Shown here: positions 1-64,000 of the stretch, in pieces | How positions within the stretch are numbered: the stretch's first letter is position 1 | How the letters are laid out: every line of letters begins with the position of its first letter | From: a virus | Taxonomy: Duplodnaviria > Caudoviricetes | Length of the DNA stretch: 64,000 nucleotides | Strand: one strand, 5' to 3' | IMG/VR virus record: IMGVR_UViG_3300023070_000002 | Location: 8,465 to 72,464 of that record | Notes under the pieces: generated by a model | What the model saw: only the letters and a program-made list of their open reading frames with translations | Told to the model about the DNA's origin: nothing | The model's database searches: none | Translations under genes and position numbers: made by a program

Positions 1-250
1 AGGCCTTGTGTATTGTTCAATGGAACCAAGGCGTACCAATGACAGAAGAACACGAGCAAGGGGCTTGCATTGAATCTGTGCCCGGCCGGTATGCTTTCCC
101 ACTCACCAACCGGCGTTTGCTTAGCTATAATTTTTTGATAAGTCATTATGTGGTAACAAAGAACTTTCAGGGAATATTTGAAGTTCGAATACCTGACTTT
201 GTAACAATAATTTCTCCGCTCACCAACCACAATTAAATAAGTAAACAATC

Positions 251-835
251 GTGGAAAAGAAAATTGAAGTATGGCTGCCAGTTGTAGGATACGAAGGACT
301 GTATGATGTTTCCGACTTAGGAATGATAAGAAGCGTTAGACGAAACAACAAATTATTGAAACGATATATATGCAAAAGCGGCTATTATGAGGTCGGGCTT
401 ACCGTAAATAATAAAGTAAGAACGTTACGGGTTCATAGGTTGGTAGCTAAGGCGCATATAGAAAATCCACACAATTTCCAAGTTGTGAACCACAAAGATG
501 GGAATAAATTAAATTCTGCTAAGAGCAATCTTGAGTGGTGTACCTCTTCATATAACGTAAAACACGCCTACGCCATTGGGCTGTCAAATCCTTTTTGTCC
601 TAAGAGGCTGAAAAGATTGTCAGATGCATCAATCGCGCTATGTAAACCTGTTTTGGTTACAGATGTAATAAACAACACTATTTTTAATTTCCCTTCTATA
701 AAGAAAGCCGCCGAGTTTATCGGCATTTCCCATTCAGGCGTATCTCATGGCATAAAGCATGGTCGTAGGCTTATGAATAACTATACAGCCTCATACGCCA
801 TCGATAAACCCTCTCTCCCAACCACAGTAAAATAA
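251..835 (+). CDS. NUMOD4-HNH-NUMOD1 homing endonuclease
   Basis: N-term EVWLPVVGYEGLYDVSDLG (NUMOD4); VHRLVAKAHI..VNHKDGNKLN..NLEW (HNH); C-term FPSIKKAAEFIG (NUMOD1-like). Confidence 0.85.
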   Translation: MEKKIEVWLPVVGYEGLYDVSDLGMIRSVRRNNKLLKRYICKSGYYEVGLTVNNKVRTLRVHRLVAKAHIENPHNFQVVNHKDGNKLNSAKSNLEWCTSSYNVKHAYAIGLSNPFCPKRLKRLSDASIALCKPVLVTDVINNTIFNFPSIKKAAEFIGISHSGVSHGIKHGRRLMNNYTASYAIDKPSLPTTVK

Positions 836-840
836 ACGTT

Positions 841-1317
841 ATGAAATACTGGAACAAAGTCACTTCATTATTGCCGAAAAGTGCTGGGACTTATGAGACA
901 ATTGACCACGTTGGCGCGCAGGCCGATCGTCACTTTAATGGTTCTTCATTTACAAATCACAATGGTTACCGGGTGGAGTTGTGGCGGGAAAAGTCCGCAT
1001 CTACCATTCAGGCGGAGGATGTGTTATATAAATTCACCCCGATAGAAACATCTAACGGTGGCGACGCATTCCGTTCCGACGATGTTTTAGCCGCCATGCA
1101 ATCCTACCGCCAGCCATTAGAGCAGGAAGTGGAACAATTCAAGGCGTGGAAGGAATCGGCAATGACCGTAATGAACAATATCGATCTCCAGGAGTGCGCT
1201 AAGGTTATTGGTTTGCCTTGGGGGGCAGATATTAGCACGTCTATTTTACCGGCGTTGAAATCGATGAAAGCCGAAGTAGAGAGATTGAAGCAACAGGCGG
1301 AAGGTCTAAAATATTAA
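841..1317 (+). CDS. hypothetical phage protein
   Basis: 158-aa ORF tightly packed in + operon; C-terminal coiled coil. Confidence 0.6.
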   Translation: MKYWNKVTSLLPKSAGTYETIDHVGAQADRHFNGSSFTNHNGYRVELWREKSASTIQAEDVLYKFTPIETSNGGDAFRSDDVLAAMQSYRQPLEQEVEQFKAWKESAMTVMNNIDLQECAKVIGLPWGADISTSILPALKSMKAEVERLKQQAEGLKY

Positions 1318-1371
1318 CCAGATAAACCTATAAGCAATGAAGATTTACGCAAATTTTAAAAGTCATACATC

Positions 1372-1749
1372 ATGAATTACAAAATTAAAACCATAAACCT
1401 AAAGAAGGAGAACGAATGGTTAGATAACGCGCTCGTAGGCAATAAACACCGACCCCTGAAATGGCTGTCTTCGTTTATTTATCTAAATCTTTTTAGATGC
1501 GAGAAAGAAGGTGTTGAATACACATATAAAAACTGGGAGCATGTGTGTAAGGTAAACGCGGGTATTCAGCATAAAAAGATAATGAGAGAAATAAAGGAAG
1601 AATTTGAGGAATTGAATAAAGGTGCAAAATTCTATATTATGAACAGAATTATTAAAGACCACTTTGAGAAAGAGAGATTAATGTCAACAGTGGCCGATAG
1701 AACTTGCGAGATAAACAGATACTTAAAACTATTATATTCTAACCCATGA
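1372..1749 (+). CDS. hypothetical phage protein
   Basis: 125-aa ORF; ATGA overlap with next gene. Confidence 0.6.
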   Translation: MNYKIKTINLKKENEWLDNALVGNKHRPLKWLSSFIYLNLFRCEKEGVEYTYKNWEHVCKVNAGIQHKKIMREIKEEFEELNKGAKFYIMNRIIKDHFEKERLMSTVADRTCEINRYLKLLYSNP

Positions 1750-1982
1750 AGCAAGAAGTATATATCAAAGTGCCGGTAAGTGGGTACGATGCTGGCGACA
1801 ACGAAGTATTACTAATGGACGAAAAAGATCTGTTTGTATTCGTTGATACTGAAGAAGTGTTTTCCCTCAAGCCAGCAACGATGCATTGTTTTACCGACGA
1901 AGAGCTAGCAGAAAGGGACAGAAGGATTGAAAGGAAAGGGTTTATCTCGGGCTACGATCAGGCTAGAATACGATTTAGATAG
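1746..1982 (+). CDS. hypothetical phage protein
   Basis: 78-aa ORF; ATGA overlap. Confidence 0.55.
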   Translation: MKQEVYIKVPVSGYDAGDNEVLLMDEKDLFVFVDTEEVFSLKPATMHCFTDEELAERDRRIERKGFISGYDQARIRFR

Positions 1983-2029
1983 TTCTAAACCAAAATAAAA
2001 CCGACTACATCAACTCAATAAAGTAAAAC

Positions 2030-2248
2030 ATGAAGGATCAATTAAAAAAAGGCGACAGGGTTCGCGTAATGGATAAGGGATTGTTGATGATGCAACAATT
2101 CGCTCCAAAAGGTGCTAAACCAAATAACGAAGGGACTGTGTTTGATATCTGGGAAGATGGAACTATCGAGGTTGAGTTTCCGCTCGAAGGAGAAAATCAT
2201 AGTCAGGTTGCCCCATATTCACCTGATATTGTTTATAAAATTAATTAA
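2030..2248 (+). CDS. small KOW/SH3-like beta-barrel protein
   Basis: LKKGDRVRV...GTV..I..DG.IEVEF pattern; A-rich upstream region. Confidence 0.55.
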   Translation: MKDQLKKGDRVRVMDKGLLMMQQFAPKGAKPNNEGTVFDIWEDGTIEVEFPLEGENHSQVAPYSPDIVYKIN

Positions 2249-2254
2249 TCAACC

Positions 2255-2656
2255 ATGACACTACCACTACAAGTACAGGCGAAGATTGACGAACAATTAA
2301 ATGAAAAGTTTAAAGTCGCAGAGAGTGTTGGATATGGCTTCATCCAAAGTAATCATAAAGCTATTGCTAAAAGAAGGCGCGACTACAAAGAAGGTGCTCA
2401 ATTCGGCTACGCACTAGCGAATGAATGGGTGAGTGTGAAGGAACGGTTGCCTGGCGAACTAGAAACGGTTTGGCTACTAAATATAAAAACCGGCTGGTTA
2501 TGTTTGGGTTGCCGAGTTTATTTCGAGGATAGTTGGCATTGGGCTGAAAGCAATGGAATAATATATTCAGAAAACGGTAAGATCGTGGCGGAGTGTGAAA
2601 GTGAAGACTTAGATGTAACCCATTGGTGTAAACTGCCAACACTCCCCATCTATTGA
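2255..2656 (+). CDS. DUF551-like phage protein
   Basis: EWVSVKERLP...VTHWCKLPTLP motif. Confidence 0.65.
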   Translation: MTLPLQVQAKIDEQLNEKFKVAESVGYGFIQSNHKAIAKRRRDYKEGAQFGYALANEWVSVKERLPGELETVWLLNIKTGWLCLGCRVYFEDSWHWAESNGIIYSENGKIVAECESEDLDVTHWCKLPTLPIY

Positions 2657-2692
2657 TGGTTACATACCATAAAACTGTAAAACCCCTCAACC

Positions 2693-3058
2693 ATGATACC
2701 AATAAACTTACCTAGCGGGAATTACCTGATTGTTCCGGTACTCGATCCTTGTACAGACATTGAGTTGACCCAAATGAAACATGGGTCATTTATAAATTAT
2801 TGTGGCCCCATGACAGAGGGTTATAGCATCGCCCTTCCACCCGGCACCTACGAAATAGTAGGCAAAGGGCTATGCAGTGAGATAACAGATGAGGAGGCGG
2901 TAAAAGTGGTGGAAAGTTATAGCGATCAGGGTTTGTTCTGCCGCGACTACTCTTTAGGTTCTCCTGTCTACGGCCTTTTCGCCATCGAATCTCTCAACAG
3001 TTTAATTCAATCACACAACCAGCAGCCAGACAGGTGCGTGCTGGTAAAACAATTATAA
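2693..3058 (+). CDS. hypothetical phage protein
   Basis: 121-aa ORF in + operon. Confidence 0.6.
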   Translation: MIPINLPSGNYLIVPVLDPCTDIELTQMKHGSFINYCGPMTEGYSIALPPGTYEIVGKGLCSEITDEEAVKVVESYSDQGLFCRDYSLGSPVYGLFAIESLNSLIQSHNQQPDRCVLVKQL

Positions 3059-3061
3059 GTT

Positions 3062-3496
3062 ATGGAACTTAAAAACCAAGTATGTACGCTTGAACAAGGA
3101 AAACGATTGTACGAATTAATTGAGAAGGATACTGAAAGCCTTTTTGTTCATTGGTTGACAATCGAAAATGAGGATTACGTTTGGAAGATCGGGACTCTTA
3201 ATGAAGCGGGAAATGCCACCGAAAGTTATCCCGCTTATACCGTAGCAGAATTAGGCGAAATGCTGCCGGAGTTCTGCCCCTCTTACAAAGGAAGAAATGA
3301 CGAGTATGCGTGCGTTATAATACCGTGGGAAGTTGAATCCGGTGTAATATCTTCTGAAGATTTGGCTAGCGCTGTTGACGCTGGAATGACTCAAATAGGT
3401 CACTATGAAATTGCTCCAACCGAAGCACAAGCCCGCGCCGCGATGCTTATCTATTTGCTTGAACAAAAATTAATCACCCCTAACCAACAAAAGTAA
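3062..3496 (+). CDS. hypothetical phage protein
   Basis: QVCTLEQGKRL..YPAYTVAELGEMLP..TEAQARAAMLIYLLE pattern, recurrent in Bacteroidota phages (from recall). Confidence 0.65.
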   Translation: MELKNQVCTLEQGKRLYELIEKDTESLFVHWLTIENEDYVWKIGTLNEAGNATESYPAYTVAELGEMLPEFCPSYKGRNDEYACVIIPWEVESGVISSEDLASAVDAGMTQIGHYEIAPTEAQARAAMLIYLLEQKLITPNQQK

Positions 3497-3507
3497 AATC
3501 AAACACA

Positions 3508-3978
3508 ATGAGAGAGCTAAGATTTAGGTGCTTTGACACCCTTTCGCCAAAAATGTACACGGGTCATTCGTTGAGTATTGGGTCTAACGGATCCTTCGCG
3601 TATCTCGAAGATGATGGTAACTGGAAAGAGTACCACGATGACAATATAATTAAAGTAATGCAATTCACCGGCCTGAAGGATAAGAATGGCACGGGAATTT
3701 ACGAAAGCGACATTCTTAAAGGGTTTCGTAAGGAACAAAAAGATAAAGATGGTACAAGTGGTTATTGGATTCAGGATAGTGTTATTTGGAGAAACGGAGG
3801 CTTCAAATTATTTGGACGAAACCTAACTGACTGTTATACTAAAGATAATAATCACATTTGGCAGTTTATGTGGCATGAACAAGGTGGGCTTATTAACAAA
3901 ACTGGTTGGTATTACCAAATTGATGAAATAGAAGTCATTGGCAACATCTACGAAAACCCGGAATTGCTGACTAAATAA
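3508..3978 (+). CDS. yopX: YopX family protein
   Basis: MRELRFR..VMQFTGLKDKNGTGIYESDIL..IEVIGNIYENPELL. Confidence 0.85.
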   Translation: MRELRFRCFDTLSPKMYTGHSLSIGSNGSFAYLEDDGNWKEYHDDNIIKVMQFTGLKDKNGTGIYESDILKGFRKEQKDKDGTSGYWIQDSVIWRNGGFKLFGRNLTDCYTKDNNHIWQFMWHEQGGLINKTGWYYQIDEIEVIGNIYENPELLTK

Positions 3979-3990
3979 ACTACAAACACA

Positions 3991-4209
3991 ATGAATAAAA
4001 TTACAGGTAATGAACCAGCGATGCCTATAACGGCTGAACCTATTGCAAACGACGGTTACGGCCTTTCTATCCGGGAAGAGTTTGCATCCAGAGCTATGCA
4101 GGGACTATGCGCTAACTCTAATCCGGGCGTACACCACATGCCTGCGAACCTCGCAAAGGAAGCAGTTGAATACGCTGACGCCCTTATAAAAGCCCTTAAC
4201 GGGGAGTAA
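3991..4209 (+). CDS. hypothetical phage protein
   Basis: GLSIREEFASRAMQG..AVEYADALIKAL, a common small phage family. Confidence 0.65.
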   Translation: MNKITGNEPAMPITAEPIANDGYGLSIREEFASRAMQGLCANSNPGVHHMPANLAKEAVEYADALIKALNGE

Positions 4210-4220
4210 AAGATATATAT

Positions 4221-4571
4221 ATGATAGTAAGTAATGAACTACGGATAGGGAATTGGGTTTCGTTCAAAGGGCTTTGGAGTGGCCAAATAGCCTCTGTTAG
4301 CAAGTCTGGGCTAATAACCATTATAGGAAACGATGGTTGTTTTGATGAGGAAGAACTTCAGCCAATAGAAATAACCGAACATTTGTTAAGGCATATTGGC
4401 GCGACTGACTTTGTTGACAGCGATTTGCTTTTAGATCATAGAGTACTTTGCTTCGCGGAATGTAGGGGTGTTTTTTATGACAAAACAACGCTGGTAGACA
4501 TCCCATCCCTGCACCAGCTCCAAAACCTATACTTCGCCCTTACTGGTAAAGAACTAGAGGTGAAGTTGTAG
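4221..4571 (+). CDS. hypothetical phage protein
   Basis: ELRIGNWV..LQPIEITE..LHQLQNLYFALTGKEL pattern. Confidence 0.65.
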   Translation: MIVSNELRIGNWVSFKGLWSGQIASVSKSGLITIIGNDGCFDEEELQPIEITEHLLRHIGATDFVDSDLLLDHRVLCFAECRGVFYDKTTLVDIPSLHQLQNLYFALTGKELEVKL

Positions 4572-4641
4572 CAACTACGGTTACCCGTAAAATAAAAACC
4601 AGTGATAGTTTATACATTACAGTCCTAAAACATTTTAAACT

Positions 4642-4917
4642 ATGGTATTAAAAACAACCTTCCCGAACGGGAAGCACGTAACTGAAGGTTACACTGAATT
4701 AGGCGCTGACTTTTCAATAATAACTAAAGAAACCGCCGAGCCTTCAGAATGGGAAAGGGCGGTATTCGTAGAGTTTGGGGACAGCCCTTTATCAGCGGAT
4801 TGCTATGCTATTATCTTTTATAAAAACGGTAAATATAGTACCCCGCTATACAAAGGACAAAGAAATGAACTTATAAGCGACACTGGATTTTTGTTTAAAG
4901 ATCTTACGGATCGTTAA
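4642..4917 (+). CDS. hypothetical phage protein
   Basis: 91-aa ORF with A-rich upstream region. Confidence 0.6.
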   Translation: MVLKTTFPNGKHVTEGYTELGADFSIITKETAEPSEWERAVFVEFGDSPLSADCYAIIFYKNGKYSTPLYKGQRNELISDTGFLFKDLTDR

Positions 4918-4958
4918 CTATTTAAAACCGGGGACGGGGTTACCGAACACCAAAAACA

Positions 4959-5450
4959 ATGAGAAAGTTCACACTAATTGCAGTGCTCTTTTGTGCAGCA
5001 CTCACAACAACCAACGCGCAGTCCATTTCCTACATTTCTAAAATGAACAACTACGTCAATCAGGCGCAAACGTTCACCCAATGGTATGCAACGCATGACG
5101 CAACTCCAAGTCAGGCTATGGCTTCTACAGAATTTAACGATATGCTGAATGCAGCAAAGGCGTTTACACAAGCGGAGCACGATGCGAATTTTCAGATTCT
5201 CATGGGCAATATTACTGAACTGGAAAAAATGGGTCATCCCGGGAACCCCGTGCAAGTAGCCCAATGTTTAATGACCGGCGTTGCAACGTTTGTGCAATGC
5301 AACCAACAGGCATTGAATTATCCAAATCCTCATGGCGCACTTTGGTTATGTGGGCGTGATTTAGCGAGCTGGAACCTGGCCTGTACCGGTCAGGGATCTT
5401 TCCCGCCGCCTACTGGTGACGAAACAAGCAATTTTCCTCCCGGGCGTTAA
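4959..5450 (+). CDS. secreted helical protein with four Cys in the mature part
   Basis: Signal peptide MRKFTLIAVLFCAALTTTNA|Q; Pro-rich tail. Confidence 0.7.
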   Translation: MRKFTLIAVLFCAALTTTNAQSISYISKMNNYVNQAQTFTQWYATHDATPSQAMASTEFNDMLNAAKAFTQAEHDANFQILMGNITELEKMGHPGNPVQVAQCLMTGVATFVQCNQQALNYPNPHGALWLCGRDLASWNLACTGQGSFPPPTGDETSNFPPGR

Positions 5451-5470
5451 CGAATCAAAAATAATCCACA

Positions 5471-5496
5471 CCCCGCTTGCAGGAATGTAGGCGGGG
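5471..5496 (+). terminator. hairpin, probable terminator
   Basis: CCCCGC(T)..GCGGGG inverted repeat 20 nt after the stop of 4959..5450; weak U-tract. Confidence 0.45.
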
Positions 5497-5507
5497 ATTT
5501 AAAACAC

Positions 5508-5726
5508 TTGAAAGTGATTAATAAGATTTTAAATTATTGCGCCCTTGTTTTGTTTTTAACAAATTGCAATCATTCGCCAAAGAATAAAATGTATAGCCAA
5601 GAATACGTTGATTCGGTTTCCAATACTTGCGCAGTAAGGTATTATAAGCAGGGTTTTTTAGAAGCGTGGAATATATGTCGCCCACTTATTGATAGTATTC
5701 AAAAAATGTCTGCTAAATATAAATAA
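5508..5726 (+). CDS. small putative lipoprotein
   Basis: TTG start; hydrophobic stretch ending LFLTNC; DSV and DSI sequons. Confidence 0.5.
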   Translation: MKVINKILNYCALVLFLTNCNHSPKNKMYSQEYVDSVSNTCAVRYYKQGFLEAWNICRPLIDSIQKMSAKYK

Positions 5727-5736
5727 AGTTGATTTG

Positions 5737-6462
5737 CTACCCCAATACTTGATTGATCTTATTGTAGTATTTCAGGCGTACGTCGTAGCCGATAGCTGTA
5801 CGCTCTTTACTGCCTGTATTGATGACAGAGCACACCTGTTTAAAGGTGCCTGTTTTGGACAGTGAGATTAGGTTTCGGTATACGGCAAAGAACCAGCAAG
5901 CAGAATCGAGCGCGCCTGTATCGGTATCTTGCGCAAACTCTGCCGCCTCTTCCGGTGTCATACCTTTATATTTTCCATAGTCGGCATAAGTAGCACGTCC
6001 TGTTAGTCCTATGAACCCACCGCCTTTAAACGTCCACCCATCCCTTGTACCGGGAATATTTCCCATTCTTGACCCGTAGCAATCTATGGCAATCTCAACG
6101 GGCTTTCGGTGGAAGTACTTCGCCCGGTCGTTGGGGATATAAGGCGGCTTCGAAGTGGATGAATAACGGCCGGGGAAAGTATTCGCGAGCCCCTGCGCGC
6201 TGTAATTCATATTTTCTTCTTTGTGCGCAAATTCTCCACTCTCCTGAAGCAGGTTCGCCAAGAACATTCGAAAAGGCAATTTCTCTGTTATCCCATAGTG
6301 GGTACATAGTTCGTTGATTAAATCCGCTAGTTCCTTGCAACGTTCTTTACTTAACGTTGAGGTCACTGCGTCCAATTGTTCCCGGGTAATGAACATAGTC
6401 TTAGGCATTTTATCTATAGCAAAGGATGATATTAGGCGGGCGAACCAGCCGGGCATCTGCAT
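5737..6462 (-). CDS. glycoside hydrolase family 19 endolysin
   Basis: FLANLLQESGEF..EENMNYS..DGWTFKGGGFIGLTGRATY; first gene convergent with the early operon. Confidence 0.88.
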   Translation of the reverse strand: MQMPGWFARLISSFAIDKMPKTMFITREQLDAVTSTLSKERCKELADLINELCTHYGITEKLPFRMFLANLLQESGEFAHKEENMNYSAQGLANTFPGRYSSTSKPPYIPNDRAKYFHRKPVEIAIDCYGSRMGNIPGTRDGWTFKGGGFIGLTGRATYADYGKYKGMTPEEAAEFAQDTDTGALDSACWFFAVYRNLISLSKTGTFKQVCSVINTGSKERTAIGYDVRLKYYNKINQVLG

Positions 6463-6965
6463 TACACTGTCCTCCTTTTAACCGTCCACACAACCCCGCC
6501 GCCAAGTACAGCGGCCAGCCCGATGATGATCCAGAAGCGTATAATGGCTATCCTTCGCCATTTATCGTACTCCTTGGTCTTGGCTTCAAGTAAGGTGATT
6601 GCGCGCCGGGAATCGCCGCGGGCTAGCTCCAGGGCGGCTGTATTTTCAATCTCGATAGTATCGTGGATGGTAATACGCTCCACGGTTCGGATGCCTGGAA
6701 GTTGCACGGTCTTGTATATGCGTACCGTATCGTGGCTGTAAAGGGTATCGTAGAAGGTTGTCCCCTCTGTGTAAAAAGTATCGCGCCTGGTAATAGTATC
6801 GCGCCGGACCGTCCCAACCTTCGGAGGGTAAGTAATAGCGCAATACTCCTGCCCTACCTGCGGGAAGGTCGTAACGGCTTTCCCCAGTGCTATCTTAGCC
6901 TTTCGTTCAGAGTAGCAGGAGACGAAAAGAATGCACAGTATAGTGGCGGCAAGGGTCGTCCTCAT
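6462..6965 (-). CDS. probable unimolecular spanin
   Basis: Lipoprotein signal (ILFVSC) plus C-terminal TM helix (FWIIIGLAAVLGGGVVW); adjacent to endolysin. Confidence 0.7.
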   Translation of the reverse strand: MRTTLAATILCILFVSCYSERKAKIALGKAVTTFPQVGQEYCAITYPPKVGTVRRDTITRRDTFYTEGTTFYDTLYSHDTVRIYKTVQLPGIRTVERITIHDTIEIENTAALELARGDSRRAITLLEAKTKEYDKWRRIAIIRFWIIIGLAAVLGGGVVWTVKRRTV

Positions 6966-7258
6966 TTCTCCACTACTTTAACCGTTGAATCGCCGTCTTT
7001 CACCGCTTCTACCGTAGCCTCCGGTGCATTCTTGATCGTTATCTCTGCAGGAGTACCAAAGTTCTTTATAAGATAAGCAATACCACCGGCGAGGGCGGAT
7101 ATGACAATCAGTTTAACGTTGAATGTCAGCGAGCCCTGGTTAAGCGAGTCCATTACTATTGCAAGCACCGGCGTAATGACGGCCATCAGCAACCCGCGCG
7201 TGAAGTCGTTAAGGTTCAGGGAAAATTTTTTCGAGGTCGTAACCGTTTGTTGTGGCAT
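6962..7258 (-). CDS. putative holin
   Basis: 98 aa, two TM segments, charged C-terminus, in lysis cassette. Confidence 0.65.
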   Translation of the reverse strand: MPQQTVTTSKKFSLNLNDFTRGLLMAVITPVLAIVMDSLNQGSLTFNVKLIVISALAGGIAYLIKNFGTPAEITIKNAPEATVEAVKDGDSTVKVVEK

Positions 7259-7333
7259 ATAGATTATATTAGTTGAGACAATAGTATCAAGATAGCCATA
7301 ATTACCAGCATGGCAAAAAAGGCTTTAACGCCT

Positions 7334-7657
7334 TCATTTAATTTTTGCCAGTCGTTCCTTATATTCAAGTTCTTTCATTTTAATATCAATCTCTTCCTGG
7401 CGCTCTATTCGGAACTGCTTTTTGAAGTAGAAATAAACCCTTCCCGCTCCATAAACGGTACCCATTATAAAAGCGATCGCTATTTTAACATCGTTAATAT
7501 CACTCACAATTCCCGCCAGTATGCCGGTTATGCCAAGCAGATCAGCAACACCAATAATAAATTTTATATGCAACATTCTGACAGTCTTTAATAATGCGAT
7601 CGAAGGCAACACATACATAGCAATATGTTTTAGGGTATATGTTTTTCTATTTTCCAT
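7334..7657 (-). CDS. membrane protein (holin/antiholin-like)
   Basis: Hydrophobic segments followed by highly charged C-terminal coiled coil. Confidence 0.55.
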   Translation of the reverse strand: MENRKTYTLKHIAMYVLPSIALLKTVRMLHIKFIIGVADLLGITGILAGIVSDINDVKIAIAFIMGTVYGAGRVYFYFKKQFRIERQEEIDIKMKELEYKERLAKIK

Positions 7658-7986
7658 AGCGCATAGAATGATATAGTTCCTACTGACGCTGTAAGCAATA
7701 GAAATGCCACCATTACAGGTAATTCATCATTTATTGCAAACCCTGTATAGTGGTAAACTACCTCCCATATTGCCATCGCTATGGAGTAATAAAGAACTGG
7801 CTCAACAATTTTCCGACGTTCTTTATCGAGCATTGAGTAAAGAGATGCCCACGCAAACACCCCACCGTGAGCAATTACCTGCCACAAATAGTAGGCATTA
7901 CACCAATAAGACGTATTAAAATCCGCAAAGCAATGAAAGCAACCGTTGCCGATCAGGTAAAATAGTATAAAGGCTATTATAATCAT
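7630..7986 (-). CDS. polytopic membrane protein
   Basis: 118 aa with about 4 hydrophobic segments. Confidence 0.55.
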   Translation of the reverse strand: MIIIAFILFYLIGNGCFHCFADFNTSYWCNAYYLWQVIAHGGVFAWASLYSMLDKERRKIVEPVLYYSIAMAIWEVVYHYTGFAINDELPVMVAFLLLTASVGTISFYALWKIEKHIP

Positions 7987-8162
7987 GACCCGCTTGGTCT
8001 TGTTGGGTGAATCCCACCGCGCATAGCTTCATCTTCATCGGTATCGGAAACTACCCTTTCTTTTAGTTCATTAACAATTTCTTCAGCCGTAAACGGGTTT
8101 GCATAGTTTCCGTATTGTTCAATTAAGAACTTTGTGTCGTAAGTGTCAATAGTCTCTGGCAT
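7983..8162 (-). CDS. 59-aa acidic protein (not in ORF track)
   Basis: Manual translation MPETIDTYDTKFLIEQYGNYANPFTAEEIVNELKERVVSDTDEDEAMRGGIHPTRPSGS; ATGA overlap with 7630..7986. Confidence 0.6.
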   Translation of the reverse strand: MPETIDTYDTKFLIEQYGNYANPFTAEEIVNELKERVVSDTDEDEAMRGGIHPTRPSGS

Positions 8163-8182
8163 GGTATTTTGTTTTTAATAAT

Positions 8183-8518
8183 TTATTTTATAGTTTGAAT
8201 ATACGATATAATATCTTTTAATATCAGCAATATAACCGCTGCCGCAATTCCTGCTATCCACTTACGGTCTGCATCCCTTCTTAATTCTTTTTGCTTCAGC
8301 CTGTCCAACTGGAACATTACGCCGGTGTCCTGATTATAAAGCAAGTCATGCAGTTTGTCATATTCTGTATGAAGCCTTGCGTTTGCCCTTGATACTGTTC
8401 CTTTTTCGCTCTCCTGATCGGCCGCTATACGAAGCATTTGCAACCTGATATTTTCCAATTGCCCCGACATTTCAGTTTGCTTTATCGACAGTTCCTGTAT
8501 CTTATCGGCATCATTCAC
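8183..8518 (-). CDS. coiled-coil protein with C-terminal TM helix
   Basis: Heptad-rich body plus WIAGIAAAVILLIL; topology of XhlA-like/holin-associated proteins. Confidence 0.55.
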   Translation of the reverse strand: MNDADKIQELSIKQTEMSGQLENIRLQMLRIAADQESEKGTVSRANARLHTEYDKLHDLLYNQDTGVMFQLDRLKQKELRRDADRKWIAGIAAAVILLILKDIISYIQTIK

Positions 8519-8649
8519 TTCACATTTTTAGTCGTATCAATATATTTTAAAACTGTTACAAAGGGACAAGTGCTGCAAACACGTCGTGCGTATGCTGGCA
8601 AAATGCGCTGATCGGAAATAACAATAAAACGGTTATGTTTCTCATATTT

Positions 8650-9375
8650 TCACAATGAAGTTATTAAAAAGTTCGCTATAACTGAATCTCCCACCGCGTT
8701 CGGATGGAGTCCGTCAACGTCGAAGTATGTCGCATCCAGCCCGTTCATTGCTGCGTATACATTTCTGTACAAACAACCGTTTTCACTTGCAACATCCTCG
8801 GTTACTTTTACATAAGATAATGCCCGGGCTGCGTCTGCTGCAACAGAAGTTCCGCAGGCGCCAACATAAGCGTTCCATGAATATGGCTGATAAGGGGCAA
8901 GAAGAATAACCCGGCTGGGCGGCCACCCATAAGTTGATATTGCACTTGTTACGGCCGTCGTATAGGCTGTTTTAAATTCTGCTGGTGTTGATCCTGCACC
9001 CCCGGAGTTCCATCCTATATCATTTTCGCCTAAAGAAATAAATAGTGCCGAGTGTGTTGACGGATTGTAGGCTGGAATCGTAGCCGGATTAAAGACAACA
9101 ATCCCGCAGGAATTACTCATAGTTTGCCCGTCAATGCCCATATTGAGTTCTGTGGCGTATTTTGCGTGGCAAAATACACTAGTCCATTTCTGGTTACCAA
9201 GGTTAACAGGCAGCACTCCCCGGGTAATAGAATTGCCAATAAATACACAGGTTTTATCACAGAAATTAATCCCCGAAGCTCCAATACACGGGCTCCCAAC
9301 CGTTCCAATTACTATGTTTTGGCTTTTTGCTGAAAAAGAGATTATAAAAATAAGTATGGCGAGTAGGTATCTCAT
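8650..9375 (-). CDS. secreted SGNH/GDSL-family esterase
   Basis: VFIGNSIT, LGENDI and DGLHPN blocks; start reassigned to MRYLLAIL (ATGA overlap); signal peptide ..SAKS|Q. Confidence 0.8.
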   Translation of the reverse strand: MRYLLAILIFIISFSAKSQNIVIGTVGSPCIGASGINFCDKTCVFIGNSITRGVLPVNLGNQKWTSVFCHAKYATELNMGIDGQTMSNSCGIVVFNPATIPAYNPSTHSALFISLGENDIGWNSGGAGSTPAEFKTAYTTAVTSAISTYGWPPSRVILLAPYQPYSWNAYVGACGTSVAADAARALSYVKVTEDVASENGCLYRNVYAAMNGLDATYFDVDGLHPNAVGDSVIANFLITSL

Positions 9376-11900
9376 AAACCGTATTGCTGAGGGTAGTAAC
9401 ATTTTCCTGACACGAAAACATTCAGGTTTAAATAAAAGGTTGCGGTACTGGTTGTGCCGAAGGTGTGTCTGGTTGTCCACGTGTTGCCATCTGGTGATGT
9501 TTGGATTGTAAATAAATTACCCGTCCTGTTTAACATTACATAATCACCAACTGAAAGAATATATCCTGTGGGAGCCGGTGTGCCGTTAGTAACTGAATAT
9601 ACATCACCACCCGGATCGAGGTACATGCCATATTCATAATGTGTATAATCCTCATTTACGTTCGAGGAATTAAACCCTATTATTATACTTTCACCGTCAC
9701 TTGCCTGATATTTTATACGGTAACTTCCATCGCCTGTGAGTGTCTTTGAATCAAGCCCGTATTGATCCCAAAGTGTCCCTCCTACAGGAGTCCAGACATT
9801 TGAGGTTACGGCTATATTATATCGGGTTGTAAATGTTAAATCCTTCCAGCCTGTGTTTTGGCCGGTTATTCTGTAGTTACTTCTATAATTATATGCCTTG
9901 ATTGTTATCCTGTCCAGGGTATCAAATGCAGGCCATATCTGAACGCGGCCAATTGTTGTGTCAACCCTTATTCCATAGGTCGTGTCCGGTTGCATCAATA
10001 ACCCGTTTCGATAAAGTTCTATGTGCTTCCCTATAAAACCAGTATTTGTAATTGTTGAATCCCCTATTTCAGGGTAAGATGGCTGCCCAACTATAAAATT
10101 CATCGTTCCCGTACTGTCAGTTCTGCTTGGAGTTGTAAGAATAAAATTATTACCGGATACCCACGTTACTACCTGACCTGTAACACCCCCTGTCGTATTA
10201 ATGTTGCCAGCCTGTCTCCTTCCGACATTACCATGTATTGGATCCCATACTAATGCGCTGTCGGTAACTGCACCGGCTTGAACACTATCAATAATAAATC
10301 TGCCCAAGTGTGGTCTGGCTATAATTGAATCCGGATACACATAAAAGTCGGAAGCTGCGCCTGTTTTGAATGTTTGGAAACTATTGTAAGCCCCGATAGA
10401 TTGAATATCCGATATGTTGTCGCCAACCGTAGTTCTGAACAGCATTCCGCTTGATGCGGCAATATTAAATTCTCCATTATTATCAAATGTCAGATCATTG
10501 CCATCGCCGTCTACTGTTCTGTTCCCTGTTAATGTTCCGTCTGTATTATAGATGTTGGCAATCCCACTTTTCAATGTTTTAACCAATCTGCCAGATGGAG
10601 TAATTCCTACCATATAGGTGGTTGTATCGGTAAGCGACAGGTTTTTTGCTCGTATATCTCCTGCTGTATTGTTTAACAATAAAGAGTCGTACAAACTTAA
10701 CGAAGACATTGCACCTGAAGTTATTGAACCCCGTAAAAGCATATTATCCCCGGCATCATGCTGTACCTGTCCTGATACTGAAGATGTCCATTGCCCAACA
10801 TCGGTAATATCGAAATCGAACCCGCCGCCGTTAACTGACCTATTAGCTGTAAATATGCCATTACTATTGTATATGTTAGGCAATCCGCTCTTTAGTGTTT
10901 TTACCAACTTCCCATCTACACTAATACCTGTTATGTATTGTGTTGTATCGGATATTGGCAAAGTATTTATTCTTAAATCAGGTGTATTAAGATTAATCCG
11001 GTCAGCAGTAACACTAAATTGTCCAACATCGGAAAAGTTTATGTCGTTTCCCCCGGCATTAATATCAGTAGCATCAAGCAATGTCCCGCCCCATTGAATA
11101 TTGTTTCCTGTCTTTGTTAGACCATTATCGGCGGTTATTCCCCCTCCGATCAAAGAATCGACTACAAACCGTCTTGTTACTAAAGAATTGGGGGTAAATA
11201 ATGATCCGGGATATATAATCCGTCTTGTTGTTGATGTGGAATCGGCGGTTATAAAAAGAGTATTATTATTATTATTAAACCGGATTGGTGATGCAAAAAC
11301 ATCAAATTTTGCCAAGTCAGTAAATGTTAACCCGTATGTCTCATCCCCGGTCAGCGTCCTTTCGCTTGTTAAGGTTAAGTTGCTATTACCTATATTAGCT
11401 AAATCTTGTTTCAATGCAATAGTGCCTGAACTATCGGGTAAATTCCAACGTCTTGTTCCCGATAATGGATTAGGAGTAAGGTAGGCAGGAATTGTAGATT
11501 GTACAAATGTTAAGGTATCTGGCCTCATTTGCAACTCATCGCTCCCTTTATATACCAGTATCATATTATTGGTAGTATTGCCAATATCAGTCACCTGTTG
11601 CAGGTTTTGTGATCCACCACCACCAGAGCCGCTTCCAAGCTTAATCCACTTGTTTGCATTTATTGACCTGATCCAAATGGAAGTGTCGCCGCTGGTAAAT
11701 ATTTGTGCTCCCGGGTATTGCCTTATTCTTTCGAGGTTGGCCGCTGTGGTATCTGCATAAACATAATTAATGATACGCCCCTTTAAACCACCCCTGCTCG
11801 TAACTAATGTTGAGTCTGCGCCTAATGATTGACTTATTGGGTATTGACCCGATGCGTTTAAAAATATGAAAAACAATACAAAAGATAAAACCAGCTTCAT
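9372..11900 (-). CDS. tail fibre/receptor-binding-like protein with signal peptide
   Basis: Last large gene of the tail module; T/G/N-rich beta repeats (NIYNTDGTLTGNRTV); start MKLVLSF..NASG|Q. Confidence 0.65.
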   Translation of the reverse strand: MKLVLSFVLFFIFLNASGQYPISQSLGADSTLVTSRGGLKGRIINYVYADTTAANLERIRQYPGAQIFTSGDTSIWIRSINANKWIKLGSGSGGGGSQNLQQVTDIGNTTNNMILVYKGSDELQMRPDTLTFVQSTIPAYLTPNPLSGTRRWNLPDSSGTIALKQDLANIGNSNLTLTSERTLTGDETYGLTFTDLAKFDVFASPIRFNNNNNTLFITADSTSTTRRIIYPGSLFTPNSLVTRRFVVDSLIGGGITADNGLTKTGNNIQWGGTLLDATDINAGGNDINFSDVGQFSVTADRINLNTPDLRINTLPISDTTQYITGISVDGKLVKTLKSGLPNIYNSNGIFTANRSVNGGGFDFDITDVGQWTSSVSGQVQHDAGDNMLLRGSITSGAMSSLSLYDSLLLNNTAGDIRAKNLSLTDTTTYMVGITPSGRLVKTLKSGIANIYNTDGTLTGNRTVDGDGNDLTFDNNGEFNIAASSGMLFRTTVGDNISDIQSIGAYNSFQTFKTGAASDFYVYPDSIIARPHLGRFIIDSVQAGAVTDSALVWDPIHGNVGRRQAGNINTTGGVTGQVVTWVSGNNFILTTPSRTDSTGTMNFIVGQPSYPEIGDSTITNTGFIGKHIELYRNGLLMQPDTTYGIRVDTTIGRVQIWPAFDTLDRITIKAYNYRSNYRITGQNTGWKDLTFTTRYNIAVTSNVWTPVGGTLWDQYGLDSKTLTGDGSYRIKYQASDGESIIIGFNSSNVNEDYTHYEYGMYLDPGGDVYSVTNGTPAPTGYILSVGDYVMLNRTGNLFTIQTSPDGNTWTTRHTFGTTSTATFYLNLNVFVSGKCYYPQQYGL

Positions 11901-11902
11901 AA

Positions 11903-12151
11903 TTAACAACAATTTGATTTAGTATATAAAATAATTAATTTATTATTTGTAACCCATGTACCTATTTGAATGGTTATTGTTCCTGTTGTACTGTCAAATA
12001 CGTAATCCGGGGAAGGCTCCAAGTCGTTTTGCGGTACGTTGTCGATGATTATTAAATGCACAATTGCATTACGTATAATCTCACTGGTAAAATAATTAGT
12101 CCCTAATAATGGTCCTCCGGGGAAACCCGCCACAACTTTAAGCGAAGTCAT
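11903..12151 (-). CDS. small tail-associated protein
   Basis: 82 aa; shares motif pattern with neighbours; no signal peptide. Confidence 0.55.
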   Translation of the reverse strand: MTSLKVVAGFPGGPLLGTNYFTSEIIRNAIVHLIIIDNVPQNDLEPSPDYVFDSTTGTITIQIGTWVTNNKLIILYTKSNCC

Positions 12152-12193
12152 TAATGTCGAATTTTATTTGTTTAAAATGGTTAAAAAGTTTCT

Positions 12194-12763
12194 TTATAAT
12201 TGAGGATATATTTGGAATATTTCGCCTACTTGTGCCGGGCTTTCCGGGTACGTAGGGCTGTTTACATCATCTGACAAGAACGACATAATCCCATTTACTT
12301 TGTCCCAAGAATAATACGATGCGCCGTTTGGTACTACTGACTGAGTTATTCCATTTCTTACAAACAAAACATTATACCCTATAAACAATGGTATGTGTAC
12401 GTCAGGAGACCCATCGCTAACAAATGAACTACTACTAACAATAAAATCGTAAGGGGCTGGATAACCACCCGGATTTATTGGGGTAACTGTTCCGCCACCT
12501 GCTTGTCCAGAAATCGCTTGCGCCTCCTGCCCCCACATGTTCGTTAGCCAAATGAGATAATTTGCCGTTGCTCGTAATGATTCATTAGTTTGTGCGCCCC
12601 CGTCATATCCAAACCTCAAAGCATCCGTAACCATAGCTATTGTAACGGCAGATACCGGCGCTTTCGTCCCCCCAAATAAAGTACCACGACTATTATAATT
12701 AGCCGCCAAATACGTACTTATGTCGCCGCGTATTGTTGTTTCTGGTACTGTTGGATATGCCAT
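12194..12763 (-). CDS. tail hub/fibre-attachment-like protein
   Basis: Start reassigned to MAYPTV (1 nt after upstream stop); C-terminal domain similar to a domain in 9372..11900. Confidence 0.55.
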   Translation of the reverse strand: MAYPTVPETTIRGDISTYLAANYNSRGTLFGGTKAPVSAVTIAMVTDALRFGYDGGAQTNESLRATANYLIWLTNMWGQEAQAISGQAGGGTVTPINPGGYPAPYDFIVSSSSFVSDGSPDVHIPLFIGYNVLFVRNGITQSVVPNGASYYSWDKVNGIMSFLSDDVNSPTYPESPAQVGEIFQIYPQL

Positions 12764-12764
12764 T

Positions 12765-13274
12765 TTAGAAAAATACATTTTGGTTTTGCTGCATCCATAT
12801 TTCACGATCAAAACAGGCTTGTGCCGCAGATAAATCGCTACCGTATGTTATCGCATTGATACCGGCAATTAAGTTTGTCCAAAATATCGCCAGATTGCCC
12901 GAATAATTTGTGTCTTGATAAATTCCGGGAGTTAGCCCCTGCAACCCTATGAGATAGTAAAAAAACTGCATCCCAAATTGACACAGTGCAAAAGTGTTCT
13001 CCACTTCATCAACCACTACATTAGTTACCGTCAGCCATTGAACTTTAATGAGTGCCGCCGTGTCGTTTACTAAAATATCCAACGTAATTGAGGATTGAGC
13101 AAGCGGCCATTCTGTGTAGTTTACCGTCCCGTCCCCGGTCAAGTATGTGCCATCGCTTTGGGAAACAAAGACGCGCCGTTGAGTGATTGTCCCGCTTAAC
13201 CCGGTCGAATCATCCGTAATGGTGACATTAGCCGGAGTACTTGCGCTTTGACTAACTTGGAAGGATGCGGGCAT
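12765..13274 (-). CDS. tail hub-like structural protein
   Basis: Beta-rich N-terminus (VTITDDSTG); position after ejection genes. Confidence 0.5.
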   Translation of the reverse strand: MPASFQVSQSASTPANVTITDDSTGLSGTITQRRVFVSQSDGTYLTGDGTVNYTEWPLAQSSITLDILVNDTAALIKVQWLTVTNVVVDEVENTFALCQFGMQFFYYLIGLQGLTPGIYQDTNYSGNLAIFWTNLIAGINAITYGSDLSAAQACFDREIWMQQNQNVFF

Positions 13275-13349
13275 TTTTTAAGGTTTATCGAAATTAAGTT
13301 AATTACCTTGAAAATTCTTTATCAAATGAGGTTATTTTTTTACAAACTT

Positions 13350-16300
13350 TTATTCTTCCATACCAAAAAGTTCTTTTTTGGCTTCCCGTCTGGCTTGTTG
13401 CTTTACCTCTTTTTCAAAGTCCTCACGTTGTTTTTTGTCCAGTTTTTTAACTAAAATAGTGTCCCATGTGCCTGCCTCTGCATCGCTTGTAGTCCCTTTG
13501 GAGAGGTGTATTTCCCCACTAGCGTCTACATATATAAAATCATTTTTGTATAGATTAAGCAAGTCTTCCATCTTTTTTTCGCTCAACTTTATAAACTCCT
13601 CATTTTCTTTTTTTGTAGCTTGCCTTTTTTTGAATGTTACCGGGTCTTTTATGTCAAATGTCTTTGCCTCTTTAGCCGCATAGGTTTGTGTGCCTACACC
13701 AAACGCATTAGGCACTGTAACAGTAAATAGAGATTTCCAGCCCTGATCTTTTATTGACTCATCCATGCCTGAGAATGTCAGTGGAGTAAGGTGTTGCAAC
13801 AAATATTTCCCCATACCAACCTCCCCGTCATCACCCTTCCATTTTGTGGTTAGTTTATCGCCTGTTGTTGTTTTGCCATCCAAAATATCCCACATTACTG
13901 AAGCTACGGGAGCTGACTTGCCGCGTAAAAAGCTACTAAGCGCCGTAAGCCTTGTGCCTGCAAATGGGGTTTTACCATCCATATTAATTATAGCCCCACT
14001 GGTGGAAGACTTCTTTTGCCCCGTAATTAACATAGCTGCCAGCCTTATGTACTGCTGATGCCCACCCCAAATATCCCACCGGGTATTCCCTGACTTTATT
14101 TTACCAAAATCCGGGCTTCGCGGATCGTCTTCAGTTTCGGCACCTCCCGCTTTTGCTAAGGCAAGGATGGTCAGCCCTACACCAGCCGTAGCTAATAAAC
14201 TTTTAAAATAATCTAACCTTACTTCTTTTGGAAGGCTTTTGTAAAACCTTGGTTGCGCCAGATAGGTTAATGTATTGATCCTAGAAGCCATTAGTCTGGG
14301 AGAAAAGAACAGCCCACTAAGCAACGGGGTTGCCTGATTCATTGTTTCTCCCAAATCTCCACGACCAGTTATATTGTTTATGTAAGATGCAAGCTCTTTA
14401 TATTCCGTTTTGCTATTTTCAAAATTTCTACCGTCTTTTTGCATTAAGGCAGTAAAGTTATTAAACAAGTCTGCCCTCATTTTATTCAGGAACATGGAAT
14501 ACGCCCTTTCGCTACCTTTAATCAGTCGCCCCAATAATGGTATTCTTTGCGGCAGGTTGCTCATATACGCTTCTTCTTTCTGGCTTAAATGGGGGTTGTC
14601 TTTGTCAGTTATGGCAAGTCCAGACTCTTTCATCAATTCATAATTAGGGCTTTCCTTCAGGTTTTCAAACCACCTGTTATAAGCCTTTTCGCTAAAAGAA
14701 GCCTGAAACATTTTTCCAAATGCTTTCGTTCCAATTATGGGATGCCCCAATACTGCAAACAACCCTTGTCTTAAGGGCGCTGAATAGTCAACAGAAGCCA
14801 TTAGGGTACGAGGTATGTTTAGGATATTGGCGGCTTCGTTTTGTGCCTTATTTATGGCTGAAGAATTTTTGTACTCTTCCTGAAGTATTCTTTTCTCCCG
14901 CTCATTTTTTAATGCAATAAGTTTGTCTTGCAACGCTCTCGCTTCTTTGTCAAGAACAACCGGCTTTGGCGGTTCTTTTTCAAAATCCCCTGACTTTAAT
15001 TGTTCTTCAAGTTTTTCAATCTGGGATTTCACCTGCTTTTTATAATCTGCCAGTTTTGACAAGTCGTGCTCTTTGACCTGCTTTTTTAGCGCCTCAATGT
15101 CCTGATTACGTTTTATTTTTTCCTTCTCTGAAGATGGCTCTTTCCCGGCATTAAGTTCTTCTAGTTTGTTAATCAGTTTAGCTTCTGTTCTTAAATCCCG
15201 CAATTTGGCAGCCAACTCATTTCGTGTCTTCTTCTTTTCATTGTATTCCCCTGCAATAATATCCAGCACATCTTTTTCAGTAATGTCCTTTATTTCTTCT
15301 TTTAAAACACCGTGAACTTCTTTTACAATGTCTGACAATTTAGTTACACCTTCTTCAACTAGGTTTTTTACAAGTTTAGCTACGTCCGGAGCAATCGCAA
15401 ACAGTTCTTTTGCATAGGGAATAACTGTTACCTGCGTATCTTTTCTGGCTTTTGCTAATTTTTCCTTTATAGAAGACAGTATTTCTTTCCTTTCTGAAAC
15501 GAAATCGCTGTGCGTCTTCCTAGACCTTTTGGGCGCATCTTTTTTTATGGTTGCTTCGGCCTTTAATCTGGCATTTTCTGCCTCCAGCTTAGCAATTTTA
15601 GCGTCATATTTTTCTTGCGCTTCACTAATATTTTCATATTCCTTCTTGACTGTTTCTTTCTGGTTTTCTGTAAGCGGTGCGTCTTTGTTGGCCTCTATTT
15701 CTCTGAGCAAGTAATCAGCCAGTGTTTCTTCTACTGGCAATAACCCTTTTCTGGCTACCAGACTTTTACCAATCGCCCTTCCGGCTATATCACTTATACT
15801 TCTGGCTCGTTTAAATTCACTTAACAACTCATCGGTTGGGTTCTTATTGATTTTTGCTTTAAGGTTAGCTATATACCTTAACATCATCCGCTGATCTATC
15901 GGGTCATCAGTCTTGCCCTCGCGTAACCGGTTCAACATTTTTGCTACTGCGTTCGGGTCTTTTGCGAGTCTTTCATTTACTTGCTCATCCCACCCCTTAA
16001 CCGTTTCAGGGTCTTTTTCGTAATCTGGCAACCCTAATTCTTTAGCTGTTTTATTCATTTCAGCATGGGTAATACCTATTAGTTCACTTCCTTCAGTTAA
16101 GGGTTTTGTTTCTCCGGGCGCTGCTGTTGGCGGTTCTTTTGCACCTCCTTCTGTTGCTGCTTCGCTATTTTTATCAGGTTCTGAAGTTGAAGGGCTGACT
16201 TCTTCTGCGGGGATTGGTTCATTGTTTTTAACTGGCTCTTGGATATTTTCATTCTTTGATTGATCTTTTACTGAATTATTTTTCCATAAATTATCCCCCT

Positions 16301-19300
16301 CCAGCGTTGTAGTGTCTGTTTTTTTAACCTTGCCTACATTCTTATCCACGTAATCGTAGATGGCTTTTGCGAGTCCGATATTTTTGGTTTTTGATTTTAC
16401 ATCAGATCCTAATGCAATTGAATACGAATTGTCGCCGTTGTTTTCAAAAGTAGCAGATGAAACAACATCTCCATCCCCTGATTTAACTTCAACTACTACT
16501 TGTCCGTTTTCTCCCTTTGAACTTGATATGTAATATTGATCCCCGTTTTTGGCTATAAATGATTCCCCGTTTTCTGAACCATTAAACTCAGTACCCCTGT
16601 TATTCCAAACTTCCCCTTTTTTATTTTTCTCTTTCTTCCAGTCGTTCCAACTTGGTACTTGGGCTTCTGTCTTTCCTTGTGAAGGTTCATTCCCATTATC
16701 CAGTTCTCTTTGTTGGTCTATGGTTGGTATGTTTACCTCAAACTCAGGTTGCGATTGTTCAGGTGGTTTATACCCTTCAGGTAATTCCGGGTCAAGTTCT
16801 ATTGGTTCAGATATTTTTTCTTTCCCCTCAGTCGCTTTATCAATTTCCTTTTCCCACCTTTTATTTGCTACCTCTATCAATGTTTGCGGATACGCTTCCC
16901 GTGCTGCTTTACTTGAATTTCCTGCTGTGTTTTCTTTCCATTCCGAATCCAGATTATTTGCTCTTTGAGCAACTTCTTTTATAAATTCTCCTACTTTGGT
17001 TGGGTCAAACTTGTTTGTTGGCCTTCCGCTTTCATCTCTTACAGATAAAAGTTCCATACTTGACTTACCTAATAAGTCATTATCATAAAGTTCTTCAATA
17101 AAATTAGTATTAGACATGTCCGGGTTTAACGCCATCTCTTTTTCAATTTCAATCACTCTTAAATCCCTTTCTTCTTTACGTACTAATGACTGATCAGGGC
17201 TGTTTTTAAGCCTGTCTTTTAAAGCCTTTTCCCGTAATGATAAGACCATAAATTTACCGGCTGCTTCCGCGGGGACTCCCTTTGTCTCTAAGACTTCATT
17301 CAGGGATTCCAAGTGTTCAATATTGGCTAGTTTTTCTTTAGCAGATTGTGGATTAGTTAAGGCTTCCTGATTAACAAGTTCCCTGTACTTATCCCCGTTA
17401 TTAGCTATTTCAAGATAGGTACGTCCTAAATTCTCCTTGGACACCGGCAATTTACCAACTGCACCAGCTAAAGATAAAAATGTGGGCGTAAGAAAGTTTG
17501 TTTTATAATTTGTGATCGCGTCAGTAACCTCATCGGCAATATTAAATTTTCTTTGCCCGAATGCGGCGTCGAGTGCATTATGTGCAGTAGTAAACGCTGT
17601 TAGTACGCCCCCGGTCTTGGCGTTTTCTTTAACCGTATTGCTGAGCAAGGAAAATAACTTATCTCCCAAGTTGCTTTTTGCAGTGGCTTCAGTTATTTTT
17701 TTATTTGCCAAGTCGTCGATAGTTGAGACAATTTCTTCGGAAAACAATTTTTTGATGCCTTCCGCCGCCTTTTTAGTTGGCAATGCCTCCCCTAATGTCA
17801 TATCAATTCCGGTTGATAATAGCGTGTACAGGTTTTGCTTGCCTATGTCGTTGGGGAACTCCTTTCTTGCTTTGTCTGCATTTTGACCCTCAAACATCAG
17901 AGCCATAGTTACCGCTTGCGGGATTCTTAACTCTCCGCCCAATATCATCGGAACTGTAAAACCAGCAAATTGACCGCCCTGCTGAATAGTTTTCCTGAAG
18001 CCCGTACTTGGAATTACGCTTGGCATATTAGCTTCTTCTTCTTCCAGTCTTTTTGACCGGTCTTCATTTGTTTCCATTAAGCCTAAGTTCTGGAACAAAC
18101 TATTCCCTTTAGGGTCTAAAAAACCGCCCCCAACTGTTTTGTTTAAAATGTCGCGTGCAGAAGACGCCACGTCATTAACCCCTTTATAGATACCATATCC
18201 TGCATTATGAACAAGATCGGTTAATGGTATTACTGCATCAGAAGCGCCCATAACTGCATAGGGTCGTATCTTCTCATTGTATACGTCATATTCTTGTTGA
18301 GTCCAGTCGCCATTATCCAAGAGCATTTTAGCTGCCTTATCTGTCTTTTTTACGGAAGGATTAGCATACAGCCAGCCAGTCATTTTCTCATCCTCTAGTT
18401 TCTGCGCTAATTGTGAGGCTATTTTCTTTTGGGCATACGCCGGGAACTGGTTATACAGGTTGAATTTTTCGTCCCTGTATTGCCGGGCAAACTCAGGATC
18501 GGTTTCAGCCAGTTTAATGACGGTTGGATTATTTAAGAACTCATCCACCCGTAACCCGGCCATTGCTTGCGGCATTTCTTCAAGCCTTTTCCCGTTATAT
18601 CTTGATGCCATTTCAGGTATAGAGCCGCCCTTTTGAATAGCATCCTCTAACGCTCTCATACGTTTCATGGTATTGAACGCAGAGACCTCGGTTACATTAT
18701 TTTTATCTATATGTTTGGCTATTTCGTCTGCGTCAAACTCTTGGATAGGCGTTTGAGATGCACTTAATTTCTGTTCTGAAGCGATCTGTTCTGATAGTCC
18801 GGGGATAACCCCGGTTGACTTAGGGGATAACATGGCGCCCTTTTTTGCTAGGCGTTCCTGAAGATATTGTTCGGCAGCGTCCTTGTTGTCGCCAAACGCA
18901 TTTTTAATGGTATTAGAATTTTCCTGAAGTGCTTTAGACACTTTGAATGTATCGAATGCTGTTACCCCGGTTGGCTTACCTGATGTAACGTCTGGGTAAA
19001 TATATTGTGCAGCCTGCCTTTTTTCTGCATTTAATGCAGTCCCTAATGGGTCATCATTATCTGGAATGATTATTTTTTTACCACTTATCCATTCGTCAAA
19101 GTCTTGCTGGTTTTTGTTTTGGGAGCCGGGACTCTTCTTATCAGCATATTGCCTTTCCTGGTCTTTATGTAATTGCTGGGCATAGGCAGTCGCGGCTTCC
19201 GGTGTTTTAAATATCCCAAGATGCCTGCCAGTTTTTCTGTAATTGGCAATAGCTTCTTTTTCGGACATTATTCTGCCGTCATCCGAAACCGTTGGTATAA

Positions 19301-19769
19301 GCACCTCCCCCTTATCAGTGCCTATTGAAATACTCCTTACTGTGGAAATTGATCCGTCCTGATTTTTAACTACAGGGCGCTTGTTAAGGTCAATATTCCC
19401 TTCCTGAATTAAGTCGCTGCTACCAGCGTCCATCGTAACAGTAGGTATTCCACCCGAAGTTTTCCCGGTTGGCGTTAATCCTGTAGCCCCGTTGTCCTTT
19501 GGTTGTTCTGGAAGTTGCCTGGTTTTGTATTCTCTTTCCCACCAAGGTTTAGAGGTCATTTTTGCGCTTTGCGACTGGCCATCGGACGTACCAACTGTCC
19601 CACCACTTTTTGAAACGGAAGAAAAAAGATTTGATAAAAATCCAGACTGTTCTTTTTTTTTTGGAATTGGCAATCCTTCGTCATCAAATTCAACATCTGA
19701 CTTAACTCCCTTAGGGATTGGAAGTCCGTCGTTATCAAACCTTACCTGATCTAAAGTACCTTTTCCCAT
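13350..19769 (-). CDS. large internal virion/ejection (polyvalent-type) protein
   Basis: 2139 aa, K/E-rich helical; follows muzzle and pilot genes; embedded GNAT-like segment. Confidence 0.7.
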
Positions 19770-19771
19770 AG

Positions 19772-21211
19772 TTATTGCGCTCCAATGCTTTTAAGATAAT
19801 CTGATTCACTCATATTATATTTAGCTGCCCCTTTTTTAATCTGATCGGCAGTAAGTGTTTTGCTGCCTACTTTATATGTTTTTTTATTAGCCGGTGCAGT
19901 GTTTGTTTTCGGGACAATGTCATCTTTCAATCGCCCTCTTTTAACTTCGTTAACACTAGTTTGATCCATGTTTTTTTGTGCGGCCACTCTTCTTGATATG
20001 ACTTGGCCGTTTCTGCCTTCCCAATCGCCGTCATCCCTTCTAATGTAGTATTTATTCCCGTTCTCATCAACAACAGGAGGCACGTCTCCAAATAATTTTT
20101 TATGATTTACGTCTACTTTATTAAAAGGTATGATCATTACTTCTTTTTCTTCATAATGCGGGAATGGGCTTCCGTCGTCTATTTTTACTTTTATTGTTTT
20201 CGGCTCAATAGACTTATTTGTTTCGTAATTACCGAATATATCATAATCACCTAATCCCGGCCTTTCCTGATTTAATGAAGCCCTGTAATTTCTTCCCCCT
20301 TCAGCCATGTTGAACATTTTTTCTCTGAAGGCTTCTTGGCGTTTCATTATGGCATCCTTGTTATCAATCTGTTTTGGCGGTAACTTTATGGTAGGCTGTA
20401 TCAATTCCATTGAGTAAGCTGTAGCATAATCTTCGGGGATAGATGGATCAACACCATATTGAGATTTAAATACGTTGGCCAGTGCAGCCCGTCTAACAGG
20501 GTCTTTTATTTCATTTTGTACCTGACTCCTAAAACTGTAGCTATTTTCAAACTTATCGGCTGCCCGGCTCGCTATAACCTGTTTGCCTTCATCATCAAAA
20601 CCAAGTTCAGTTATTTCGCTCAGTCTTAAGTCATTCCCTTTCAATGGCTCTGTGTACACCTTCGATTTATTCCTTTTTATATCGCCAAAGCCTTTTAGAA
20701 ATGTTTGTTGATTGAATGGTTTTGGCTGAGACAGCCATTTTACGCCATCGAAACTAATGCTCCCGTCTTCATCAACCCCTTTATCATTTAGATGTAGTTC
20801 AGTAATAAAATCATCTGGCACTACCCCGTCCTGTTTTAACCTGTCCTGATAGAGTTTCATTGCCATGTCCTGCTTCGCTGTTCTTTCTTTGCTCTGGTTT
20901 ACATAGCCGCTTACATCACGAAGGATCTTTTCATATTCAAACGCTTCCGGCGTCGTTCCTTTTCGTATCTTATCCTTGTTTAAATTATAGAATGCCTGAA
21001 CATTACTTAACCGTTGGTCGAACCCCTGCCGGTCTACATCTCTTAACCCTTGCGGGTTGATGTTATTGATACGGGCACGGTCATATTGGTCTAACGCATC
21101 CATTTTAGCCTGCCTTTTAGCTAACAGGTTCCCGTACAGGTTTACCGTTGGCGTACTGTCAAATTCTACATTGCCTCCGCTATAAAGCCTTGGATCGTTT
21201 TGGGTTGCCAT
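19772..21211 (-). CDS. internal virion (ejection) protein
   Basis: 479 aa, helical and charged; synteny. Confidence 0.55.
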
Positions 21212-21897
21212 TAACCAAGTATTGATTTACGTTTCCTGTTTCTCAATAGCCAATCTGAGGTTATTCCGGATAAGCCATTATTATTTCCACTCGCTGACGT
21301 TTCGGTATTGTTTGAGTTGCTCCCGGCGCCATACTCTTTGTTGAGCATTTGCATATTAGTGTAGTTCTGCAACCCATTGAATATATTAGACAGACCGGCA
21401 TTAACGCCTTGGTTTGCAGCGCCTGCTTTCATAGCTTTCAGGTTATACTTTCTTTCGAAAGGCTGCATTTCATTTATATCGAAGGCTGTACGATCTTCCC
21501 CTGCTTTCATTTGTGTGGCTGTACCCAATTGGTTAAACCTATTATTTCTTTCCTGTTCGGCGGTAGCTTCTGCATTTAGTGTCGCATCACTTGCACCGCG
21601 TAAAATAGAAGATATACCCGCAATGCCGCTACGCCTGTCCTGTAATGCTCCAACACCATTTGCCACCCCTCGGTTGATGTTCCCTATCTGGCGCTTGTAC
21701 ATTGCACTATCGGTTGGAGAAACGTTATAGCGGTCAAGGGATTGATTATAGTAATCCAGAATGCCTTGATTCTTTTTATACAAAGGCGAGTTCATGCCTT
21801 CCAATTCCTTCTGCGCTTTCTTGGCTTTGCCCGCATTAATAATTGACTGAATACCTCCCGCTGCGGCGGTAATTAATGGCAATAAAGGTAACGGCAT
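21211..21897 (-). CDS. DNA pilot/ejection protein
   Basis: Ala/Gly-rich hydrophobic N-terminus (LITAAAGGIQSII) then Q/N-rich helix, as in P22 gp7/T7 gp14 analogues. Confidence 0.6.
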   Translation of the reverse strand: MPLPLLPLITAAAGGIQSIINAGKAKKAQKELEGMNSPLYKKNQGILDYYNQSLDRYNVSPTDSAMYKRQIGNINRGVANGVGALQDRRSGIAGISSILRGASDATLNAEATAEQERNNRFNQLGTATQMKAGEDRTAFDINEMQPFERKYNLKAMKAGAANQGVNAGLSNIFNGLQNYTNMQMLNKEYGAGSNSNNTETSASGNNNGLSGITSDWLLRNRKRKSILG

Positions 21898-21915
21898 TGT
21901 ATACTTTTTATAGGG

Positions 21916-24900
21916 TTAGCGTACATTTAAGGGACTATCAATGTATCGGCAGATTAATTCATTCAAATTTACGAGTTCTGACGCGTTTGTAATTTGAAAT
22001 TTTGCTACGAGCCAATTACCTTTCATAAAATCACCGTTCCATTTTCCGCCTCTTGAATTAACATCTCTTTTCCAGCTAGCGGACGGCATCGCTTCCAGGA
22101 TTTTAAATTCTGCCTCTACAAGGTTTGTTTCCTGACGCTGCGCCCCGTAACTTTTTGTATCAGTGTATGCAATAGGTACCGCCCATATTACATCCGCATC
22201 CTCGGAAATGCTTTGCCACCCCTTTTTGGGCATCCCTTCAGGGTTAAAAACAACGGTAATCGAACAGTCATATTGCTGTCCGAAGAAATTACAATACGGG
22301 GCTAAATCACTTTTCTTCCACAGTTGGCCATTCAGGAACATATATACATTGTCATCTGCGCTCAAAGCCCATTCAGGGTGTTCGTCAAAATCGCCAGTAA
22401 ATCCATTTCTTGTTTCATTAAAACAATAATTCCGGTCGGGCAGTACATTCGTCCCTTGCAGAATAGTATGGGCTTCACTCTCAAAGCTATCCCAATACTT
22501 CATCACTTTGGCAATAAACCCGTTTGGTCTTATTTGAGTGCGGTTATATGGCGTTACATATCCCGATAACGTAAATTGTCCCTTGTATAGTAACCCGAGA
22601 TCATTTAAGCCATCACCCGCAAGTCTCACTTCCCGCCCTGTTATCACATCGTTAAAATAATCGGCATCTGCGCTGCTGCAAAGGTTGGTTGGGTAACCAC
22701 CCAACCCATACATTCCCTGATAATAATTGATATTATTCTGTGTGATAATTACATTGGTTGTTACTAGTTGGTTGTCGCCATCATTATTTTGAATAAACCG
22801 GGAGTATACCCCCCACTGCCCTACACCCCTGTCCTGAAAAGTCCGGAGTATTTTTTCGCGTATTTTAAACCTTCTTATATCGCCATAACTTCTGATTGCT
22901 TCATCATATTCGTCTTCCTGAAAAATATTCAACCGGTTAATATTTGTTCCGGGCTGATACGCGCCCCCCCACCTTACTAAAACACCATTATATTCTGTTT
23001 TCGCATCGGGGTTTATTGGCCATCCGCGCCCATCAGAATTTACTTTACTTAAAAAATAATCACTATAACCAGTGTCCATTACGGTCATGGTCTTGGTTGT
23101 TGTGGCATCAACGTCAAGATAAAATATTCTTGGCTTAAAATAATTATCCCCTTTATAAAAAAGAAATGTTGCCGGTTGTGTGGCATTTTGTTCCTGTAAA
23201 TTACCTCCGTGGTATAACTGACCGCTTCCGGGCTGGTTAGCATTGATCTCAAATGTTTCACCAAATTCAAAAAATACCTGTTCATCCCCGTTTGTTCTTA
23301 GAAGTGGCGAGTATAGTTCAATAAAAGAATTGGCCGTATATGCCGGGAAGGAGGTGCTTGGCTTTTTAACTTTAATAAACCTGCCTAGCGATGCCGGGCT
23401 TGTCATTGTCCTTTGAACCGTTCCCAATACCTCAAAATCAAGTACCGGGGCATATAACGTCCTGTCACCATTGGCGGGATTATAATTTGCAATTACCCGG
23501 ATCCTGTCCCCTTCTTTAAAATCGTAAGAAGGGATAAATCCGGTGTTTTTTGTTTTAAGGTAAGTCAGGTTCTGAATGCAGAAATATAAATAATCTGTAT
23601 CGGTTTGATAATCGTTAGTTACCAACTCAATGTATGAATTAGTTGTTTGATTGGATGTTCTGACCCACTGGAAACGTCTTGCCCAACTTGGCGGCAGGTG
23701 GTTAATACTAGCCATCATGTACGGTATGTACTGATTTGATGGCGGCTCTGACATGGTAGCAAAGTCACGGCTGTTATATCCAAAATTATTCAGTACAGTT
23801 TCCGTATTAACGAAGGAGATAACCCCGTTTGTTTTCCCACGTTCATCAAAATAAATCAATCCCCAACGGTACTGACTTGACCATTTTAAAACTGAGTTTG
23901 GATATGGAACTGTGAAACTGGAAAGGTTAGTATATTCCACATATTGGTCAGGAAATGATCCTGCCGGGTTAGTTGTTACAATAGAAATAGTATTGCCCGT
24001 TCCTGCCTGCGTTGCAGAAACTTCGGTGTTAATCCCAAGTGTAACTAACTCTGCGTTCAATAGCGCCGTAAAGGCTGTTGTTATATCTGAAAGTGTGTCT
24101 GTTAACCCCGGCGTATAGCTAACATCAATTGTGAACACAACGCCGTTATCATACCTAACCCTTAGCTGAATGGTTGTATTACTGGCAGCGCTGCCTCCGA
24201 TAATAACAGTAAGTTCCGTATCGGAAATATTCTCCGCGTTTATAACTAATGCTCCTTCCCCTTCGCCAAGACCTGAATACATATAAACCTCACATTGGGA
24301 TTCAGCAAGGTTTGGATAGCCTTCTGTAATACCCCCATAGATAATTACATTGCCATTTAATACCTCTAAAGTATTTGCCTTATCTGGAAGGTAGCTGTAA
24401 TATAAATCACTTTCTTCTATTGGGATAGTCGTGTAAACGGAATCATTTGTAAACCGGAAGGTAAACGTGCCAAGTGTAAAATCTGAAGCTGGAATAGTGG
24501 TAATAGAAAAATAGTCGCTCCATGTGCTCCCTTGGCATTCCTGTCCCGCTATTTCCACACCTGTAATATCACCAACCGTTGTATTATCGCTTAGTCTTGC
24601 CACCCCTTCAATAATAATAGTGTTATTTTTTGTCGGGTCTGTCAGGTTGGTTTGATTGAATCCGTCGATTGGGAGTGGCATTTTCGACAGAGAAGAAAAT
24701 GCAGACTTTTCAAGATTGGAGAATAAAAACCTGTATGCGAACCTAAACAGTCGTTTGGCTAAATTATTTACATTAAAATTAGCATCATTAGCGTAAATCA
24801 CGGAAAGCGTTTGCATCGGCCAATCTTTCCCGGCATTTAGCATATCTGAAATAAAAGGAGATAATGCTGCTACGGTATCAAGATTAAGATACTTTGGCCG

Positions 24901-25332
24901 GTTATTTCCGTCAGTCCAATATAGTAAATCACCGTCTCCTTGCGTCCTGTATACGAGTGCTGCGGAGTGTACCGGGTAGTTGGGGCTGAAATTTAAAATG
25001 TCTGTGGCGCTGTTTGTCCCGCAAATGAATATCGGGGAAATAAGTTCGGTATTAATTGACAACTGGTAAATACCATTATCGCCGTTGCTATTCCAGTTAA
25101 ACCAAATTATCCGGCGTTTAACGGAATCATAGAACGCGCCGATACACTCATTCTCTCCCCCCGGAAGGCTGGCGTTATTTATTAGATAATTACCGCGAAT
25201 GTTTTGAAATGACAGCCCGTTTGCACCGCCATAAAATCTACCGTTGAGGGCTTGTATATGCTGCGCAGGGAGTATGTCCGGGTTTTGATCGTCCGAATTT
25301 AAAACCCCCGCAAATCTTTTTACAACAACCAC
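21916..25332 (-). CDS. tail muzzle/stabilisation protein (P22 gp10-like)
   Basis: 1138 aa beta-rich; LLYWTDGNNRPKYLN motif; follows ring proteins. Confidence 0.75.
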   Translation of the reverse strand: MVVVKRFAGVLNSDDQNPDILPAQHIQALNGRFYGGANGLSFQNIRGNYLINNASLPGGENECIGAFYDSVKRRIIWFNWNSNGDNGIYQLSINTELISPIFICGTNSATDILNFSPNYPVHSAALVYRTQGDGDLLYWTDGNNRPKYLNLDTVAALSPFISDMLNAGKDWPMQTLSVIYANDANFNVNNLAKRLFRFAYRFLFSNLEKSAFSSLSKMPLPIDGFNQTNLTDPTKNNTIIIEGVARLSDNTTVGDITGVEIAGQECQGSTWSDYFSITTIPASDFTLGTFTFRFTNDSVYTTIPIEESDLYYSYLPDKANTLEVLNGNVIIYGGITEGYPNLAESQCEVYMYSGLGEGEGALVINAENISDTELTVIIGGSAASNTTIQLRVRYDNGVVFTIDVSYTPGLTDTLSDITTAFTALLNAELVTLGINTEVSATQAGTGNTISIVTTNPAGSFPDQYVEYTNLSSFTVPYPNSVLKWSSQYRWGLIYFDERGKTNGVISFVNTETVLNNFGYNSRDFATMSEPPSNQYIPYMMASINHLPPSWARRFQWVRTSNQTTNSYIELVTNDYQTDTDYLYFCIQNLTYLKTKNTGFIPSYDFKEGDRIRVIANYNPANGDRTLYAPVLDFEVLGTVQRTMTSPASLGRFIKVKKPSTSFPAYTANSFIELYSPLLRTNGDEQVFFEFGETFEINANQPGSGQLYHGGNLQEQNATQPATFLFYKGDNYFKPRIFYLDVDATTTKTMTVMDTGYSDYFLSKVNSDGRGWPINPDAKTEYNGVLVRWGGAYQPGTNINRLNIFQEDEYDEAIRSYGDIRRFKIREKILRTFQDRGVGQWGVYSRFIQNNDGDNQLVTTNVIITQNNINYYQGMYGLGGYPTNLCSSADADYFNDVITGREVRLAGDGLNDLGLLYKGQFTLSGYVTPYNRTQIRPNGFIAKVMKYWDSFESEAHTILQGTNVLPDRNYCFNETRNGFTGDFDEHPEWALSADDNVYMFLNGQLWKKSDLAPYCNFFGQQYDCSITVVFNPEGMPKKGWQSISEDADVIWAVPIAYTDTKSYGAQRQETNLVEAEFKILEAMPSASWKRDVNSRGGKWNGDFMKGNWLVAKFQITNASELVNLNELICRYIDSPLNVR

Positions 25333-25341
25333 GTTTAAAAT

Positions 25342-25614
25342 TTATGGCAAATCTGCCGACTCTGTGAAAATTATTTTTGCTTCTGGTATAATTGTATACG
25401 ACTGCCCATTATACACAAATACTCCGACTATATCAGTATTTTTAAACATAACAGAACTACCCACGGTTCTTTCTCCATTGTTAACCCACAACTGATCTAT
25501 TGCCCCAAACAGGAACCCTGTGTCAGGCGGGACTATATTTTGTGTTGAAGATGTGCTACTCCCACTTCCATATATGGAAACGTATCCAGCGGTTAAAAAT
25601 ACAGGTAGAGACAT
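25342..25614 (-). CDS. small structural protein
   Basis: 90 aa in tail module. Confidence 0.5.
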   Translation of the reverse strand: MSLPVFLTAGYVSIYGSGSSTSSTQNIVPPDTGFLFGAIDQLWVNNGERTVGSSVMFKNTDIVGVFVYNGQSYTIIPEAKIIFTESADLP

Positions 25615-26382
25615 TTATGCTTTTACAGTTAATCGGCTGGTTTCTAAATTTTGAATGTATGCCTGATCCAAATAAAAAGGGCGGAATCTTGCTTTGCCTC
25701 TTCGTAAGGCTTCAAAATAATCATGTCTTCTGATTTGCTTATCTCCTAAATTCCCTTTCCTTGAAGATGGCATATTAGCTATGTCCTGCCAAGCCAACCA
25801 GCATATCATTGTCTCCCTGAATTCTACGGGGATATAATATTCACTTCCTTCCGTTGGACTTGCGGTGTACTCCAAAATGCAATTATCCCATAAGAAGTCA
25901 CTGCCCAAGAGTATAACACCGTTATGGTTATCAATTTTAAAGCCACCACCATAACTATAATCCCCGGCAATTCCATAGAAATTATCGCAGCTATCACCGT
26001 TCCAGTAGTTAAAAAAAACAGGTGAACTAAAAGAATAAACGTCCGCGATTTCTGATTGATTTACTTGGGCAATCCTGTTTGGTTGCAAATCTGCAAACGT
26101 AGTAAGTTTTTCGTTATACTTAAGCGGGATTACTTCCCCTGCACCATTTAAGACACCAAATTTATTGTAGTGGATAAAATCTGCGGGTAGTGTAATGGTT
26201 TTGTTCGCATTGATGGGCAATTTTACTGACTTGACTTGGTAAAAAAAATCTATCCCCAACTCTTCCATAAGCGTGAATGCTAAATGAAATAGTTTGAAGT
26301 ATTTGCTTTGCGAAAGTTCTGCCCTGTTTATATAATCATAAATAGCAGAATCTAACGTTATCCATTGCCTGCGCTGCGACAT
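25615..26382 (-). CDS. tail ring/adaptor protein
   Basis: Helical ends with beta core (KSVKLPI..TITLPADF); synteny. Confidence 0.65.
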   Translation of the reverse strand: MSQRRQWITLDSAIYDYINRAELSQSKYFKLFHLAFTLMEELGIDFFYQVKSVKLPINANKTITLPADFIHYNKFGVLNGAGEVIPLKYNEKLTTFADLQPNRIAQVNQSEIADVYSFSSPVFFNYWNGDSCDNFYGIAGDYSYGGGFKIDNHNGVILLGSDFLWDNCILEYTASPTEGSEYYIPVEFRETMICWLAWQDIANMPSSRKGNLGDKQIRRHDYFEALRRGKARFRPFYLDQAYIQNLETSRLTVKA

Positions 26383-26391
26383 TATTAAATA

Positions 26392-26814
26392 TTATTTTTT
26401 CTTAGATTTCTGCACTGACTTATCGCTTTTTGATGGCTTCTCATCGGATGCCAGTTTATGAAGTGTTTCTTCTTCATTATCCGGTGCATCGGAATCGGGC
26501 AGCGCATCAATTGTTTCATCTACCAATTCAATGAGATCGGCATTTTCAACGGTATGCCCGGCTTTATTATCCGTAGAATTGGTATGCTCTGAACTGTTCT
26601 TGGCTGCCATACAAAAACCTTGTGGAAAGTTTTGCAACTCAACTGGCAGGTGCGTAGAAAGACCGACAAAATATTCCATTTGCTCCGAAGTAATTCTTTC
26701 CGTTGGTTCTACTTCTGCGAACCATTTTTCATACTTTGATTTTACGATGCTATCGGGTATCTTGTTTATAAAAACAAGGAGAGAGGCTATGGCATTTGGC
26801 GTTAAAGTGTACAT
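26392..26814 (-). CDS. hypothetical protein with acidic/basic tail
   Basis: 140-aa ORF in structural operon. Confidence 0.5.
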   Translation of the reverse strand: MYTLTPNAIASLLVFINKIPDSIVKSKYEKWFAEVEPTERITSEQMEYFVGLSTHLPVELQNFPQGFCMAAKNSSEHTNSTDNKAGHTVENADLIELVDETIDALPDSDAPDNEEETLHKLASDEKPSKSDKSVQKSKKK

Positions 26815-26833
26815 AATATTTATAATTTAATTT

Positions 26834-27469
26834 TTACGTTGTTTTTACTGCTGGCTGGCCGTCATTCGAAGCATCTACAGGTTGATTTCTTTCCAATAGA
26901 AGTTGTTGTTGAATATAGGACACAACGATTGGCAAACTATCGTCAGGCAGGTTTAATGTACTGTTTAGATTCGTACTGTCACCCCCGCTAATCAATGTTA
27001 CCGTTGCTGTATAATCTGTCATTATGATAGTAGTTATCACAAAACAAAATTCACCTTCCGGGTAAGCCAGCACTTTATTAGGTATGACTCTCATTGACCT
27101 GTAATAGCCAACTTGGTTTTCGCTTAACAGGACAGCGGGATAGCTTATGTTGCTATTACTGTCCTTAAATAATATCCTCGAAATACCTTCTGTGTTTCCT
27201 ATTGATAATGGTATTTGCGGCAATGTAAACTTATATAAAAACTGTTCATCTTTTGTGACAGTAAGTCCTTTAAAGGTTGAATAGAAGCTATTGTTTACAA
27301 AACCTATCCCTTCAAGTTGAATGTTTTCTTTATAGTTGTTTTTGGCGGCCACTGCAATGCCCTGATTAATCCAAAGGTTAATAAGATTGTCGGTTATATC
27401 AGCCTCATCGACAGGGAACCCGCCGTATACCTGCCGCCTCAACATTTCTATAAAAGTCCTTCTGGTCAT
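26834..27469 (-). CDS. tail ring/adaptor protein
   Basis: MTRRTFIEML.. N-terminal helix; LNLPDD..IVVSYI C-terminus; about 210 aa. Confidence 0.6.
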   Translation of the reverse strand: MTRRTFIEMLRRQVYGGFPVDEADITDNLINLWINQGIAVAAKNNYKENIQLEGIGFVNNSFYSTFKGLTVTKDEQFLYKFTLPQIPLSIGNTEGISRILFKDSNSNISYPAVLLSENQVGYYRSMRVIPNKVLAYPEGEFCFVITTIIMTDYTATVTLISGGDSTNLNSTLNLPDDSLPIVVSYIQQQLLLERNQPVDASNDGQPAVKTT

Positions 27470-27483
27470 TCTTTATACTAGTT

Positions 27484-27756
27484 TTATGGATACACGCCAA
27501 ATACCGAACTCAACGCAGTTAACGCGGCTGCAACACTCGCTGGCGCACTTCCGCTTCCAGCTACCCTCAAATCTGCCAACGCACAAGAATACTCGCCAAA
27601 TGTACCTATCTGCACATTTATCGTTGTACCCGCTGAATTAAACGAGTACATAACCGGGAATCCTATGTAACATTGTATTGCTCCTGCAACACCTTCAACT
27701 GTTGTTGTTACCTGAATTTGATTGCCTTGCTTTGTAAAGTCGATTGTAGTTGCCAT
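27484..27756 (-). CDS. small virion decoration-like protein
   Basis: 90 aa beta-rich, ending PASVAAALTALSSVF. Confidence 0.5.
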   Translation of the reverse strand: MATTIDFTKQGNQIQVTTTVEGVAGAIQCYIGFPVMYSFNSAGTTINVQIGTFGEYSCALADLRVAGSGSAPASVAAALTALSSVFGVYP

Positions 27757-28427
27757 TATTGACCATTTTGTTTTTGTTCTTGAGAGAATTGCATTACAGC
27801 GCCTGCGCTCAAATTAACACCGACTAACATCAACGCGCGTGAAATAATGTCGAAAATAGCTACCTCGTCCCAAACCGGCTGCGTACTTGTGGCGGGATTA
27901 TACACCGGGATGCCATTAATATCAAATGTATACCCCCACACCATATCCGGACATTCTTTTACGTAATGTAATCTGGCTGACTGCCTGTTTTGCGGATAAA
28001 AAACAAACCCTGTATCTTCTAAAACGTAAATTGGGTTTGTTGATACTGGATCGATTGTGCTATTGTATATCGAAACAAACTTATGCTGATCTGCATATCT
28101 TATTCGCTGAAAGCCGTATAAACTCCACATTGCATCTGTCTGCAAGTAATTACCGGGATATGGACTATATCCGTTAACATCAACATTTAAATTATACCCG
28201 TAAATAATTGGGGCAAGCCTCTGCCTTACGACTGAATTTTGCCCCAATTCAACTCTGGCCACCGGTCGACCGGGTGTATATTGTTGAAATACCCCTAGAA
28301 GATAAGCGACGTAATTTTTCTGCGCTTGATTTATTGCCGTATGAAAGTCTTCAGGGCTAAGATAGCCTTGTTGTAGGTTTTTAGCTACTACATACAACAT
28401 CGTACGATAGACTTCATCTACGTTCAT
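27756..28427 (-). CDS. tail ring/adaptor protein
   Basis: MNVDEVY..QQGYLSPEDFH.AINQAQ pattern of crAss-like ring proteins. Confidence 0.65.
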   Translation of the reverse strand: MNVDEVYRTMLYVVAKNLQQGYLSPEDFHTAINQAQKNYVAYLLGVFQQYTPGRPVARVELGQNSVVRQRLAPIIYGYNLNVDVNGYSPYPGNYLQTDAMWSLYGFQRIRYADQHKFVSIYNSTIDPVSTNPIYVLEDTGFVFYPQNRQSARLHYVKECPDMVWGYTFDINGIPVYNPATSTQPVWDEVAIFDIISRALMLVGVNLSAGAVMQFSQEQKQNGQ

Positions 28428-28447
28428 CCTTTAGGGTACTTTTATTT

Positions 28448-29341
28448 TTATCCGAAAAACGTTCTCAATTGTTTGCTAAAGTTAGCATTATCTTCCCCAT
28501 GAAGTTGTGCAAACTCAATTAAATATTCTACCGCATCTCTTCCTTCCGGCAACGCGGAAATAAATCCACCGTCAACCCAATATGCTGCACCGGGTTGTTT
28601 ACCTAAATCTATCTTGCCTTCATTGATCCCCCGCCTTACCATGTGGGCTACTTTTACGGTAGGTGACTGAATACTAACAAGAAATTTTTTCGCGTTATTT
28701 TTTGCATAGCGGATATAGGCGTTACGCAATGCGCTTTCATCCAATTCAACGCCCATTTCATCCTGAAATTCGATATTTAAATATTTCGCGTGAGGGATTA
28801 CCTCTGCAATAGGCGTGGTCATTGCGAGTTGCATGGCTTTTATCACATCGTTTTCCTCAGCAATTGCCACTTGATTTAATTCTACTGGATTCCACTCATA
28901 AAAGTAAATATCTTTGGGACGTGCTTGATCCTTATACTTCTTTTGATTTGATTGATTTCGCATTGTTAATTCCGCCGCCTGAAGGTGCATAGGTTTATTT
29001 ATAGGAATAATACAAATCCCTTTATCAAATTCCAAGCACTCAACATTTTTAGCAACGTACTCTTTGGGGAATACGGACGGTGGTTGTTCATCAAACCAAA
29101 TAGTATTTGCCCCTCTAAGCAGTCGCATCCTTCTTTGTCTGCCTGTTTTTGGGTCAATCACATCTTCTTCCACATCTAAAATTACTTTGCCCTGCCTTTT
29201 ATCATTGGACAGTATAAATATTCTATTAACTGCCTTTTTAGAAACAAGAGTTTCAGTTGTTGGCGTAAACACCGATTCTGTTAATTCCGGGGCTTGCAAT
29301 ACTTCTGTATCGCTTATGGTGTCCGGCTGATCTTTTTTCAT
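28448..29341 (-). CDS. conserved virion-module protein downstream of capsid gene
   Basis: 297 aa; synteny only. Confidence 0.5.
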   Translation of the reverse strand: MKKDQPDTISDTEVLQAPELTESVFTPTTETLVSKKAVNRIFILSNDKRQGKVILDVEEDVIDPKTGRQRRMRLLRGANTIWFDEQPPSVFPKEYVAKNVECLEFDKGICIIPINKPMHLQAAELTMRNQSNQKKYKDQARPKDIYFYEWNPVELNQVAIAEENDVIKAMQLAMTTPIAEVIPHAKYLNIEFQDEMGVELDESALRNAYIRYAKNNAKKFLVSIQSPTVKVAHMVRRGINEGKIDLGKQPGAAYWVDGGFISALPEGRDAVEYLIEFAQLHGEDNANFSKQLRTFFG

Positions 29342-29369
29342 TTTATTTTTAATTATTGATTACTAAAAG

Positions 29370-29398
29370 AAGGGAACCGTCTAGTAAACGGTTCCCTT
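29370..29398 (-). terminator. rho-independent terminator after capsid gene
   Basis: AAGGGAACCGT..ACGGTTCCCTT stem then U-rich run on - strand, 7 nt after the stop. Confidence 0.8.
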
Positions 29399-29405
29399 TA
29401 TATAC

Positions 29406-30857
29406 TTATGAACCCGAGACGGTAAAGAACTGAGCCAAGCCCGCAGCCCTAACGGCCTTGTACGTAACCATACTTACAGTGTGATCCAAAGTACCGGTTT
29501 GGTTAACATCTGCGTTTCCGCCATACTCCCAAACTTTTACTCCGTTGGATATTGTACCGCCTCCAAGTGGTTCTTGGTACATTACCTGTACGTTTTTCAG
29601 TCGCCCGGTTACTGGCGCACCGCCGCCGTTACCATACTTCGCTGTTACCTCACCTTGCGGCATGATAATACCAAAGTTTCTGTATTGGTCAACGTCTGGT
29701 GTTTTACCGTGAGTAACCTCTGTATTGAACCCACCATACATCTTCAATTGAAGCATATAGTTGTCAATTTTGAAGCTGTCAAATCCATAAGCTACACTTG
29801 CTTGTTCAGAAGCAGCACCGCTACCCCAAACATACGCGCCCGCTGGGTATTGAGCAAAAAGCGTATCATCAAACTCTTGCCTTTGGAAAATATCCATCAA
29901 CCAAATGTTTTGTTGAGCGTTTCCGTTCACCATCATTTGGGCTGTAATAGCGTGTAGTTTGGAAATACCCAAAGAACCCAAAGAATAGGTTACTGCATTA
30001 CCCCGAGATACTATTTCAGGAACGAGTCCTTTTGTACCCACATCTCCTGCGTTTAATCCAGTATTATTTTGCAGACCGCCAAACAAAAGTTTGAAGTCAA
30101 CATTATTGAGGAAACGACGGTTTGCCAAAACCAAGCCTTTATAAGTAAAGGCTCCCTGCTTACCTCTCTTGATACCGGCTGACATGAACCCGCCATCTTC
30201 CACATAATCGTAGTAGATTTTTTCCATTTCAGAACGATCGGTCGCCTTCCAGTCATCCCGAATAACGGTTGTACTGTTAGTTATTTTTTCGTCGATTGGG
30301 ATTTGCGGGTCAATGTTGGTAGAGGCTTCCCCTGCTTCGGTATTGGACGCCAGTTTAATGATTTCACCCGCCAAAAGATTGGCACTTCCTGCTGACACAA
30401 ATGCTTGTGTTGATTTCAATGGCCGTACGGTCATTGTGTGCGCGTTGGCTACTGTTTTGTTTACAGTAAGCACCTTACCTTCAACGCCATTCGATGCGAG
30501 CCGAACCGTTTCACCTACACGAATAGGGGACTGGGTTCCTGCATTATAGTGATCATTTGTAGAAATCGCTACCGTTACGGTTGCCCCTGCTGCTGGCGCA
30601 ACAACGGCCGTCTTATTAGTAACCGCAGCCATCAATTTACCTAAATCTTCGAAGTGAAAGAAATCCCTTCCTTCTACTTTTTCCATGCCTCCAAAAGTTG
30701 AAAGCCATGTTGTAAAGTCTTGCAGGCCATATTTTGTTACAAACTGACGATAATTGTGAGGTTGTAAGATATTGAGTGCCGATATAAAGTCGTAGTTGGC
30801 TGCTGGTAAACTCACGACATTCGGGGACGCAATATTTGAGGTACTTATTCCGGGCAT
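29406..30857 (-). CDS. major capsid protein
   Basis: 483 aa, G/A/T-rich; after portal and scaffold; own terminator; crAss-like size and order. Confidence 0.8.
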   Translation of the reverse strand: MPGISTSNIASPNVVSLPAANYDFISALNILQPHNYRQFVTKYGLQDFTTWLSTFGGMEKVEGRDFFHFEDLGKLMAAVTNKTAVVAPAAGATVTVAISTNDHYNAGTQSPIRVGETVRLASNGVEGKVLTVNKTVANAHTMTVRPLKSTQAFVSAGSANLLAGEIIKLASNTEAGEASTNIDPQIPIDEKITNSTTVIRDDWKATDRSEMEKIYYDYVEDGGFMSAGIKRGKQGAFTYKGLVLANRRFLNNVDFKLLFGGLQNNTGLNAGDVGTKGLVPEIVSRGNAVTYSLGSLGISKLHAITAQMMVNGNAQQNIWLMDIFQRQEFDDTLFAQYPAGAYVWGSGAASEQASVAYGFDSFKIDNYMLQLKMYGGFNTEVTHGKTPDVDQYRNFGIIMPQGEVTAKYGNGGGAPVTGRLKNVQVMYQEPLGGGTISNGVKVWEYGGNADVNQTGTLDHTVSMVTYKAVRAAGLAQFFTVSGS

Positions 30858-30890
30858 TGTTTGTTCGGATTAAATTGTTTTTAAAAATTG

Positions 30891-32060
30891 TTATACAAAG
30901 AAAGCATTTGCTAATCCTTGTTGGGCTTGTTCAACGGTAATACCTAATTCAGCGTTATTGTTTTTAACGCCTGAATAATCGATATTTTTTATCGACTTAA
31001 TAGATTCCTGATGCCTTTTATTCCCTGTTTCACTTACGAGGCGAGAGAACACGCTTTCCTTATGTTGTATAAGGTGTAAGTCTTCCATCATCTTAGCTGT
31101 TTTTACCTGACCTTTTTCGTCTACCCAACCAACCTTGGTGAAGAAGTCTCCGAGGTCTGTAAAAGCACTTTCAAGAAGTGGTTTAATGGAATTTTTCTCT
31201 TCCTCTGTAACCACGTATGCTACTGGTATCTCGACTTCCTTGTCTTTGAAGGTAGCATTGTAGCCATTGAAGGTTTTAGCACTGGATTCTACATCTTTCA
31301 GGAAGTTTTCCTTTTGCAATTTTAGTTCCGCCAATTCCTCTTGGGTAGGTTCTGTTTGCGTAGGAATATTCCCTGCTTTAATATCTGGTAAAACTATTTC
31401 CTTTGATAATTTAAGAAGTTCTGCCATTGCGGGCTTTGCATCTCGTTTGATCCTGTTTTCTATTTGCTGCAATCTCTTTTCATGCGCCGCTACCCTATCC
31501 GCAAATTCCTCATCCAATTCCGATATTCCCTGAACTGGTTTTTCAGGCATCTCGTATTGTTCTAAGAAAAGGTCGTTAACTTCTTCTGGCGTAAATTCTT
31601 TGTGCTGATACTGAAGGTTTAATTTCAATATGTCAGCGGGTTGCATTTTATCAACTTCTTTCAACTTCTTTTGCTCATTTAAGATTAAAAGAACCTCGTC
31701 CGTTTTCCCTTCTTTTATAAGGTTAAAAACTTTTTCACTCTCTTCATTTGCGAATGTAATAGGTTCGCCTACTGTCGCTTCTGGCTTGGCTGGAATTGAT
31801 TTTTTCTCTGCGTTTGCGTCGGCTGGCCTATTCTGAATAGGATCGGGAGTTGCTGTTGGCGTATTTTCTGGTTGCCCGGGAGCGGTAATCTCCGGTTTCG
31901 TTTCCTCTATCTTTTTATCCTTCTCATCTATAACCGGGTCTTTACTATTAGATGCAGGTTCTATGATTGTAGGTGTGGACTTCCAAGTATCAGTATCAAA
32001 AAAATTTTGTACTTCGGGAGCTAACTGGGTAGTTTCAACTGGTGTTACTGTTTCTGACAT
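30891..32060 (-). CDS. capsid scaffolding-like protein
   Basis: Acidic, P/E/T-rich N-terminus plus coiled coil; between portal and capsid genes. Confidence 0.6.
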   Translation of the reverse strand: MSETVTPVETTQLAPEVQNFFDTDTWKSTPTIIEPASNSKDPVIDEKDKKIEETKPEITAPGQPENTPTATPDPIQNRPADANAEKKSIPAKPEATVGEPITFANEESEKVFNLIKEGKTDEVLLILNEQKKLKEVDKMQPADILKLNLQYQHKEFTPEEVNDLFLEQYEMPEKPVQGISELDEEFADRVAAHEKRLQQIENRIKRDAKPAMAELLKLSKEIVLPDIKAGNIPTQTEPTQEELAELKLQKENFLKDVESSAKTFNGYNATFKDKEVEIPVAYVVTEEEKNSIKPLLESAFTDLGDFFTKVGWVDEKGQVKTAKMMEDLHLIQHKESVFSRLVSETGNKRHQESIKSIKNIDYSGVKNNNAELGITVEQAQQGLANAFFV

Positions 32061-32075
32061 AAATCTGTTTTTATT

Positions 32076-34433
32076 TTACGCGGCAGGCTGCATACCTTCT
32101 GGGTTTTGCGCTTGTTGCTCTTGATTTTGTTGAATATTATTTGTTATCGCTTGGTTTTCTTGCCCTAATGATAATTCAAGCCCGGGCATAACTTGTTGAA
32201 TAATAGGCAAGAGCCATGCAGGCATTTCCGGGTTTTGGCTTTTCGATGCAATTTGGAAACTGCCTTCAATTATTTTTTGTTTGATCGTTTGAAGAGAATC
32301 AAATTCTTTAATTTTCATTTCGAACGACAACTTATCTTGTGCCAACTGAATTTCTTTTTGCGCTGCCTGCTCATTACTAGCCTGCTGTTGCTTGGCATTC
32401 ATTTCGCTTTGCGCTTGGGCTTGTTGCATCTGACCTTCCAGCGCCTTCTTTTGCGCTCTCTCGAAGTATAAATTTGCAAGTTTTGTATTTTCTTTGGCGA
32501 TCTCCCTTATTTTAAAGGGGCTAATATATAAAATGAAATCTGGGTGGGTTATAACGTATTGATCCACGTCTTTCATCAACTGTGTTACTTCTTCAGTCGT
32601 CGGGAGCATATCTATTTTAACCTTAAAGTTCCTCCCTTTTACGTTTTCTTCTTTGAGTATTTTTCTATACTCCTCACTTCCAAATTCTACGGAATCATGC
32701 AAAAGGCACGCTATTTTATCCGCTGTTTCATTCATTAATGATACAACAGCATCGCGGATGTAATCCGTGGCATTAAAACTTACCTCTAAGGCAGTTTCGA
32801 CATTTTGAACCCCTACTCTTGGCTTAATGGTTTGACCCTCGGCAAATTCATTTATTCCTATTTCATCCCTTAATACCTGAAGGTGATAATTGTATATTTC
32901 TATAAGCGCCTGAAGCTGTTGGACACTACCAGCATTCGGAAGTTCTTTTACTGGCGTTTCTATTCTATTCCCTTCAGCATCGCGGCTCCTGAAGTAAACA
33001 TTACCGGTCTGATCGGTTATTTTCTGTAACTCCAACGGCTTTACAATACCATTGCCTAAGTCCATTGCCTGCATCCCATCAATATCATACTGATAACCAG
33101 AGGGACGTAACTTGGCAACAAGTTGCTGAATTTTCAGCCTTGCCAAAATCATTTGCTCTACGGGTTCTTCTATTTTTTCTGGCACTGCAAGGTTTCTCAT
33201 CCCCACATTCTGGTACATATAGAAACTGTACGGAGATGATACTTCGCTTATCTTTTCATAGTCTTGGGGTTTAATCATGTTTTTCTCAAGACCCCATTCC
33301 AGTATTTTTTTTGACGATCTAATATATACTCCGCGATAAATATTCCATATCTTCCTTTCTACATATTCACTGTCATTCGCCGGTTTTCTGTCTAATCTAT
33401 CGACAACTAAATTTCCGGATTTGGTTACTTTCATCTCGTAACCGGCATTATCCAATGACTTTAAAGTAAACCTGACAACATCTACATTCCAGTCATCAAT
33501 GGGCAAATAAGTATTTATGTTCCACGTGGAATCGAATGTTATATTGCTATTCGCCTGCCATTGTTTAGAGGCTTTAGAAATCTCAAACAACTCTTCTGCC
33601 TTTAAGTGCGGATAAAGGTTTCTTAGTTGTGATATTTTATAAGAAACTATTTCTCCCTTTATATCTGCATCCCTGAAATCGTCGTATTCGGAATACGAAT
33701 AAAACATATTTTCAGGCTTGCAATAGTTCACAATTATCTTGCCTTTGCTGTCTGCAATAGTTTCAGTGCCTATTAAACCAACCTCCGCACTATCCCTAAG
33801 GATTCTTCTTCTTAGAACATCATTCCAGCCGCACTCATCTAAAACATTATTGATGCCCTTCTCATTTAATATTTCTTCTGGCAAACGCTGTTCTTCGGCT
33901 GCCCATAGATCAAGGTGATCTTTGTCTTCTGGAATAAATGAATTTTGGGGAATTGTTGGCAATCCGCTCTCACTTTGTAACCGCAACAACACCTCTTTAT
34001 TATCCATGTAAAACTCGGCTTCGTCTTGTTGATCTTTTTTTGCTTTTATGGAAATAGGGTCAGTTGCTGTAACAGAGGCTTTTTGCTTTTGAGTCATCCA
34101 CCGACCTACTAGTCTGGAAATGATAGTATTAACTATCATTATAGATTTCCAATTGATATTAACATAGTTGGTCTTGCCGTTAATATTTAGAAAATCCATA
34201 AACTTTACCATATCCATCTTCCCTGCTCCCAAAGAACGGTTTAAGGCAAACCTAGCATTCCTTTCAGTAAAATATCCGCTGTTGATGATATTTTCACATT
34301 GCAGAACGATCCTTTCCCCAAACTTAATATCAGTTTTTTTATTAGCATCTCCGGAGAGTTGGAATGCCTTTAGGGCATTGTCGGGAATGCCAGCAAACTT
34401 CAAATCATTGCTATTAGAAGCAGGATTTTGCAT
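32076..34433 (-). CDS. portal protein
   Basis: 785 aa directly after terminase; Q-rich C-terminal barrel helix; YVNINWKSI motif. Confidence 0.85.
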   Translation of the reverse strand: MQNPASNSNDLKFAGIPDNALKAFQLSGDANKKTDIKFGERIVLQCENIINSGYFTERNARFALNRSLGAGKMDMVKFMDFLNINGKTNYVNINWKSIMIVNTIISRLVGRWMTQKQKASVTATDPISIKAKKDQQDEAEFYMDNKEVLLRLQSESGLPTIPQNSFIPEDKDHLDLWAAEEQRLPEEILNEKGINNVLDECGWNDVLRRRILRDSAEVGLIGTETIADSKGKIIVNYCKPENMFYSYSEYDDFRDADIKGEIVSYKISQLRNLYPHLKAEELFEISKASKQWQANSNITFDSTWNINTYLPIDDWNVDVVRFTLKSLDNAGYEMKVTKSGNLVVDRLDRKPANDSEYVERKIWNIYRGVYIRSSKKILEWGLEKNMIKPQDYEKISEVSSPYSFYMYQNVGMRNLAVPEKIEEPVEQMILARLKIQQLVAKLRPSGYQYDIDGMQAMDLGNGIVKPLELQKITDQTGNVYFRSRDAEGNRIETPVKELPNAGSVQQLQALIEIYNYHLQVLRDEIGINEFAEGQTIKPRVGVQNVETALEVSFNATDYIRDAVVSLMNETADKIACLLHDSVEFGSEEYRKILKEENVKGRNFKVKIDMLPTTEEVTQLMKDVDQYVITHPDFILYISPFKIREIAKENTKLANLYFERAQKKALEGQMQQAQAQSEMNAKQQQASNEQAAQKEIQLAQDKLSFEMKIKEFDSLQTIKQKIIEGSFQIASKSQNPEMPAWLLPIIQQVMPGLELSLGQENQAITNNIQQNQEQQAQNPEGMQPAA

Positions 34434-34501
34434 ATTTTCTAAGAGGGTAGGGAATTATTTGGATAAAATTACAGAAATCTTATTCAAAAACAAATAAATT
34501 T

Positions 34502-36589
34502 CTAATATCTCGCATCGACTGGGTTTGCATATTTTTTTTGTTGCTGGCCATATACCTTGATAACGGGATCGGGCGGGGGCAAAGGCGTATAGTTAGGTTG
34601 CATCACGCAAGCTAGCCATATTAAAAAAGATACCATCGTATCAAACTCAGTTCTCTTGTAGGGATCAAATATTAAAGCGTTTTCAAGTATAGCCTCAAAG
34701 TCTATAAGGTGAGAATAGTGTTTAAAATACCATACCCCATAATCCATTTGTTTACTTAAACTAAACGGAGTTATTGGAGTGCCCCTGTGTCTTTCTACGT
34801 CTTCTTCTTTCTTTTTCGGATCGATCAAATTCATTGGATATACTCCTAAATACCCTCTCATGCCACGGTCTTTAAAATACCCATCATAATCGTCTGCGGT
34901 ATGCTCGTACCAAATTTTATAACCAAAAAACCTGCCCGCCAACATTACTTGATAATGTAAATCATCCTTTTCAGGGGGCCGCCCGTATAAATGCCCGGTA
35001 ACCTTCCCAGAGTTATTTGGGTCAAGAACATCAAACTTTCTACCTATTAATGCAGAAGCCTTTGACCCATATTTTCGACCGCCCTGACTGTTGGAATAAC
35101 TATCCACAGATATGGCGCCATCGGCAGGGTTGCCGGGCAATGGGAATAACCCGGGTTTAATTTGTTTGTTCTCTTGCCCATTAGGCGGGAACCAAGTCAT
35201 CTCCCAACAAAAACTTTCTTCCCCTTTTTTTATATCCCTCCACATTGGAATGCCTTGCTGATCTTCGTAAAATAACACCTTTCGTTTAAATACAGGATTA
35301 TCTTTTAGATATTTCAATCTGTTATTTATAGCATACCCATCAAATGCGCAATCCACATTTGCGGCCATAAACATTTCATCTTCGTTGCAGGGGTTTTGCC
35401 TTATCTCTTCTTCTAAATCAGTTCCGGCCAAGCCTGCTCTCCTTTTAATCAACACGTAGGCTTTTGCCCCAAGACGAATATCTTCATCGGTAAGCTCACT
35501 TATAATTTCCCCTGTATGCTCATCCTTTAACACCCATTTACTACATAAATATTCAAATTGATCTTCAGTCGGAGCGTCGATCACGCTCATCCCGTATTCA
35601 TCAATAAAACCTTCATACCCATCATAAGCCGCCGATAAATATTTAACAAGGCGATTGGCAGTTACATTGCCAACCTTGCTAAACTGATTTGCACCTTCCC
35701 ATATTTTTTTAAACTCTGATCCTCCTTTCTTCCAGCTATTTACCGTAGATGGCATTTCTGCGAAGCCTACTCTTTTAACCCCTTTTACTAAAACTTTTTT
35801 CAATATAGCGAACAAAACAGAAGCAGGAATATCAGCTTCTAGCTTTCCGAACTCATCAAGCAGGACTCTGCTCAACCGTCCTCTGTCATAAGCGTTAAGT
35901 ACCGGGGCACGATAATTAATTTTAGACCTCGCAGATTTTTCCTTTGGATCTGATGAAATATATTCAAATACAAGTTCTGTTACACTGTTTTCACGATTTA
36001 ATAATTTAGGCTTTAAGAAGAATGGTAATTCCCTATACCCTTTAGCAACCATTTCAGTAAAGGTCTCCTTACTGTCTTTTTCAGACTTTGAAACCAAGCC
36101 GCTATTGGTGTTTTTAAAGAAAATACACTCGTATATAAGATTAGAAGTAGCCTGAGAACTTGCACCCTCTCGTCTTTTTTTGCCCCTCACAATACCCAAA
36201 CACCACATTATTCTTTCCCAATAACCAAGGAAAAGAAAATACCTTCTGTCCACATCACGATATTCTGGGTAAATGTCATCTTCCAGTTTCCACCATTGGA
36301 TATAAAAATAGTGCTTACCCGTTATATAGGTAAGCACGCCGTTATTCATAAAATAAAATCCTTCTTTACATCTCCGTACCTCTTCTTTTATGTAATAAGA
36401 TTGCTCTTCGTTCAGGATTGGAGTAACAGTTTTTCCATCTCTTTCGGTTATTACATCGTCAAAAATAGATGGGAGTTCTTTCCTGCGCCATTTTTGTTTT
36501 TGATCGCCCTCCCATTTTTCTATAACTGAATCGTCTTTGGGTTCAGGAATACGGATTTCGGCATTAAATATAACCTCAATTAAATTCAT
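34502..36589 (-). CDS. terL: terminase large subunit
   Basis: Walker A-like KKRREGASS; Walker B VLLDEFGK; nuclease ISVDSYS and C-terminal FDTMVS. Confidence 0.9.
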   Translation of the reverse strand: MNLIEVIFNAEIRIPEPKDDSVIEKWEGDQKQKWRRKELPSIFDDVITERDGKTVTPILNEEQSYYIKEEVRRCKEGFYFMNNGVLTYITGKHYFYIQWWKLEDDIYPEYRDVDRRYFLFLGYWERIMWCLGIVRGKKRREGASSQATSNLIYECIFFKNTNSGLVSKSEKDSKETFTEMVAKGYRELPFFLKPKLLNRENSVTELVFEYISSDPKEKSARSKINYRAPVLNAYDRGRLSRVLLDEFGKLEADIPASVLFAILKKVLVKGVKRVGFAEMPSTVNSWKKGGSEFKKIWEGANQFSKVGNVTANRLVKYLSAAYDGYEGFIDEYGMSVIDAPTEDQFEYLCSKWVLKDEHTGEIISELTDEDIRLGAKAYVLIKRRAGLAGTDLEEEIRQNPCNEDEMFMAANVDCAFDGYAINNRLKYLKDNPVFKRKVLFYEDQQGIPMWRDIKKGEESFCWEMTWFPPNGQENKQIKPGLFPLPGNPADGAISVDSYSNSQGGRKYGSKASALIGRKFDVLDPNNSGKVTGHLYGRPPEKDDLHYQVMLAGRFFGYKIWYEHTADDYDGYFKDRGMRGYLGVYPMNLIDPKKKEEDVERHRGTPITPFSLSKQMDYGVWYFKHYSHLIDFEAILENALIFDPYKRTEFDTMVSFLIWLACVMQPNYTPLPPPDPVIKVYGQQQKKYANPVDARY

Positions 36590-36592
36590 TAT

Positions 36593-36943
36593 TTATTTTC
36601 TTGTCTCTGCGAACTCCAACACATTTTTATTAGCCGTGTCTATTTTTTCATCGCCCGTTATCTTAGCCGATGTTTCTAACAGACTTAGCGTTTCAACTAA
36701 TGGCTTTGCTGATGCCCATAACATTTTTAGTCGTTCCATTGTCTTATCATCTTTGTCGTTTAAATTGATTTGTTTAAAAGCTATTTGATTTAGCATATCT
36801 GCTATATCTGCCATATTGCGGTTTAACGCGTAATAAAGTTTTGCCTTGCCCCTTAAACCGAGCTGATCAAATTTCCTTTCAAGAGCAGAGTATTTTGCCT
36901 TCTCGTCCTCGTATAATTTCTTATAATCAACTTCTCCCTGCAT
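36593..36943 (-). CDS. putative terminase small subunit
   Basis: 116-aa helical protein immediately upstream of TerL. Confidence 0.45.
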   Translation of the reverse strand: MQGEVDYKKLYEDEKAKYSALERKFDQLGLRGKAKLYYALNRNMADIADMLNQIAFKQINLNDKDDKTMERLKMLWASAKPLVETLSLLETSAKITGDEKIDTANKNVLEFAETRK

Positions 36944-36949
36944 AATATA

Positions 36950-37612
36950 TTAGTTTAACACTTTTGCATCTTTCAACCCATTCCCTACTAAAATCTTCCC
37001 ACATCTAACTTGCTCTGTTAACCCTTCATCAATACCTTCTATCTCTCTATGTAGAGTTCTTATTAATGATTGGGGTTTGTTTTTTTCGTCATGAAAATGC
37101 ACCTCATAATCAGAGTTTAACGTTACTGCACAAACCTTTCCTGATAAATCTGTTTGCTCCCCATCCCACGTATCTTTCCCTTTAACGATATATAGACGGT
37201 TCATTATTCTTTCTGGTTCGATGCCTACTAAATTGCCTTCGTACTCTCTAAATAGCCTTTTGGTTAACAATACGTTTTCAAATGGTTGCCATTCGTCGTT
37301 TTCTAAATATGCAAAGATCATGTCTTTGGGAATATTCCTTATCTGGTAGCCGTCTGCTATTTCTTTTTCACTTAAAAAATCTTCTTGGTAAGGCATATCA
37401 TAACTCTTTTCCATAGCAAGATAATTTACCAATACTTGCGCTCCTTCAGGAATGCCTTCACAATCTAAACAATAACCTCTTGTTCCGCGATCTACTCGTA
37501 GGTTGAATTCCCACCCAGTACTTTGATATATTTCAAGGCCGCTATCAAAAGCTAATGTTTCTCGTTGTTTTACATTTATTCTTATAATTGCAAAATTCCT
37601 TAACGCCTTCAT
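36950..37612 (-). CDS. GroES-like co-chaperonin domain protein
   Basis: KALRNFAIIR..SGLEI..G.CL..EG.PEGAQVLV resembles the GroES fold, apparently duplicated. Confidence 0.45.
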   Translation of the reverse strand: MKALRNFAIIRINVKQRETLAFDSGLEIYQSTGWEFNLRVDRGTRGYCLDCEGIPEGAQVLVNYLAMEKSYDMPYQEDFLSEKEIADGYQIRNIPKDMIFAYLENDEWQPFENVLLTKRLFREYEGNLVGIEPERIMNRLYIVKGKDTWDGEQTDLSGKVCAVTLNSDYEVHFHDEKNKPQSLIRTLHREIEGIDEGLTEQVRCGKILVGNGLKDAKVLN

Positions 37613-37636
37613 ATAATTAAAGTTAAAAAATATTTA

Positions 37637-38407
37637 TTAATCTTCATAAACCCGTTCTCTAGCCCACTCTTGCATTAATTTTGGAAGAGGCTCATCAATC
37701 AATTTCAAATCTTCTTTAGAGAACCATAGGTAAGGGTCGAACATTTCGCACTGATCTAGCTTCTTATCATAATCAATCATTTCAAATACACCCTGTTGCA
37801 TATTCTTAATCTTGTTAATCATAACTTCCCGTTTTCTTACAAAGCCATTATGGTAAATCCTTATTTGGTTTAAATAGGAAATATCTGCAAACGGGACAGC
37901 CAACGATTCAGCATCGCCATGCGCTTTATAATCTGTTTTAGCTAACCTTATAATGTCTGTCGAGCATGGCAGCCTTTCTACTGGCACATCAAGTTTGTAA
38001 TAAGGGGATGCCCATAAATTTACTCTTTTAATCATATACCCCGGTGCGTCCATTGATATTGCCTCTCTTATAAAAGGATAGCTTTTTTCATGAATTATTT
38101 CGTCACACTGCACATACAAGTGATATTCATATCCTGCTTCCCTTGCTGCCTGAATAGCTATATCTGTAAAATAGCATAGTTTGGCATATCCTGTACCTTT
38201 TTGTCCATCCCATTCCTGTTTAGTCCGGGTTATTATTGTCAAATTCTCACTCGGCAATGTGTTCAATATCTCGGCAGTTCCATCATCGCTTCCTGCTTCC
38301 ACTACGAAAACATGGTCACAACACTCAAGCAGGCTTAGGATTGTTTCTTTAAAACTGTAATCGTACTGTACGCCATTCCTTATAAATGTAGTTCCTGCTA
38401 GTTTCAT
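37637..38407 (-). CDS. glycosyltransferase family 2
   Basis: ETILSLLECCDHVFVVEAGSDDGT and YVQCDE (DxD-like). Confidence 0.85.
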   Translation of the reverse strand: MKLAGTTFIRNGVQYDYSFKETILSLLECCDHVFVVEAGSDDGTAEILNTLPSENLTIITRTKQEWDGQKGTGYAKLCYFTDIAIQAAREAGYEYHLYVQCDEIIHEKSYPFIREAISMDAPGYMIKRVNLWASPYYKLDVPVERLPCSTDIIRLAKTDYKAHGDAESLAVPFADISYLNQIRIYHNGFVRKREVMINKIKNMQQGVFEMIDYDKKLDQCEMFDPYLWFSKEDLKLIDEPLPKLMQEWARERVYED

Positions 38408-39075
38408 TCGCTTTTCTTTTTTAGCAATGCTATGTAAAATCCATTCCAGTACGAATTATTATCGTGGCCGCCATCAGGTCTTGAAATATCCGATTGCAAA
38501 TGCTTTTCAAATAATTTTTCTAATTGGCATTCCCTTATCCCGTCTTGTGTACCCTTCTGAACTTCAGACCAATCGTAGTCATCGCACAAATAAATAAATT
38601 CATCTGCCATAGCATCAATATAATAAGTAAGCGCCTTTTTTTGTGCCGTTTCGCTATGGTCTCCGTCATACAAATAAATGTCAACGTTTTTAGGAATATC
38701 CGATATGTCTAATTCAAAAGAATCGCTTATCACCAACTTTAGTTCACACTTATCTGGTTTATGTAACTGGGAGTTATTCAAAAAATCCACCCTAGCACCT
38801 TCTCCATTCATGTGATCGGATTCAAAACTATCGACCGCTGTTATAAATTCCAAGTTACTATTCCCCCGTATTGAGGCAGTGAATGTACCACCTCGATGAA
38901 CCCCGCACTCTAAATAATTACGGCCTAACGCGCCAATATTGTTTAATAAATGACGTATTTTAAGACTTGTTAGTGCTGGCACATCATAGGTTAGGTGCCC
39001 ATGTGGTGACTCCATTTTATCTGCTTTTTCGATAGCCGCCTTTATCATTCCTATTTTTTCTTCAGTACTTACCAT
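38404..39075 (-). CDS. class I SAM-dependent methyltransferase (Methyltransf_24-like)
   Basis: NYLECGVHRGGT; AVDSF; DIYLYDGDH; LCDDYDW. Confidence 0.8.
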   Translation of the reverse strand: MVSTEEKIGMIKAAIEKADKMESPHGHLTYDVPALTSLKIRHLLNNIGALGRNYLECGVHRGGTFTASIRGNSNLEFITAVDSFESDHMNGEGARVDFLNNSQLHKPDKCELKLVISDSFELDISDIPKNVDIYLYDGDHSETAQKKALTYYIDAMADEFIYLCDDYDWSEVQKGTQDGIRECQLEKLFEKHLQSDISRPDGGHDNNSYWNGFYIALLKKKSE

Positions 39076-39644
39076 TGTATACTTTTTAAACTTTCGTTTA
39101 TCTTTTGACTTGTATAGTTGTCTTTGTTATGCCAGAAGAAAAATGCACCGAAGGAGGTATGAAACCTTGGCATTACAATAAATGAAAAATAGTCCGGGAA
39201 ATGATAGTTTATTATCTCTGGAGTCCACCCTGATTTATGCGTATCGGGATGAATAGCGTTCTTGTCAACCATATTTTCCCCCAATGGAGTGAATAGGACT
39301 TGGCAATCTGAACGTTGCTTCATCAGGCTTATAAGTTCTAATCCCTTATCGCTTGTTAAATGTTCAATCCCATCGCTTGAAATCATTATATCCACCACTT
39401 CTTTATTGTGTGCTAAATAATCGAATACGTCGCTTAAGACAAAAAACTGTTGCTCTCTCTTATCGTCTAATTTTCTATCCTGAATATCTACGTAGGTTCG
39501 TTTTTTAAATCCCATCTGCGGAATATATGGCGAATGATAGCACATTAAATCCACTACTGATTTGTCAGATACATCGCCACAAATAAGTTTCATTATCTGC
39601 AAGTATATTTCTCCACTACCAATTTTATTTATTTCTATTGTCAT
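39069..39644 (-). CDS. methyltransferase-fold protein
   Basis: SVVDLMC..YVDI..DIMISSDGIEHL..PDTHKSGWT pattern; glycine-poor motif I. Confidence 0.6.
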   Translation of the reverse strand: MTIEINKIGSGEIYLQIMKLICGDVSDKSVVDLMCYHSPYIPQMGFKKRTYVDIQDRKLDDKREQQFFVLSDVFDYLAHNKEVVDIMISSDGIEHLTSDKGLELISLMKQRSDCQVLFTPLGENMVDKNAIHPDTHKSGWTPEIINYHFPDYFSFIVMPRFHTSFGAFFFWHNKDNYTSQKINESLKSIQW

Positions 39645-41073
39645 GGAGCTTTTTTATGCCGTTGACTATTTGTTCGATCTTAAATATGCTACAAAGTGGA
39701 CGGCTTTCGTCTATGTAGCATTTTACCCCTGAAGTACCAATAACACTATTCCAGCAAAATGGCTTGTCGCAAACATTTTGATCATGGTTGTGAATTATAA
39801 CTTTATCTGAAAGGTCAGGGTGTATTACTTTTGGGTCAACGCTGCCAAAGCAAATGACTGACGGAACTTTAAAAGCGCTGGCTATGTGCGAAATTCCCGA
39901 ATCAATCCCTATCATCATAGACGCCCCCGCTACAACGTAACACAGAAAGTTTTCGTTGGTACAATTTACCTGAATGGCGTTCTTAATTATTGCTGTGTCG
40001 TCTTTACCAACTTGTATAGGTGTATATCCTAATTCTATAACATAGTCAACTACTTTTCCCCAATCAACTCCGTGGATACGTCTGCCCCCTTGTGGCCTAT
40101 TATCGGTATGAAAAACTACATAGTTCTTAAATAGCCTTGTTGCTCCATCTATGGGAAAGCCTAACGATAAGGTTGGATTTTTTATGTAAGGCCTATACTC
40201 TTCTTCCAACACTCCAGAATATTCAAAATAGGTTTTCAAATGAAGTTCACGCGGTTTACTTTCGTATGAAAGATCCAAGTTAATATACTTCGCGTTTTCT
40301 AATAATCTCTGGTCAACGGTTTGAAGTGAGAATACGGGGAAATAATGATTTATAAATAAGTAAAGAAATTGCGGTAAGGTATCAAGAACAATCCTATACC
40401 CTTTATCGTGGAAGTATTGCATAACCGGCTCTACTTGAACTACATCACCTAAGGCGGCTTTACGGGATATTACTATTGTAGGCTTAAACTTTTCATGAAA
40501 ATTACCATGAAATGAAAAAGTAGGTTGAACAGGTGTTTTTAACTCATAGGAATATTTATCCGCCAACTCAACCGGAGCGAATTTAATACCATACTTTTCT
40601 TCAAGGTACATTTTATAAACGATGCAAATAGAATGATCTTCGGGGTGTAGTACACTTATTGTTTCATCACTGGCAAGTATTTCATGTAGTCGCTTTGAGC
40701 GAAACGAACTCCCACCATTGCCTACTTGCCTATCATGGTCAAATACCCAACTAGCGCCAATATAATCATACTCAAAATACCGGTCGTCCCATTGACTACC
40801 GTCAATTATATACCCGTCCCCTTGAATAACACAGAAATAATCGGTTGGGATGTATTTAACCAACTGCTTAACCATAAACTCACTATATGCTCGTTTGGAT
40901 GTGATTGAAGGTATCTGAACAACCTCGATCCCATCCAATTTTATCGGAATATCCGTTAAGAATAAAACGCGCTCAAATTGAATTTCAGACACGCTTTTAT
41001 TTATGGCAGACACGGCAGACCCATATCCATAGCAATCAACGCAAATAAGGCTTACATTATTTAGTTTTCGCAT
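39625..41073 (-). CDS. DUF5672-like domain fused to GT9-like glycosyltransferase
   Basis: N-half IQGDGYI..YDYIGASW..VGNGGSSFRSK; C-half RKAALGDVV..IGIDSGISHIASAFKVPSVICFG. Confidence 0.8.
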   Translation of the reverse strand: MRKLNNVSLICVDCYGYGSAVSAINKSVSEIQFERVLFLTDIPIKLDGIEVVQIPSITSKRAYSEFMVKQLVKYIPTDYFCVIQGDGYIIDGSQWDDRYFEYDYIGASWVFDHDRQVGNGGSSFRSKRLHEILASDETISVLHPEDHSICIVYKMYLEEKYGIKFAPVELADKYSYELKTPVQPTFSFHGNFHEKFKPTIVISRKAALGDVVQVEPVMQYFHDKGYRIVLDTLPQFLYLFINHYFPVFSLQTVDQRLLENAKYINLDLSYESKPRELHLKTYFEYSGVLEEEYRPYIKNPTLSLGFPIDGATRLFKNYVVFHTDNRPQGGRRIHGVDWGKVVDYVIELGYTPIQVGKDDTAIIKNAIQVNCTNENFLCYVVAGASMMIGIDSGISHIASAFKVPSVICFGSVDPKVIHPDLSDKVIIHNHDQNVCDKPFCWNSVIGTSGVKCYIDESRPLCSIFKIEQIVNGIKKLHDNRNK

Positions 41074-41183
41074 TAGGATTTTGTTTAAACATATTATACT
41101 TCCCTTTCATCATTTTATAAGTTTCTTTTAGCGTCAACGGATTATTTTGACTCATGGCTAACCTTGCCAGTTTGCGCAATCCC

Positions 41184-42005
41184 TTAGCTTTTTTGCTGTT
41201 CATTATTAAAAAGTTTATAAACATAGTACTGAACGGCTAGCTGATTATAAAAATCATATGCTTTTTCCCCAATAGGTATTACATTGGGATTTAATGGAAA
41301 ACATTCAAGTATTCTCGGAGTTTTGGTGGCTTCAGCCAGTTGGAAGCAAAAACTTTGACACCCCAGAAAGAACTTGCTTCCGCTTATTATTTTTGCCAAC
41401 TCATAAAAATTATCGACCTGTAACAGGGGTATTTCTAAGTCCCATTCTCTACAAAACAAATCTCTTTCTTTTTGTAGTCCAGCAAATGCAAGTTTGTGCT
41501 GGTATTGTTTTAAAAAGTGATATGTGATAATAGGGTTTCGATGCCGTTGTGTAAAATTTATAATTCCCTTGTCGCTATATAAATTCGAAATAGTCTCTGG
41601 GATTTCGATCCATTTTTTTGATAAATCTGAAGTCATTTCAGGAAATACATAACTATACCACCTGTTTAAACTCCCATTAGGCTGATTAGTGAACCGGTCT
41701 TGCCTTATAAGGTCAAAATCAAATATAACATCTTCCCCTTTATACTTTCTGAAGTCTTCAATATAGGGTTGCGATTTTATCAATGGGCGAAGCATATCAA
41801 ACATATACTCGTTCATGCAAACTGGTTCGCCGTCTTTTGTTTCGAATGGGTGAACGCTTCCCAAGTAGGAAGATCCTATCATCCCAATTCTTTGATAAAT
41901 AACAGCCTTTTTACCCGTTTGGTGCCACAACTGTTTAATACCCGCCAAGAAACTAATTAAGTCTCCTGCGGGGCTGCTTGTTTTAAACGTAATAAAGTCT
42001 GACAT
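41184..42005 (-). CDS. GT-B/GT9-like glycosyltransferase
   Basis: SSPAGDLIS N-terminus; LAKIISGSKFFLGCQSFCFQLAEA C-terminal motif. Confidence 0.6.
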   Translation of the reverse strand: MSDFITFKTSSPAGDLISFLAGIKQLWHQTGKKAVIYQRIGMIGSSYLGSVHPFETKDGEPVCMNEYMFDMLRPLIKSQPYIEDFRKYKGEDVIFDFDLIRQDRFTNQPNGSLNRWYSYVFPEMTSDLSKKWIEIPETISNLYSDKGIINFTQRHRNPIITYHFLKQYQHKLAFAGLQKERDLFCREWDLEIPLLQVDNFYELAKIISGSKFFLGCQSFCFQLAEATKTPRILECFPLNPNVIPIGEKAYDFYNQLAVQYYVYKLFNNEQQKS

Positions 42006-42020
42006 TTTTTAGACAATATT

Positions 42021-42028
42021 CAAAAATA
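42021..42028 (-). promoter_or_regulatory. Bacteroidota -7 promoter element for the glyco cluster
   Basis: TATTTTTG (TAnnTTTG) on - strand, 15 nt upstream of the start at 42005. Confidence 0.5.
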
Positions 42029-42079
42029 CATTACTTTTACCTACGATATTTTTAATTAAAAACAATCAAATTTTTTAAC

Positions 42080-42337
42080 ATGGCTCAAATTCTTTCCGTA
42101 AGCGTTTATGGCCGCAACAATCAGAACTACGGCACTTCACAGGGTCGGACTATTGGCCTTCCTGTAAGCCGCCTAATGATTGAAAGCGCCCCGGCAAATT
42201 CCGTTTACAATGGGGTAACAACTGTAACCCAAATCACTGTACTGCCAACAGGGGATGTATACCCGGGTTCTCCTTCAGTTTCGGTGTTTTTTACACCGAC
42301 TGCACTCGCTACTGTTATTACTGCTGCGAACGCTTAG
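42080..42337 (+). CDS. small T/V/A-rich virion-like protein on the opposite strand
   Basis: 85 aa; A-rich initiation region; composition like 27484..27756. Confidence 0.65.
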   Translation: MAQILSVSVYGRNNQNYGTSQGRTIGLPVSRLMIESAPANSVYNGVTTVTQITVLPTGDVYPGSPSVSVFFTPTALATVITAANA

Positions 42338-42355
42338 GCTCGTTTCTAATCCGCC

Positions 42356-42571
42356 CTACAAGAATTGCTCCGGCCAACTGCCGGAGTTTTTTATTAATTG
42401 TATGTCTTCAAAATAATTGATCTTTTGTTTATTATTTAAAATCCAAAACCCATTCTCGAAAACAAGGGTATCCGCGTCTCTTTGGTAGATTGTTTTTGGT
42501 ATCAAAACTTTCTTTTCTTCCCACCCTGTTTTTAACAATTCTGATGAATTTATTGCACGTACCTCTCTCAT
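42356..42571 (-). CDS. hypothetical protein
   Basis: 71 aa; ATGA overlap with cupin gene. Confidence 0.55.
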   Translation of the reverse strand: MREVRAINSSELLKTGWEEKKVLIPKTIYQRDADTLVFENGFWILNNKQKINYFEDIQLIKNSGSWPEQFL

Positions 42572-42930
42572 ATCATCGCGGGGGTTATTCTGTAAGTATC
42601 GCTATCATCGTGAGTGGTGGAAACCTCAAAAATAACTGACTCTTTTATGGCTTTTACTTTGTGGGGTTGTCCGGGTGAAATTGTGATCGTATCGCCTTCC
42701 CGCATGGTTATCAACGACAATTCGCCGGTCAATGTATCAATTAAGGTTACCTGAACTTTACCAGATTGCAAATACCAGCTTTCTTTTTTTAGCAAATGGT
42801 AGTGCAGGCTTCCGCTTGCATCTTGGTTAAAGCAAAGAAGTTTACCGCAATAGTCCGCGCCATTGTAAATTATCTTTTCGCATCCCCAAGCCTTTTCAAT
42901 TGCAAATGGTTGTTTAGTCGCAGGTACCAT
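42568..42930 (-). CDS. cupin, sugar isomerase/epimerase-like
   Basis: EKAWG..SLHYHLLKKESWYLQSG..PGQPHKV..FEVST. Confidence 0.8.
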   Translation of the reverse strand: MVPATKQPFAIEKAWGCEKIIYNGADYCGKLLCFNQDASGSLHYHLLKKESWYLQSGKVQVTLIDTLTGELSLITMREGDTITISPGQPHKVKAIKESVIFEVSTTHDDSDTYRITPAMI

Positions 42931-42932
42931 AC

Positions 42933-43115
42933 TTACTGAAGATTTAAAACCCTATCAACCTTTGATTGCAATTCTGTTGCTTTGTTTTCGACTTGTTTTT
43001 GCTCTTCTGACAATGCCTTTCCAACAGCTTCTTTTATCTGTATCCAAGCCTCATACTGTTCATCTGCTGATCCTTTGGAAAGCTCTTTGAGTATTTTATC
43101 TGTGTTTATTGGCAT
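42933..43115 (-). CDS. hypothetical coiled-coil protein
   Basis: 60-aa ORF in operon. Confidence 0.5.
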   Translation of the reverse strand: MPINTDKILKELSKGSADEQYEAWIQIKEAVGKALSEEQKQVENKATELQSKVDRVLNLQ

Positions 43116-43120
43116 TTTAA

Positions 43121-43432
43121 TTAATCTTTGGAGATTATCCTATTCAGATGACGTTCTATGCCCTGAAGCACACACAAATTATAATCCAGTCGCGCAAGTT
43201 TTTCGAACGATGCTTCAATAAAACTATTTGGCGCATCCTTCTGTGGTTGTTCTTCATCATCATGTTTGTCAACCGACAGGTTCAGTATTTGGTTGACGCT
43301 TTTTTCTATTTCAGACAGAATCGCACTCTGTTGGTTTATCGACAGACTTAAACGCTGAATAAAATTATCAAGGGCAGGGGCTTCTTCAGGAGATACCCCA
43401 GCTTTAGCCGTTTTTAGTGATGTGGTTATCAT
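43121..43432 (-). CDS. hypothetical protein
   Basis: 103 aa helical. Confidence 0.55.
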   Translation of the reverse strand: MITTSLKTAKAGVSPEEAPALDNFIQRLSLSINQQSAILSEIEKSVNQILNLSVDKHDDEEQPQKDAPNSFIEASFEKLARLDYNLCVLQGIERHLNRIISKD

Positions 43433-43439
43433 ATTTTGA

Positions 43440-43580
43440 TCATGGTTTAATTTTGAAGTACTTTTTAAGGATAGTAGTAACCGCTTCGGTCATATTCTTA
43501 AACCGGTTTTCTTTTATCGCCTTTTCTATGGCCTCCTCTACCTCTTTCCCCCACCTTACTGTATGTCCTTTTTTCTGCAT
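43440..43580 (-). CDS. ribbon-helix-helix DNA-binding protein (not in ORF track)
   Basis: MQKKGHTVRWGKEVEEAIEKAIKENRFKNMTEAVTTILKKYFKIKP: strand-helix-helix Arc/MetJ pattern. Confidence 0.65.
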   Translation of the reverse strand: MQKKGHTVRWGKEVEEAIEKAIKENRFKNMTEAVTTILKKYFKIKP

Positions 43581-43584
43581 GGGG

Positions 43585-43592
43585 CAAATGTA
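43585..43592 (-). promoter_or_regulatory. -7 promoter element
   Basis: TACATTTG, 4 nt upstream of the RHH ATG. Confidence 0.6.
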
Positions 43593-43618
43593 ATTCGAAT
43601 GTAATACACAAACCAAAC

Positions 43619-43852
43619 TTATTTTTTCAATGCCTTGTGCTGTATGTTCATTTCAGGTTTTTTATTAAACCCGTTTTCGTCTACTAAATCTGGTTCTGCA
43701 AATGGCGTAATGATGAAATGGCAGCTATCTATTCCTTTTGCATATAGCCTTTGCCATGTCCAGATAATATCCTTTCTGTTTCTCTTTGACGAATAATACT
43801 TCAGGTCTGCTTGTTCCCCGTTTCTTTTGTGCAGTGATATAATTCCTTTCAT
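43619..43852 (-). CDS. hypothetical protein
   Basis: 77-aa ORF in operon. Confidence 0.55.
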   Translation of the reverse strand: MKGIISLHKRNGEQADLKYYSSKRNRKDIIWTWQRLYAKGIDSCHFIITPFAEPDLVDENGFNKKPEMNIQHKALKK

Positions 43853-43872
43853 TTTTGAATAAGTTGGGAAGG

Positions 43873-44061
43873 TTATTCTATTTTATTTTCAGGAAACATT
43901 TTATTGTACTTCTCTTTGATCTCGGCAACATGTATTTTATCCTGCATTTTTTCATAGGCGCGTGTCTTTTTTAACTGCCTATACCATTTTATTAGAAAAG
44001 GGATCTTGGTAGCCCACCCTAATAAAAATCCATAGATTAAATACCAATATTTATTTTCCAT
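43873..44061 (-). CDS. small single-TM protein
   Basis: YWYLIYGFLLGWA hydrophobic N-terminus. Confidence 0.5.
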   Translation of the reverse strand: MENKYWYLIYGFLLGWATKIPFLIKWYRQLKKTRAYEKMQDKIHVAEIKEKYNKMFPENKIE

Positions 44062-44072
44062 ATATTTTCTGT

Positions 44073-44327
44073 TTAAGTGCTTTTACTTTTGGGAATTAAT
44101 AATTCGTGCGGTTTTATTTTGACAACTGTTTTACTCCATTCATCCAACAACCTTCTTATTTCATGATATTCATCCCAAAGTAGTTTTCGTTCTTTCCCTA
44201 CTACTCCGTTTTGTATTATTTTGCCAATGCGGTGTCCCCTTATCCTTAAATCTCCCATTGCCGCTCCGTAATCATTTGGATATTTTTCAATAACTATTTG
44301 GCATCTTCTGTTAGTGCTATTTCCCAT
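44073..44327 (-). CDS. hypothetical protein
   Basis: 84-aa ORF overlapping upstream gene. Confidence 0.5.
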   Translation of the reverse strand: MGNSTNRRCQIVIEKYPNDYGAAMGDLRIRGHRIGKIIQNGVVGKERKLLWDEYHEIRRLLDEWSKTVVKIKPHELLIPKSKST

Positions 44328-44919
44328 AAACTAGTTCGGTTAAATGGTGATACAATTTATTTTGTCTTTCCAGTGGCGTTACCAATGGTAAAACGTTCAA
44401 TAGCTTTTCTTTCAGAACATCCCATTCCTTACTGTCTTTTAGTGTTAACCACGTGATTTTGTTTTGGTCAAAAGAAGTGTGGCATTGTAAACAAAGTTCA
44501 ATCCAATTATCTTCATTTGCTGCTTGACTTGGGAATCCGCCTTTATCAACTGGACGTTTTGGCAACAGGTGTGCTACCGACGCACGTTTCATGGTCTCGA
44601 TAGTTCTTTCGTGTTTTTTATCATTGGCTTCTTTTGACCAATTGGAATTGTCGTCTCTCCAAAACTTTGTATCAATTGCAGTTGTTTTCCCGCCACAAAA
44701 AAAACATTTCCCGGTACATCGCCGTAGCATTTTATCAAAGAATTTATCCAGTTCGCTATCTGACCCTTTTTCTTTCGCTGCTTTATTTTCAGCCTCTTTT
44801 TTCAAAGACACTTTTCTAGGTGCCTTGGGAGTTTTCTTCACTGCCTCTTTTGGCAACTGACCTAACTTTATCTTTTGCAGTCTTGCAAAGTAGGAGAGTA
44901 TTGGTTTTTCTTCGCTCAT
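44317..44919 (-). CDS. HNH-type Zn-binding nuclease (NinG-like)
   Basis: CFFC..VAHLLPKR..NWIELCLQCH. Confidence 0.65.
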   Translation of the reverse strand: MSEEKPILSYFARLQKIKLGQLPKEAVKKTPKAPRKVSLKKEAENKAAKEKGSDSELDKFFDKMLRRCTGKCFFCGGKTTAIDTKFWRDDNSNWSKEANDKKHERTIETMKRASVAHLLPKRPVDKGGFPSQAANEDNWIELCLQCHTSFDQNKITWLTLKDSKEWDVLKEKLLNVLPLVTPLERQNKLYHHLTELVYGK

Positions 44920-45117
44920 GTAATTATTTTTTACCCGTTATGAATTAGAACTATTAAAATGAATATCCCCGTAAGACACAGTAATATAAAAACACTTGCC
45001 CAGCACATTTCAATACATTCAATTCCTGTCATGTCTTTCTTTTTCCACTTGGATATATACCATTTAAAAATGTTTTTCATATTTTTTTATAGGTTTTTAT
45101 CTTGGTAGATCATTTGG

Positions 45118-45435
45118 TTAGCTTGTTAAGATGCCGATTGTATAAATTATTTTCAACGCTTCAAGTCTAAATTCAGGCGGAGTACCCGGAAATGTTTCGT
45201 TTACGAATTTTCTCCATCCTATTTTCTCCTCATTATCTATGGTCTCAATTGGAGGGACGGACTTATATTTGGAAAGAAAAACGTGTCTTGGTATTGCCAA
45301 TGTGCAGTAGGCCTTTAAAATAGTCTGGTAAGACAGGTAATGGTGCTGCCACTCCCCGCTAATTTTTACAGGATATTTCATCCCCGATTGCAGGTCATTT
45401 AAATATCTTTCAACAAGACTTTCGGTCAGGTTCAT
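45118..45435 (-). CDS. hypothetical protein of the replication module
   Basis: 105 aa; coupled to upstream gene. Confidence 0.55.
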   Translation of the reverse strand: MNLTESLVERYLNDLQSGMKYPVKISGEWQHHYLSYQTILKAYCTLAIPRHVFLSKYKSVPPIETIDNEEKIGWRKFVNETFPGTPPEFRLEALKIIYTIGILTS

Positions 45436-46169
45436 TAGTTATTATAGTTTTTACGTTCCCTTCTTTCGTCTCTTTGTATCTGGGCTTTTGTTCTGTACTG
45501 TTCCATCATTTTACCAAAGGCGCTGCCGTCTTTCGGATTTTGCCGGTCAAAAATATTAGCATCCCCCATACTTTTGTAATATTCGTGCTGAGTATCTCTT
45601 ATTTTTATCGCCTCCTGCCATCTTTCATCCCTGTATTTATTAAAAAACAGGTTAAACTTTACTGCATCAATAGAGCCATACAAATCGCCATACTTCCCTC
45701 GTGTTAGCTGTTGAAGGAATAAAAGAAGGTCTGGTATGGAAATTTTATCATCTTTAGAATCATCAATAATCATTTCAGCAAGATCGACTATCTGAATCGG
45801 CGTCATTGGCGACTTCAGGTTCATTGCTTCCATTGCAAGGGTAATAGCAACCGTAATTATTGTAACGGTACCTCTCATGTCTCTTTCAGCCATTGCACAT
45901 ATCCTTTCCTCGTTTGGGATTTTAATAAGTTCCGCATAATTTGGCGCCGCTCCGTCCTTATACTTGCGTAGTTCATTATTCACGCCAACCCTGTCAATTC
46001 CCGTTACATCTACCTTCCCATCTTTAGTAAGTCCTTGCGCTAAGTATATCAGTAGTGATTTTTCTGTTTTGTTCGACTGAAGCTGATTTTGTTCCATTGT
46101 TGTTATTTTTAAGCATATAAAATCCTGACCATGTATTCTCGATAGATTGCATGATAATAGCCTTAGCAA
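45435..46169 (-). CDS. putative replication accessory protein (helicase-loader position)
   Basis: Overlaps end of initiator-like gene; GKYGDLYGSID motif; start uncertain. Confidence 0.45.
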   Translation of the reverse strand: MLRLLSCNLSRIHGQDFICLKITTMEQNQLQSNKTEKSLLIYLAQGLTKDGKVDVTGIDRVGVNNELRKYKDGAAPNYAELIKIPNEERICAMAERDMRGTVTIITVAITLAMEAMNLKSPMTPIQIVDLAEMIIDDSKDDKISIPDLLLFLQQLTRGKYGDLYGSIDAVKFNLFFNKYRDERWQEAIKIRDTQHEYYKSMGDANIFDRQNPKDGSAFGKMMEQYRTKAQIQRDERRERKNYNN

Positions 46170-46347
46170 CTTCTTCTACACCCCCTGATAAAGTTACAAG
46201 TTGCATAAGGCGGGCTTGTTCGCTGATTACGCCCTTGTATTTAAACTTATGTTCTTCCCATCGATAATCTTTCCATAGCTGCCATGTGTCTAAAAAGGCT
46301 TCTGAAAAGGGATTAACAATGTTTTTAGGTAGTTGGCGTGTTTTCAT
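46024..46347 (-). CDS. replication initiator C-terminal-domain-like protein
   Basis: FLDTWQLWKDYR..AIIMQSIENTWSGFY resembles C-termini of phage initiators; start reassigned to MKTRQLP. Confidence 0.45.
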   Translation of the reverse strand: MKTRQLPKNIVNPFSEAFLDTWQLWKDYRWEEHKFKYKGVISEQARLMQLVTLSGGVEEVAKAIIMQSIENTWSGFYMLKNNNNGTKSASVEQNRKITTDILSARTY

Positions 46348-46348
46348 T

Positions 46349-47323
46349 TCATTTCTCCTTTTTAAAATTATAACCAATAACAGGGGTTGTGACAATGGCT
46401 CTGTCAATAAGATTGTTAAATCTCCACAACGGCGTTTTATCTCTATGATTAAACTTCCAAACTATTTCATCCATATAATTTTGCACATACTCATGCCCAA
46501 TTTTAGTATGCGCCCCGCGTATATTACGTTTCATAACGCCCCAAAAGTTTTCAATACTATTAGTATGTACCTCTTCCCGAACATATTCATGTTTAGAATG
46601 CTCTACAAAATCATGCTCATAACTTTTTTTCAGGTTATTATATCCTGACCATCCGTCCGTAAATATTGTTGTATTTGGTTCAACATGCCTGCCGATAACC
46701 TCGTCAAGTGTTTTAATATTTCTTTCTTCAATCAGTTCGACCTTAATCAAACCTGATTTTCTTTCCAAGAATCCCAAAATAGGCTGTTTTCGAGTTTTGC
46801 AAATCGAACCCCACCTTGACCATTTGGTGCCGCCGCCAATAAAGGCTTCGTCAATTTCAACTACCCCAGAAAACTTTCCCAGAGGGACTTGAAAAAGGCT
46901 TTTCCTAATAGACTTCATCATTCGATGCGCCGTTTTATACTCAATATTTAGGTTTTTACTTGCCTGTATTGCTGAAATATTTTTCTTACTTATGCTACTG
47001 TTATACATCAAATAAAACCAGTAAGGAAGCGGAGTTGTCGTTTTTTGAAAAATCGTCCCCGCAGTTACGCATATTTGTTTTGAACATTTTACGCATTGAT
47101 AACGCTTTCCGCCTTTCATCATCTTGAACGTATCTTCTTTTGATTTAAGACACACACACCTATTGCCTGCTTTGTTTTTTTTTAAATATAAGAACCTAAA
47201 GCATTTTTCTATATCAGATGTTTTCTGCAAAAAGTCAAACAAACTAATATTCTCATCGGTTATTCCGAAAATATCGCTGAAGATTTCTAAATCAGTATTA
47301 TTCATAATTTCTTTTTTTTGCAT
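46349..47323 (-). mobile_element. IS1595-family (ISXO2-like) DDE transposase
   Basis: Zn ribbon CVC..CVKC; VEIDEAFIGG; IFTDGWSGY; HTNSIENFWGVMKR; QNYMDEIVWKFN; element ends not defined. Confidence 0.85.
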
Positions 47324-47856
47324 AGCACACTTTCCTTAGCATCCTATATTGAATGCTAATGTAACTAGCTTATTTTACTGGCATCCTTCAAAAGAATAGT
47401 TATCTCGTAATTATCGTAGTGCTCGCTAGCCGTTCTATTCAATTTAAGCCTTAAAAAGCATTCTCGCTAAGTAAGGCAACAGTATCACAGGTCTTTCTCG
47501 TAACGGTACGATATGCTTTGTTGTTCATCTGACAGTGCTGGGTCAGAAGTTTTACCTGTATGGCGTAGAAACGCAATAAACTTAAAATTCGTAACTTTGA
47601 GTTGAATAGGGTTAATAATCCCCTACGCTGTCAATGCTTTAAAAACACAGCGGATATGTTCAAAATTGTGGGAGGCGTTAAAACCTCCCACTTGCGTATA
47701 TAGTCTGGGCGAAGCGCAATAGTTGTTTCTCGTTTGAACATAGCAGGGCAACTCTTGGAAAACCCCTTTCTGCGTTTTAAAAATCGTATTGTATGCCGTT
47801 ATTCGGCTTTATTCACTCGCTTTTTACCACCCCTAATTGTGATCAAGAACTAAAAT

Positions 47857-47886
47857 AAAAAAAGCCCTGCCGGAAAACCGGAGGGC
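47857..47886 (-). terminator. rho-independent terminator
   Basis: GCCCTCCGG-TTTT-CCGGCAGGGC followed by T7 on - strand. Confidence 0.7.
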
Positions 47887-47947
47887 GAAGCTGCTAAGCT
47901 AAATGCTGAAAAATATACGTGAATATTGACGAAACCCGTCAACAGGA

Positions 47948-47955
47948 CAAATGTA
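47948..47955 (-). promoter_or_regulatory. -7 promoter element
   Basis: TACATTTG on - strand, upstream of a hairpin-rich leader. Confidence 0.6.
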
Positions 47956-48037
47956 AGAAGAATTTCTTAAAAACATATTAATACAGCATTAAACTTAGCA
48001 GAACAAATTTATAAAAAATAAAACGAGACCAGCAAAT

Positions 48038-48235
48038 TTATTTTTCTCTTGCCTTAAATTCTTCATCCACAAAGGCTTTCATTTTCTCCCAATCTTCCTT
48101 TGTAATAGTAAACCAGAAGGATCCTGCCATATCATTGTTTTCGGCAACAAACAACTCTCCGATCGCATTCATGTGCATTACCATTTCGCACCCATCCGAA
48201 GAAAAGATCAGGTGTTTGCATTCGCTGGTTGCCAT
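48038..48235 (-). CDS. hypothetical protein
   Basis: 65 aa; coupled to HTH gene. Confidence 0.55.
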   Translation of the reverse strand: MATSECKHLIFSSDGCEMVMHMNAIGELFVAENNDMAGSFWFTITKEDWEKMKAFVDEEFKAREK

Positions 48236-48426
48236 TACTTTTTGATTTTACAGTTTAGCACTTGATTAATTCGGCTTATTTCTTCGTCCGTAAACTCCCA
48301 AACGCCGTTTATCTTTTTAGACAAATCCGCTTCAGGTATACGAGCGCTAAAAGACAGCCAGCGCTGCGTTCTGCCATCCAATGCAATCTTTACTTGCTCA
48401 GGCACTGTTAATGCTACTTTATCCAT
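48235..48426 (-). CDS. Cro/XRE-like helix-turn-helix protein
   Basis: GRTQRWLSFSARIPEADLSKKING..FTDEEI..INQVL; first gene left of the divergence point. Confidence 0.7.
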   Translation of the reverse strand: MDKVALTVPEQVKIALDGRTQRWLSFSARIPEADLSKKINGVWEFTDEEISRINQVLNCKIKK

Positions 48427-48533
48427 AGTAATAATAATTAGTTATGCGAAGTAAATAATTTTCCGCGAAACAACCAATAATATTTATTTTATTAGATTTA
48501 CCAAATTTTCTTGGTGAATTGAAAAAGACTTCT

Positions 48534-48541
48534 TACGTTTG
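48534..48541 (+). promoter_or_regulatory. rightward early promoter
   Basis: TACGTTTG, with TTG 20 nt upstream (48511). Confidence 0.7.
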
Positions 48542-48577
48542 CTTCATCAATCGAAAATAATCTCTAAACTAACAATT

Positions 48578-48781
48578 ATGGCTATTGTGAAAGACTTAGC
48601 ACAAGACAGTACATTAATTTCTGATTGGGATGCCGAAGGTGCGGCAGAACAACCTATTATTGTAGAAAACTACAAAGGAGGCGGTGTTTTAAAGATCGTA
48701 GGAACGGATGGAGAATCGGTAAACATTCCATACCGGTTAATACCTGCTCTTATTAAGGTTATGAAAAAATATTCGGCTTAG
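48578..48781 (+). CDS. hypothetical early protein
   Basis: ATG MAIVKD after the promoter. Confidence 0.6.
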   Translation: MAIVKDLAQDSTLISDWDAEGAAEQPIIVENYKGGGVLKIVGTDGESVNIPYRLIPALIKVMKKYSA

Positions 48782-48838
48782 TTTAAAAAACACCGTTTGT
48801 AAAAAGACAATTACATTTCACTCGATAAAAAAAATATT

Positions 48839-49063
48839 ATGCGATTAAAATCAACCACCTTTTGGGTGGAGTCAAAAGATGAAAAAGGGAAAGAACAAAT
48901 TGTCGGGCATAGCCAAGACCAAAAAACGGGTGAGATATACTTTCTACACCTGACTAAAGCAAGTGCTAATAAATTACTTAAAGCAGAAAAGAAAATAAGT
49001 CCTGAATATAAGTATCGTGTAGTGAGGGAAATTAAAGAGATGTTTAGGACTGAATGGGAATAA
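48839..49063 (+). CDS. hypothetical basic protein
   Basis: 74-aa ORF. Confidence 0.55.
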   Translation: MRLKSTTFWVESKDEKGKEQIVGHSQDQKTGEIYFLHLTKASANKLLKAEKKISPEYKYRVVREIKEMFRTEWE

Positions 49064-49088
49064 TAAAAGTTCTTTGTAAAAATAGTTT

Positions 49089-49268
49089 GGAGTAGTAGAG
49101 AATGTGGCGGAGTTAAACGCATAGTTTGGTTGGACATTTAGAAATTGCACTTACGGCTTAGAAAAGCGTGAATTTGCGAACCGTATTGAGGCATCACGTA
49201 AAAATCGAACTATAAGCCGAACGTATTTTGGTTGCAGGTATCAAATCCTGTCATTCTCTATTTACTCC
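49089..49268 (+). ncRNA. tRNA-shaped RNA with expanded anticodon domain
   Basis: Acceptor GAGAATG/CATTCTC; D-arm TGGCGGAG..CGC; T-arm GCAGG-TATCAAAT-CCTGT; long variable arm; 71-nt loop; no CCA. Confidence 0.65.
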
Positions 49269-49305
49269 TTACAAAAACAGTTCGTAATGTTTAAATTTTA
49301 ATACA

Positions 49306-49596
49306 ATGACAAAAATCCTTGACGAGGTACGGGCGATAAGTTCCGATGCTATCGCTAAAAAACAAGACAGCGCAAAAGTTAATCTACCCCAACTGATTGA
49401 AGATATTAAAAAGGCAGCAGCGCTTGGAAAAACAGAATGCATATTTAGGCAGCACGAAATCGACCAGTATGCAAAAAAGTTACTTGAAGCAGAAGGGTTT
49501 CGTGTTTATTCAACCACCCGCGCCCCTTTATCTTACGACAAACTTAGTTATTTACCAAAGGAGCCGGAACCAGTTTGGCAGGTAACATGGCTGTAA
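49306..49596 (+). CDS. hypothetical protein
   Basis: 96-aa ORF. Confidence 0.6.
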   Translation: MTKILDEVRAISSDAIAKKQDSAKVNLPQLIEDIKKAAALGKTECIFRQHEIDQYAKKLLEAEGFRVYSTTRAPLSYDKLSYLPKEPEPVWQVTWL

Positions 49597-49758
49597 AGTT
49601 CTTTGGCGGTTGAGGGTTTTCCAGAAATGGGGGAGATAAGAGCAGTTAGAGTGATAGGCGCATACCACTACTATGCTTCCTGTATGACTAACAATAGCAA
49701 CCGCCAATTTTTCAAATCAAGTAACCACATTTCTGTAGAATCGTTAAAATTTAAATTC

Positions 49759-50001
49759 ATGGCTTTATTAGAGCGAATATTTGGCAAAAAAGATTGGAAA
49801 ACAGTAGAGGCTTTGAAAGGAGAATGGCAGTGTACTTCTATAATAACCGGAAGAGATTGTATTGATACGGCCAATTATGAAATCCAGTTTTCCCCTTCCA
49901 GAAATAGTTACCGGGTTAAAACGTCAGGGCTTAATCCAAAAGGCCATAGTGCTTATCAAAAAGCTATTGAGTTAATGAATAAATACGAATCACAACTATA
50001 A
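49759..50001 (+). CDS. hypothetical protein
   Basis: Likely start MALLERIF within track ORF 49603..50001. Confidence 0.5.
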   Translation: MALLERIFGKKDWKTVEALKGEWQCTSIITGRDCIDTANYEIQFSPSRNSYRVKTSGLNPKGHSAYQKAIELMNKYESQL

Positions 50002-50042
50002 CCCTACCTTCCGATCTATTCATTTAATTTAAAAATAAAAAC

Positions 50043-50321
50043 ATGGCACAAGAATTAAATTGGGAATCGGCTACTATTATCGGTATGGCTATGCTTAAGA
50101 TAGAGTTTTGGGCGAGCCAATATCAAATTTCTTTTCAGTTTTGGGGCGAAGGTGATAATAATGTGTTCATCTATCGAGATCATGTTGAAATTGCATCTTT
50201 CGGAGGCGAATCCAGTCCAATTGATATTATAGAGCGCACAGTTGCTTGGTGTGAAAAATCAAACCCAAGTAAAGAATATCCTGAATCCCTTGTTGGGAAA
50301 CAAATTGATTTACCTGACTAA
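50043..50321 (+). CDS. hypothetical protein
   Basis: 92 aa; A-rich upstream region. Confidence 0.6.
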   Translation: MAQELNWESATIIGMAMLKIEFWASQYQISFQFWGEGDNNVFIYRDHVEIASFGGESSPIDIIERTVAWCEKSNPSKEYPESLVGKQIDLPD

Positions 50322-50358
50322 TCAACATTCTACCCAACCAATAATCAAACAATAAACT

Positions 50359-50595
50359 ATGACACCTAAAGAAAGGGCTCAATCACTAGTAAATTTATTT
50401 ACGAATTCAATATTTGAAAGCGGATCATGTGTGTCTAAACCATTGGTTAAGAAATGTGCTTTGATAGCAGTAGATGAAATTATCCCTTCCACATGGAGTT
50501 TGGGATGGTATCAAGATCAAAATTATACATACTTGGATGAAAGGCTAACAACTGATTATTGGAAAGAAGTTAAAAAAGAAATACAAGCGCTATGA
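50359..50595 (+). CDS. hypothetical phage protein
   Basis: MTPKERA..KCALIAVDEII..YWKEVKKEI, a recurrent Bacteroidota phage family (from recall). Confidence 0.65.
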   Translation: MTPKERAQSLVNLFTNSIFESGSCVSKPLVKKCALIAVDEIIPSTWSLGWYQDQNYTYLDERLTTDYWKEVKKEIQAL

Positions 50596-50780
50596 CACCA
50601 GAACAAATAAAATTAGCTGAGCAAATGCAGGATGAACTACACGCTAAAGTTGAAGATGCTATGAAAGACGGAAAAACATCCTATCAGGATTTTACAAACG
50701 TCTTTCTAATGATGAAAATCGCAGAACTTCAACAGCGGGTTGACGAATTAACTTTCCTTAATAAAATTCAATTATTATGA
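50592..50780 (+). CDS. hypothetical protein
   Basis: 62 aa; ATGA overlaps. Confidence 0.55.
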   Translation: MTPEQIKLAEQMQDELHAKVEDAMKDGKTSYQDFTNVFLMMKIAELQQRVDELTFLNKIQLL

Positions 50781-50910
50781 TACCCTTCTTACAAACAGCA
50801 CTCATTACAAATGAAATTCCTTTGGAAGACTTCCATGACCCAAAAAATGTGCAGGAAGAAATACTTTCCGAATTGGACGTTTCGGAAGGGCATAAACCTA
50901 AAATATAGAT

Positions 50911-51198
50911 ATGATACAAGGAATGTTTAGGGGCAACAACGGCAACGAGATAGTTTCCCATTTGTACGAAGGAGATTTTGCCAACCCCGGGAATCCATAT
51001 TGTTCTAACGGCTGGAATAGAAAATACTTCAATGAAAAAGGAGAATTGATAGATTGGCAATATTCTATTTTTAGGGGGCATATGTCTCCAAAAGGAACAT
51101 GCGAAATTTGTCGTAGAAGATACTTGCAAGGACGCAAAGCAATATCAAAGCCAACGGCCAAGTATAACCGAAATAACCCTAATCATAGCATAATTTAA
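50911..51198 (+). CDS. small Cys-containing protein
   Basis: PYC..WNR..GTCEICRRR. Confidence 0.5.
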   Translation: MIQGMFRGNNGNEIVSHLYEGDFANPGNPYCSNGWNRKYFNEKGELIDWQYSIFRGHMSPKGTCEICRRRYLQGRKAISKPTAKYNRNNPNHSII

Positions 51199-51256
51199 TC
51201 ACAATGAAAATCAAAGAATCTGAAACTGAAGTTTCTGAAGGATAAAAAATACTATT

Positions 51257-52015
51257 ATGCACGATCCACAAACGGTAGCCCACGAAATCTATTTGGGCAG
51301 AAAGAAAAAGAAGAATGGCTATTACCGATCCCCGTTAATAACTATTTGGCACGTTGACCCAGAAAAGCATACGCTTGGCACAAGGCGCGACGACTCTTGC
51401 GGGTGGTCATCCCCGCCTTATACAGAGAAAGAGCAGTTGATAGTAAAGAAACTTGCCAAAGATCAATACTATCAATTATTTTCAAAGAAGGTTGCATACG
51501 AGCAAGAAAAAAGCTATGCTTATATCTGCTATAATCAAGATTGCTTTGGCACTATTTACTGGATATGGCGGGCATTGAAAAACGAGTTTAATAAGAAGGT
51601 TCCTTGGCAGTATGGGGTTGGGTTGTCTAACAAGGATATGCAGTATGTTATGCAGTTAGCCACAAACCCCGTTGATAATTTCCAATGGCACATGAAGGGA
51701 ATAATGGAGCCAGGAGAGAAAGGATTGAAAGCATTTGAAGAATTTGTGATGCTATTATTTCGTGCCTTCCGTGGCTACTACCGCCCGTGGTACAAACACC
51801 CTCGCTGGCACATTAGGCATTGGAAAATCCAGTTTCATCCGTGGCATAAATTCAAAAGGCGCTGGCTGGACAAATGCTGCAAGTGTGGGAAACGAGGGTT
51901 TACGGGTTCTGCCTATGGGAATTGGGACGGTAATCAGATATGGTGTGAAAAATGCGAAGAAACAACAGTTTATCCATCTCCTAAACCACCAGAAGGTAAA
52001 AACAAGCAGCAATGA
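51257..52015 (+). CDS. Trp/His-rich hypothetical protein with C-terminal Zn finger
   Basis: TIWHVDPE..DDSCGW; CCKC..WCEKC. Confidence 0.6.
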   Translation: MHDPQTVAHEIYLGRKKKKNGYYRSPLITIWHVDPEKHTLGTRRDDSCGWSSPPYTEKEQLIVKKLAKDQYYQLFSKKVAYEQEKSYAYICYNQDCFGTIYWIWRALKNEFNKKVPWQYGVGLSNKDMQYVMQLATNPVDNFQWHMKGIMEPGEKGLKAFEEFVMLLFRAFRGYYRPWYKHPRWHIRHWKIQFHPWHKFKRRWLDKCCKCGKRGFTGSAYGNWDGNQIWCEKCEETTVYPSPKPPEGKNKQQ

Positions 52016-52230
52016 AGACGTTTTATTTAGTACTAATTCTTTTCTTTACCGCCTGTGGTGACCCAAAGAAAGATAAAACCATTAAAGGTGAAACTCGTGG
52101 ATTGTATGGATTAAGGATTGTTATTATCGAAGGATGCCAATACTATCAATTCAAAACATATAATACCTATTATAGCATATGCCATAAAGGAAATTGTAAT
52201 AACCCCCAACATAAAATAACTCATCAATGA
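52012..52230 (+). CDS. small lipoprotein
   Basis: Lipobox LFFTAC; IEGCQY..CHKGNC.NP.H. Confidence 0.65.
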   Translation: MKTFYLVLILFFTACGDPKKDKTIKGETRGLYGLRIVIIEGCQYYQFKTYNTYYSICHKGNCNNPQHKITHQ

Positions 52231-52529
52231 AAATCAAAGAAATTAAATTCGGGAATACGATTTATGTATTTGGTGAAGGACAGGAAAGTTGGCCAAGGTT
52301 TGAAGCAATGGGAGAAATCGGAGAGGATGAGGATGCAAAATTAGCGGCTAAAGAACTAAAGGATTTTGTAATGGAACAGTTAAAAGACTGTATGCCGGTT
52401 TACTCAACCCCATCCAAGCAAAAACCTAAAATGGATATTATTGCTTTGAAGCAGTACCAAAGAGCAATTGTTGAAGGCGATAACGCTACAATAGGCCGTT
52501 TAAAAACGCAGTACCATGTTGAGCCTTGA
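52227..52529 (+). CDS. hypothetical protein
   Basis: 100 aa; overlaps exonuclease start. Confidence 0.55.
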   Translation: MKIKEIKFGNTIYVFGEGQESWPRFEAMGEIGEDEDAKLAAKELKDFVMEQLKDCMPVYSTPSKQKPKMDIIALKQYQRAIVEGDNATIGRLKTQYHVEP

Positions 52530-53208
52530 TAAAATATCAACCCTTGTCCCATATTCAGAGGATTGGTTTAAGCACCGCCTTGGCTATATGACAGGGAGCA
52601 GAATATCGGTATTATGCGCTCCAAAGGGTATTGGTGTTGGCGGGATGACCTATATCCGAAATAAGGTTTCTGAAGCGATAACGGGAGTTTCAACCGAACG
52701 GAATATAACGAACGAAGGTATTCTTTTTGGTATTGAGAACGAACCGAAATCACTAAAGGAATGGCAAGAGGCTAATAACATACCAATGCTGATAACAAAC
52801 AAGCATATCGTTTTCGATGATCGATATTCTGTTACCCCGGATGCTTTAGCGATAAGAGATGAAAAGTTGATTTACACTAGCAATGGCGAACTTAACTGCG
52901 AAACAGTAGAAAGCAAAAGCTACATAACGCCTTCGGTTCACATGGCACACGTTCAATGTAAAACACCTGATGATATAAAAGCATTAAACCCTGAGCTTTT
53001 CTGGCAGGTTGTAAGTCAGGTTTATTGGACGAATGTATTGAAGGGTTGGGCTATTTTTTTTAATCCAAATTTCCCTTTGGGAAGTCCTTACCGACGTAGC
53101 GCTGTTGAGTTTAGAAAGGTAAATATGATCGCTGACTTTAAAATATTTGAACAACGCACCAACGAAGGAAAAACTCTTTTCGAAAGAGAACTAAAATGGA
53201 AACCATGA
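52516..53208 (+). CDS. YqaJ/lambda-exonuclease family recombination nuclease
   Basis: SEDWFKHRLGYMTGS; FGIENE; SVTPDAL; VESKS; YWQV-like FWQVVSQ. Confidence 0.85.
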   Translation: MLSLDKISTLVPYSEDWFKHRLGYMTGSRISVLCAPKGIGVGGMTYIRNKVSEAITGVSTERNITNEGILFGIENEPKSLKEWQEANNIPMLITNKHIVFDDRYSVTPDALAIRDEKLIYTSNGELNCETVESKSYITPSVHMAHVQCKTPDDIKALNPELFWQVVSQVYWTNVLKGWAIFFNPNFPLGSPYRRSAVEFRKVNMIADFKIFEQRTNEGKTLFERELKWKP

Positions 53209-53289
53209 CCTGCTCTATATGCTCCAGAATAATTGAAGAAGAAAGCCAATACTGTGAGATAACTGATTGTCCACATCAAAATAAAAGAG

Positions 53290-53496
53290 ATGACAGAAAT
53301 TGAAATGATAAAAAACAGAATGCTAAAGTGGAGAGATTTTTTCGGTGGTGATTTGTTTGATACTGATGCTATAAAGAAGGCCACTACTAAAGACGAATTA
53401 AAGGCTGTTCTTTCTCGCCACTCATCTCACATGGAACAAATGGGATCAGATGCAGAAAGACATTTAATTGATTTTAAAAAAGAATTGGGACTATGA
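53290..53496 (+). CDS. hypothetical protein
   Basis: 68-aa ORF. Confidence 0.55.
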   Translation: MTEIEMIKNRMLKWRDFFGGDLFDTDAIKKATTKDELKAVLSRHSSHMEQMGSDAERHLIDFKKELGL

Positions 53497-53540
53497 CAAA
53501 GTATTGATATTTAGCGTATTTAAAAGTAAAAACCAAATAT

Positions 53541-53765
53541 ATGGCATACGAAATAAAGAAAGTTACAGAAGAATTGATGCTGGGCAAGGCGTCAAGATTC
53601 CCGGTTTTAAAATTGGAAGTTGGAGAATATTTTGAACTGGATGAAAGCGAATCAAGAGCAGTTAGGAGCTTTATAGGAAATAGTAAACAAATGTTATCTG
53701 GGAAAAAGTATTCAGTTAAAAAAATATTTGGTACGAACCGTTACGTTTGCCTAAGAATTCTATAA
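53541..53765 (+). CDS. small basic protein, possibly DNA-binding
   Basis: FPVLKLEVGEYF..KKYSVKK pattern. Confidence 0.55.
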   Translation: MAYEIKKVTEELMLGKASRFPVLKLEVGEYFELDESESRAVRSFIGNSKQMLSGKKYSVKKIFGTNRYVCLRIL

Positions 53766-53785
53766 ATCCATAACAACTAAAATAA

Positions 53786-54787
53786 ATGAGTAACGAACCC
53801 ACAACCGTCCAAACGCTAAGCCCTGAAATAGTTCGGAGTAAGCTGGCTATTGCATTGTCCAAAAACGAACAAAACGTACAGAAACTGCACGATGCTGAAG
53901 CAACCTTAGTTTATAACGAAGATAATTTGCTTACCATAAAATCCTTTCTCGACGAATGTAAAAAGGCAAACAATGTTGTAGAAGCAGAACGGGAGGCGCT
54001 AAAAAAGCCATACTTAGAATCAGGACGCGCAGTTGATGCCGGGGCAAAGCTGATCACAAGTGAAATCGCTTTAGTGCAGTCAAAAGCCCAATCCAAGTAT
54101 AATGCACTTTGTCAGGAGGTGGAACGAAAAAGAAAGGAAAAGGAGGCTGAAGAAACCCGCGTAAGAGGCATAAAAACCGCCATGTCCGAATTTCTTTCGC
54201 ATTATTCAACCGCAATAGCAGGGGCTAAGACCAACGAAGAACTTTTAGCCATCGAACGGCTTATAAACCTTGAAACCGGCAATTCCAGAAAGTATGCCGA
54301 ATTTCTGCCGGAACTTGCGGACGCCGCAAAAGGCATTCGCAGCCTCTTGGCTGACCAAAAAAATAAGGTGAGGCAACTGGTGGAACTCGAAAAAAAGGAG
54401 CAGGAAGCGGCGGAAAAGCAGGATGACGAGGCTTTTTTGGAAATTCAGGACAAAAAAGAAGCGCTGGAAGCCTCAATAAGCGCCAATTCGATCAAAATTC
54501 AGGAAACTTTTGTCAACGCAGCCACGGAAGCAAGCCCTTCGGGTGATAGCGGAGCCAGCATAATCCTACCCGAAATTCCAAAAGGAGCAAGGCGCCAATG
54601 GGACTATGAATGTACCGACCTTGCAGCCTTGTATAAAAAAGCACCTGAGCTTATAGAATTATCTTTGAATAAAGAAGCGGTAAAAAAAATAATGGAAGAA
54701 AAGAAAGAAAAAGGGGAATTGAAGGATAGGGAAGAAATTTTGTTGTTTGGTGGGTTGCTTCGTTTTTTTGTTAAAAAATCTTACTAA
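53786..54787 (+). CDS. coiled-coil phage protein
   Basis: Long heptad region; EREALKKPYLESGRAVD; C-term RRQWDYE..DL..L. Confidence 0.6.
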   Translation: MSNEPTTVQTLSPEIVRSKLAIALSKNEQNVQKLHDAEATLVYNEDNLLTIKSFLDECKKANNVVEAEREALKKPYLESGRAVDAGAKLITSEIALVQSKAQSKYNALCQEVERKRKEKEAEETRVRGIKTAMSEFLSHYSTAIAGAKTNEELLAIERLINLETGNSRKYAEFLPELADAAKGIRSLLADQKNKVRQLVELEKKEQEAAEKQDDEAFLEIQDKKEALEASISANSIKIQETFVNAATEASPSGDSGASIILPEIPKGARRQWDYECTDLAALYKKAPELIELSLNKEAVKKIMEEKKEKGELKDREEILLFGGLLRFFVKKSY

Positions 54788-54996
54788 GGTGGAGAAAAGG
54801 CATTACCATAGGTGGAACCTAGGAATAGACGAGGATATTTGTATTAACTGCGGTATTAAGCGAAGAAAAAGATCTATCATTCACGACAAATTACGGATGG
54901 TTTTTACCTTAGTTAACGAGTACTTTATTAATGGCGAATGGACAGCTAAAAATAACCAAGAAAACAAATTTTGCTCACAACATAAATTTAAAACAA

Positions 54997-55200
54997 ATGG
55001 CAACTAACAATGCAAAAAAAGTAATTATAGAAAAACATGTAGAAAGGATGCTAGAAGATTTAGGGAAGATGAACGACCCTATAGGGTGGATACCCGAAAA
55101 CGCCACCGATGTTTTAACGGAAATATTCTGCTATATATTGTTATACGGCAAAGGAGTGGAAGATTATTTAGAGAAAAATGGGTTGTTGAAAGAACAGTAA
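54997..55200 (+). CDS. hypothetical protein
   Basis: Likely start MATNNAKK. Confidence 0.55.
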   Translation: MATNNAKKVIIEKHVERMLEDLGKMNDPIGWIPENATDVLTEIFCYILLYGKGVEDYLEKNGLLKEQ

Positions 55201-55368
55201 CCCCATCAGCCAAGGAACAATAAATAACTGCGCTAAAGAAGCGTCCGGCACTATAAAAAATGAAGTGGGACGTGAACCCGGAGTTGCACTAAAACAATGT
55301 CGTAATTTGATTGAATGATTTAACTAGGGAAGTGCGCTCCGGTTATTTTTTAACTGCTTCAAAAGAAC

Positions 55369-55698
55369 ATGATGCGGCCACAGACAAGAGCAAAGACAAT
55401 ATCTGTTATACAACGCAGGTTACAAGGTAAGTCCCTCGCTGAAATAGCTGAAGAGGACAATGTAAGCATAAGGGTTTGCGAGACTAATTTATATTCGCTT
55501 CGGATGGAACTTGGAGCAAAAGATTCATTACATTTAGTTGGCCTATTGTATTTGAGGGGCGAACTGCTGATGAATACAACCAGAGTCGCCCATTCTTCAG
55601 AAAAAGTTGAGTGGGTGTTACTCAGAAATGATGCGCACGAAATGATAAAAAACATAAATAACAGAATACAAACCTTACTCAATAATGAAACAGTATAA
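55369..55698 (+). CDS. LuxR-type HTH regulator
   Basis: QGKSLAEIAEEDNVSIRVCETNLYSLRMELGAK. Confidence 0.7.
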   Translation: MMRPQTRAKTISVIQRRLQGKSLAEIAEEDNVSIRVCETNLYSLRMELGAKDSLHLVGLLYLRGELLMNTTRVAHSSEKVEWVLLRNDAHEMIKNINNRIQTLLNNETV

Positions 55699-56353
55699 AT
55701 TATTACACGATCTCCCAGACGCCTTTACAGGTGATATTTATTCGTGGAGTGGCAAAGGCTATTCAAATGAAACAAGATCAGCGACCGTCATTAGTAAAGA
55801 GCTTGTAGAACGAACTTCTGATTGGTTTGAAGAAATACTACCTGAACAAGGTACACAAGACAGAAAGGAGTTAAAGACAGAGGGATTTTCTCTTGAAGAG
55901 ATACTTTCAGTTGTTTCGGAAATGATATGTGATGGGAGGTTTAACGATAAAGCCTTTTTAACTGCTCGGTTTAAAGGGATGGATAAAGAAAAAAAAATAA
56001 TAATTGTAAACAAAGATAAGAAGGTACTGTTTACTACAGAAGATGGAGTAGATATTGAACAAGGGTATAACGGCGATTTGTGGCGGGTGTTTATGGTTAA
56101 CCATTCCTATGAACTGTGGAAGCCGTATAATTTAGGGATGCCTCAATTTATAAACAGTAAAGAGGAAAAATACTTCAGTACAGAAGACGCAGCTAAGAAA
56201 TATATTTTGGAAAACAAACCGATGTTTTCAGTAAAGGATATAGAGGCGTTACATATTGATCTAGATTTTGAGTCAACATTACCGGAAGGCGATTATACGG
56301 TTATAGTGCCAAATAAACTAATTGAAGCAGCAAAGAAAAAACTAATCCAATGA
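55685..56353 (+). CDS. hypothetical phage protein
   Basis: 222 aa; LFTTEDGVDI..KYFSTEDAAKKYILENKP. Confidence 0.6.
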   Translation: MKQYKLLHDLPDAFTGDIYSWSGKGYSNETRSATVISKELVERTSDWFEEILPEQGTQDRKELKTEGFSLEEILSVVSEMICDGRFNDKAFLTARFKGMDKEKKIIIVNKDKKVLFTTEDGVDIEQGYNGDLWRVFMVNHSYELWKPYNLGMPQFINSKEEKYFSTEDAAKKYILENKPMFSVKDIEALHIDLDFESTLPEGDYTVIVPNKLIEAAKKKLIQ

Positions 56354-56709
56354 TTCACGAAAAGGAAGACAACCAAGACAGCCAGCAGCATCTTGACGAA
56401 AACCTTGACAAGTTCAAAGGGGACATGAAAATAGTAATGCAGCTTCTTTATTCTGGTAAAAGATTAACTGCTCAATCCTTAGTCCAAAACTATGGCATAG
56501 CTGACCGTAGATTAAGAGATGCCATAGCAGCAAGACCAAATGTTATAAAGAAGGTTTGGGTGAAGGACAAAAACGATAAACGTTTATACGTTGAATATTT
56601 TGCCGATTTGCCCGTCCCGCCTTCAAAACGAAAAGCAATTGAAGATGGACAGAAAATTTTAGACCAGATGAAAGCAAATGAACTTAGGCAAGGAGGGTTG
56701 TTTCCATGA
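56350..56709 (+). CDS. winged-HTH-like protein
   Basis: LLYSGKRLTAQSLVQNYGIADRRLRDAI. Confidence 0.5.
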   Translation: MIHEKEDNQDSQQHLDENLDKFKGDMKIVMQLLYSGKRLTAQSLVQNYGIADRRLRDAIAARPNVIKKVWVKDKNDKRLYVEYFADLPVPPSKRKAIEDGQKILDQMKANELRQGGLFP

Positions 56710-56963
56710 GTAAATTAAAGATAACAGGCACGACAAATCTGCCATCATGGGCTATTGACGGCTCGCCCATAACAGTAGCAATGTTGTTAACCGATGCTGC
56801 AAACGACCAATACGCGTTTGAAGTCGATATGTTGAAAGGGTTTAATGCCGAAGATTTTAAAAACGCAATGCAGACTGGTTTTGAAATGTGTGATGCCACC
56901 CCTGTATCCGTTCACATAGAACGAGTAACAAAAATAGTTAAAGGAGGTGCGAAGTGCAATTAA
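56706..56963 (+). CDS. hypothetical protein
   Basis: 85 aa; ATGA overlap. Confidence 0.55.
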   Translation: MSKLKITGTTNLPSWAIDGSPITVAMLLTDAANDQYAFEVDMLKGFNAEDFKNAMQTGFEMCDATPVSVHIERVTKIVKGGAKCN

Positions 56964-57160
56964 CCAGCTTCCCACATAAGATAAAATTCCTTTCCGACTC
57001 TACAGAAATAGAGTTTGTAAAGGAAATAAAAGACGCTAAAGTAAAGGAGCGAATAGCTAATTATATCTTTACAAAAGGAGAGGTTAATGAAGGAAAACTA
57101 CTTTCTTTGTTTTTAGTACAGATCGAAAAACTATTACAGGATAAATTAATTGAAGTATGA
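56954..57160 (+). CDS. hypothetical protein
   Basis: 68 aa; GTG start; overlapped. Confidence 0.5.
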   Translation: MQLTSFPHKIKFLSDSTEIEFVKEIKDAKVKERIANYIFTKGEVNEGKLLSLFLVQIEKLLQDKLIEV

Positions 57161-57309
57161 TCTACCCAATATACAGAACCAACAACCCGGTATCTAATGA
57201 CTATGATCCAAGTCTGCCGATAGGATTTGGATGGTGGGAGGTGGGAAGTGAATCCACTAAAGGTGAAGACGACGAAGATGAATACGAACCAGAAATTGAG
57301 TTAGAATGA
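57157..57309 (+). CDS. 50-aa protein with very acidic tail (not in ORF track)
   Basis: MIYPIYRTNN..GFGWWEV..GEDDEDEYEPEIELE; ATGA overlaps at both ends. Confidence 0.6.
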   Translation: MIYPIYRTNNPVSNDYDPSLPIGFGWWEVGSESTKGEDDEDEYEPEIELE

Positions 57310-58178
57310 ATGTACTAAGTCTTTTTGATGGGATGTCTTGTGGACAGATTGCCTTGGAGCGAAGTGGCTTGAAGGTTGATAATTATTTTGCGTCAGAGAT
57401 AGACAAATATGCAATACAAGTCTGCCTAAACAATTTTCCTGGCACAAAGCAGTTAGGAAATGTGGTAGATGTTGATCTTAAAACGCTGCCAAATATAGAT
57501 TTGCTGATTGGTGGTAGCCCATGTCAAGATATTTCTAATATGAACCAATTTAAACTTGGATTAGGCGGCGAGAAAAGTGGTTTATTTTACCAATATTGGA
57601 GAATGTGGCAGGAGATAAAGAATAAAAACCCGAAAGCCTTATTTCTATTGGAGAATGTGGCAGGAGATAAGGGCGCGGTAGCCACAATAACAAAAATACT
57701 TGGAGTTCGCCCTATGAAGTTTAATAGCTGTTGGGTTTCGGCACAGAAAAGACCACGTTTGTATTGGACTAATATCCCAGTTAACAGTATCCCTCAAAAA
57801 AAACATCTTAGCCTAAATTCCATTTTGGAGAATATGGTCGATGATCGATACTACCAGTCACCAGGGTGGATAAAATGGTTCGATAAAAAAAGGGAGTTCT
57901 TGCTAAATAAGCAGTATTGTACATTAAATCCAGAAAAAGCAATCTGCCTTACTCGTAGAATGTATGCAAACTGGAGCGGAAATTTTATTCAAGACGAGAA
58001 AGGTATTCGTAGATTAACGCCAGTAGAATGCGAGAGATTGCAAACAGTCCCAGACGGGTTTACGTCTTGCGTTGACGATCGATTTAGGTATGAAATGTTA
58101 GGAAACGGCTGGACGGTAGATATAATAGCCCACATCCTAAGTCATCTGCCTAAAGAAACTAAACTAAAGCCTCAATAA
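57306..58178 (+). CDS. C5 DNA cytosine methyltransferase
   Basis: LSLFDGMSCG (I); GGSPCQ (IV); LLENV (VI); RPRLYW (VIII); RRLTPVECERLQ; LGNGW. Confidence 0.9.
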   Translation: MNVLSLFDGMSCGQIALERSGLKVDNYFASEIDKYAIQVCLNNFPGTKQLGNVVDVDLKTLPNIDLLIGGSPCQDISNMNQFKLGLGGEKSGLFYQYWRMWQEIKNKNPKALFLLENVAGDKGAVATITKILGVRPMKFNSCWVSAQKRPRLYWTNIPVNSIPQKKHLSLNSILENMVDDRYYQSPGWIKWFDKKREFLLNKQYCTLNPEKAICLTRRMYANWSGNFIQDEKGIRRLTPVECERLQTVPDGFTSCVDDRFRYEMLGNGWTVDIIAHILSHLPKETKLKPQ

Positions 58179-58179
58179 T

Positions 58180-58311
58180 ATGCCACAGAAGTATTACTTC
58201 GTTTTTAGATCATCTAAAACAGGAAGATTTGTATCGGAAAAATTTGCAAAGAAGCATCCAAAAACAACAATGAGACAGCGAATTAAAATAAATCCCAAGC
58301 CATTATGCTAA
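58180..58311 (+). CDS. 43-aa basic protein (not in ORF track)
   Basis: RSSKTGRFV...A..HP.TT motif of a widespread small-protein family (from recall). Confidence 0.55.
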   Translation: MPQKYYFVFRSSKTGRFVSEKFAKKHPKTTMRQRIKINPKPLC

Positions 58312-58478
58312 AGCAACCAGAAAGATACCATTGGGAAGGATCCGGAGCCAAGACAAGGCGGGAAAAAATTATCCGGTGTGTTATTGCTTTCTGGAATTTT
58401 TTGTTGTAATTTAATGGCTTGGTTAAGTATTTTTTCTCATACAGTTTTGGATAGTTGGTTGAAATGAAGGTTTAACAA

Positions 58479-58511
58479 CCCCCCGAGGTATATACTTCCG
58501 GGGGATTTTTT
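58479..58511 (+). terminator. rho-independent terminator
   Basis: CCCCCCG..CGGGGG stem followed by T-tract. Confidence 0.7.
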
Positions 58512-58584
58512 TATTTGAAAAAGTTTTTTATCTTAGCACTGCCGCGACTATATAGCCGGTATCATATTAAAAAACATAATAAAC

Positions 58585-58800
58585 ATGGAATCACGAATTT
58601 CAATCCAAGTGGATTTTGACAACGGTAACAGGCCAGTTATCCAGCTTATTCACGGGCAATCCGACGATACAAGGGACAAATTAATAACTAATTTCCTTCA
58701 ACTCTCTTCCGGACAACTTACTATCGAGTACAAAGGTGAAATAAACGGCCTGCCGTGCTATCACATAGCAGTTACCGACCCCCTAATTAGTAGTCATTAA
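58585..58800 (+). CDS. hypothetical protein (stand-alone unit)
   Basis: 71 aa; TATCTTAG promoter-like site at 58529; own terminator. Confidence 0.6.
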   Translation: MESRISIQVDFDNGNRPVIQLIHGQSDDTRDKLITNFLQLSSGQLTIEYKGEINGLPCYHIAVTDPLISSH

Positions 58801-58804
58801 AATT

Positions 58805-58838
58805 AAAGCCTCTGATTTGTAGAGATCGGGGGCTTTTT
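58805..58838 (+). terminator. rho-independent terminator
   Basis: AAAGCCTCTGAT..ATCGGGGCTTTTT. Confidence 0.7.
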
Positions 58839-58881
58839 ATTGGCTTAATCCTTGTAGATTGTTTACCATAAAATATACACC

Positions 58882-59091
58882 ATGATAACTCTATTGGGAA
58901 TATTAACCGGAAATGGCCTTGTAGCCTTTCTTATCTGCTTGCTTGTAATTGCTGTTATAGCCTATGGGCTGAAGTTGTTGCTTGCTGAATTTGGAGGATT
59001 GTCGCCTAATATTCGATCATTGATATGGCTTATTTTTGCAGTAGTGGCTATTTTGTACCTGCTTAACCGATTTGCGGGGATAAATATCTAG
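58882..59091 (+). CDS. two-TM small membrane protein
   Basis: Two long hydrophobic helices; stand-alone. Confidence 0.6.
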   Translation: MITLLGILTGNGLVAFLICLLVIAVIAYGLKLLLAEFGGLSPNIRSLIWLIFAVVAILYLLNRFAGINI

Positions 59092-59144
59092 TGCTTTTTA
59101 TAGAAGTGTAGATTGTGAGGTAGTACCGGATGGAGATTGCCCGG

Positions 59145-59312
59145 TTAGGCGGCACACGCACAATCTACTTGTTTATCTATCCAATCAAATAAAGCCAGTT
59201 TTAAAGCAGTTAATCTAAGTCCTACTTGCCAATTATTAAACCAGTCAATGTCTGCCTCCGTAATAAAAAAACTAAGCGTCTTGTCATTTCTAATAATGTC
59301 TTGTACTGTCAT
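59145..59312 (-). CDS. 55-aa protein (not in ORF track)
   Basis: MTVQDIIRNDK..WIDKQVDCACAA, by manual translation. Confidence 0.45.
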   Translation of the reverse strand: MTVQDIIRNDKTLSFFITEADIDWFNNWQVGLRLTALKLALFDWIDKQVDCACAA

Positions 59313-59328
59313 ATAAATTTAGTTTTTT

Positions 59329-60198
59329 CTATTTACCACAAAAAAGGCCGCAAGTAGTTTGATTAAGCCTATCCGAAAAATTCTCCTCGTTTTCAAACAT
59401 TGGTATTTGCCTTGCATCTGTTATTACTGAAAGAATAGTTCTAAGTCGTTTCTTTTTAACTGCCGGAATTTTATCTATAAAATCCTTTAGCGGCTTACCC
59501 TTACCCATCCAAAAGTAATCACTTACTTGATGTTCATACCATTCAGCTTCCCAAAAAAGATTAGGGTGGTGTTCGTATAAGCCAGCCCACTCATATTGCC
59601 GTTGGTTAAAGCAGAAGTAACAATTCGCTCTTGTTCTCCAACAAAACAACATATCAAATTGCCATTCGGTTAGATACTGCCTCCACCAATCTCCTTTTAA
59701 TAGCCTACATACTTCGCCATACATAGATTTCCAAAAGAACACAGGAGGTTTTAACCCGTGTGAATTAATTATTGAGTAAACACCATCAATGCCAATTCCT
59801 TGCTCAACCAATGGGTTCTTAGGAATGATATTCGGAAACTTGTTGTTTATGTATCCAATTCTCTTTTCGTCAGCACGAATACCGTAATAAACAATACAAT
59901 CATCTTTTCCAATATATGCTTCCATTGGCTCTATCTTGCTTTGTCGGGTACAATATCTGGACTGGCCGCTGGGCAGAAAGAAGTTGTAATCCTCAATGAT
60001 ATTTTTTAAATCACGGCCAGTTTGGACAATTTCTTGTCCCAAATATGCTTCTACTTTTTTCATCCAATAAAAGACCTCTGGCAGTTCAGCTCCGGTAGGG
60101 TTGAATAAATATTCGTACTTTAAATCAGGGTCAAGTTCTCGCTGGACTATTGCAGTACAAAGGCTGTCCTTACCTGATATTGGGATGATGTGTCTCAA
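59329..60198 (-). CDS. PAPS-reductase-like (adenine nucleotide alpha hydrolase) protein
   Basis: PP-loop ISGKDS; RYCTRQSKIEP; YYGIRADE; CYFCF; C-terminal CGLFC. Confidence 0.8.
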   Translation of the reverse strand: MRHIIPISGKDSLCTAIVQRELDPDLKYEYLFNPTGAELPEVFYWMKKVEAYLGQEIVQTGRDLKNIIEDYNFFLPSGQSRYCTRQSKIEPMEAYIGKDDCIVYYGIRADEKRIGYINNKFPNIIPKNPLVEQGIGIDGVYSIINSHGLKPPVFFWKSMYGEVCRLLKGDWWRQYLTEWQFDMLFCWRTRANCYFCFNQRQYEWAGLYEHHPNLFWEAEWYEHQVSDYFWMGKGKPLKDFIDKIPAVKKKRLRTILSVITDARQIPMFENEENFSDRLNQTTCGLFCGK

Positions 60199-60245
60199 AG
60201 AAGTTCATGTTTTATTGATACTGGAAAATATCTGGTACTCATAAC

Positions 60246-60716
60246 CTATTTTTTAATTTTAGACAACACCATTGATTTTTGATTAGGAGTAAGTTTTGAC
60301 GCTGTTACTTCTTTTTCAAAGGCTGACAGATCTTTTACTCCCGATTTTGCTTCTTTTAAAAAGTCGTCATAGGATTTTGGCCGAACGGTACTGTCTACAA
60401 GTTTATTGAACTCTTCAACTGTTGGGTGATAGTCCGTGTTTGGTTTATCTTGTTTTTTAATAGCAGGAAGTATCCCTTCGAAAGCACCATTGTCTGGCGT
60501 CTCGTTGATCAATGAGCTATTTTTTTCTTCTTTCAATGCTAAAAGCTCGCTTTCCAGTTTTTTGAAGGTCGCTAATTGAACAAATTTCGGCTCTTTTTTT
60601 TGCTTATTATGATGTGATATTCTGCATTTATCGGAGCAATATTTTTTAGCACGGCGCCCTTCAGTATGCACCAATTTATTTCCGCACGATTGGTTATTGC
60701 AATGGGTTGGTTTCAT
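60246..60716 (-). CDS. Zn-finger protein
   Basis: C..QSC..KKYCSDKCR. Confidence 0.6.
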   Translation of the reverse strand: MKPTHCNNQSCGNKLVHTEGRRAKKYCSDKCRISHHNKQKKEPKFVQLATFKKLESELLALKEEKNSSLINETPDNGAFEGILPAIKKQDKPNTDYHPTVEEFNKLVDSTVRPKSYDDFLKEAKSGVKDLSAFEKEVTASKLTPNQKSMVLSKIKK

Positions 60717-60984
60717 TTTCTATAGGTTGTCCGTATTTATCTAATTTGGGTTGGTTGACTGGCATGAACATTTTTGGAAGTTTTCGCAAGTCCAACATTA
60801 GGTTTTGGATATTAATTTGAAGCCGACGCCTCCGAGTTCTAAAAAACTCAACATAGTCACAACTACCCTCAACGGCTTTATCTAAGTATTCCTTTTCCGC
60901 ATCGCTTAGTTCAGGAGGCTTCACGTAATTGCCATTTTTATCCTTTATTCGCCACCATGTTTCGTAAAATTTACTTGGACTCAT
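60694..60984 (-). CDS. hypothetical protein
   Basis: 96 aa; overlapped. Confidence 0.55.
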   Translation of the reverse strand: MSPSKFYETWWRIKDKNGNYVKPPELSDAEKEYLDKAVEGSCDYVEFFRTRRRRLQINIQNLMLDLRKLPKMFMPVNQPKLDKYGQPIENETNPLQ

Positions 60985-61202
60985 AATTTTTTAATTGAAA
61001 TATTGAACCCTTTAAAATTGTGTTTTGTTACTTTTGTTGCGTCCTTAAAGTAAGGGTCGGTTAAGAATTTTGTATGTTTGAAATGCCCCTTGTTGTCTTC
61101 GTCTGCCAATTCAAACCAACCCTTAGTCTTGCACCTTGTCCAAACACGACCCTTATCATCAATAATGACAAAAGGCCATCTTTTATACTTTTCAAGTTCC
61201 AT
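60981..61202 (-). CDS. hypothetical protein
   Basis: 73 aa; first gene after promoter. Confidence 0.55.
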   Translation of the reverse strand: MELEKYKRWPFVIIDDKGRVWTRCKTKGWFELADEDNKGHFKHTKFLTDPYFKDATKVTKHNFKGFNISIKKL

Positions 61203-61220
61203 TAATTAAACAATTCTCAC

Positions 61221-61228
61221 CAAAGATA
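61221..61228 (-). promoter_or_regulatory. -7 promoter element
   Basis: TATCTTTG, 18 nt upstream of the start at 61202. Confidence 0.7.
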
Positions 61229-61909
61229 GAAACTAAATTCAATCCACCAATCTTTTATAACGTTTATTTAGTTTATTCATATCGTTGCAAAAGTTTAGAG
61301 TGCCATTTAGCTGGCGATATGGTTTATTTACGGCAAAAAAATCCTACCTTCCCTCCAGTAAACATCCAGTTCTTTGACACCACCCAACATCCAACCCAGC
61401 CCTCCAACCAGCCTTTCCCCCTGAACCTCGACCAACATACCAATTTCCCCCAGATAACCCTTACAATCGCCTAAAACAGGCTTTAAAAACAGCTTTACAT
61501 CCAATACCCCTGATCCAAACAGCTTTGTTCAAACCAAACTCAATTCAAAAGCTGAAAGCAGGGATCAAAGGGCATGGCATCAGGCTTTCACAATTCCCCG
61601 GCAAGGGCAATACCCCCGCAATGGAGCGGTGGCTGCATCTCCCCGCAGATAAGGGCGTGAAAGGGATTAGAATAGGTTTGGTAAAGGGTTTTGAGGACTG
61701 ACCAATTAAATAACGGCTAAAGGAATTGGTTGTTGGCTAACGTATGGGAAACGAAAAGTTGATGCCACCGGGGCGCTGGAAGTTAAAGCCCTTTTGAGGG
61801 GGTGTTCGTGTAAACGGTAGGGGCGGCTTTAGAGTGCGTGACTATGGAGAGTACCGGGTATGTTTTGGAGCAGCTTGTTTGCTTATTTAATAACGAAAAA
61901 TTATATTTT

Positions 61910-62170
61910 ATGACAGTTAAGGATTTAAAAGAAATGTTGGCTGACGCGCCAGATGAAATGCAGGTTTTAATATCACATACTGGTTCATTTGATGGTGTGT
62001 TTGTATCCCCTTGTATGGAAGATAGTGGGATAAGTGAAGGAGGTTTATATGAAAGCGAGGAAGACGAAAAAGAGGCAACGCTCTTGAACAAAACAGCTAC
62101 AAGAAAAGATTTTTTATTGGTTCGTTGTGGATTTTTCGATGAGACAGAACATACGCATGAGTTGAATTAA
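61910..62170 (+). CDS. hypothetical phage protein
   Basis: MTVKDLKEMLADAPDEMQV pattern. Confidence 0.6.
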   Translation: MTVKDLKEMLADAPDEMQVLISHTGSFDGVFVSPCMEDSGISEGGLYESEEDEKEATLLNKTATRKDFLLVRCGFFDETEHTHELN

Positions 62171-62291
62171 AAAAAGCGGTTGTTAGCCGCCAATGTAAGC
62201 AAATAAAAACCCCTCCGTGGAAACGAAAGGGCTAACGTGAAACAAAAACTACTTGTAATGAGATTGTGAAGGTAAAGAAAGCTTTTTGAAT

Positions 62292-62573
62292 TTATGTCGC
62301 GGGGTGATGTTCTGGCGCGTTTGGTAAATTAAACGGCATTTGCCGGAGATGCCATTCATTTAAGCCATGAAGCCGCGCAAATGATGTTTTACCTAATGGG
62401 GATTCTTCCGAATAGACCTGATAGGGGACTTCCACATCATACAGAACATCGTTTTTAGTGAATGAGACTTTTAAAACCCGGGCGTTTTTTAATTCCCCTG
62501 AACCCGGGAATTGCAAAAGGACAGTATCGCCTATTTGCCAAAGGGAGGGAAGGGTGTTATTTGAATTTGACAT
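62292..62573 (-). CDS. small SH3/KOW-like protein
   Basis: WQIGDTV..ARVLKVSF..YDVEV; hairpin at about 62206-62233 downstream. Confidence 0.5.
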   Translation of the reverse strand: MSNSNNTLPSLWQIGDTVLLQFPGSGELKNARVLKVSFTKNDVLYDVEVPYQVYSEESPLGKTSFARLHGLNEWHLRQMPFNLPNAPEHHPAT

Positions 62574-62625
62574 AAAAAATATAAACCGTTTAGCCGGTTC
62601 CTGCTTTAAAAACGAAGGTAAAAAA

Positions 62626-63114
62626 ATGACCGAAAAGAAACATTATATCTTCTTAATCACCCCGCAGACCCATGTAAGGGCAACGCAGGGGGATAGAATA
62701 TTGTTTCGCATACCTGAAAGCAGGCGAAGCGACGCCGGAACAAAGCGGGTAAACCGGTTATTACGGTACAATGATTATAAGATTTCGCTCTTAGCATTAG
62801 CGAAGCAACAAAGGTTCACTTTGCCGGATGAGGGTGCCATTATACGGTTTTTTTTACCAATGCCGAAGACTTGGCGAAAGCCTGAGAGGGAAGCAAACAG
62901 GAACAATTTGCATCGAAAGAAGCCGGATCTTGACAATTTGTTGAAGGCTTTTCTTGATAGTTTATTCACTGAAGATAAAAAAGTAGCCCATTTGGGTGAA
63001 GTATCAAAATATTGGGTTGATGGTGATCAAGGTTGGATTGAGGTGATAACAAAGCCTCATAATCCTTGCATAATTGTCAATCCATACGAGAAAAAAAATG
63101 ATTTAGTGTGTTGA
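62626..63114 (+). CDS. rusA: RusA-family Holliday junction resolvase
   Basis: IRFFLPMPKTW..HRKKPDLDNLLKAFLDSLFTEDKKV. Confidence 0.85.
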   Translation: MTEKKHYIFLITPQTHVRATQGDRILFRIPESRRSDAGTKRVNRLLRYNDYKISLLALAKQQRFTLPDEGAIIRFFLPMPKTWRKPEREANRNNLHRKKPDLDNLLKAFLDSLFTEDKKVAHLGEVSKYWVDGDQGWIEVITKPHNPCIIVNPYEKKNDLVC

Positions 63115-63225
63115 CAGAACGGAAATAACAAACAGTTTTATTCTTGGCCGATGAAATTGTTTACTTATAGGTAGAACGTAAAAGGTTGGCGGTAAGGCCA
63201 AGTTATCGCCGCCTTTTATTGTAAC

Positions 63226-63903
63226 ATGGAAAGAAAATTTAAGTTAGTAATGAAAGACAGTTCGCATTATTGGATGAAAGGGATTTACCTCATACGAATA
63301 GGCCGACTCCGCTATATCGGGAAGGCATTATGTATTGGGGACAGGCTATACGATCATCAAGTGGGGATCAATAAGGCGATGAAAAACTACAGCCGGTATG
63401 TTAATATCGGATTTAAAGATAAAGACGAGCGCAGCAGGGCGGTTTCTTACTTAAGAATTGCTAAATACCTATTGGAGAACCCAAGCATAGAAGCCGGATC
63501 CGTAGAAGTTATTCAACGGGGGGTATGCTCAAATAAAATGTGGTTTTCTGAAATCGGGCATTTACAAGACGTAAAAAACCACCCAGACTACTATAATATT
63601 TCTTGGGCAGGTAGCCGACCTCGTTGGGACGAATACCACCAATGGGATGTTGTCGAGAAGGAGGGACAACTGGAATTTTTTGACTTAAGAATACCACATG
63701 TTCGGGTAAAATCTGGCAATACACCAGCCCGGAATAAGGAGGCTATTAATAAAATTAATGAAATAAAAAAGGAGAAACAGTTCCGTATTGCAAGGGTCAA
63801 AGAAGTGTACGATAGGTTTAAATTAACCAATCCTAGCGTCAAAGATCAGCTTGCAGCGGTTACGGCTGTCTCTAAAAAGATATTGGAAATAACCCGCTCT
63901 TAG
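63226..63903 (+). CDS. GIY-YIG nuclease domain protein
   Basis: KGIYLIRI..RYIGKA..I.DRL.DH. Confidence 0.7.
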   Translation: MERKFKLVMKDSSHYWMKGIYLIRIGRLRYIGKALCIGDRLYDHQVGINKAMKNYSRYVNIGFKDKDERSRAVSYLRIAKYLLENPSIEAGSVEVIQRGVCSNKMWFSEIGHLQDVKNHPDYYNISWAGSRPRWDEYHQWDVVEKEGQLEFFDLRIPHVRVKSGNTPARNKEAINKINEIKKEKQFRIARVKEVYDRFKLTNPSVKDQLAAVTAVSKKILEITRS

Positions 63904-64000
63904 GACGTTCTAATGCCATTTGTCCAAACGGGCTGCTTTATGCGGCCTTTTGGCGTTTTATGCAGAATGTGAGTATTTAGACTCATAATTTTAAAATAAG

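What the first reader, a model, noticed from the sequence alone, without database searches (positions are those of the whole stretch)
9372..11900. Exported, heavily O-glycosylatable tail fibre: possible periplasmic maturation of a virion protein
Seen: the only large fibre-like gene of the tail module starts with a Sec signal peptide (MKLVLSFVLFFIFLNASG|Q). By manual count it has 16 D-(S/T)-(A/I/L/V/M/T) motifs in 842 aa (DST x4, DTT x5, DTL x2, DSL x2, DSI, DSV, DSA); 16 of its 19 D-S/T pairs fit the motif. Controls without signal peptides have far fewer: about 4 in the 1138-aa muzzle, 4 in the 785-aa portal, 1 in the 483-aa capsid protein. Established: this triplet is the sequon of the Bacteroidota general O-glycosylation system, which acts outside the cytoplasm, and Gln at +1 is the Bacteroidota signal-peptidase 'Q-rule'. 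Tailed-phage fibres normally fold and attach in the cytoplasm. Inference: the fibre is exported, glycosylated by host machinery and joins virions during or after lysis, giving a host-mimicking glycan coat. Alternative: it is a non-virion periplasmic/surface protein, such as a receptor blocker.
Basis: partly seen in the sequence, partly recalled or inferred. Interest (0 to 1): 0.92.

Follow-up and report, generated by a model that had tools for sequence, protein, structure and literature searches.

The report
Exported, sugar-tagged phage tail fibre
The only tail-fibre-like host-recognition protein of this 72-kb phage of Bacteroidota starts with its host's secretion signal and carries three times the chance number of the host's sugar-attachment motif (none of them in its sugar-binding head), so it very probably matures outside the cytoplasm, a route I found described in no paper for tailed phages.

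Summary
Observation confirmed in full. Window 9372-11900 (-) encodes an 842-aa protein with a textbook Sec/SPI leader (cleavage ...NASG|QYP) and 16 D-(S/T)-(A/I/L/V/M/T) sequons against 4.9 +/- 2.0 in shuffles (p<1/2000).

Both features are conserved. In a family of 574 homologues, 80 of 80 full-length leaders fit the -3/-1 rule with Gln at +1. Leader-bearing members have sequon O/E 2.9. Homologues with ordinary fibre N-termini have O/E about 1, as do the leaderless virion fibres of PhicrAss001.

Sequons sit on the N-domain and shaft (O/E 4.7). They are purged from the ConA-like lectin head (O/E 0.12).

The gene holds the fibre slot of a crAss-like/Pachyviridae-like virion operon, just before the lysis cassette, and is translationally coupled to an exported SGNH esterase. 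Export and host O-glycosylation are therefore well supported.

Attachment to virions is inferred only. The best support is an analogy: in the distantly related cultured Cellulophaga phage phi18:3, three leader-bearing proteins in the same slot are recorded as virion proteins by MS/MS.

I found no paper describing this route. This scan has already noted the same phenomenon on other DNA (54 notes, at least 45 genomes).

The parts
9372..11900 (-). Gene for the 842-aa exported fibre-like protein (P0001), stop codon included
   Evidence: 100% match in G000
11847..11900 (-). Signal peptide, residues 1-18 (n-region MK, h-region LVLSFVLFFIFL, c-region NASG, cleavage before Q19)
   Evidence: Sequence. 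Family statistics: 80 leaders of about 19 aa; -1 is A/S/G in 78; -3 is S/G/V/A in 77; net n-region charge is +2 in 70; one acidic residue in all leaders together; Gln at +1 in all.
11622..11846 (-). Conserved N-terminal module, residues 19-93. It has an extended conserved segment (QYPxxQxLGxDSTLVxSRGGLKGR, low pLDDT) and a small beta domain (residues 45-90, pLDDT about 90). It carries sequons D29-S-T and D50-T-T.
   Evidence: Alignments; models. It is shared by most of the 574 homologues and by 9 phage loci. Fold matches are only weak, to tailspike N-terminal and trimerisation domains (Z<=4.4; leads).
10116..11621 (-). Shaft, residues 94-595. It has low confidence as a monomer, two internal repeats of about 60 aa (around 310-370 and 418-478), and 9 sequons.
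   Evidence: the NIYNxDGTLTGNR-type repeat is shared with homologues, including the leaderless P0016
9885..10115 (-). Small beta domain, residues 596-672, with 5 sequons. It is distantly related to the C-terminal domain of the upstream 205-aa protein.
   Evidence: model (pLDDT >90); hhalign A5 against A3: probability 60%, E 8.4e-5, 66 columns
9375..9854 (-). C-terminal concanavalin-A-like lectin/SPRY/CBM66-type beta-sandwich head, residues 683-842, with no sequon
   Evidence: pLDDT 90-98. Foldseek matches SPRY domains, CBM66 and VIP36 at E about 1e-5. Weak F5/8-type-C hit. Head sequon O/E is 0.12 across leader-bearing homologues.
8650..9375 (-). SGNH/GDSL esterase with its own leader (MRYLLAILIFIISFSAKS|QN). 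Its ATG overlaps the fibre stop codon (ATGA).
   Evidence: Pfam PF13472 E 1.5e-12; sequence of the junction. Some homologues fuse a GDSL domain into the fibre itself.
11903..13274 (-). Three small leaderless genes directly upstream (169 aa, 205 aa, 82 aa). The first two keep synteny with the fibre in 6 related loci.
   Evidence: The 173-aa family was not found in the sequence held of the second phage type, records about 29-66% complete.
5737..8518 (-). Lysis cassette directly downstream: small membrane proteins, a sequon-rich lipoprotein (6462-6965) and the endolysin (5737-6462)
   Evidence: phrog_181 endolysin E 2.5e-43; lipoprotein with 4 sequons against 0.6 expected; its homologues have 5 against 0.4

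Best explanation
P0001 is the phage's modular receptor-binding fibre, and it is made as a secretory preprotein.

Proposed steps:
1. Late in infection it is translated from the virion operon.
2. The host Sec system exports it. Signal peptidase I cuts it before Gln19, which the host's glutaminyl cyclase would turn into pyroglutamate.
3. In the periplasm the Bacteroidota general O-glycosylation system glycosylates it at up to 16 D-S/T-hydrophobic sites. All of these lie on the N-terminal module, the shaft and the small beta domain. The ConA-like lectin head is kept free of sites.
4. A leader-bearing SGNH esterase, translationally coupled to the fibre, is exported with it.
5. When the adjacent lysis cassette breaks the envelope, the glycosylated fibre most likely docks onto cytoplasmically built particles through its conserved N-terminal module.

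Shown here: the leader, the sequon statistics, their co-variation, the domain architecture and the gene position. Inferred: actual export, cleavage and glycosylation (about 0.8), and virion attachment (about 0.55).
For: (1) Leader. It shows textbook SPI features in P0001 and in 80 of 80 full-length leaders of the N-domain family. In the wider set of 163 proteins, 137 of 138 hydrophobic N-termini are followed closely by Gln. The next Met is residue 113, so the conserved module cannot be made without the leader.

(2) Sequons. 16 observed against 4.85 expected, p<1/2000. Across the family O/E is 2.5, z=14, in regions that are not homologous to each other, and control motifs are flat. In the related phage loci, leader-bearing proteins have O/E 258/76 and the others 101/118.

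(3) Natural control. Twelve homologues with ordinary leaderless N-termini sum to about 52 observed against about 54 expected, while leader-bearing ones have 1351 against 467. The MS- and cryo-EM-verified leaderless fibres gp22-26 of PhicrAss001 have 16 against about 13 (PMC10172136).

(4) Partition. The head has O/E 0.12 (4 against 32) and the rest O/E 4.7 (338 against 72.5) in leader-bearing homologues. This is as expected if the sites are really used.

(5) Established rules. The motif is glycosylated only in non-cytoplasmic proteins, is nearly fully occupied, and engineered or foreign motifs are glycosylated too (review PMC12871550). For the Q-rule and pyroglutamate see PMC5837995 and PMC10653852.

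(6) Fibre nature.
- It holds the last position of the virion operon, before the lysis genes, in 9 related phage loci.
- It has a conserved N-module and highly variable C-terminal parts of 790 to 2324 aa.
- Family members carry GDSL esterase, Peptidase_S74, K1-lyase_C and pectate-lyase domains.
- The head has a lectin fold. Homologues of the head sit on leaderless proteins, some with fibre-like N-termini as judged by eye.
- There is no other fibre candidate in the 72-kb genome.

(7) Virion precedent. The phage is distantly related to Cellulophaga phage phi18:3 (terminase 27% identity, E 2e-43; portal E 6e-25). That phage's gp085, gp086 and gp087 all have leaders with Gln at +1 and lie just before its lysis genes. 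Its record annotates them as virion proteins 'based on experimental MS/MS proteomics analysis'.
Against: - There is no experimental datum for this protein or its homologues.
- SignalP could not be run.
- The host is inferred, not known. The evidence is the Q-rule leaders, kinship to Cellulophaga and crAss-like phages, and one related contig binned with a Sediminibacterium MAG.
- The phi18:3 proteins are not sequence homologues and are sequon-poor (3 against about 10 expected). MS detection in a purified lysate does not exclude co-purifying envelope proteins.
- The N-module also occurs in a second phage type in whose held sequence (records about 29-66% complete) the neighbouring 173-aa family was not found. 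No conserved docking partner has been identified.
- Post-lysis assembly would be diluted and inefficient.
Confidence: 0.58

Rival explanations
1. The protein is exported and glycosylated but is not a virion part. Fibre and esterase would act in the envelope of the infected cell or as free proteins after lysis. Possible roles are masking or destroying receptors (superinfection exclusion, or keeping progeny from sticking to debris), remodelling the envelope for lysis, or display on the cell surface as adhesive fibres, like the Bdellovibrio MAT proteins.
For: - All the export evidence fits this reading equally well.
- The gene abuts the lysis cassette.
- No docking partner was identified.
- The N-module occurs in phages in whose held sequence the neighbouring 173-aa family was not found.
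- Bdellovibrio MAT fibres have the same layout (leader, conserved beta-rich N-domain, mosaic trimeric fibre) and work on a cell surface (PMC10769870).
- Prophages of P. gingivalis carry Q-rule genes that were read as envelope modifiers (PMC10367356).
Against: - The phage would then have no recognisable receptor-binding protein at all.
- Sizes up to 2324 aa and a tailspike-type domain repertoire are typical of virion proteins.
- No T9SS C-terminal domain or lipobox is present to take it across or onto the outer membrane. A surface polysaccharide would therefore be out of reach before lysis.
- The gene is co-transcribed with late virion genes.
- The phi18:3 analogues are recorded in virions.
Confidence: 0.27
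2. The N-terminus is not used for export. It would be a hydrophobic docking or trimerising helix buried in the tail, by analogy with residues 1-26 of PhicrAss001 gp22 that sit in the fibre hub. The D-S/T-hydrophobic excess would then have a structural cause, or would be a target of the phage's own cytoplasmic glycosyltransferases.
For: - In PhicrAss001 the fibre's N-terminal 26 residues insert into the hub (PMC10172136).
- This phage clade conserves a glycosyltransferase cluster (GT2-like, DUF5672/GT9 fusion, methyltransferase) upstream of the terminase.
Against: - The leaders share only physico-chemical properties, with -3/-1 small residues and Gln at +1, as signal peptides do. Such a sequence would be recognised by the host Sec pathway in any case.
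- PhicrAss001 gp22 has no such N-terminus.
- Sequon excess tracks the leader and is absent from leaderless homologues that share the same shaft repeats and head.
- The excess is shared by lipoproteins and membrane lysis proteins of this phage, its relatives and crAss001.
- The motif excess is specific to Asp in first place and a hydrophobic residue in third.
Confidence: 0.1
3. It is a captured bacterial surface-protein gene (a moron) or an assembly artefact with no role in the phage's own cycle.
For: One related contig is binned in a bacterial MAG. Many homologues come from metagenomes without known context.
Against: - Synteny inside virion operons is conserved in 9 loci, 8 of them IMG/VR viral contigs.
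- Gene packing is tight on both sides: 2 nt upstream and an ATGA overlap downstream.
- A pattern scan of one genome for each of 185,579 species found the N-module once, on a phage-like 11-kb contig.
Confidence: 0.03

Closest known systems
Leader-bearing virion proteins gp085, gp086 and gp087 of Cellulophaga phage phi18:3 (Pachyviridae; NC_021794)
   Same: The phage is a distant relative (terminase E 2e-43, portal E 6e-25, genome about 71 kb). It has three large proteins with Sec/SPI leaders and Gln at +1, encoded just before the lysis genes. The record annotates them as virion structural or tail proteins from MS/MS.
   Different: There is no detectable sequence similarity to P0001 and no Pfam domain. 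They hold 1 sequon each against 3.0-3.7 expected (3 against about 10 in all). I found no paper that comments on their leaders.
Tail fibres of cultured crassviruses (PhicrAss001 gp22-gp26; PMC10172136)
   Same: Both are podovirus-type phages of Bacteroidota with a muzzle protein. Both have fibre or tailspike genes with depolymerase or lectin domains next to the lysis genes.
   Different: gp22-26 have no leader and no sequon excess (16 against about 13). The intact N-terminus of gp22 (residues 1-26) docks in the THA2-THB hub. BLAST finds no similarity.
Substrates of the Bacteroidota general O-glycosylation system and of the Q-rule (PMC12871550, PMC5837995, PMC10653852)
   Same: An SPI leader, Gln at +1, and the motif D-S/T-A/I/L/V/M/T in soluble extracytoplasmic regions.
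   Different: All known substrates are cellular proteins. I found no phage structural protein reported as a substrate.
Bdellovibrio bacteriovorus mosaic adhesive trimer (MAT) fibres (PMC10769870)
   Same: The layout is the same: a signal peptide, then a conserved beta-rich N-terminal domain, then a phage-tail-fibre-like trimeric shaft with mosaic tips, some ending in S74 chaperones. They show that such fibres can fold after export.
   Different: They are bacterial predator proteins displayed on a cell surface. They belong to another phylum, have no sequon system, and homology was not tested.
Filamentous-phage pIII and pVIII (own knowledge)
   Same: They are virion proteins, including the receptor-binding one, that are made with Sec leaders and mature outside the cytoplasm.
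   Different: Those virions are assembled at and extruded through the membrane. Tailed phages assemble in the cytoplasm.

Membership tests
Sec/SPI signal peptide obeying the Bacteroidota Q-rule | Positively charged n-region, uncharged h-region of about 8-17 residues, small residues at -3 and -1 | tested here: met
   P0001 reads MK / LVLSFVLFFIFL / NASG. The same holds in 77-78 of 80 family leaders.
Sec/SPI signal peptide obeying the Bacteroidota Q-rule | Gln at +1 of the mature protein | tested here: met
   Q19 is invariant in alignments A1, A2 and A4.
Sec/SPI signal peptide obeying the Bacteroidota Q-rule | Call by a trained predictor (SignalP 6, DeepTMHMM) | not testable with these tools
   No such predictor was on hand; my own heuristic was used.
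Sec/SPI signal peptide obeying the Bacteroidota Q-rule | Actual cleavage and pyroglutamate formation | not testable with these tools
   Needs N-terminal mass spectrometry.
Substrate of the Bacteroidota general O-glycosylation system | Motif D-(S/T)-(A/I/L/V/M/T) in soluble regions, above chance | tested here: met
   16 against 4.85 +/- 2.04; family z=14.
Substrate of the Bacteroidota general O-glycosylation system | Non-cytoplasmic location | tested here: inconclusive
   Inferred from the leader only.
Substrate of the Bacteroidota general O-glycosylation system | The host belongs to Bacteroidota and has the pathway | tested here: inconclusive
   The evidence is indirect: Q-rule leaders, kinship to a Cellulophaga phage, and one related contig in a Sediminibacterium MAG. 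No direct host link was found.
Substrate of the Bacteroidota general O-glycosylation system | Glycan found on the Ser/Thr | not testable with these tools
   Needs glycoproteomics.
Phage tail fibre / receptor-binding protein | Encoded in the virion module, distal to the tail genes | tested here: met
   The order is huge ejection protein, 169 aa, 205 aa, 82 aa, fibre, esterase, lysis genes. It is conserved in relatives.
Phage tail fibre / receptor-binding protein | Conserved N-terminal module with mosaic, fast-changing C-terminal parts that hold glycan-binding or glycan-cleaving domains | tested here: met
   (GDSL, S74, K1-lyase_C, pectate lyase); ConA-like head
Phage tail fibre / receptor-binding protein | Homotrimeric fibre | not tested
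   The shaft has low pLDDT as a monomer, which would fit an intertwined trimer. The N-domain gives weak matches to trimerisation domains. No homotrimer was folded on its own.
Phage tail fibre / receptor-binding protein | Physically part of the virion | not testable with these tools
   Only an analogy is available: phi18:3 gp085-087.
Crassvirales gp22-type tail fibre | Sequence or profile similarity to PhicrAss001 gp22-26 | tested here: not met
   BLASTP finds nothing at E<=1 that involves P0001. tblastn of P0001 against 50,697 phage records finds no match.
T9SS cargo protein | C-terminal sorting domain (PF18962 / TIGR04183) | tested here: not met
   No Pfam or NCBIfam family was reported for P0001, and no T9SS domain for any of the 45 family members scanned.
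Lipoprotein (SPII) | Lipobox with Cys at +1 | tested here: not met
   The only Cys is residue 834.

The most novel reading that the evidence does not exclude
A whole clade of tailed phages of Bacteroidota builds its host-recognition gear in a compartment separate from the rest of the particle. Fibres, and the enzymes that go with them, are exported by Sec, capped with pyroglutamate and coated on the shaft, but not on the lectin head, with the host's own O-glycan. They meet the cytoplasmic particles only at lysis. The clade's conserved glycosyltransferase cluster might even alter the lipid-linked glycan that ends up on the fibre.
Probability: 0.45. Interest if true: 0.92.

Novelty: new variant of a known kind. 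Interest (0 to 1): 0.8.

Why it matters
Tailed-phage assembly is taught as a wholly cytoplasmic process. A fibre that matures in the periplasm and is glycosylated by host machinery would add a new assembly route and a new class of host-derived virion modification.

Possible consequences:
- Fibre stability. Pyroglutamate and glycans protect extracytoplasmic proteins.
- Host range and adsorption.
- Recognition of phages by lectins or immune systems.
- Annotation. Pipelines often take a signal peptide as evidence against a structural role.

It is testable now, because Cellulophaga phage phi18:3 and its host are cultured and virion MS data exist. The sequon statistic (leader-bearing O/E about 3, leaderless about 1, lectin head about 0.1) is also a simple computational marker. 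It can find such fibres in viromes and assign their phages to Bacteroidota hosts.

Tried and rejected
I used the search for related loci instead.
- tblastn of P0001 and of the capsid protein against 50,697 phage records gave no match.
- Alignment A1 was too diverse for a locus scan; A2 worked.
- The pattern scan of IMG/VR (back-translated peptide patterns) did not find the C-terminal module.
- Complex prediction was run with the 169-aa protein, the 205-aa protein and three copies of fibre residues 19-110. It was unreachable twice, then gave 'no answer' with score 0.13 against a mark of 0.32. This is no verdict either way.
- I considered that the 211-aa and 140-aa genes (26834-27469, 26392-26814) are the THA/THB fibre hub, on size and position. 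A PDB sequence search gave no crAss001 hit and BLAST against crAss001 gave nothing. The idea is left untested.
- The N-domain fold search gave only Z<=4.4. Many tailspike N-terminal regions and collagen trimerisation domains were among the rows, but all were below any safe threshold. Atlas leads were all below 0.9.
Only the 205-aa protein gets moderate profile support.
- The esterase has no PDB or NCBIfam match.
- The Holmfeldt 2013 PNAS paper is not held. The MS/MS statement rests on the GenBank record's own note.
- Seven completed literature searches found no paper that describes an exported or host-glycosylated tail fibre of a tailed phage.


Full report
WHAT IS THERE

The window is bases 8465-72464 of a 72,464-base IMG/VR virus record that CheckV rates as complete. 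On the minus strand it carries a virion operon:
- terminase (phrog_6681, E 7e-66) and portal (phrog_6547, E 1e-61)
- capsid and ring-type structural proteins
- a 1138-aa muzzle-like protein (phrog_14478, E 2e-34; weak crAss_MUZ_C hit)
- 228-aa, 479-aa and 2139-aa proteins, then small genes of 169, 205 and 82 aa
- the gene in question at 9372-11900
- an SGNH/GDSL esterase (PF13472, E 1.5e-12)
- small membrane proteins, a lipoprotein and an endolysin (phrog_181, E 2.5e-43)

The packing is tight. The 82-aa ORF ends 2 nt before the fibre ATG. The esterase ATG overlaps the fibre stop codon as ATGA. No other gene of the genome looks like a fibre or tailspike.

CHECK OF THE OBSERVATION

The protein has 842 aa and begins MK-LVLSFVLFFIFL-NASG|QYP. 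They account for 16 of 19 D-S/T pairs. Shuffles of the protein give 4.85 +/- 2.04, and none of 2000 reaches 16.

Of 47 ORFs in the window, the only other significant one is the lipoprotein at 6462-6965 (4 against 0.6, p=0.0015). The muzzle (4 against 3.8), the 2139-aa protein (2 against 6.0), the capsid protein (1 against 1.4) and the portal (4 against 1.6) are ordinary.

THE FAMILY

An exhaustive profile-free search found 574 homologues, 282 of them at E<=1e-10. They share either the N-terminal module (residues 1-95, leader included) or the C-terminal 260-300 residues, and the parts in between differ.

Among 80 members of the N-module family with a full leader:
- The leader is about 19 residues long.
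- Position -1 is A, S or G in 78.
- Position -3 is S, G, V or A in 77.
- The n-region has net charge +2 in 70.
- There is one acidic residue in all leaders together.
- Gln is at +1 in all.

The next Met in P0001 is residue 113, so the conserved module cannot be translated without the leader. These are the properties of Sec/SPI signal peptides and of the Bacteroidota Q-rule (PMC5837995 and PMC10653852).

SEQUONS TRACK EXPORT

Outside the shared N-module, 20 homologues hold 193 sequons against 76 expected (z=14). The reversed motif (O/E 1.09), E/N/K/Q in first place (0.57-0.97) and D-S/T followed by a non-permitted residue (0.76) show no excess.

Over the 163 proteins fetched:
- Those with a hydrophobic N-terminus have 1351 against 467 expected (O/E 2.9).
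- Twelve homologues with ordinary, complete-looking leaderless N-termini sum to about 52 against about 54. Some of these N-termini look fibre-like by eye.
- Members whose leader is merely truncated by the gene call stay enriched.

In nine related phage loci, leader-bearing proteins have 258 against 76 and all others 101 against 118. The fibre homologues there have 25 against 8.6, 32 against 6.6, 18 against 8.1, 33 against 7.7, 21 against 3.9 and 31 against 8.5. The lipoprotein next to the endolysin has 5 against 0.4 in each locus.

In PhicrAss001 the fibres gp22-26 are virion parts by cryo-EM and mass spectrometry (PMC10172136). They have no leader and 16 sequons against about 13 expected. Its membrane-anchored lysis protein gp27 has 4 against 0.3.

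The sites are also partitioned. In leader-bearing homologues that carry the same head domain, the head has 4 sequons against 32 expected (O/E 0.12). The rest has 338 against 72.5 (O/E 4.7). P0001 itself has none after residue 660. Selection for sites on the stalk and against sites in the binding head is what one expects if the sites are really glycosylated. One caveat: the heads are homologous, so the proteins are not independent samples.

WHY EXPORT IMPLIES GLYCOSYLATION

According to the 2025 review (PMC12871550):
- The motif is modified only in non-cytoplasmic proteins and is generally nearly fully occupied.
- Engineered motifs are glycosylated.
- Proteins moved between species are glycosylated by the recipient.
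- The glycan is built on undecaprenyl phosphate at the cytoplasmic face, flipped, and transferred in the periplasm.

A leader-bearing protein with 16 sites in a Bacteroidota host should therefore be heavily glycosylated. This is inference; nothing here measures it.

WHAT KIND OF PROTEIN IT IS

The AlphaFold2 model (45-row alignment) shows these parts:
- a leader helix
- a conserved but unstructured segment (residues 19-44)
- a small confident beta domain (45-90)
- a long stretch (94-550) of low confidence as a monomer
- a confident small beta domain (596-672)
- a very confident beta-sandwich (685-842)

Foldseek matches the last domain to SPRY domains, CBM66 and the L-type lectin VIP36 at E about 1e-5. 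That is the concanavalin-A-like lectin fold.

Family members carry GDSL esterase, Peptidase_S74 chaperone, K1-lyase_C, pectate-lyase-like and PTL_trimer domains. This is the repertoire of phage tailspikes and fibres. None has a T9SS sorting domain.

The N-domain gives only weak structural matches (Z<=4.4), many of them to N-terminal regions of tailspikes and to collagen trimerisation domains. This is inconclusive.

The small beta domain is distantly related to the C-terminal domain of the upstream 205-aa protein (hhalign probability 60%, E 8.4e-5). At the place where the exported copy has an invariant G-D-S-T, the aligned segment of the leaderless copy has no D-S/T sequon.

CONTEXT IN RELATIVES AND THE HOST

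The N-module was found in 8 IMG/VR contigs and in one 11-kb contig binned with a Sediminibacterium MAG.
- Six loci keep the order huge protein, about 175 aa, about 173 aa, fibre, then lipoprotein and endolysin.
- Three loci belong to another phage type. There the fibre follows the head genes and is itself followed by a second leader-bearing protein of 567-646 aa. The 173-aa family was not found in the sequence held of these records, which are about 29-66% complete.

So the module is mobile between phage types, and I could not name its docking partner.

The host is inferred to be a member of Bacteroidota. The grounds are the Q-rule leaders, the kinship below, and the MAG bin.

THE VIRION QUESTION

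A lead from earlier notes of this scan pointed to Cellulophaga phage phi18:3, and I checked it. Its genome has 71,443 bp. Its terminase (27% identity over 649 aa, E 2e-43), its portal (E 6e-25) and several structural proteins match this window.

Its gp085, gp086 and gp087 (547, 785 and 559 aa) lie just before the lysis genes. All begin with classical leaders that end ...GYS|Q...VSA|Q and ...LNA|Q. The record annotates them as virion structural or tail proteins 'based on experimental MS/MS proteomics analysis'.

This is the only experimental hint that leader-bearing proteins of this slot end up in particles. It has limits:
- It is an analogy, not homology.
- It does not say whether the leader is removed.
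- Those three proteins hold only 3 sequons against about 10 expected.

Bdellovibrio MAT fibres show that S74-type trimeric fibres with a leader and a conserved N-domain do fold after export (PMC10769870). They work on a cell surface, which keeps the non-virion reading alive.

VERDICT

Export and host O-glycosylation are well supported (about 0.8), by three independent lines:
- the anatomy of the leader
- the co-variation of leader and sequons
- the partition of sites between stalk and head

That the protein is the phage's receptor-binding fibre is well supported by position, architecture and the lack of any alternative. That it joins virions after lysis is an inference (about 0.55). The main rival is an exported non-virion lectin-and-esterase pair (about 0.27).

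I found no paper describing such a route for a tailed phage. P. gingivalis prophage genes that obey the Q-rule have been noted, but as unknown envelope modifiers (PMC10367356). This scan has noted the same phenomenon before in at least 45 other genomes.

LIMITS

- SignalP was not available.
- The single complex prediction gave no verdict.

Noticed in passing
window 6462-6965 (-): A 167-aa lipoprotein (leader MRTTLAATILCILFVS|C) lies directly upstream of the endolysin. It has 4 sequons against 0.6 expected. Its homologues in L002, L003, L005 and L009 have 5 against 0.4-0.5 each. It is probably a glycosylated spanin-type lysis protein.
   Followed up: partly
window 8650-9375 (-): An SGNH/GDSL esterase with its own Q-rule leader is translationally coupled (ATGA) to the fibre. 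In other family members the esterase domain is fused into the fibre. It could ride on the fibre, or it could de-O-acetylate peptidoglycan or a surface glycan. It has no PDB or NCBIfam match.
   Followed up: partly
window 37637-42930 (-): A glycan-building cluster (GT2-like, methyltransferase, DUF5672/GT9 fusion, cupin sugar isomerase) lies upstream of the terminase. The DUF5672/GT9 fusion is 49-53% identical (E about 1e-160) in three related phages, far better conserved than their structural proteins. It might remodel a lipid-linked glycan of the host.
   Followed up: partly
L016:2892-8584 (Cellulophaga phage phi18:3 gp085-087): Three MS/MS-annotated virion proteins carry Sec leaders with Gln at +1. 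They are sequon-poor (1 each against 3.0-3.7 expected), the opposite of the family studied here.
   Followed up: partly
L012:14094-14696 (PhicrAss001 gp27): The membrane-anchored 'lysis regulatory protein' of crAss001 has 4 sequons against 0.3 expected. Sequon loading of extracytoplasmic phage proteins therefore also occurs in cultured crassviruses.
   Followed up: no
L006:15169-17109 and L008:13413-15116: In the second phage type the leader-bearing fibre is followed at once by another leader-bearing protein of 567-646 aa and by small lipoproteins. This forms a whole exported gene block.
   Followed up: no
window 4959-5450 (+): A 163-aa protein on the opposite strand has a Q-rule leader (MRKFTLIAVLFCAALTTTNA|QS), no sequon and no family match. 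It may be an exported early or moron gene.
   Followed up: no
window 12194-12778 (-) and 9885-10115 (-): The C-terminal 70 aa or so of the leaderless 205-aa tail protein resemble the fibre's small beta domain (hhalign probability 60%, E 8e-5). The exported copy has an invariant G-D-S-T; the aligned segment of the leaderless copy has no D-S/T sequon.
   Followed up: partly
window 52012-52230 (+): A 72-aa ORF with a lipoprotein-type leader (MKTFYLVLILFFTA|C) lies among the replication genes. Its role is unknown.
   Followed up: no

Follow-up and report, generated by a model that had tools for sequence, protein, structure and literature searches.

The locus considered here raises the question of what a phage encodes in a stretch of 180 bases (49089-49268, + strand) that folds like a class II tRNA and presents no anticodon. 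This element occurs as a single copy in an IMG/VR phage genome of 72,464 nt, assessed by CheckV as 100% complete, most of which is covered by the 64,000-nt stretch of DNA that was analyzed, called the window throughout. No tRNA or tmRNA genes were detected in the 72,464-nt genome. The terminase and portal genes are found on the minus strand, and the coding strand and the skew switch at about 48.4-48.5 kb, with the element ~600 nt into the rightward block. The first-pass annotation of the window had placed the element in the earliest transcript; of this claim, the position near the start of the rightward block fits the strand switch, and the transcript itself is putative. In a promoter scan around the element, TAnnTTTG was not enriched in the window, its sole upstream + copy being at 48534, and a terminator scan found none between the two flanking ORFs (spacers of 25 and 38 nt). 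Neither Pfam nor PHROG assigned a function to these ORFs, and the 74-aa upstream one had no family match.

All the pairings proposed in the first-pass annotation were present at their coordinates, and RNAfold returned the same cloverleaf as the minimum-energy structure, with -54.2 kcal/mol and 44 base pairs (Table 1). Dinucleotide shuffles of the element reached -38.9 +/- 3.9 kcal/mol, none of the 200 being equally stable (z -3.95), the reverse strand gave a weaker fold (-40.6 kcal/mol), and the five G-U pairs of the element are possible on the + strand only. The outer and acceptor helices, which are separated by a 1x2 internal loop (G49095 / UU49261-62), form together with the T stem a duplex of ~20 bp. 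The three inner acceptor pairs (A-U, U-A, G-C) constitute the ..AUG/CAU.. that is conserved in tRNA-Leu and in the RNA family described below. As had been claimed, the D loop lacks GG (G18G19) and CCA is not encoded at the 3′ end; in the predicted fold, position 73 is a paired U, and the positions from 73 onward are paired with the leader. The stem at the anticodon position closes a 71-nt loop (49132-49202) whose internal hairpins are weak and which contains no 7-nt anticodon loop; in a search for antisense targets of this loop in the phage genome, no complementarity beyond 13 nt was found. For the variable arm and for the 11-bp stem with its 71-nt loop, the structure is a thermodynamic prediction, as there is no close relative carrying the element from which covariation could be read.

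Table 1. Features of the tRNA-like element and its flanking ORFs (window coordinates)
Feature	Position	Strand	Description and basis
Upstream ORF, 74 aa	48839..49063	+	Stop ends 25 nt 5′ of the element
Outer 6-bp helix, 5′ strand GGAGUA	49089..49094	+	Pairs with 49263-49268 (TACTCC); sequence and RNAfold
Acceptor helix, 5′ strand TAGAGAATG	49096..49104	+	9 bp with CATTCTCTA 49252-60; sequence and RNAfold
U8-G9 and class II-type D arm	49105..49120	+	D stem GCG 49107-09 with CGC 49118-20, invariant in alignment A5; 8-nt loop GAGTTAAA (RNA GAGUUAAA); sequence and RNAfold
Arm at anticodon position	49121..49213	+	11-bp stem, 49121-31 with 49203-13 (two G-U); sequence and RNAfold
Variable arm	49215..49233	+	Predicted 7-bp hairpin, 49215-21 with 49227-33, two G-U, 5-nt loop; RNAfold
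T arm	49234..49251	+	GCAGG 49234-38 with CCTGT 49247-51; 8-nt loop TATCAAAT (RNA UAUCAAAU)
3′ strands of acceptor and outer helices	49252..49260 and 49263..49268	+	Sequence and RNAfold
Downstream ORF, 96 aa, phrog_3012	49306..49596	+	Start 38 nt 3′ of the element

The element escaped ARAGORN both in tmRNA mode and at default settings, whether or not introns were permitted. With a lowered threshold and introns allowed, the program returned an 88-nt 'tRNA' containing an arbitrary 76-nt 'intron'. Rfam 15 gave nothing at the gathering threshold and nothing at E<=10 in a 551-nt search.

Close relatives of the phage were found neither by blastn against cultured phages nor by an exact 21-mer search in IMG/VR, and the element was absent from the TerL relative L004 and from the ORF relatives L002 and L003. 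Relatives of the element itself were recovered by three partly independent routes, namely synteny, a T-arm pattern and a D-arm pattern. For the synteny route, homologues of the 96-aa ORF (53-63% identity) were used to fetch syntenic DNA. Upstream of one of these homologues, a 73-nt tRNA-like gene was found (L017:228-300). Its acceptor helix has 12 bp, its D stem is GCG/CGC, and a short middle leads to the T arm GUAGG-UAUGGAAU-CCUGC, whose loop has 8 nt as in the window. In L015/L016, a tRNA-Leu-like gene precedes the ORF; its D and T loops are normal, and its 73-nt middle is abnormal. The L015 gene was not counted as a family member because its T loop is normal and it was not matched by the covariance model R2 described below. 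L002 and L003 carry a true tmRNA ~1.2 kb upstream, that of L002 scoring 61.9 bits with the method that gave no tmRNA match for the element, and a 14-nt match in L002 was dismissed as a chance occurrence inside an ORF.

For the other two routes, the T-arm motif GYAGGTATNNAATCCTGYCAT and its G-C variant were scanned in IMG/VR and in species genomes, and the D-arm motif was scanned in IMG/VR. The T-arm pattern returned members located in cyanophage tRNA arrays in addition to L034, L036, L230, L231, L241, L246 and L252, and the D arms of these matches (AUG-UG-GCG-RA..A.A-CGC) were present though outside the pattern. The D-arm pattern returned L040 and L034, in which the 8-nt T loops were present though outside the pattern, and the T stem of L040 (GUGGG/CCCAC) covaries. 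The T-arm and D-arm motifs validate each other, since each search recovered the other arm, absent from its query. A cyanophage D-arm pattern returned 79 loci, 35 of which (21 distinct sequences) were scored as elements, all with the loop UAUCAAAY; the matches without this hallmark loop (30 distinct sequences) were each apparently due to chance in coding sequence. Chance also accounted for essentially all matches, among the matches listed, of a metagenome scan with TGGCGNNNGTTAAACGC, and for about half of the T-arm pattern matches in cellular genomes, many of which were the reverse strand of ATG-GCA-GGA... gene starts. The blastn search of L241, L230 and L040 against cultured phages gave no match.

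These searches place the element in an RNA family, found in very different phages and hitherto unannotated. Its carriers comprise cyanophage tRNA arrays, two jumbo phages, other phage contigs and a few MAG contigs, with one copy per genome. The core common to all members consists of the acceptor ..AUG/CAU.., U8-G9, a 3-bp GCG/CGC D stem and a T stem of the GCAGG/CCUGY type. The members also depart in common from tRNA-Leu, in that the T loop has 8 nt (UAUNNAAU), the D loop is usually without GG, the 5′ and 3′ ends are paired in an acceptor helix of 8-14 bp, neither N73 nor CCA is conserved, and the anticodon arm is replaced by unrelated hairpins of 14 to about 190 nt. When 10 members were folded singly, all 10 showed the acceptor, the D arm, a variable middle and the T arm with its 8-nt loop.

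Two forms can be told apart. The short form (64-74 nt) is found within cyanophage tRNA arrays and has an acceptor helix of 8-11 bp and, at the anticodon position, a 3-5-bp hairpin with a tetraloop (UUCG, UAUA); in the cultured Synechococcus phage S-CAM9, it lies unannotated between tRNA-Leu(UAA) and tRNA-Thr, at about 16264-16329 of NC_031922. The class II form, to which the window's element corresponds, was found in L034 and L036 (jumbo phages of 268 and 306 kb), L040, L230 and L231, as well as in the MAG contigs L241, L246 and L252. Its layout is ..AUG-UG-GCG-(8-11 nt)-CGC, a middle region, and UG-NNGG-UAUNNAAU-CCNNY-CAU, the middle region comprising 43 to about 190 nt of unrelated hairpins not conserved between members. 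In the window, the 5′ half GAGAAUG-UG-GCG-GAGUUAAA-CGC (49098-49120) fits this pattern, its positions being invariant in alignment A5, and near-identical D arms were found in L034 and L040, for which comparable variable-arm hairpins are also predicted. The T arm GCAGG-UAUCAAAU-CCUGU-CAU (49234-49254) fits the UAUNNAAY loop and the GNNGG/CCNNY stem, with CAU directly after. The extended acceptor of the window, 9 bp and 6 bp across the small internal loop, compares with 8-14 bp in most members and only about 7 bp in three (L034, L040 and L246).

Regarding the surroundings of the family members, they often adjoin tRNA-Leu genes, and no conserved neighbouring protein gene was found across the family loci. 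The L034 member has its own promoter-like motif (TAAATTTG) and its own intrinsic terminator, and the loop of L040 was read by ARAGORN as the anticodon GAA. In cellular genomes, the family is sporadic, with 4 real members among the 18 loci from the species-genome T-arm scan; among the 56 genomes of one family, R2 found the element in one, namely the query's own genome.

Two covariance models were built. Model R1, made of 21 cyanophage sequences, matched L017 at full length (E 3.5e-6) and L040 with E 0.06, and in the window it saw only the T arm (E 0.02), the penalty for the 113-nt middle region being too high for this model. Model R2, made of eight class II members with the window excluded, matched the window at full length from 49097 to 49259 (model positions 1-184) with 53.3 bits and E 2.3e-10, and the element was its sole significant match within the 64-kb window. 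R2 also matched L017 (E 1e-3) and the cyanophage forms (E 1e-6 to 5e-4). Since motifs from the window had served to collect the members, all these E-values are inflated in part, and part of the R2 signal is a general likeness to tRNA-Leu. Covariation in homologues, a check proposed by the first-pass annotation, was verified in a model-guided alignment of 16 sequences, in which 93.8% of the cells were paired and 47 cells were changed on both sides, vs 13.4 +/- 3.0 in shuffles and 3-9 when the partners were slid. These double changes fell on five acceptor pairs and two T-stem pairs. The outer acceptor pairs covary across the family and the inner three are near-invariant; within the cyanophages, covariation is also seen in the pairs by which the acceptor exceeds 7 bp.

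The origin of the family was indicated by the R2 search of those 56 genomes, whose other match was an ordinary bacterial tRNA-Leu(CAG) (L264:702-789, 34 bits), identical to the window at 22/32 positions in the 5′ part and 23/30 in the 3′ part. Both tRNA-Leu (RF00005) and the window's element have the ..AUG/CAU.. inner acceptor pairs, U8-G9, the 3-bp GCG/CGC D stem with RA...AGA-type flanks, the GCAGG/CCUGU T stem and a variable arm. However, tRNA-Leu(CAG) has 'UUGG' in its D loop, which in the window is without GG, and a T loop one base shorter (7 vs 8 nt). The loop UAUCAAAU corresponds to the UUCAAGU/UUCAAAU of tRNA-Leu with one inserted A, and it is the hallmark of the family. Unlike tRNA-Leu, the window's element has no anticodon stem-loop, G18G19, conserved A73 or CCA, and it ends in a paired helix (8-14 bp in the family). 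Since tRNA-Leu(CAG) shares the conserved letters of the family, the family may be described as a tRNA-Leu with five changes, in which an A was inserted after T54, the D-loop GG was usually lost, the anticodon arm was replaced, the ends became paired, and N73 became variable and paired, with no CCA.

Every feature needed for the normal tRNA life cycle is altered, namely the anticodon arm, the T loop, the D-loop elbow and the ends. The canonical 5-bp anticodon stem with its 7-nt loop (U33, purine 37) is absent from the element, as is the canonical elbow made of the 7-nt T loop T54-Psi55-C56-R57-A58 and the D-loop G18G19; since the D loop is usually without G18G19, the elbow would be remodelled. 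In E. coli, A73 is the main LeuRS identity element, and its loss, N73 being a base-paired A, C or U across the family, argues against charging. Judging from the sequence, the element descends from a class II tRNA-Leu and cannot read codons, and it is very probably a selected member of a family of tRNA-Leu-derived, non-decoding phage RNAs. The tRNA mimic of the first-pass annotation was supported in this sharpened form, as an anticodon-less tRNA-Leu derivative within a conserved phage family.

Other explanations have to be weighed against this one, and two of them concern the capacity of the element to behave as a working tRNA or tmRNA. According to the first, already raised by the first-pass annotation, the element would be an intron-containing tRNA that is spliced to a functional one, as could be read from the 88-nt tRNA and 76-nt intron of ARAGORN. 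However, the proposed splice points cut the 11-bp stem, the anticodon assignment is arbitrary, and 71-76 nt are too short for a group I intron. Signals for splicing were not observed, a 7-nt anticodon loop is restored in none of the family members, and in the short ones the position is taken by a tetraloop hairpin with no insert to be spliced out. With the further abnormalities of an 8-nt T loop, a D loop lacking GG and paired ends, this reading is barely tenable. A chargeable RNA off the decoding path, serving either as an aminoacyl carrier for a non-ribosomal reaction or as a mini tmRNA-like rescue RNA, is also highly improbable. In its favour, LeuRS, SerRS and AlaRS are established to ignore the anticodon, a true tmRNA is found in this early genome region of two related phages, and the tag-like frame GHLEIALTA-stop noticed in the first-pass annotation does exist at the beginning of the loop. 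Against it, the 3:70 pair is G-C (G49100 with C49256) and not G-U, N73 is variable and paired, CCA is lacking, the element goes undetected by the tmRNA tools, a D stem is present and pseudoknots are absent, and neither the middle region nor its frames are conserved; the likeness to tmRNA tags, flagged from the beginning as a possible coincidence, is most likely just that. Both of these explanations fail direct tests. A decaying tRNA-Leu pseudogene, wrecked by an insertion and drifting, would agree with the rejection of the element by gene finders, with the lack of the D-loop GG, CCA and anticodon, and with a middle region found in this phage alone. It is nevertheless quite improbable, given that the same departures (extra T-loop A, paired ends, no anticodon arm) recur in cyanobacterial phages, in a relative of this phage and in other lineages, accompanied by compensatory changes and invariant loops, and that the whole fold of the window's copy, with its 44 base pairs, is intact.

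The remaining explanations consider the element as a signal acting in cis. A regulatory leader of the downstream 96-aa gene (phrog_3012 family) was suggested by three loci in which homologues of this ORF are preceded by a family member (the window and the short one of L017) or by the tRNA-Leu-like gene (L015). This is improbable, because nothing of the kind precedes the ORF homologues of L002, L010, L011 and L012, an ORF of this type is missing near most family members, and the distance between element and ORF ranges from 38 to about 260 nt. It could also be proposed that the tRNA-like fold is a processing punctuation, that is, a cis cleavage signal for RNase P, RNase Z, RNase E or RNase III, which would separate the flanking early cistrons or set transcript ends, like the t-elements of plant mitochondria or the early RNase III sites of T7, the excised RNA being functionless. 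The location between two early ORFs with short spacers and no terminator is consistent with such a role, as are the acceptor-T stack, which is what RNase P and RNase Z measure, and the ~20-bp duplex formed by the outer helix, acceptor and T stem. On the other hand, most members are found in tRNA arrays, or stand alone with a promoter-like motif and a terminator, where an extra cleavage signal would be unneeded; the strict T-loop and D-arm sequences and the remodelled elbow exceed the needs of a cleavage signal; and, from what is established about RNase P, the paired leader and the altered elbow should weaken its recognition. This explanation is therefore considered unlikely.

The favoured explanation is that the element is a protein-binding mimic or decoy. 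The RNA would be made as part of the early rightward transcript; its counterparts in other phages come with a promoter-like motif and a terminator of their own, or are part of a tRNA array. The RNA would then be excised or trimmed back to the closed helix and persist as a stable RNA, neither charged nor used on the ribosome. The tRNA-Leu-like body would bind a protein that recognizes the tRNA shape independently of the anticodon, the most plausible role being to engage, as competitor or decoy, a host factor that targets or processes tRNAs, and the variable middle region may represent a lineage-specific appendage. A mimic or decoy of a shape-reading factor was favoured, and the existence of such factors was counted in its support: MenT3, from the DUF1814/AbiEii abortive-infection family, is an anticodon-independent toxin that prefers class II tRNA-Ser via the variable loop (PMC11541572, PMC11162799). 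This mechanism is put forward tentatively, and the explanation as a whole, comprising both the family membership and the mimic or decoy role, stands at an even balance, as a compromise between the strong case for the membership and the weaker one for the role. The remodelled elbow could equally mean that the RNA was built to avoid tRNA-binding proteins, and, having no free 3′ end or anticodon loop, a decoy would fail to reproduce the site that most known tRNA-directed toxins actually target. The lack of a conserved partner gene beside the elements and the L040 loop read as an anticodon also count against this explanation. The decoy for anticodon nucleases suggested by the first-pass annotation is unlikely, there being no anticodon loop to present.

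A further, doubtful reading of the mimic would be that of an ancient 'disarmed' tRNA-Leu, maintained in phages of unrelated hosts (cyanobacteria, probably Bacteroidota, and further lineages not tied to a host), which would undergo no normal 5′ maturation, charging or decoding and whose body would bind and neutralize or redirect a host protein that reads the class II tRNA shape. Candidate targets are a body-reading defence toxin (DUF1814/AbiEii-MenT-like or Schlafen-like), RNase P or LeuRS. If true, counter-defence or host takeover would here be exerted by an RNA, and a role for RNAs of the T4 RNA C type would be suggested too. Phage tRNA genes are now viewed as weapons against host tRNA-targeting enzymes; the phage non-decoding tRNA-like RNAs are not known to have been explained in the decades following the sequencing of T4 RNA C in the 1970s. 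Since the family is recognizable by a searchable model and by clear departures from tRNA-Leu, and since it is widely spread among phages and has a cultured carrier, Synechococcus phage S-CAM9, the question is open to experiment. The family also exposes an annotation blind spot, in which default ARAGORN and Rfam are silent on the window's element, and the Rfam tRNA model, applied to the family members tested, detected the flanking tRNAs and missed the elements.

Among known RNAs, the nearest described analogue is the T4 species 1 RNA (rnaC), a 139-nt stable RNA from the end of the T4 tRNA cluster, which is also a small phage-encoded RNA with a tRNA-like acceptor and T arm and no anticodon. It has long hairpins in place of the D and anticodon arms and a hairpin at the variable-arm position. 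Unlike in the family, however, the T loop of rnaC (UUCGAAU) has the normal 7 nt, a class II D arm is missing, and the 5′/3′ helix, as folded here, is short and imperfect vs the long closed helix of the family. R2 gave no match to rnaC or rnaD (T4 tRNA region L227), nor to L015; the architecture of rnaC and of the family is alike, with no homology detectable by R2. The function of rnaC has been unknown for decades (PMC3014915, PMC9697503).

The tmRNA (RF00023) shares with the element a tRNA-like acceptor and T arm around a large insert with a short open frame. In contrast, G3-U70 and pseudoknots are missing from the element, in which a D stem and a variable arm are present, the T loop has 8 nt and the ends are paired. 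The bacterial Y RNA YrlA (RF02553), which is also found in some phages, is likewise a non-coding tRNA mimic with T and D arms and a long 5′/3′ terminal helix. Its ends emerge at the anticodon side, in a permuted layout, and bind Ro60, whereas those of the element extend the acceptor helix and the topology is not permuted; the YrlA model (Rfam RF02553) did not match the element. The t-elements of plant mitochondria, placed between mRNAs or at their ends, resemble the family in their tRNA-like acceptor/T structures without an anticodon. They are cleavage signals only, unlike the family, which is distinguished by its invariant loop sequences, its D arm and its stand-alone gene copies. No description of an anticodon-less, tRNA-Leu-like phage RNA with an 8-nt T loop was found in the open-access literature.

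A jumbo-phage member of this family of tRNA-Leu-derived, anticodon-less RNAs (locus L034) looked like a stand-alone RNA gene, since its 5′ end was preceded, at a distance of 7 nt, by a TAAATTTG motif of the Bacteroidota -7 type, and an intrinsic terminator followed ~15 nt downstream. Another member, of 224 nt (L231), was observed to bear the direct repeat TTGTTCTATTAAAAT on both flanks; the repeat may represent a recurring promoter or intergenic motif, or alternatively a duplicated target site.

Only one family member presented a possible anticodon loop. This member, from L040, was called tRNA-Phe(GAA) by ARAGORN, with a GUGAAAG loop closed by a 4-bp stem. It came immediately downstream of a normal tRNA-Phe(GAA), with a tRNA-Leu(GAG) following it. 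Near the L230 member, a tRNA with the anticodon CTA, labelled 'tRNA-Pyl' by ARAGORN, was also found, and TAG may be read as a sense codon in this phage. In four cyanophage loci (L025, L031, L035 and L037), an arm-less tRNA-like unit of ~45 nt was located directly 5′ of the cyanophage element; it comprised a 7-bp acceptor (GGGTAGT/RCTATCC) and a single hairpin, whose CUGAUAA loop was Ile GAU-like.

Possible partial forms were recovered as well. In two loci (L019 and L028), a lone T arm of the family type followed by CAU was observed immediately 3′ of a tRNA, downstream of an ORF that, judging by its translation, may be HNH-like. No matching 5′ half was found, and these T arms may be remnants of a disrupted family member.

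Coordinates of the features described in the window phage and in the fetched loci
Feature	Locus	Position	Strand	Database match
IS1595-type DDE transposase, intact	window	46349-47323	-	Pfam DDE_Tnp_IS1595, E 6.8e-36
DUF6633 gene	window	45435-46169
tRNA-Leu-like gene, syntenic position	L015	276-400
Same gene	L016	270-394
Phage-encoded tmRNA	L002	1439-1825		Rfam RF00023, 61.9 bits, E 4.6e-22
Near-perfect hairpin	L017	314-420
Lone T arm + CAU	L019	1020-1041
Jumbo-phage member	L034	1884-2046
Member called tRNA-Phe(GAA)	L040	3158-3246
tRNA, anticodon CTA	L230	952-1023
Member with flanking repeats	L231	320-543

Within the window phage genome itself, the transposase gene adjoined the DUF6633 gene. Upstream of homologues of the 96-aa ORF (phrog_3012), further features were observed in the syntenic loci. 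In L017, a near-perfect hairpin of ~100 nt lay immediately 3′ of the short tRNA-like element and 5′ of the ORF homologue, and the fold of the entire 206-nt stretch gave a z of -6.25. The tRNA-Leu-like gene shared by L015 and L016 had a normal acceptor, GG in the D loop, a T loop of 7 nt and A73, together with an abnormal middle of 73 nt; ARAGORN, with introns allowed, read it as Leu(GAG) with a 39-nt intron at position 31/32, and no match was obtained to the covariance model built from eight class II family members without the window. Finally, the IMG/VR phage L002 encoded a true tmRNA, present as the same stretch in a second IMG/VR phage, L003; in both, which have the 96-aa ORF in common, it occupied the early region, ~1.2 kb upstream of that ORF.
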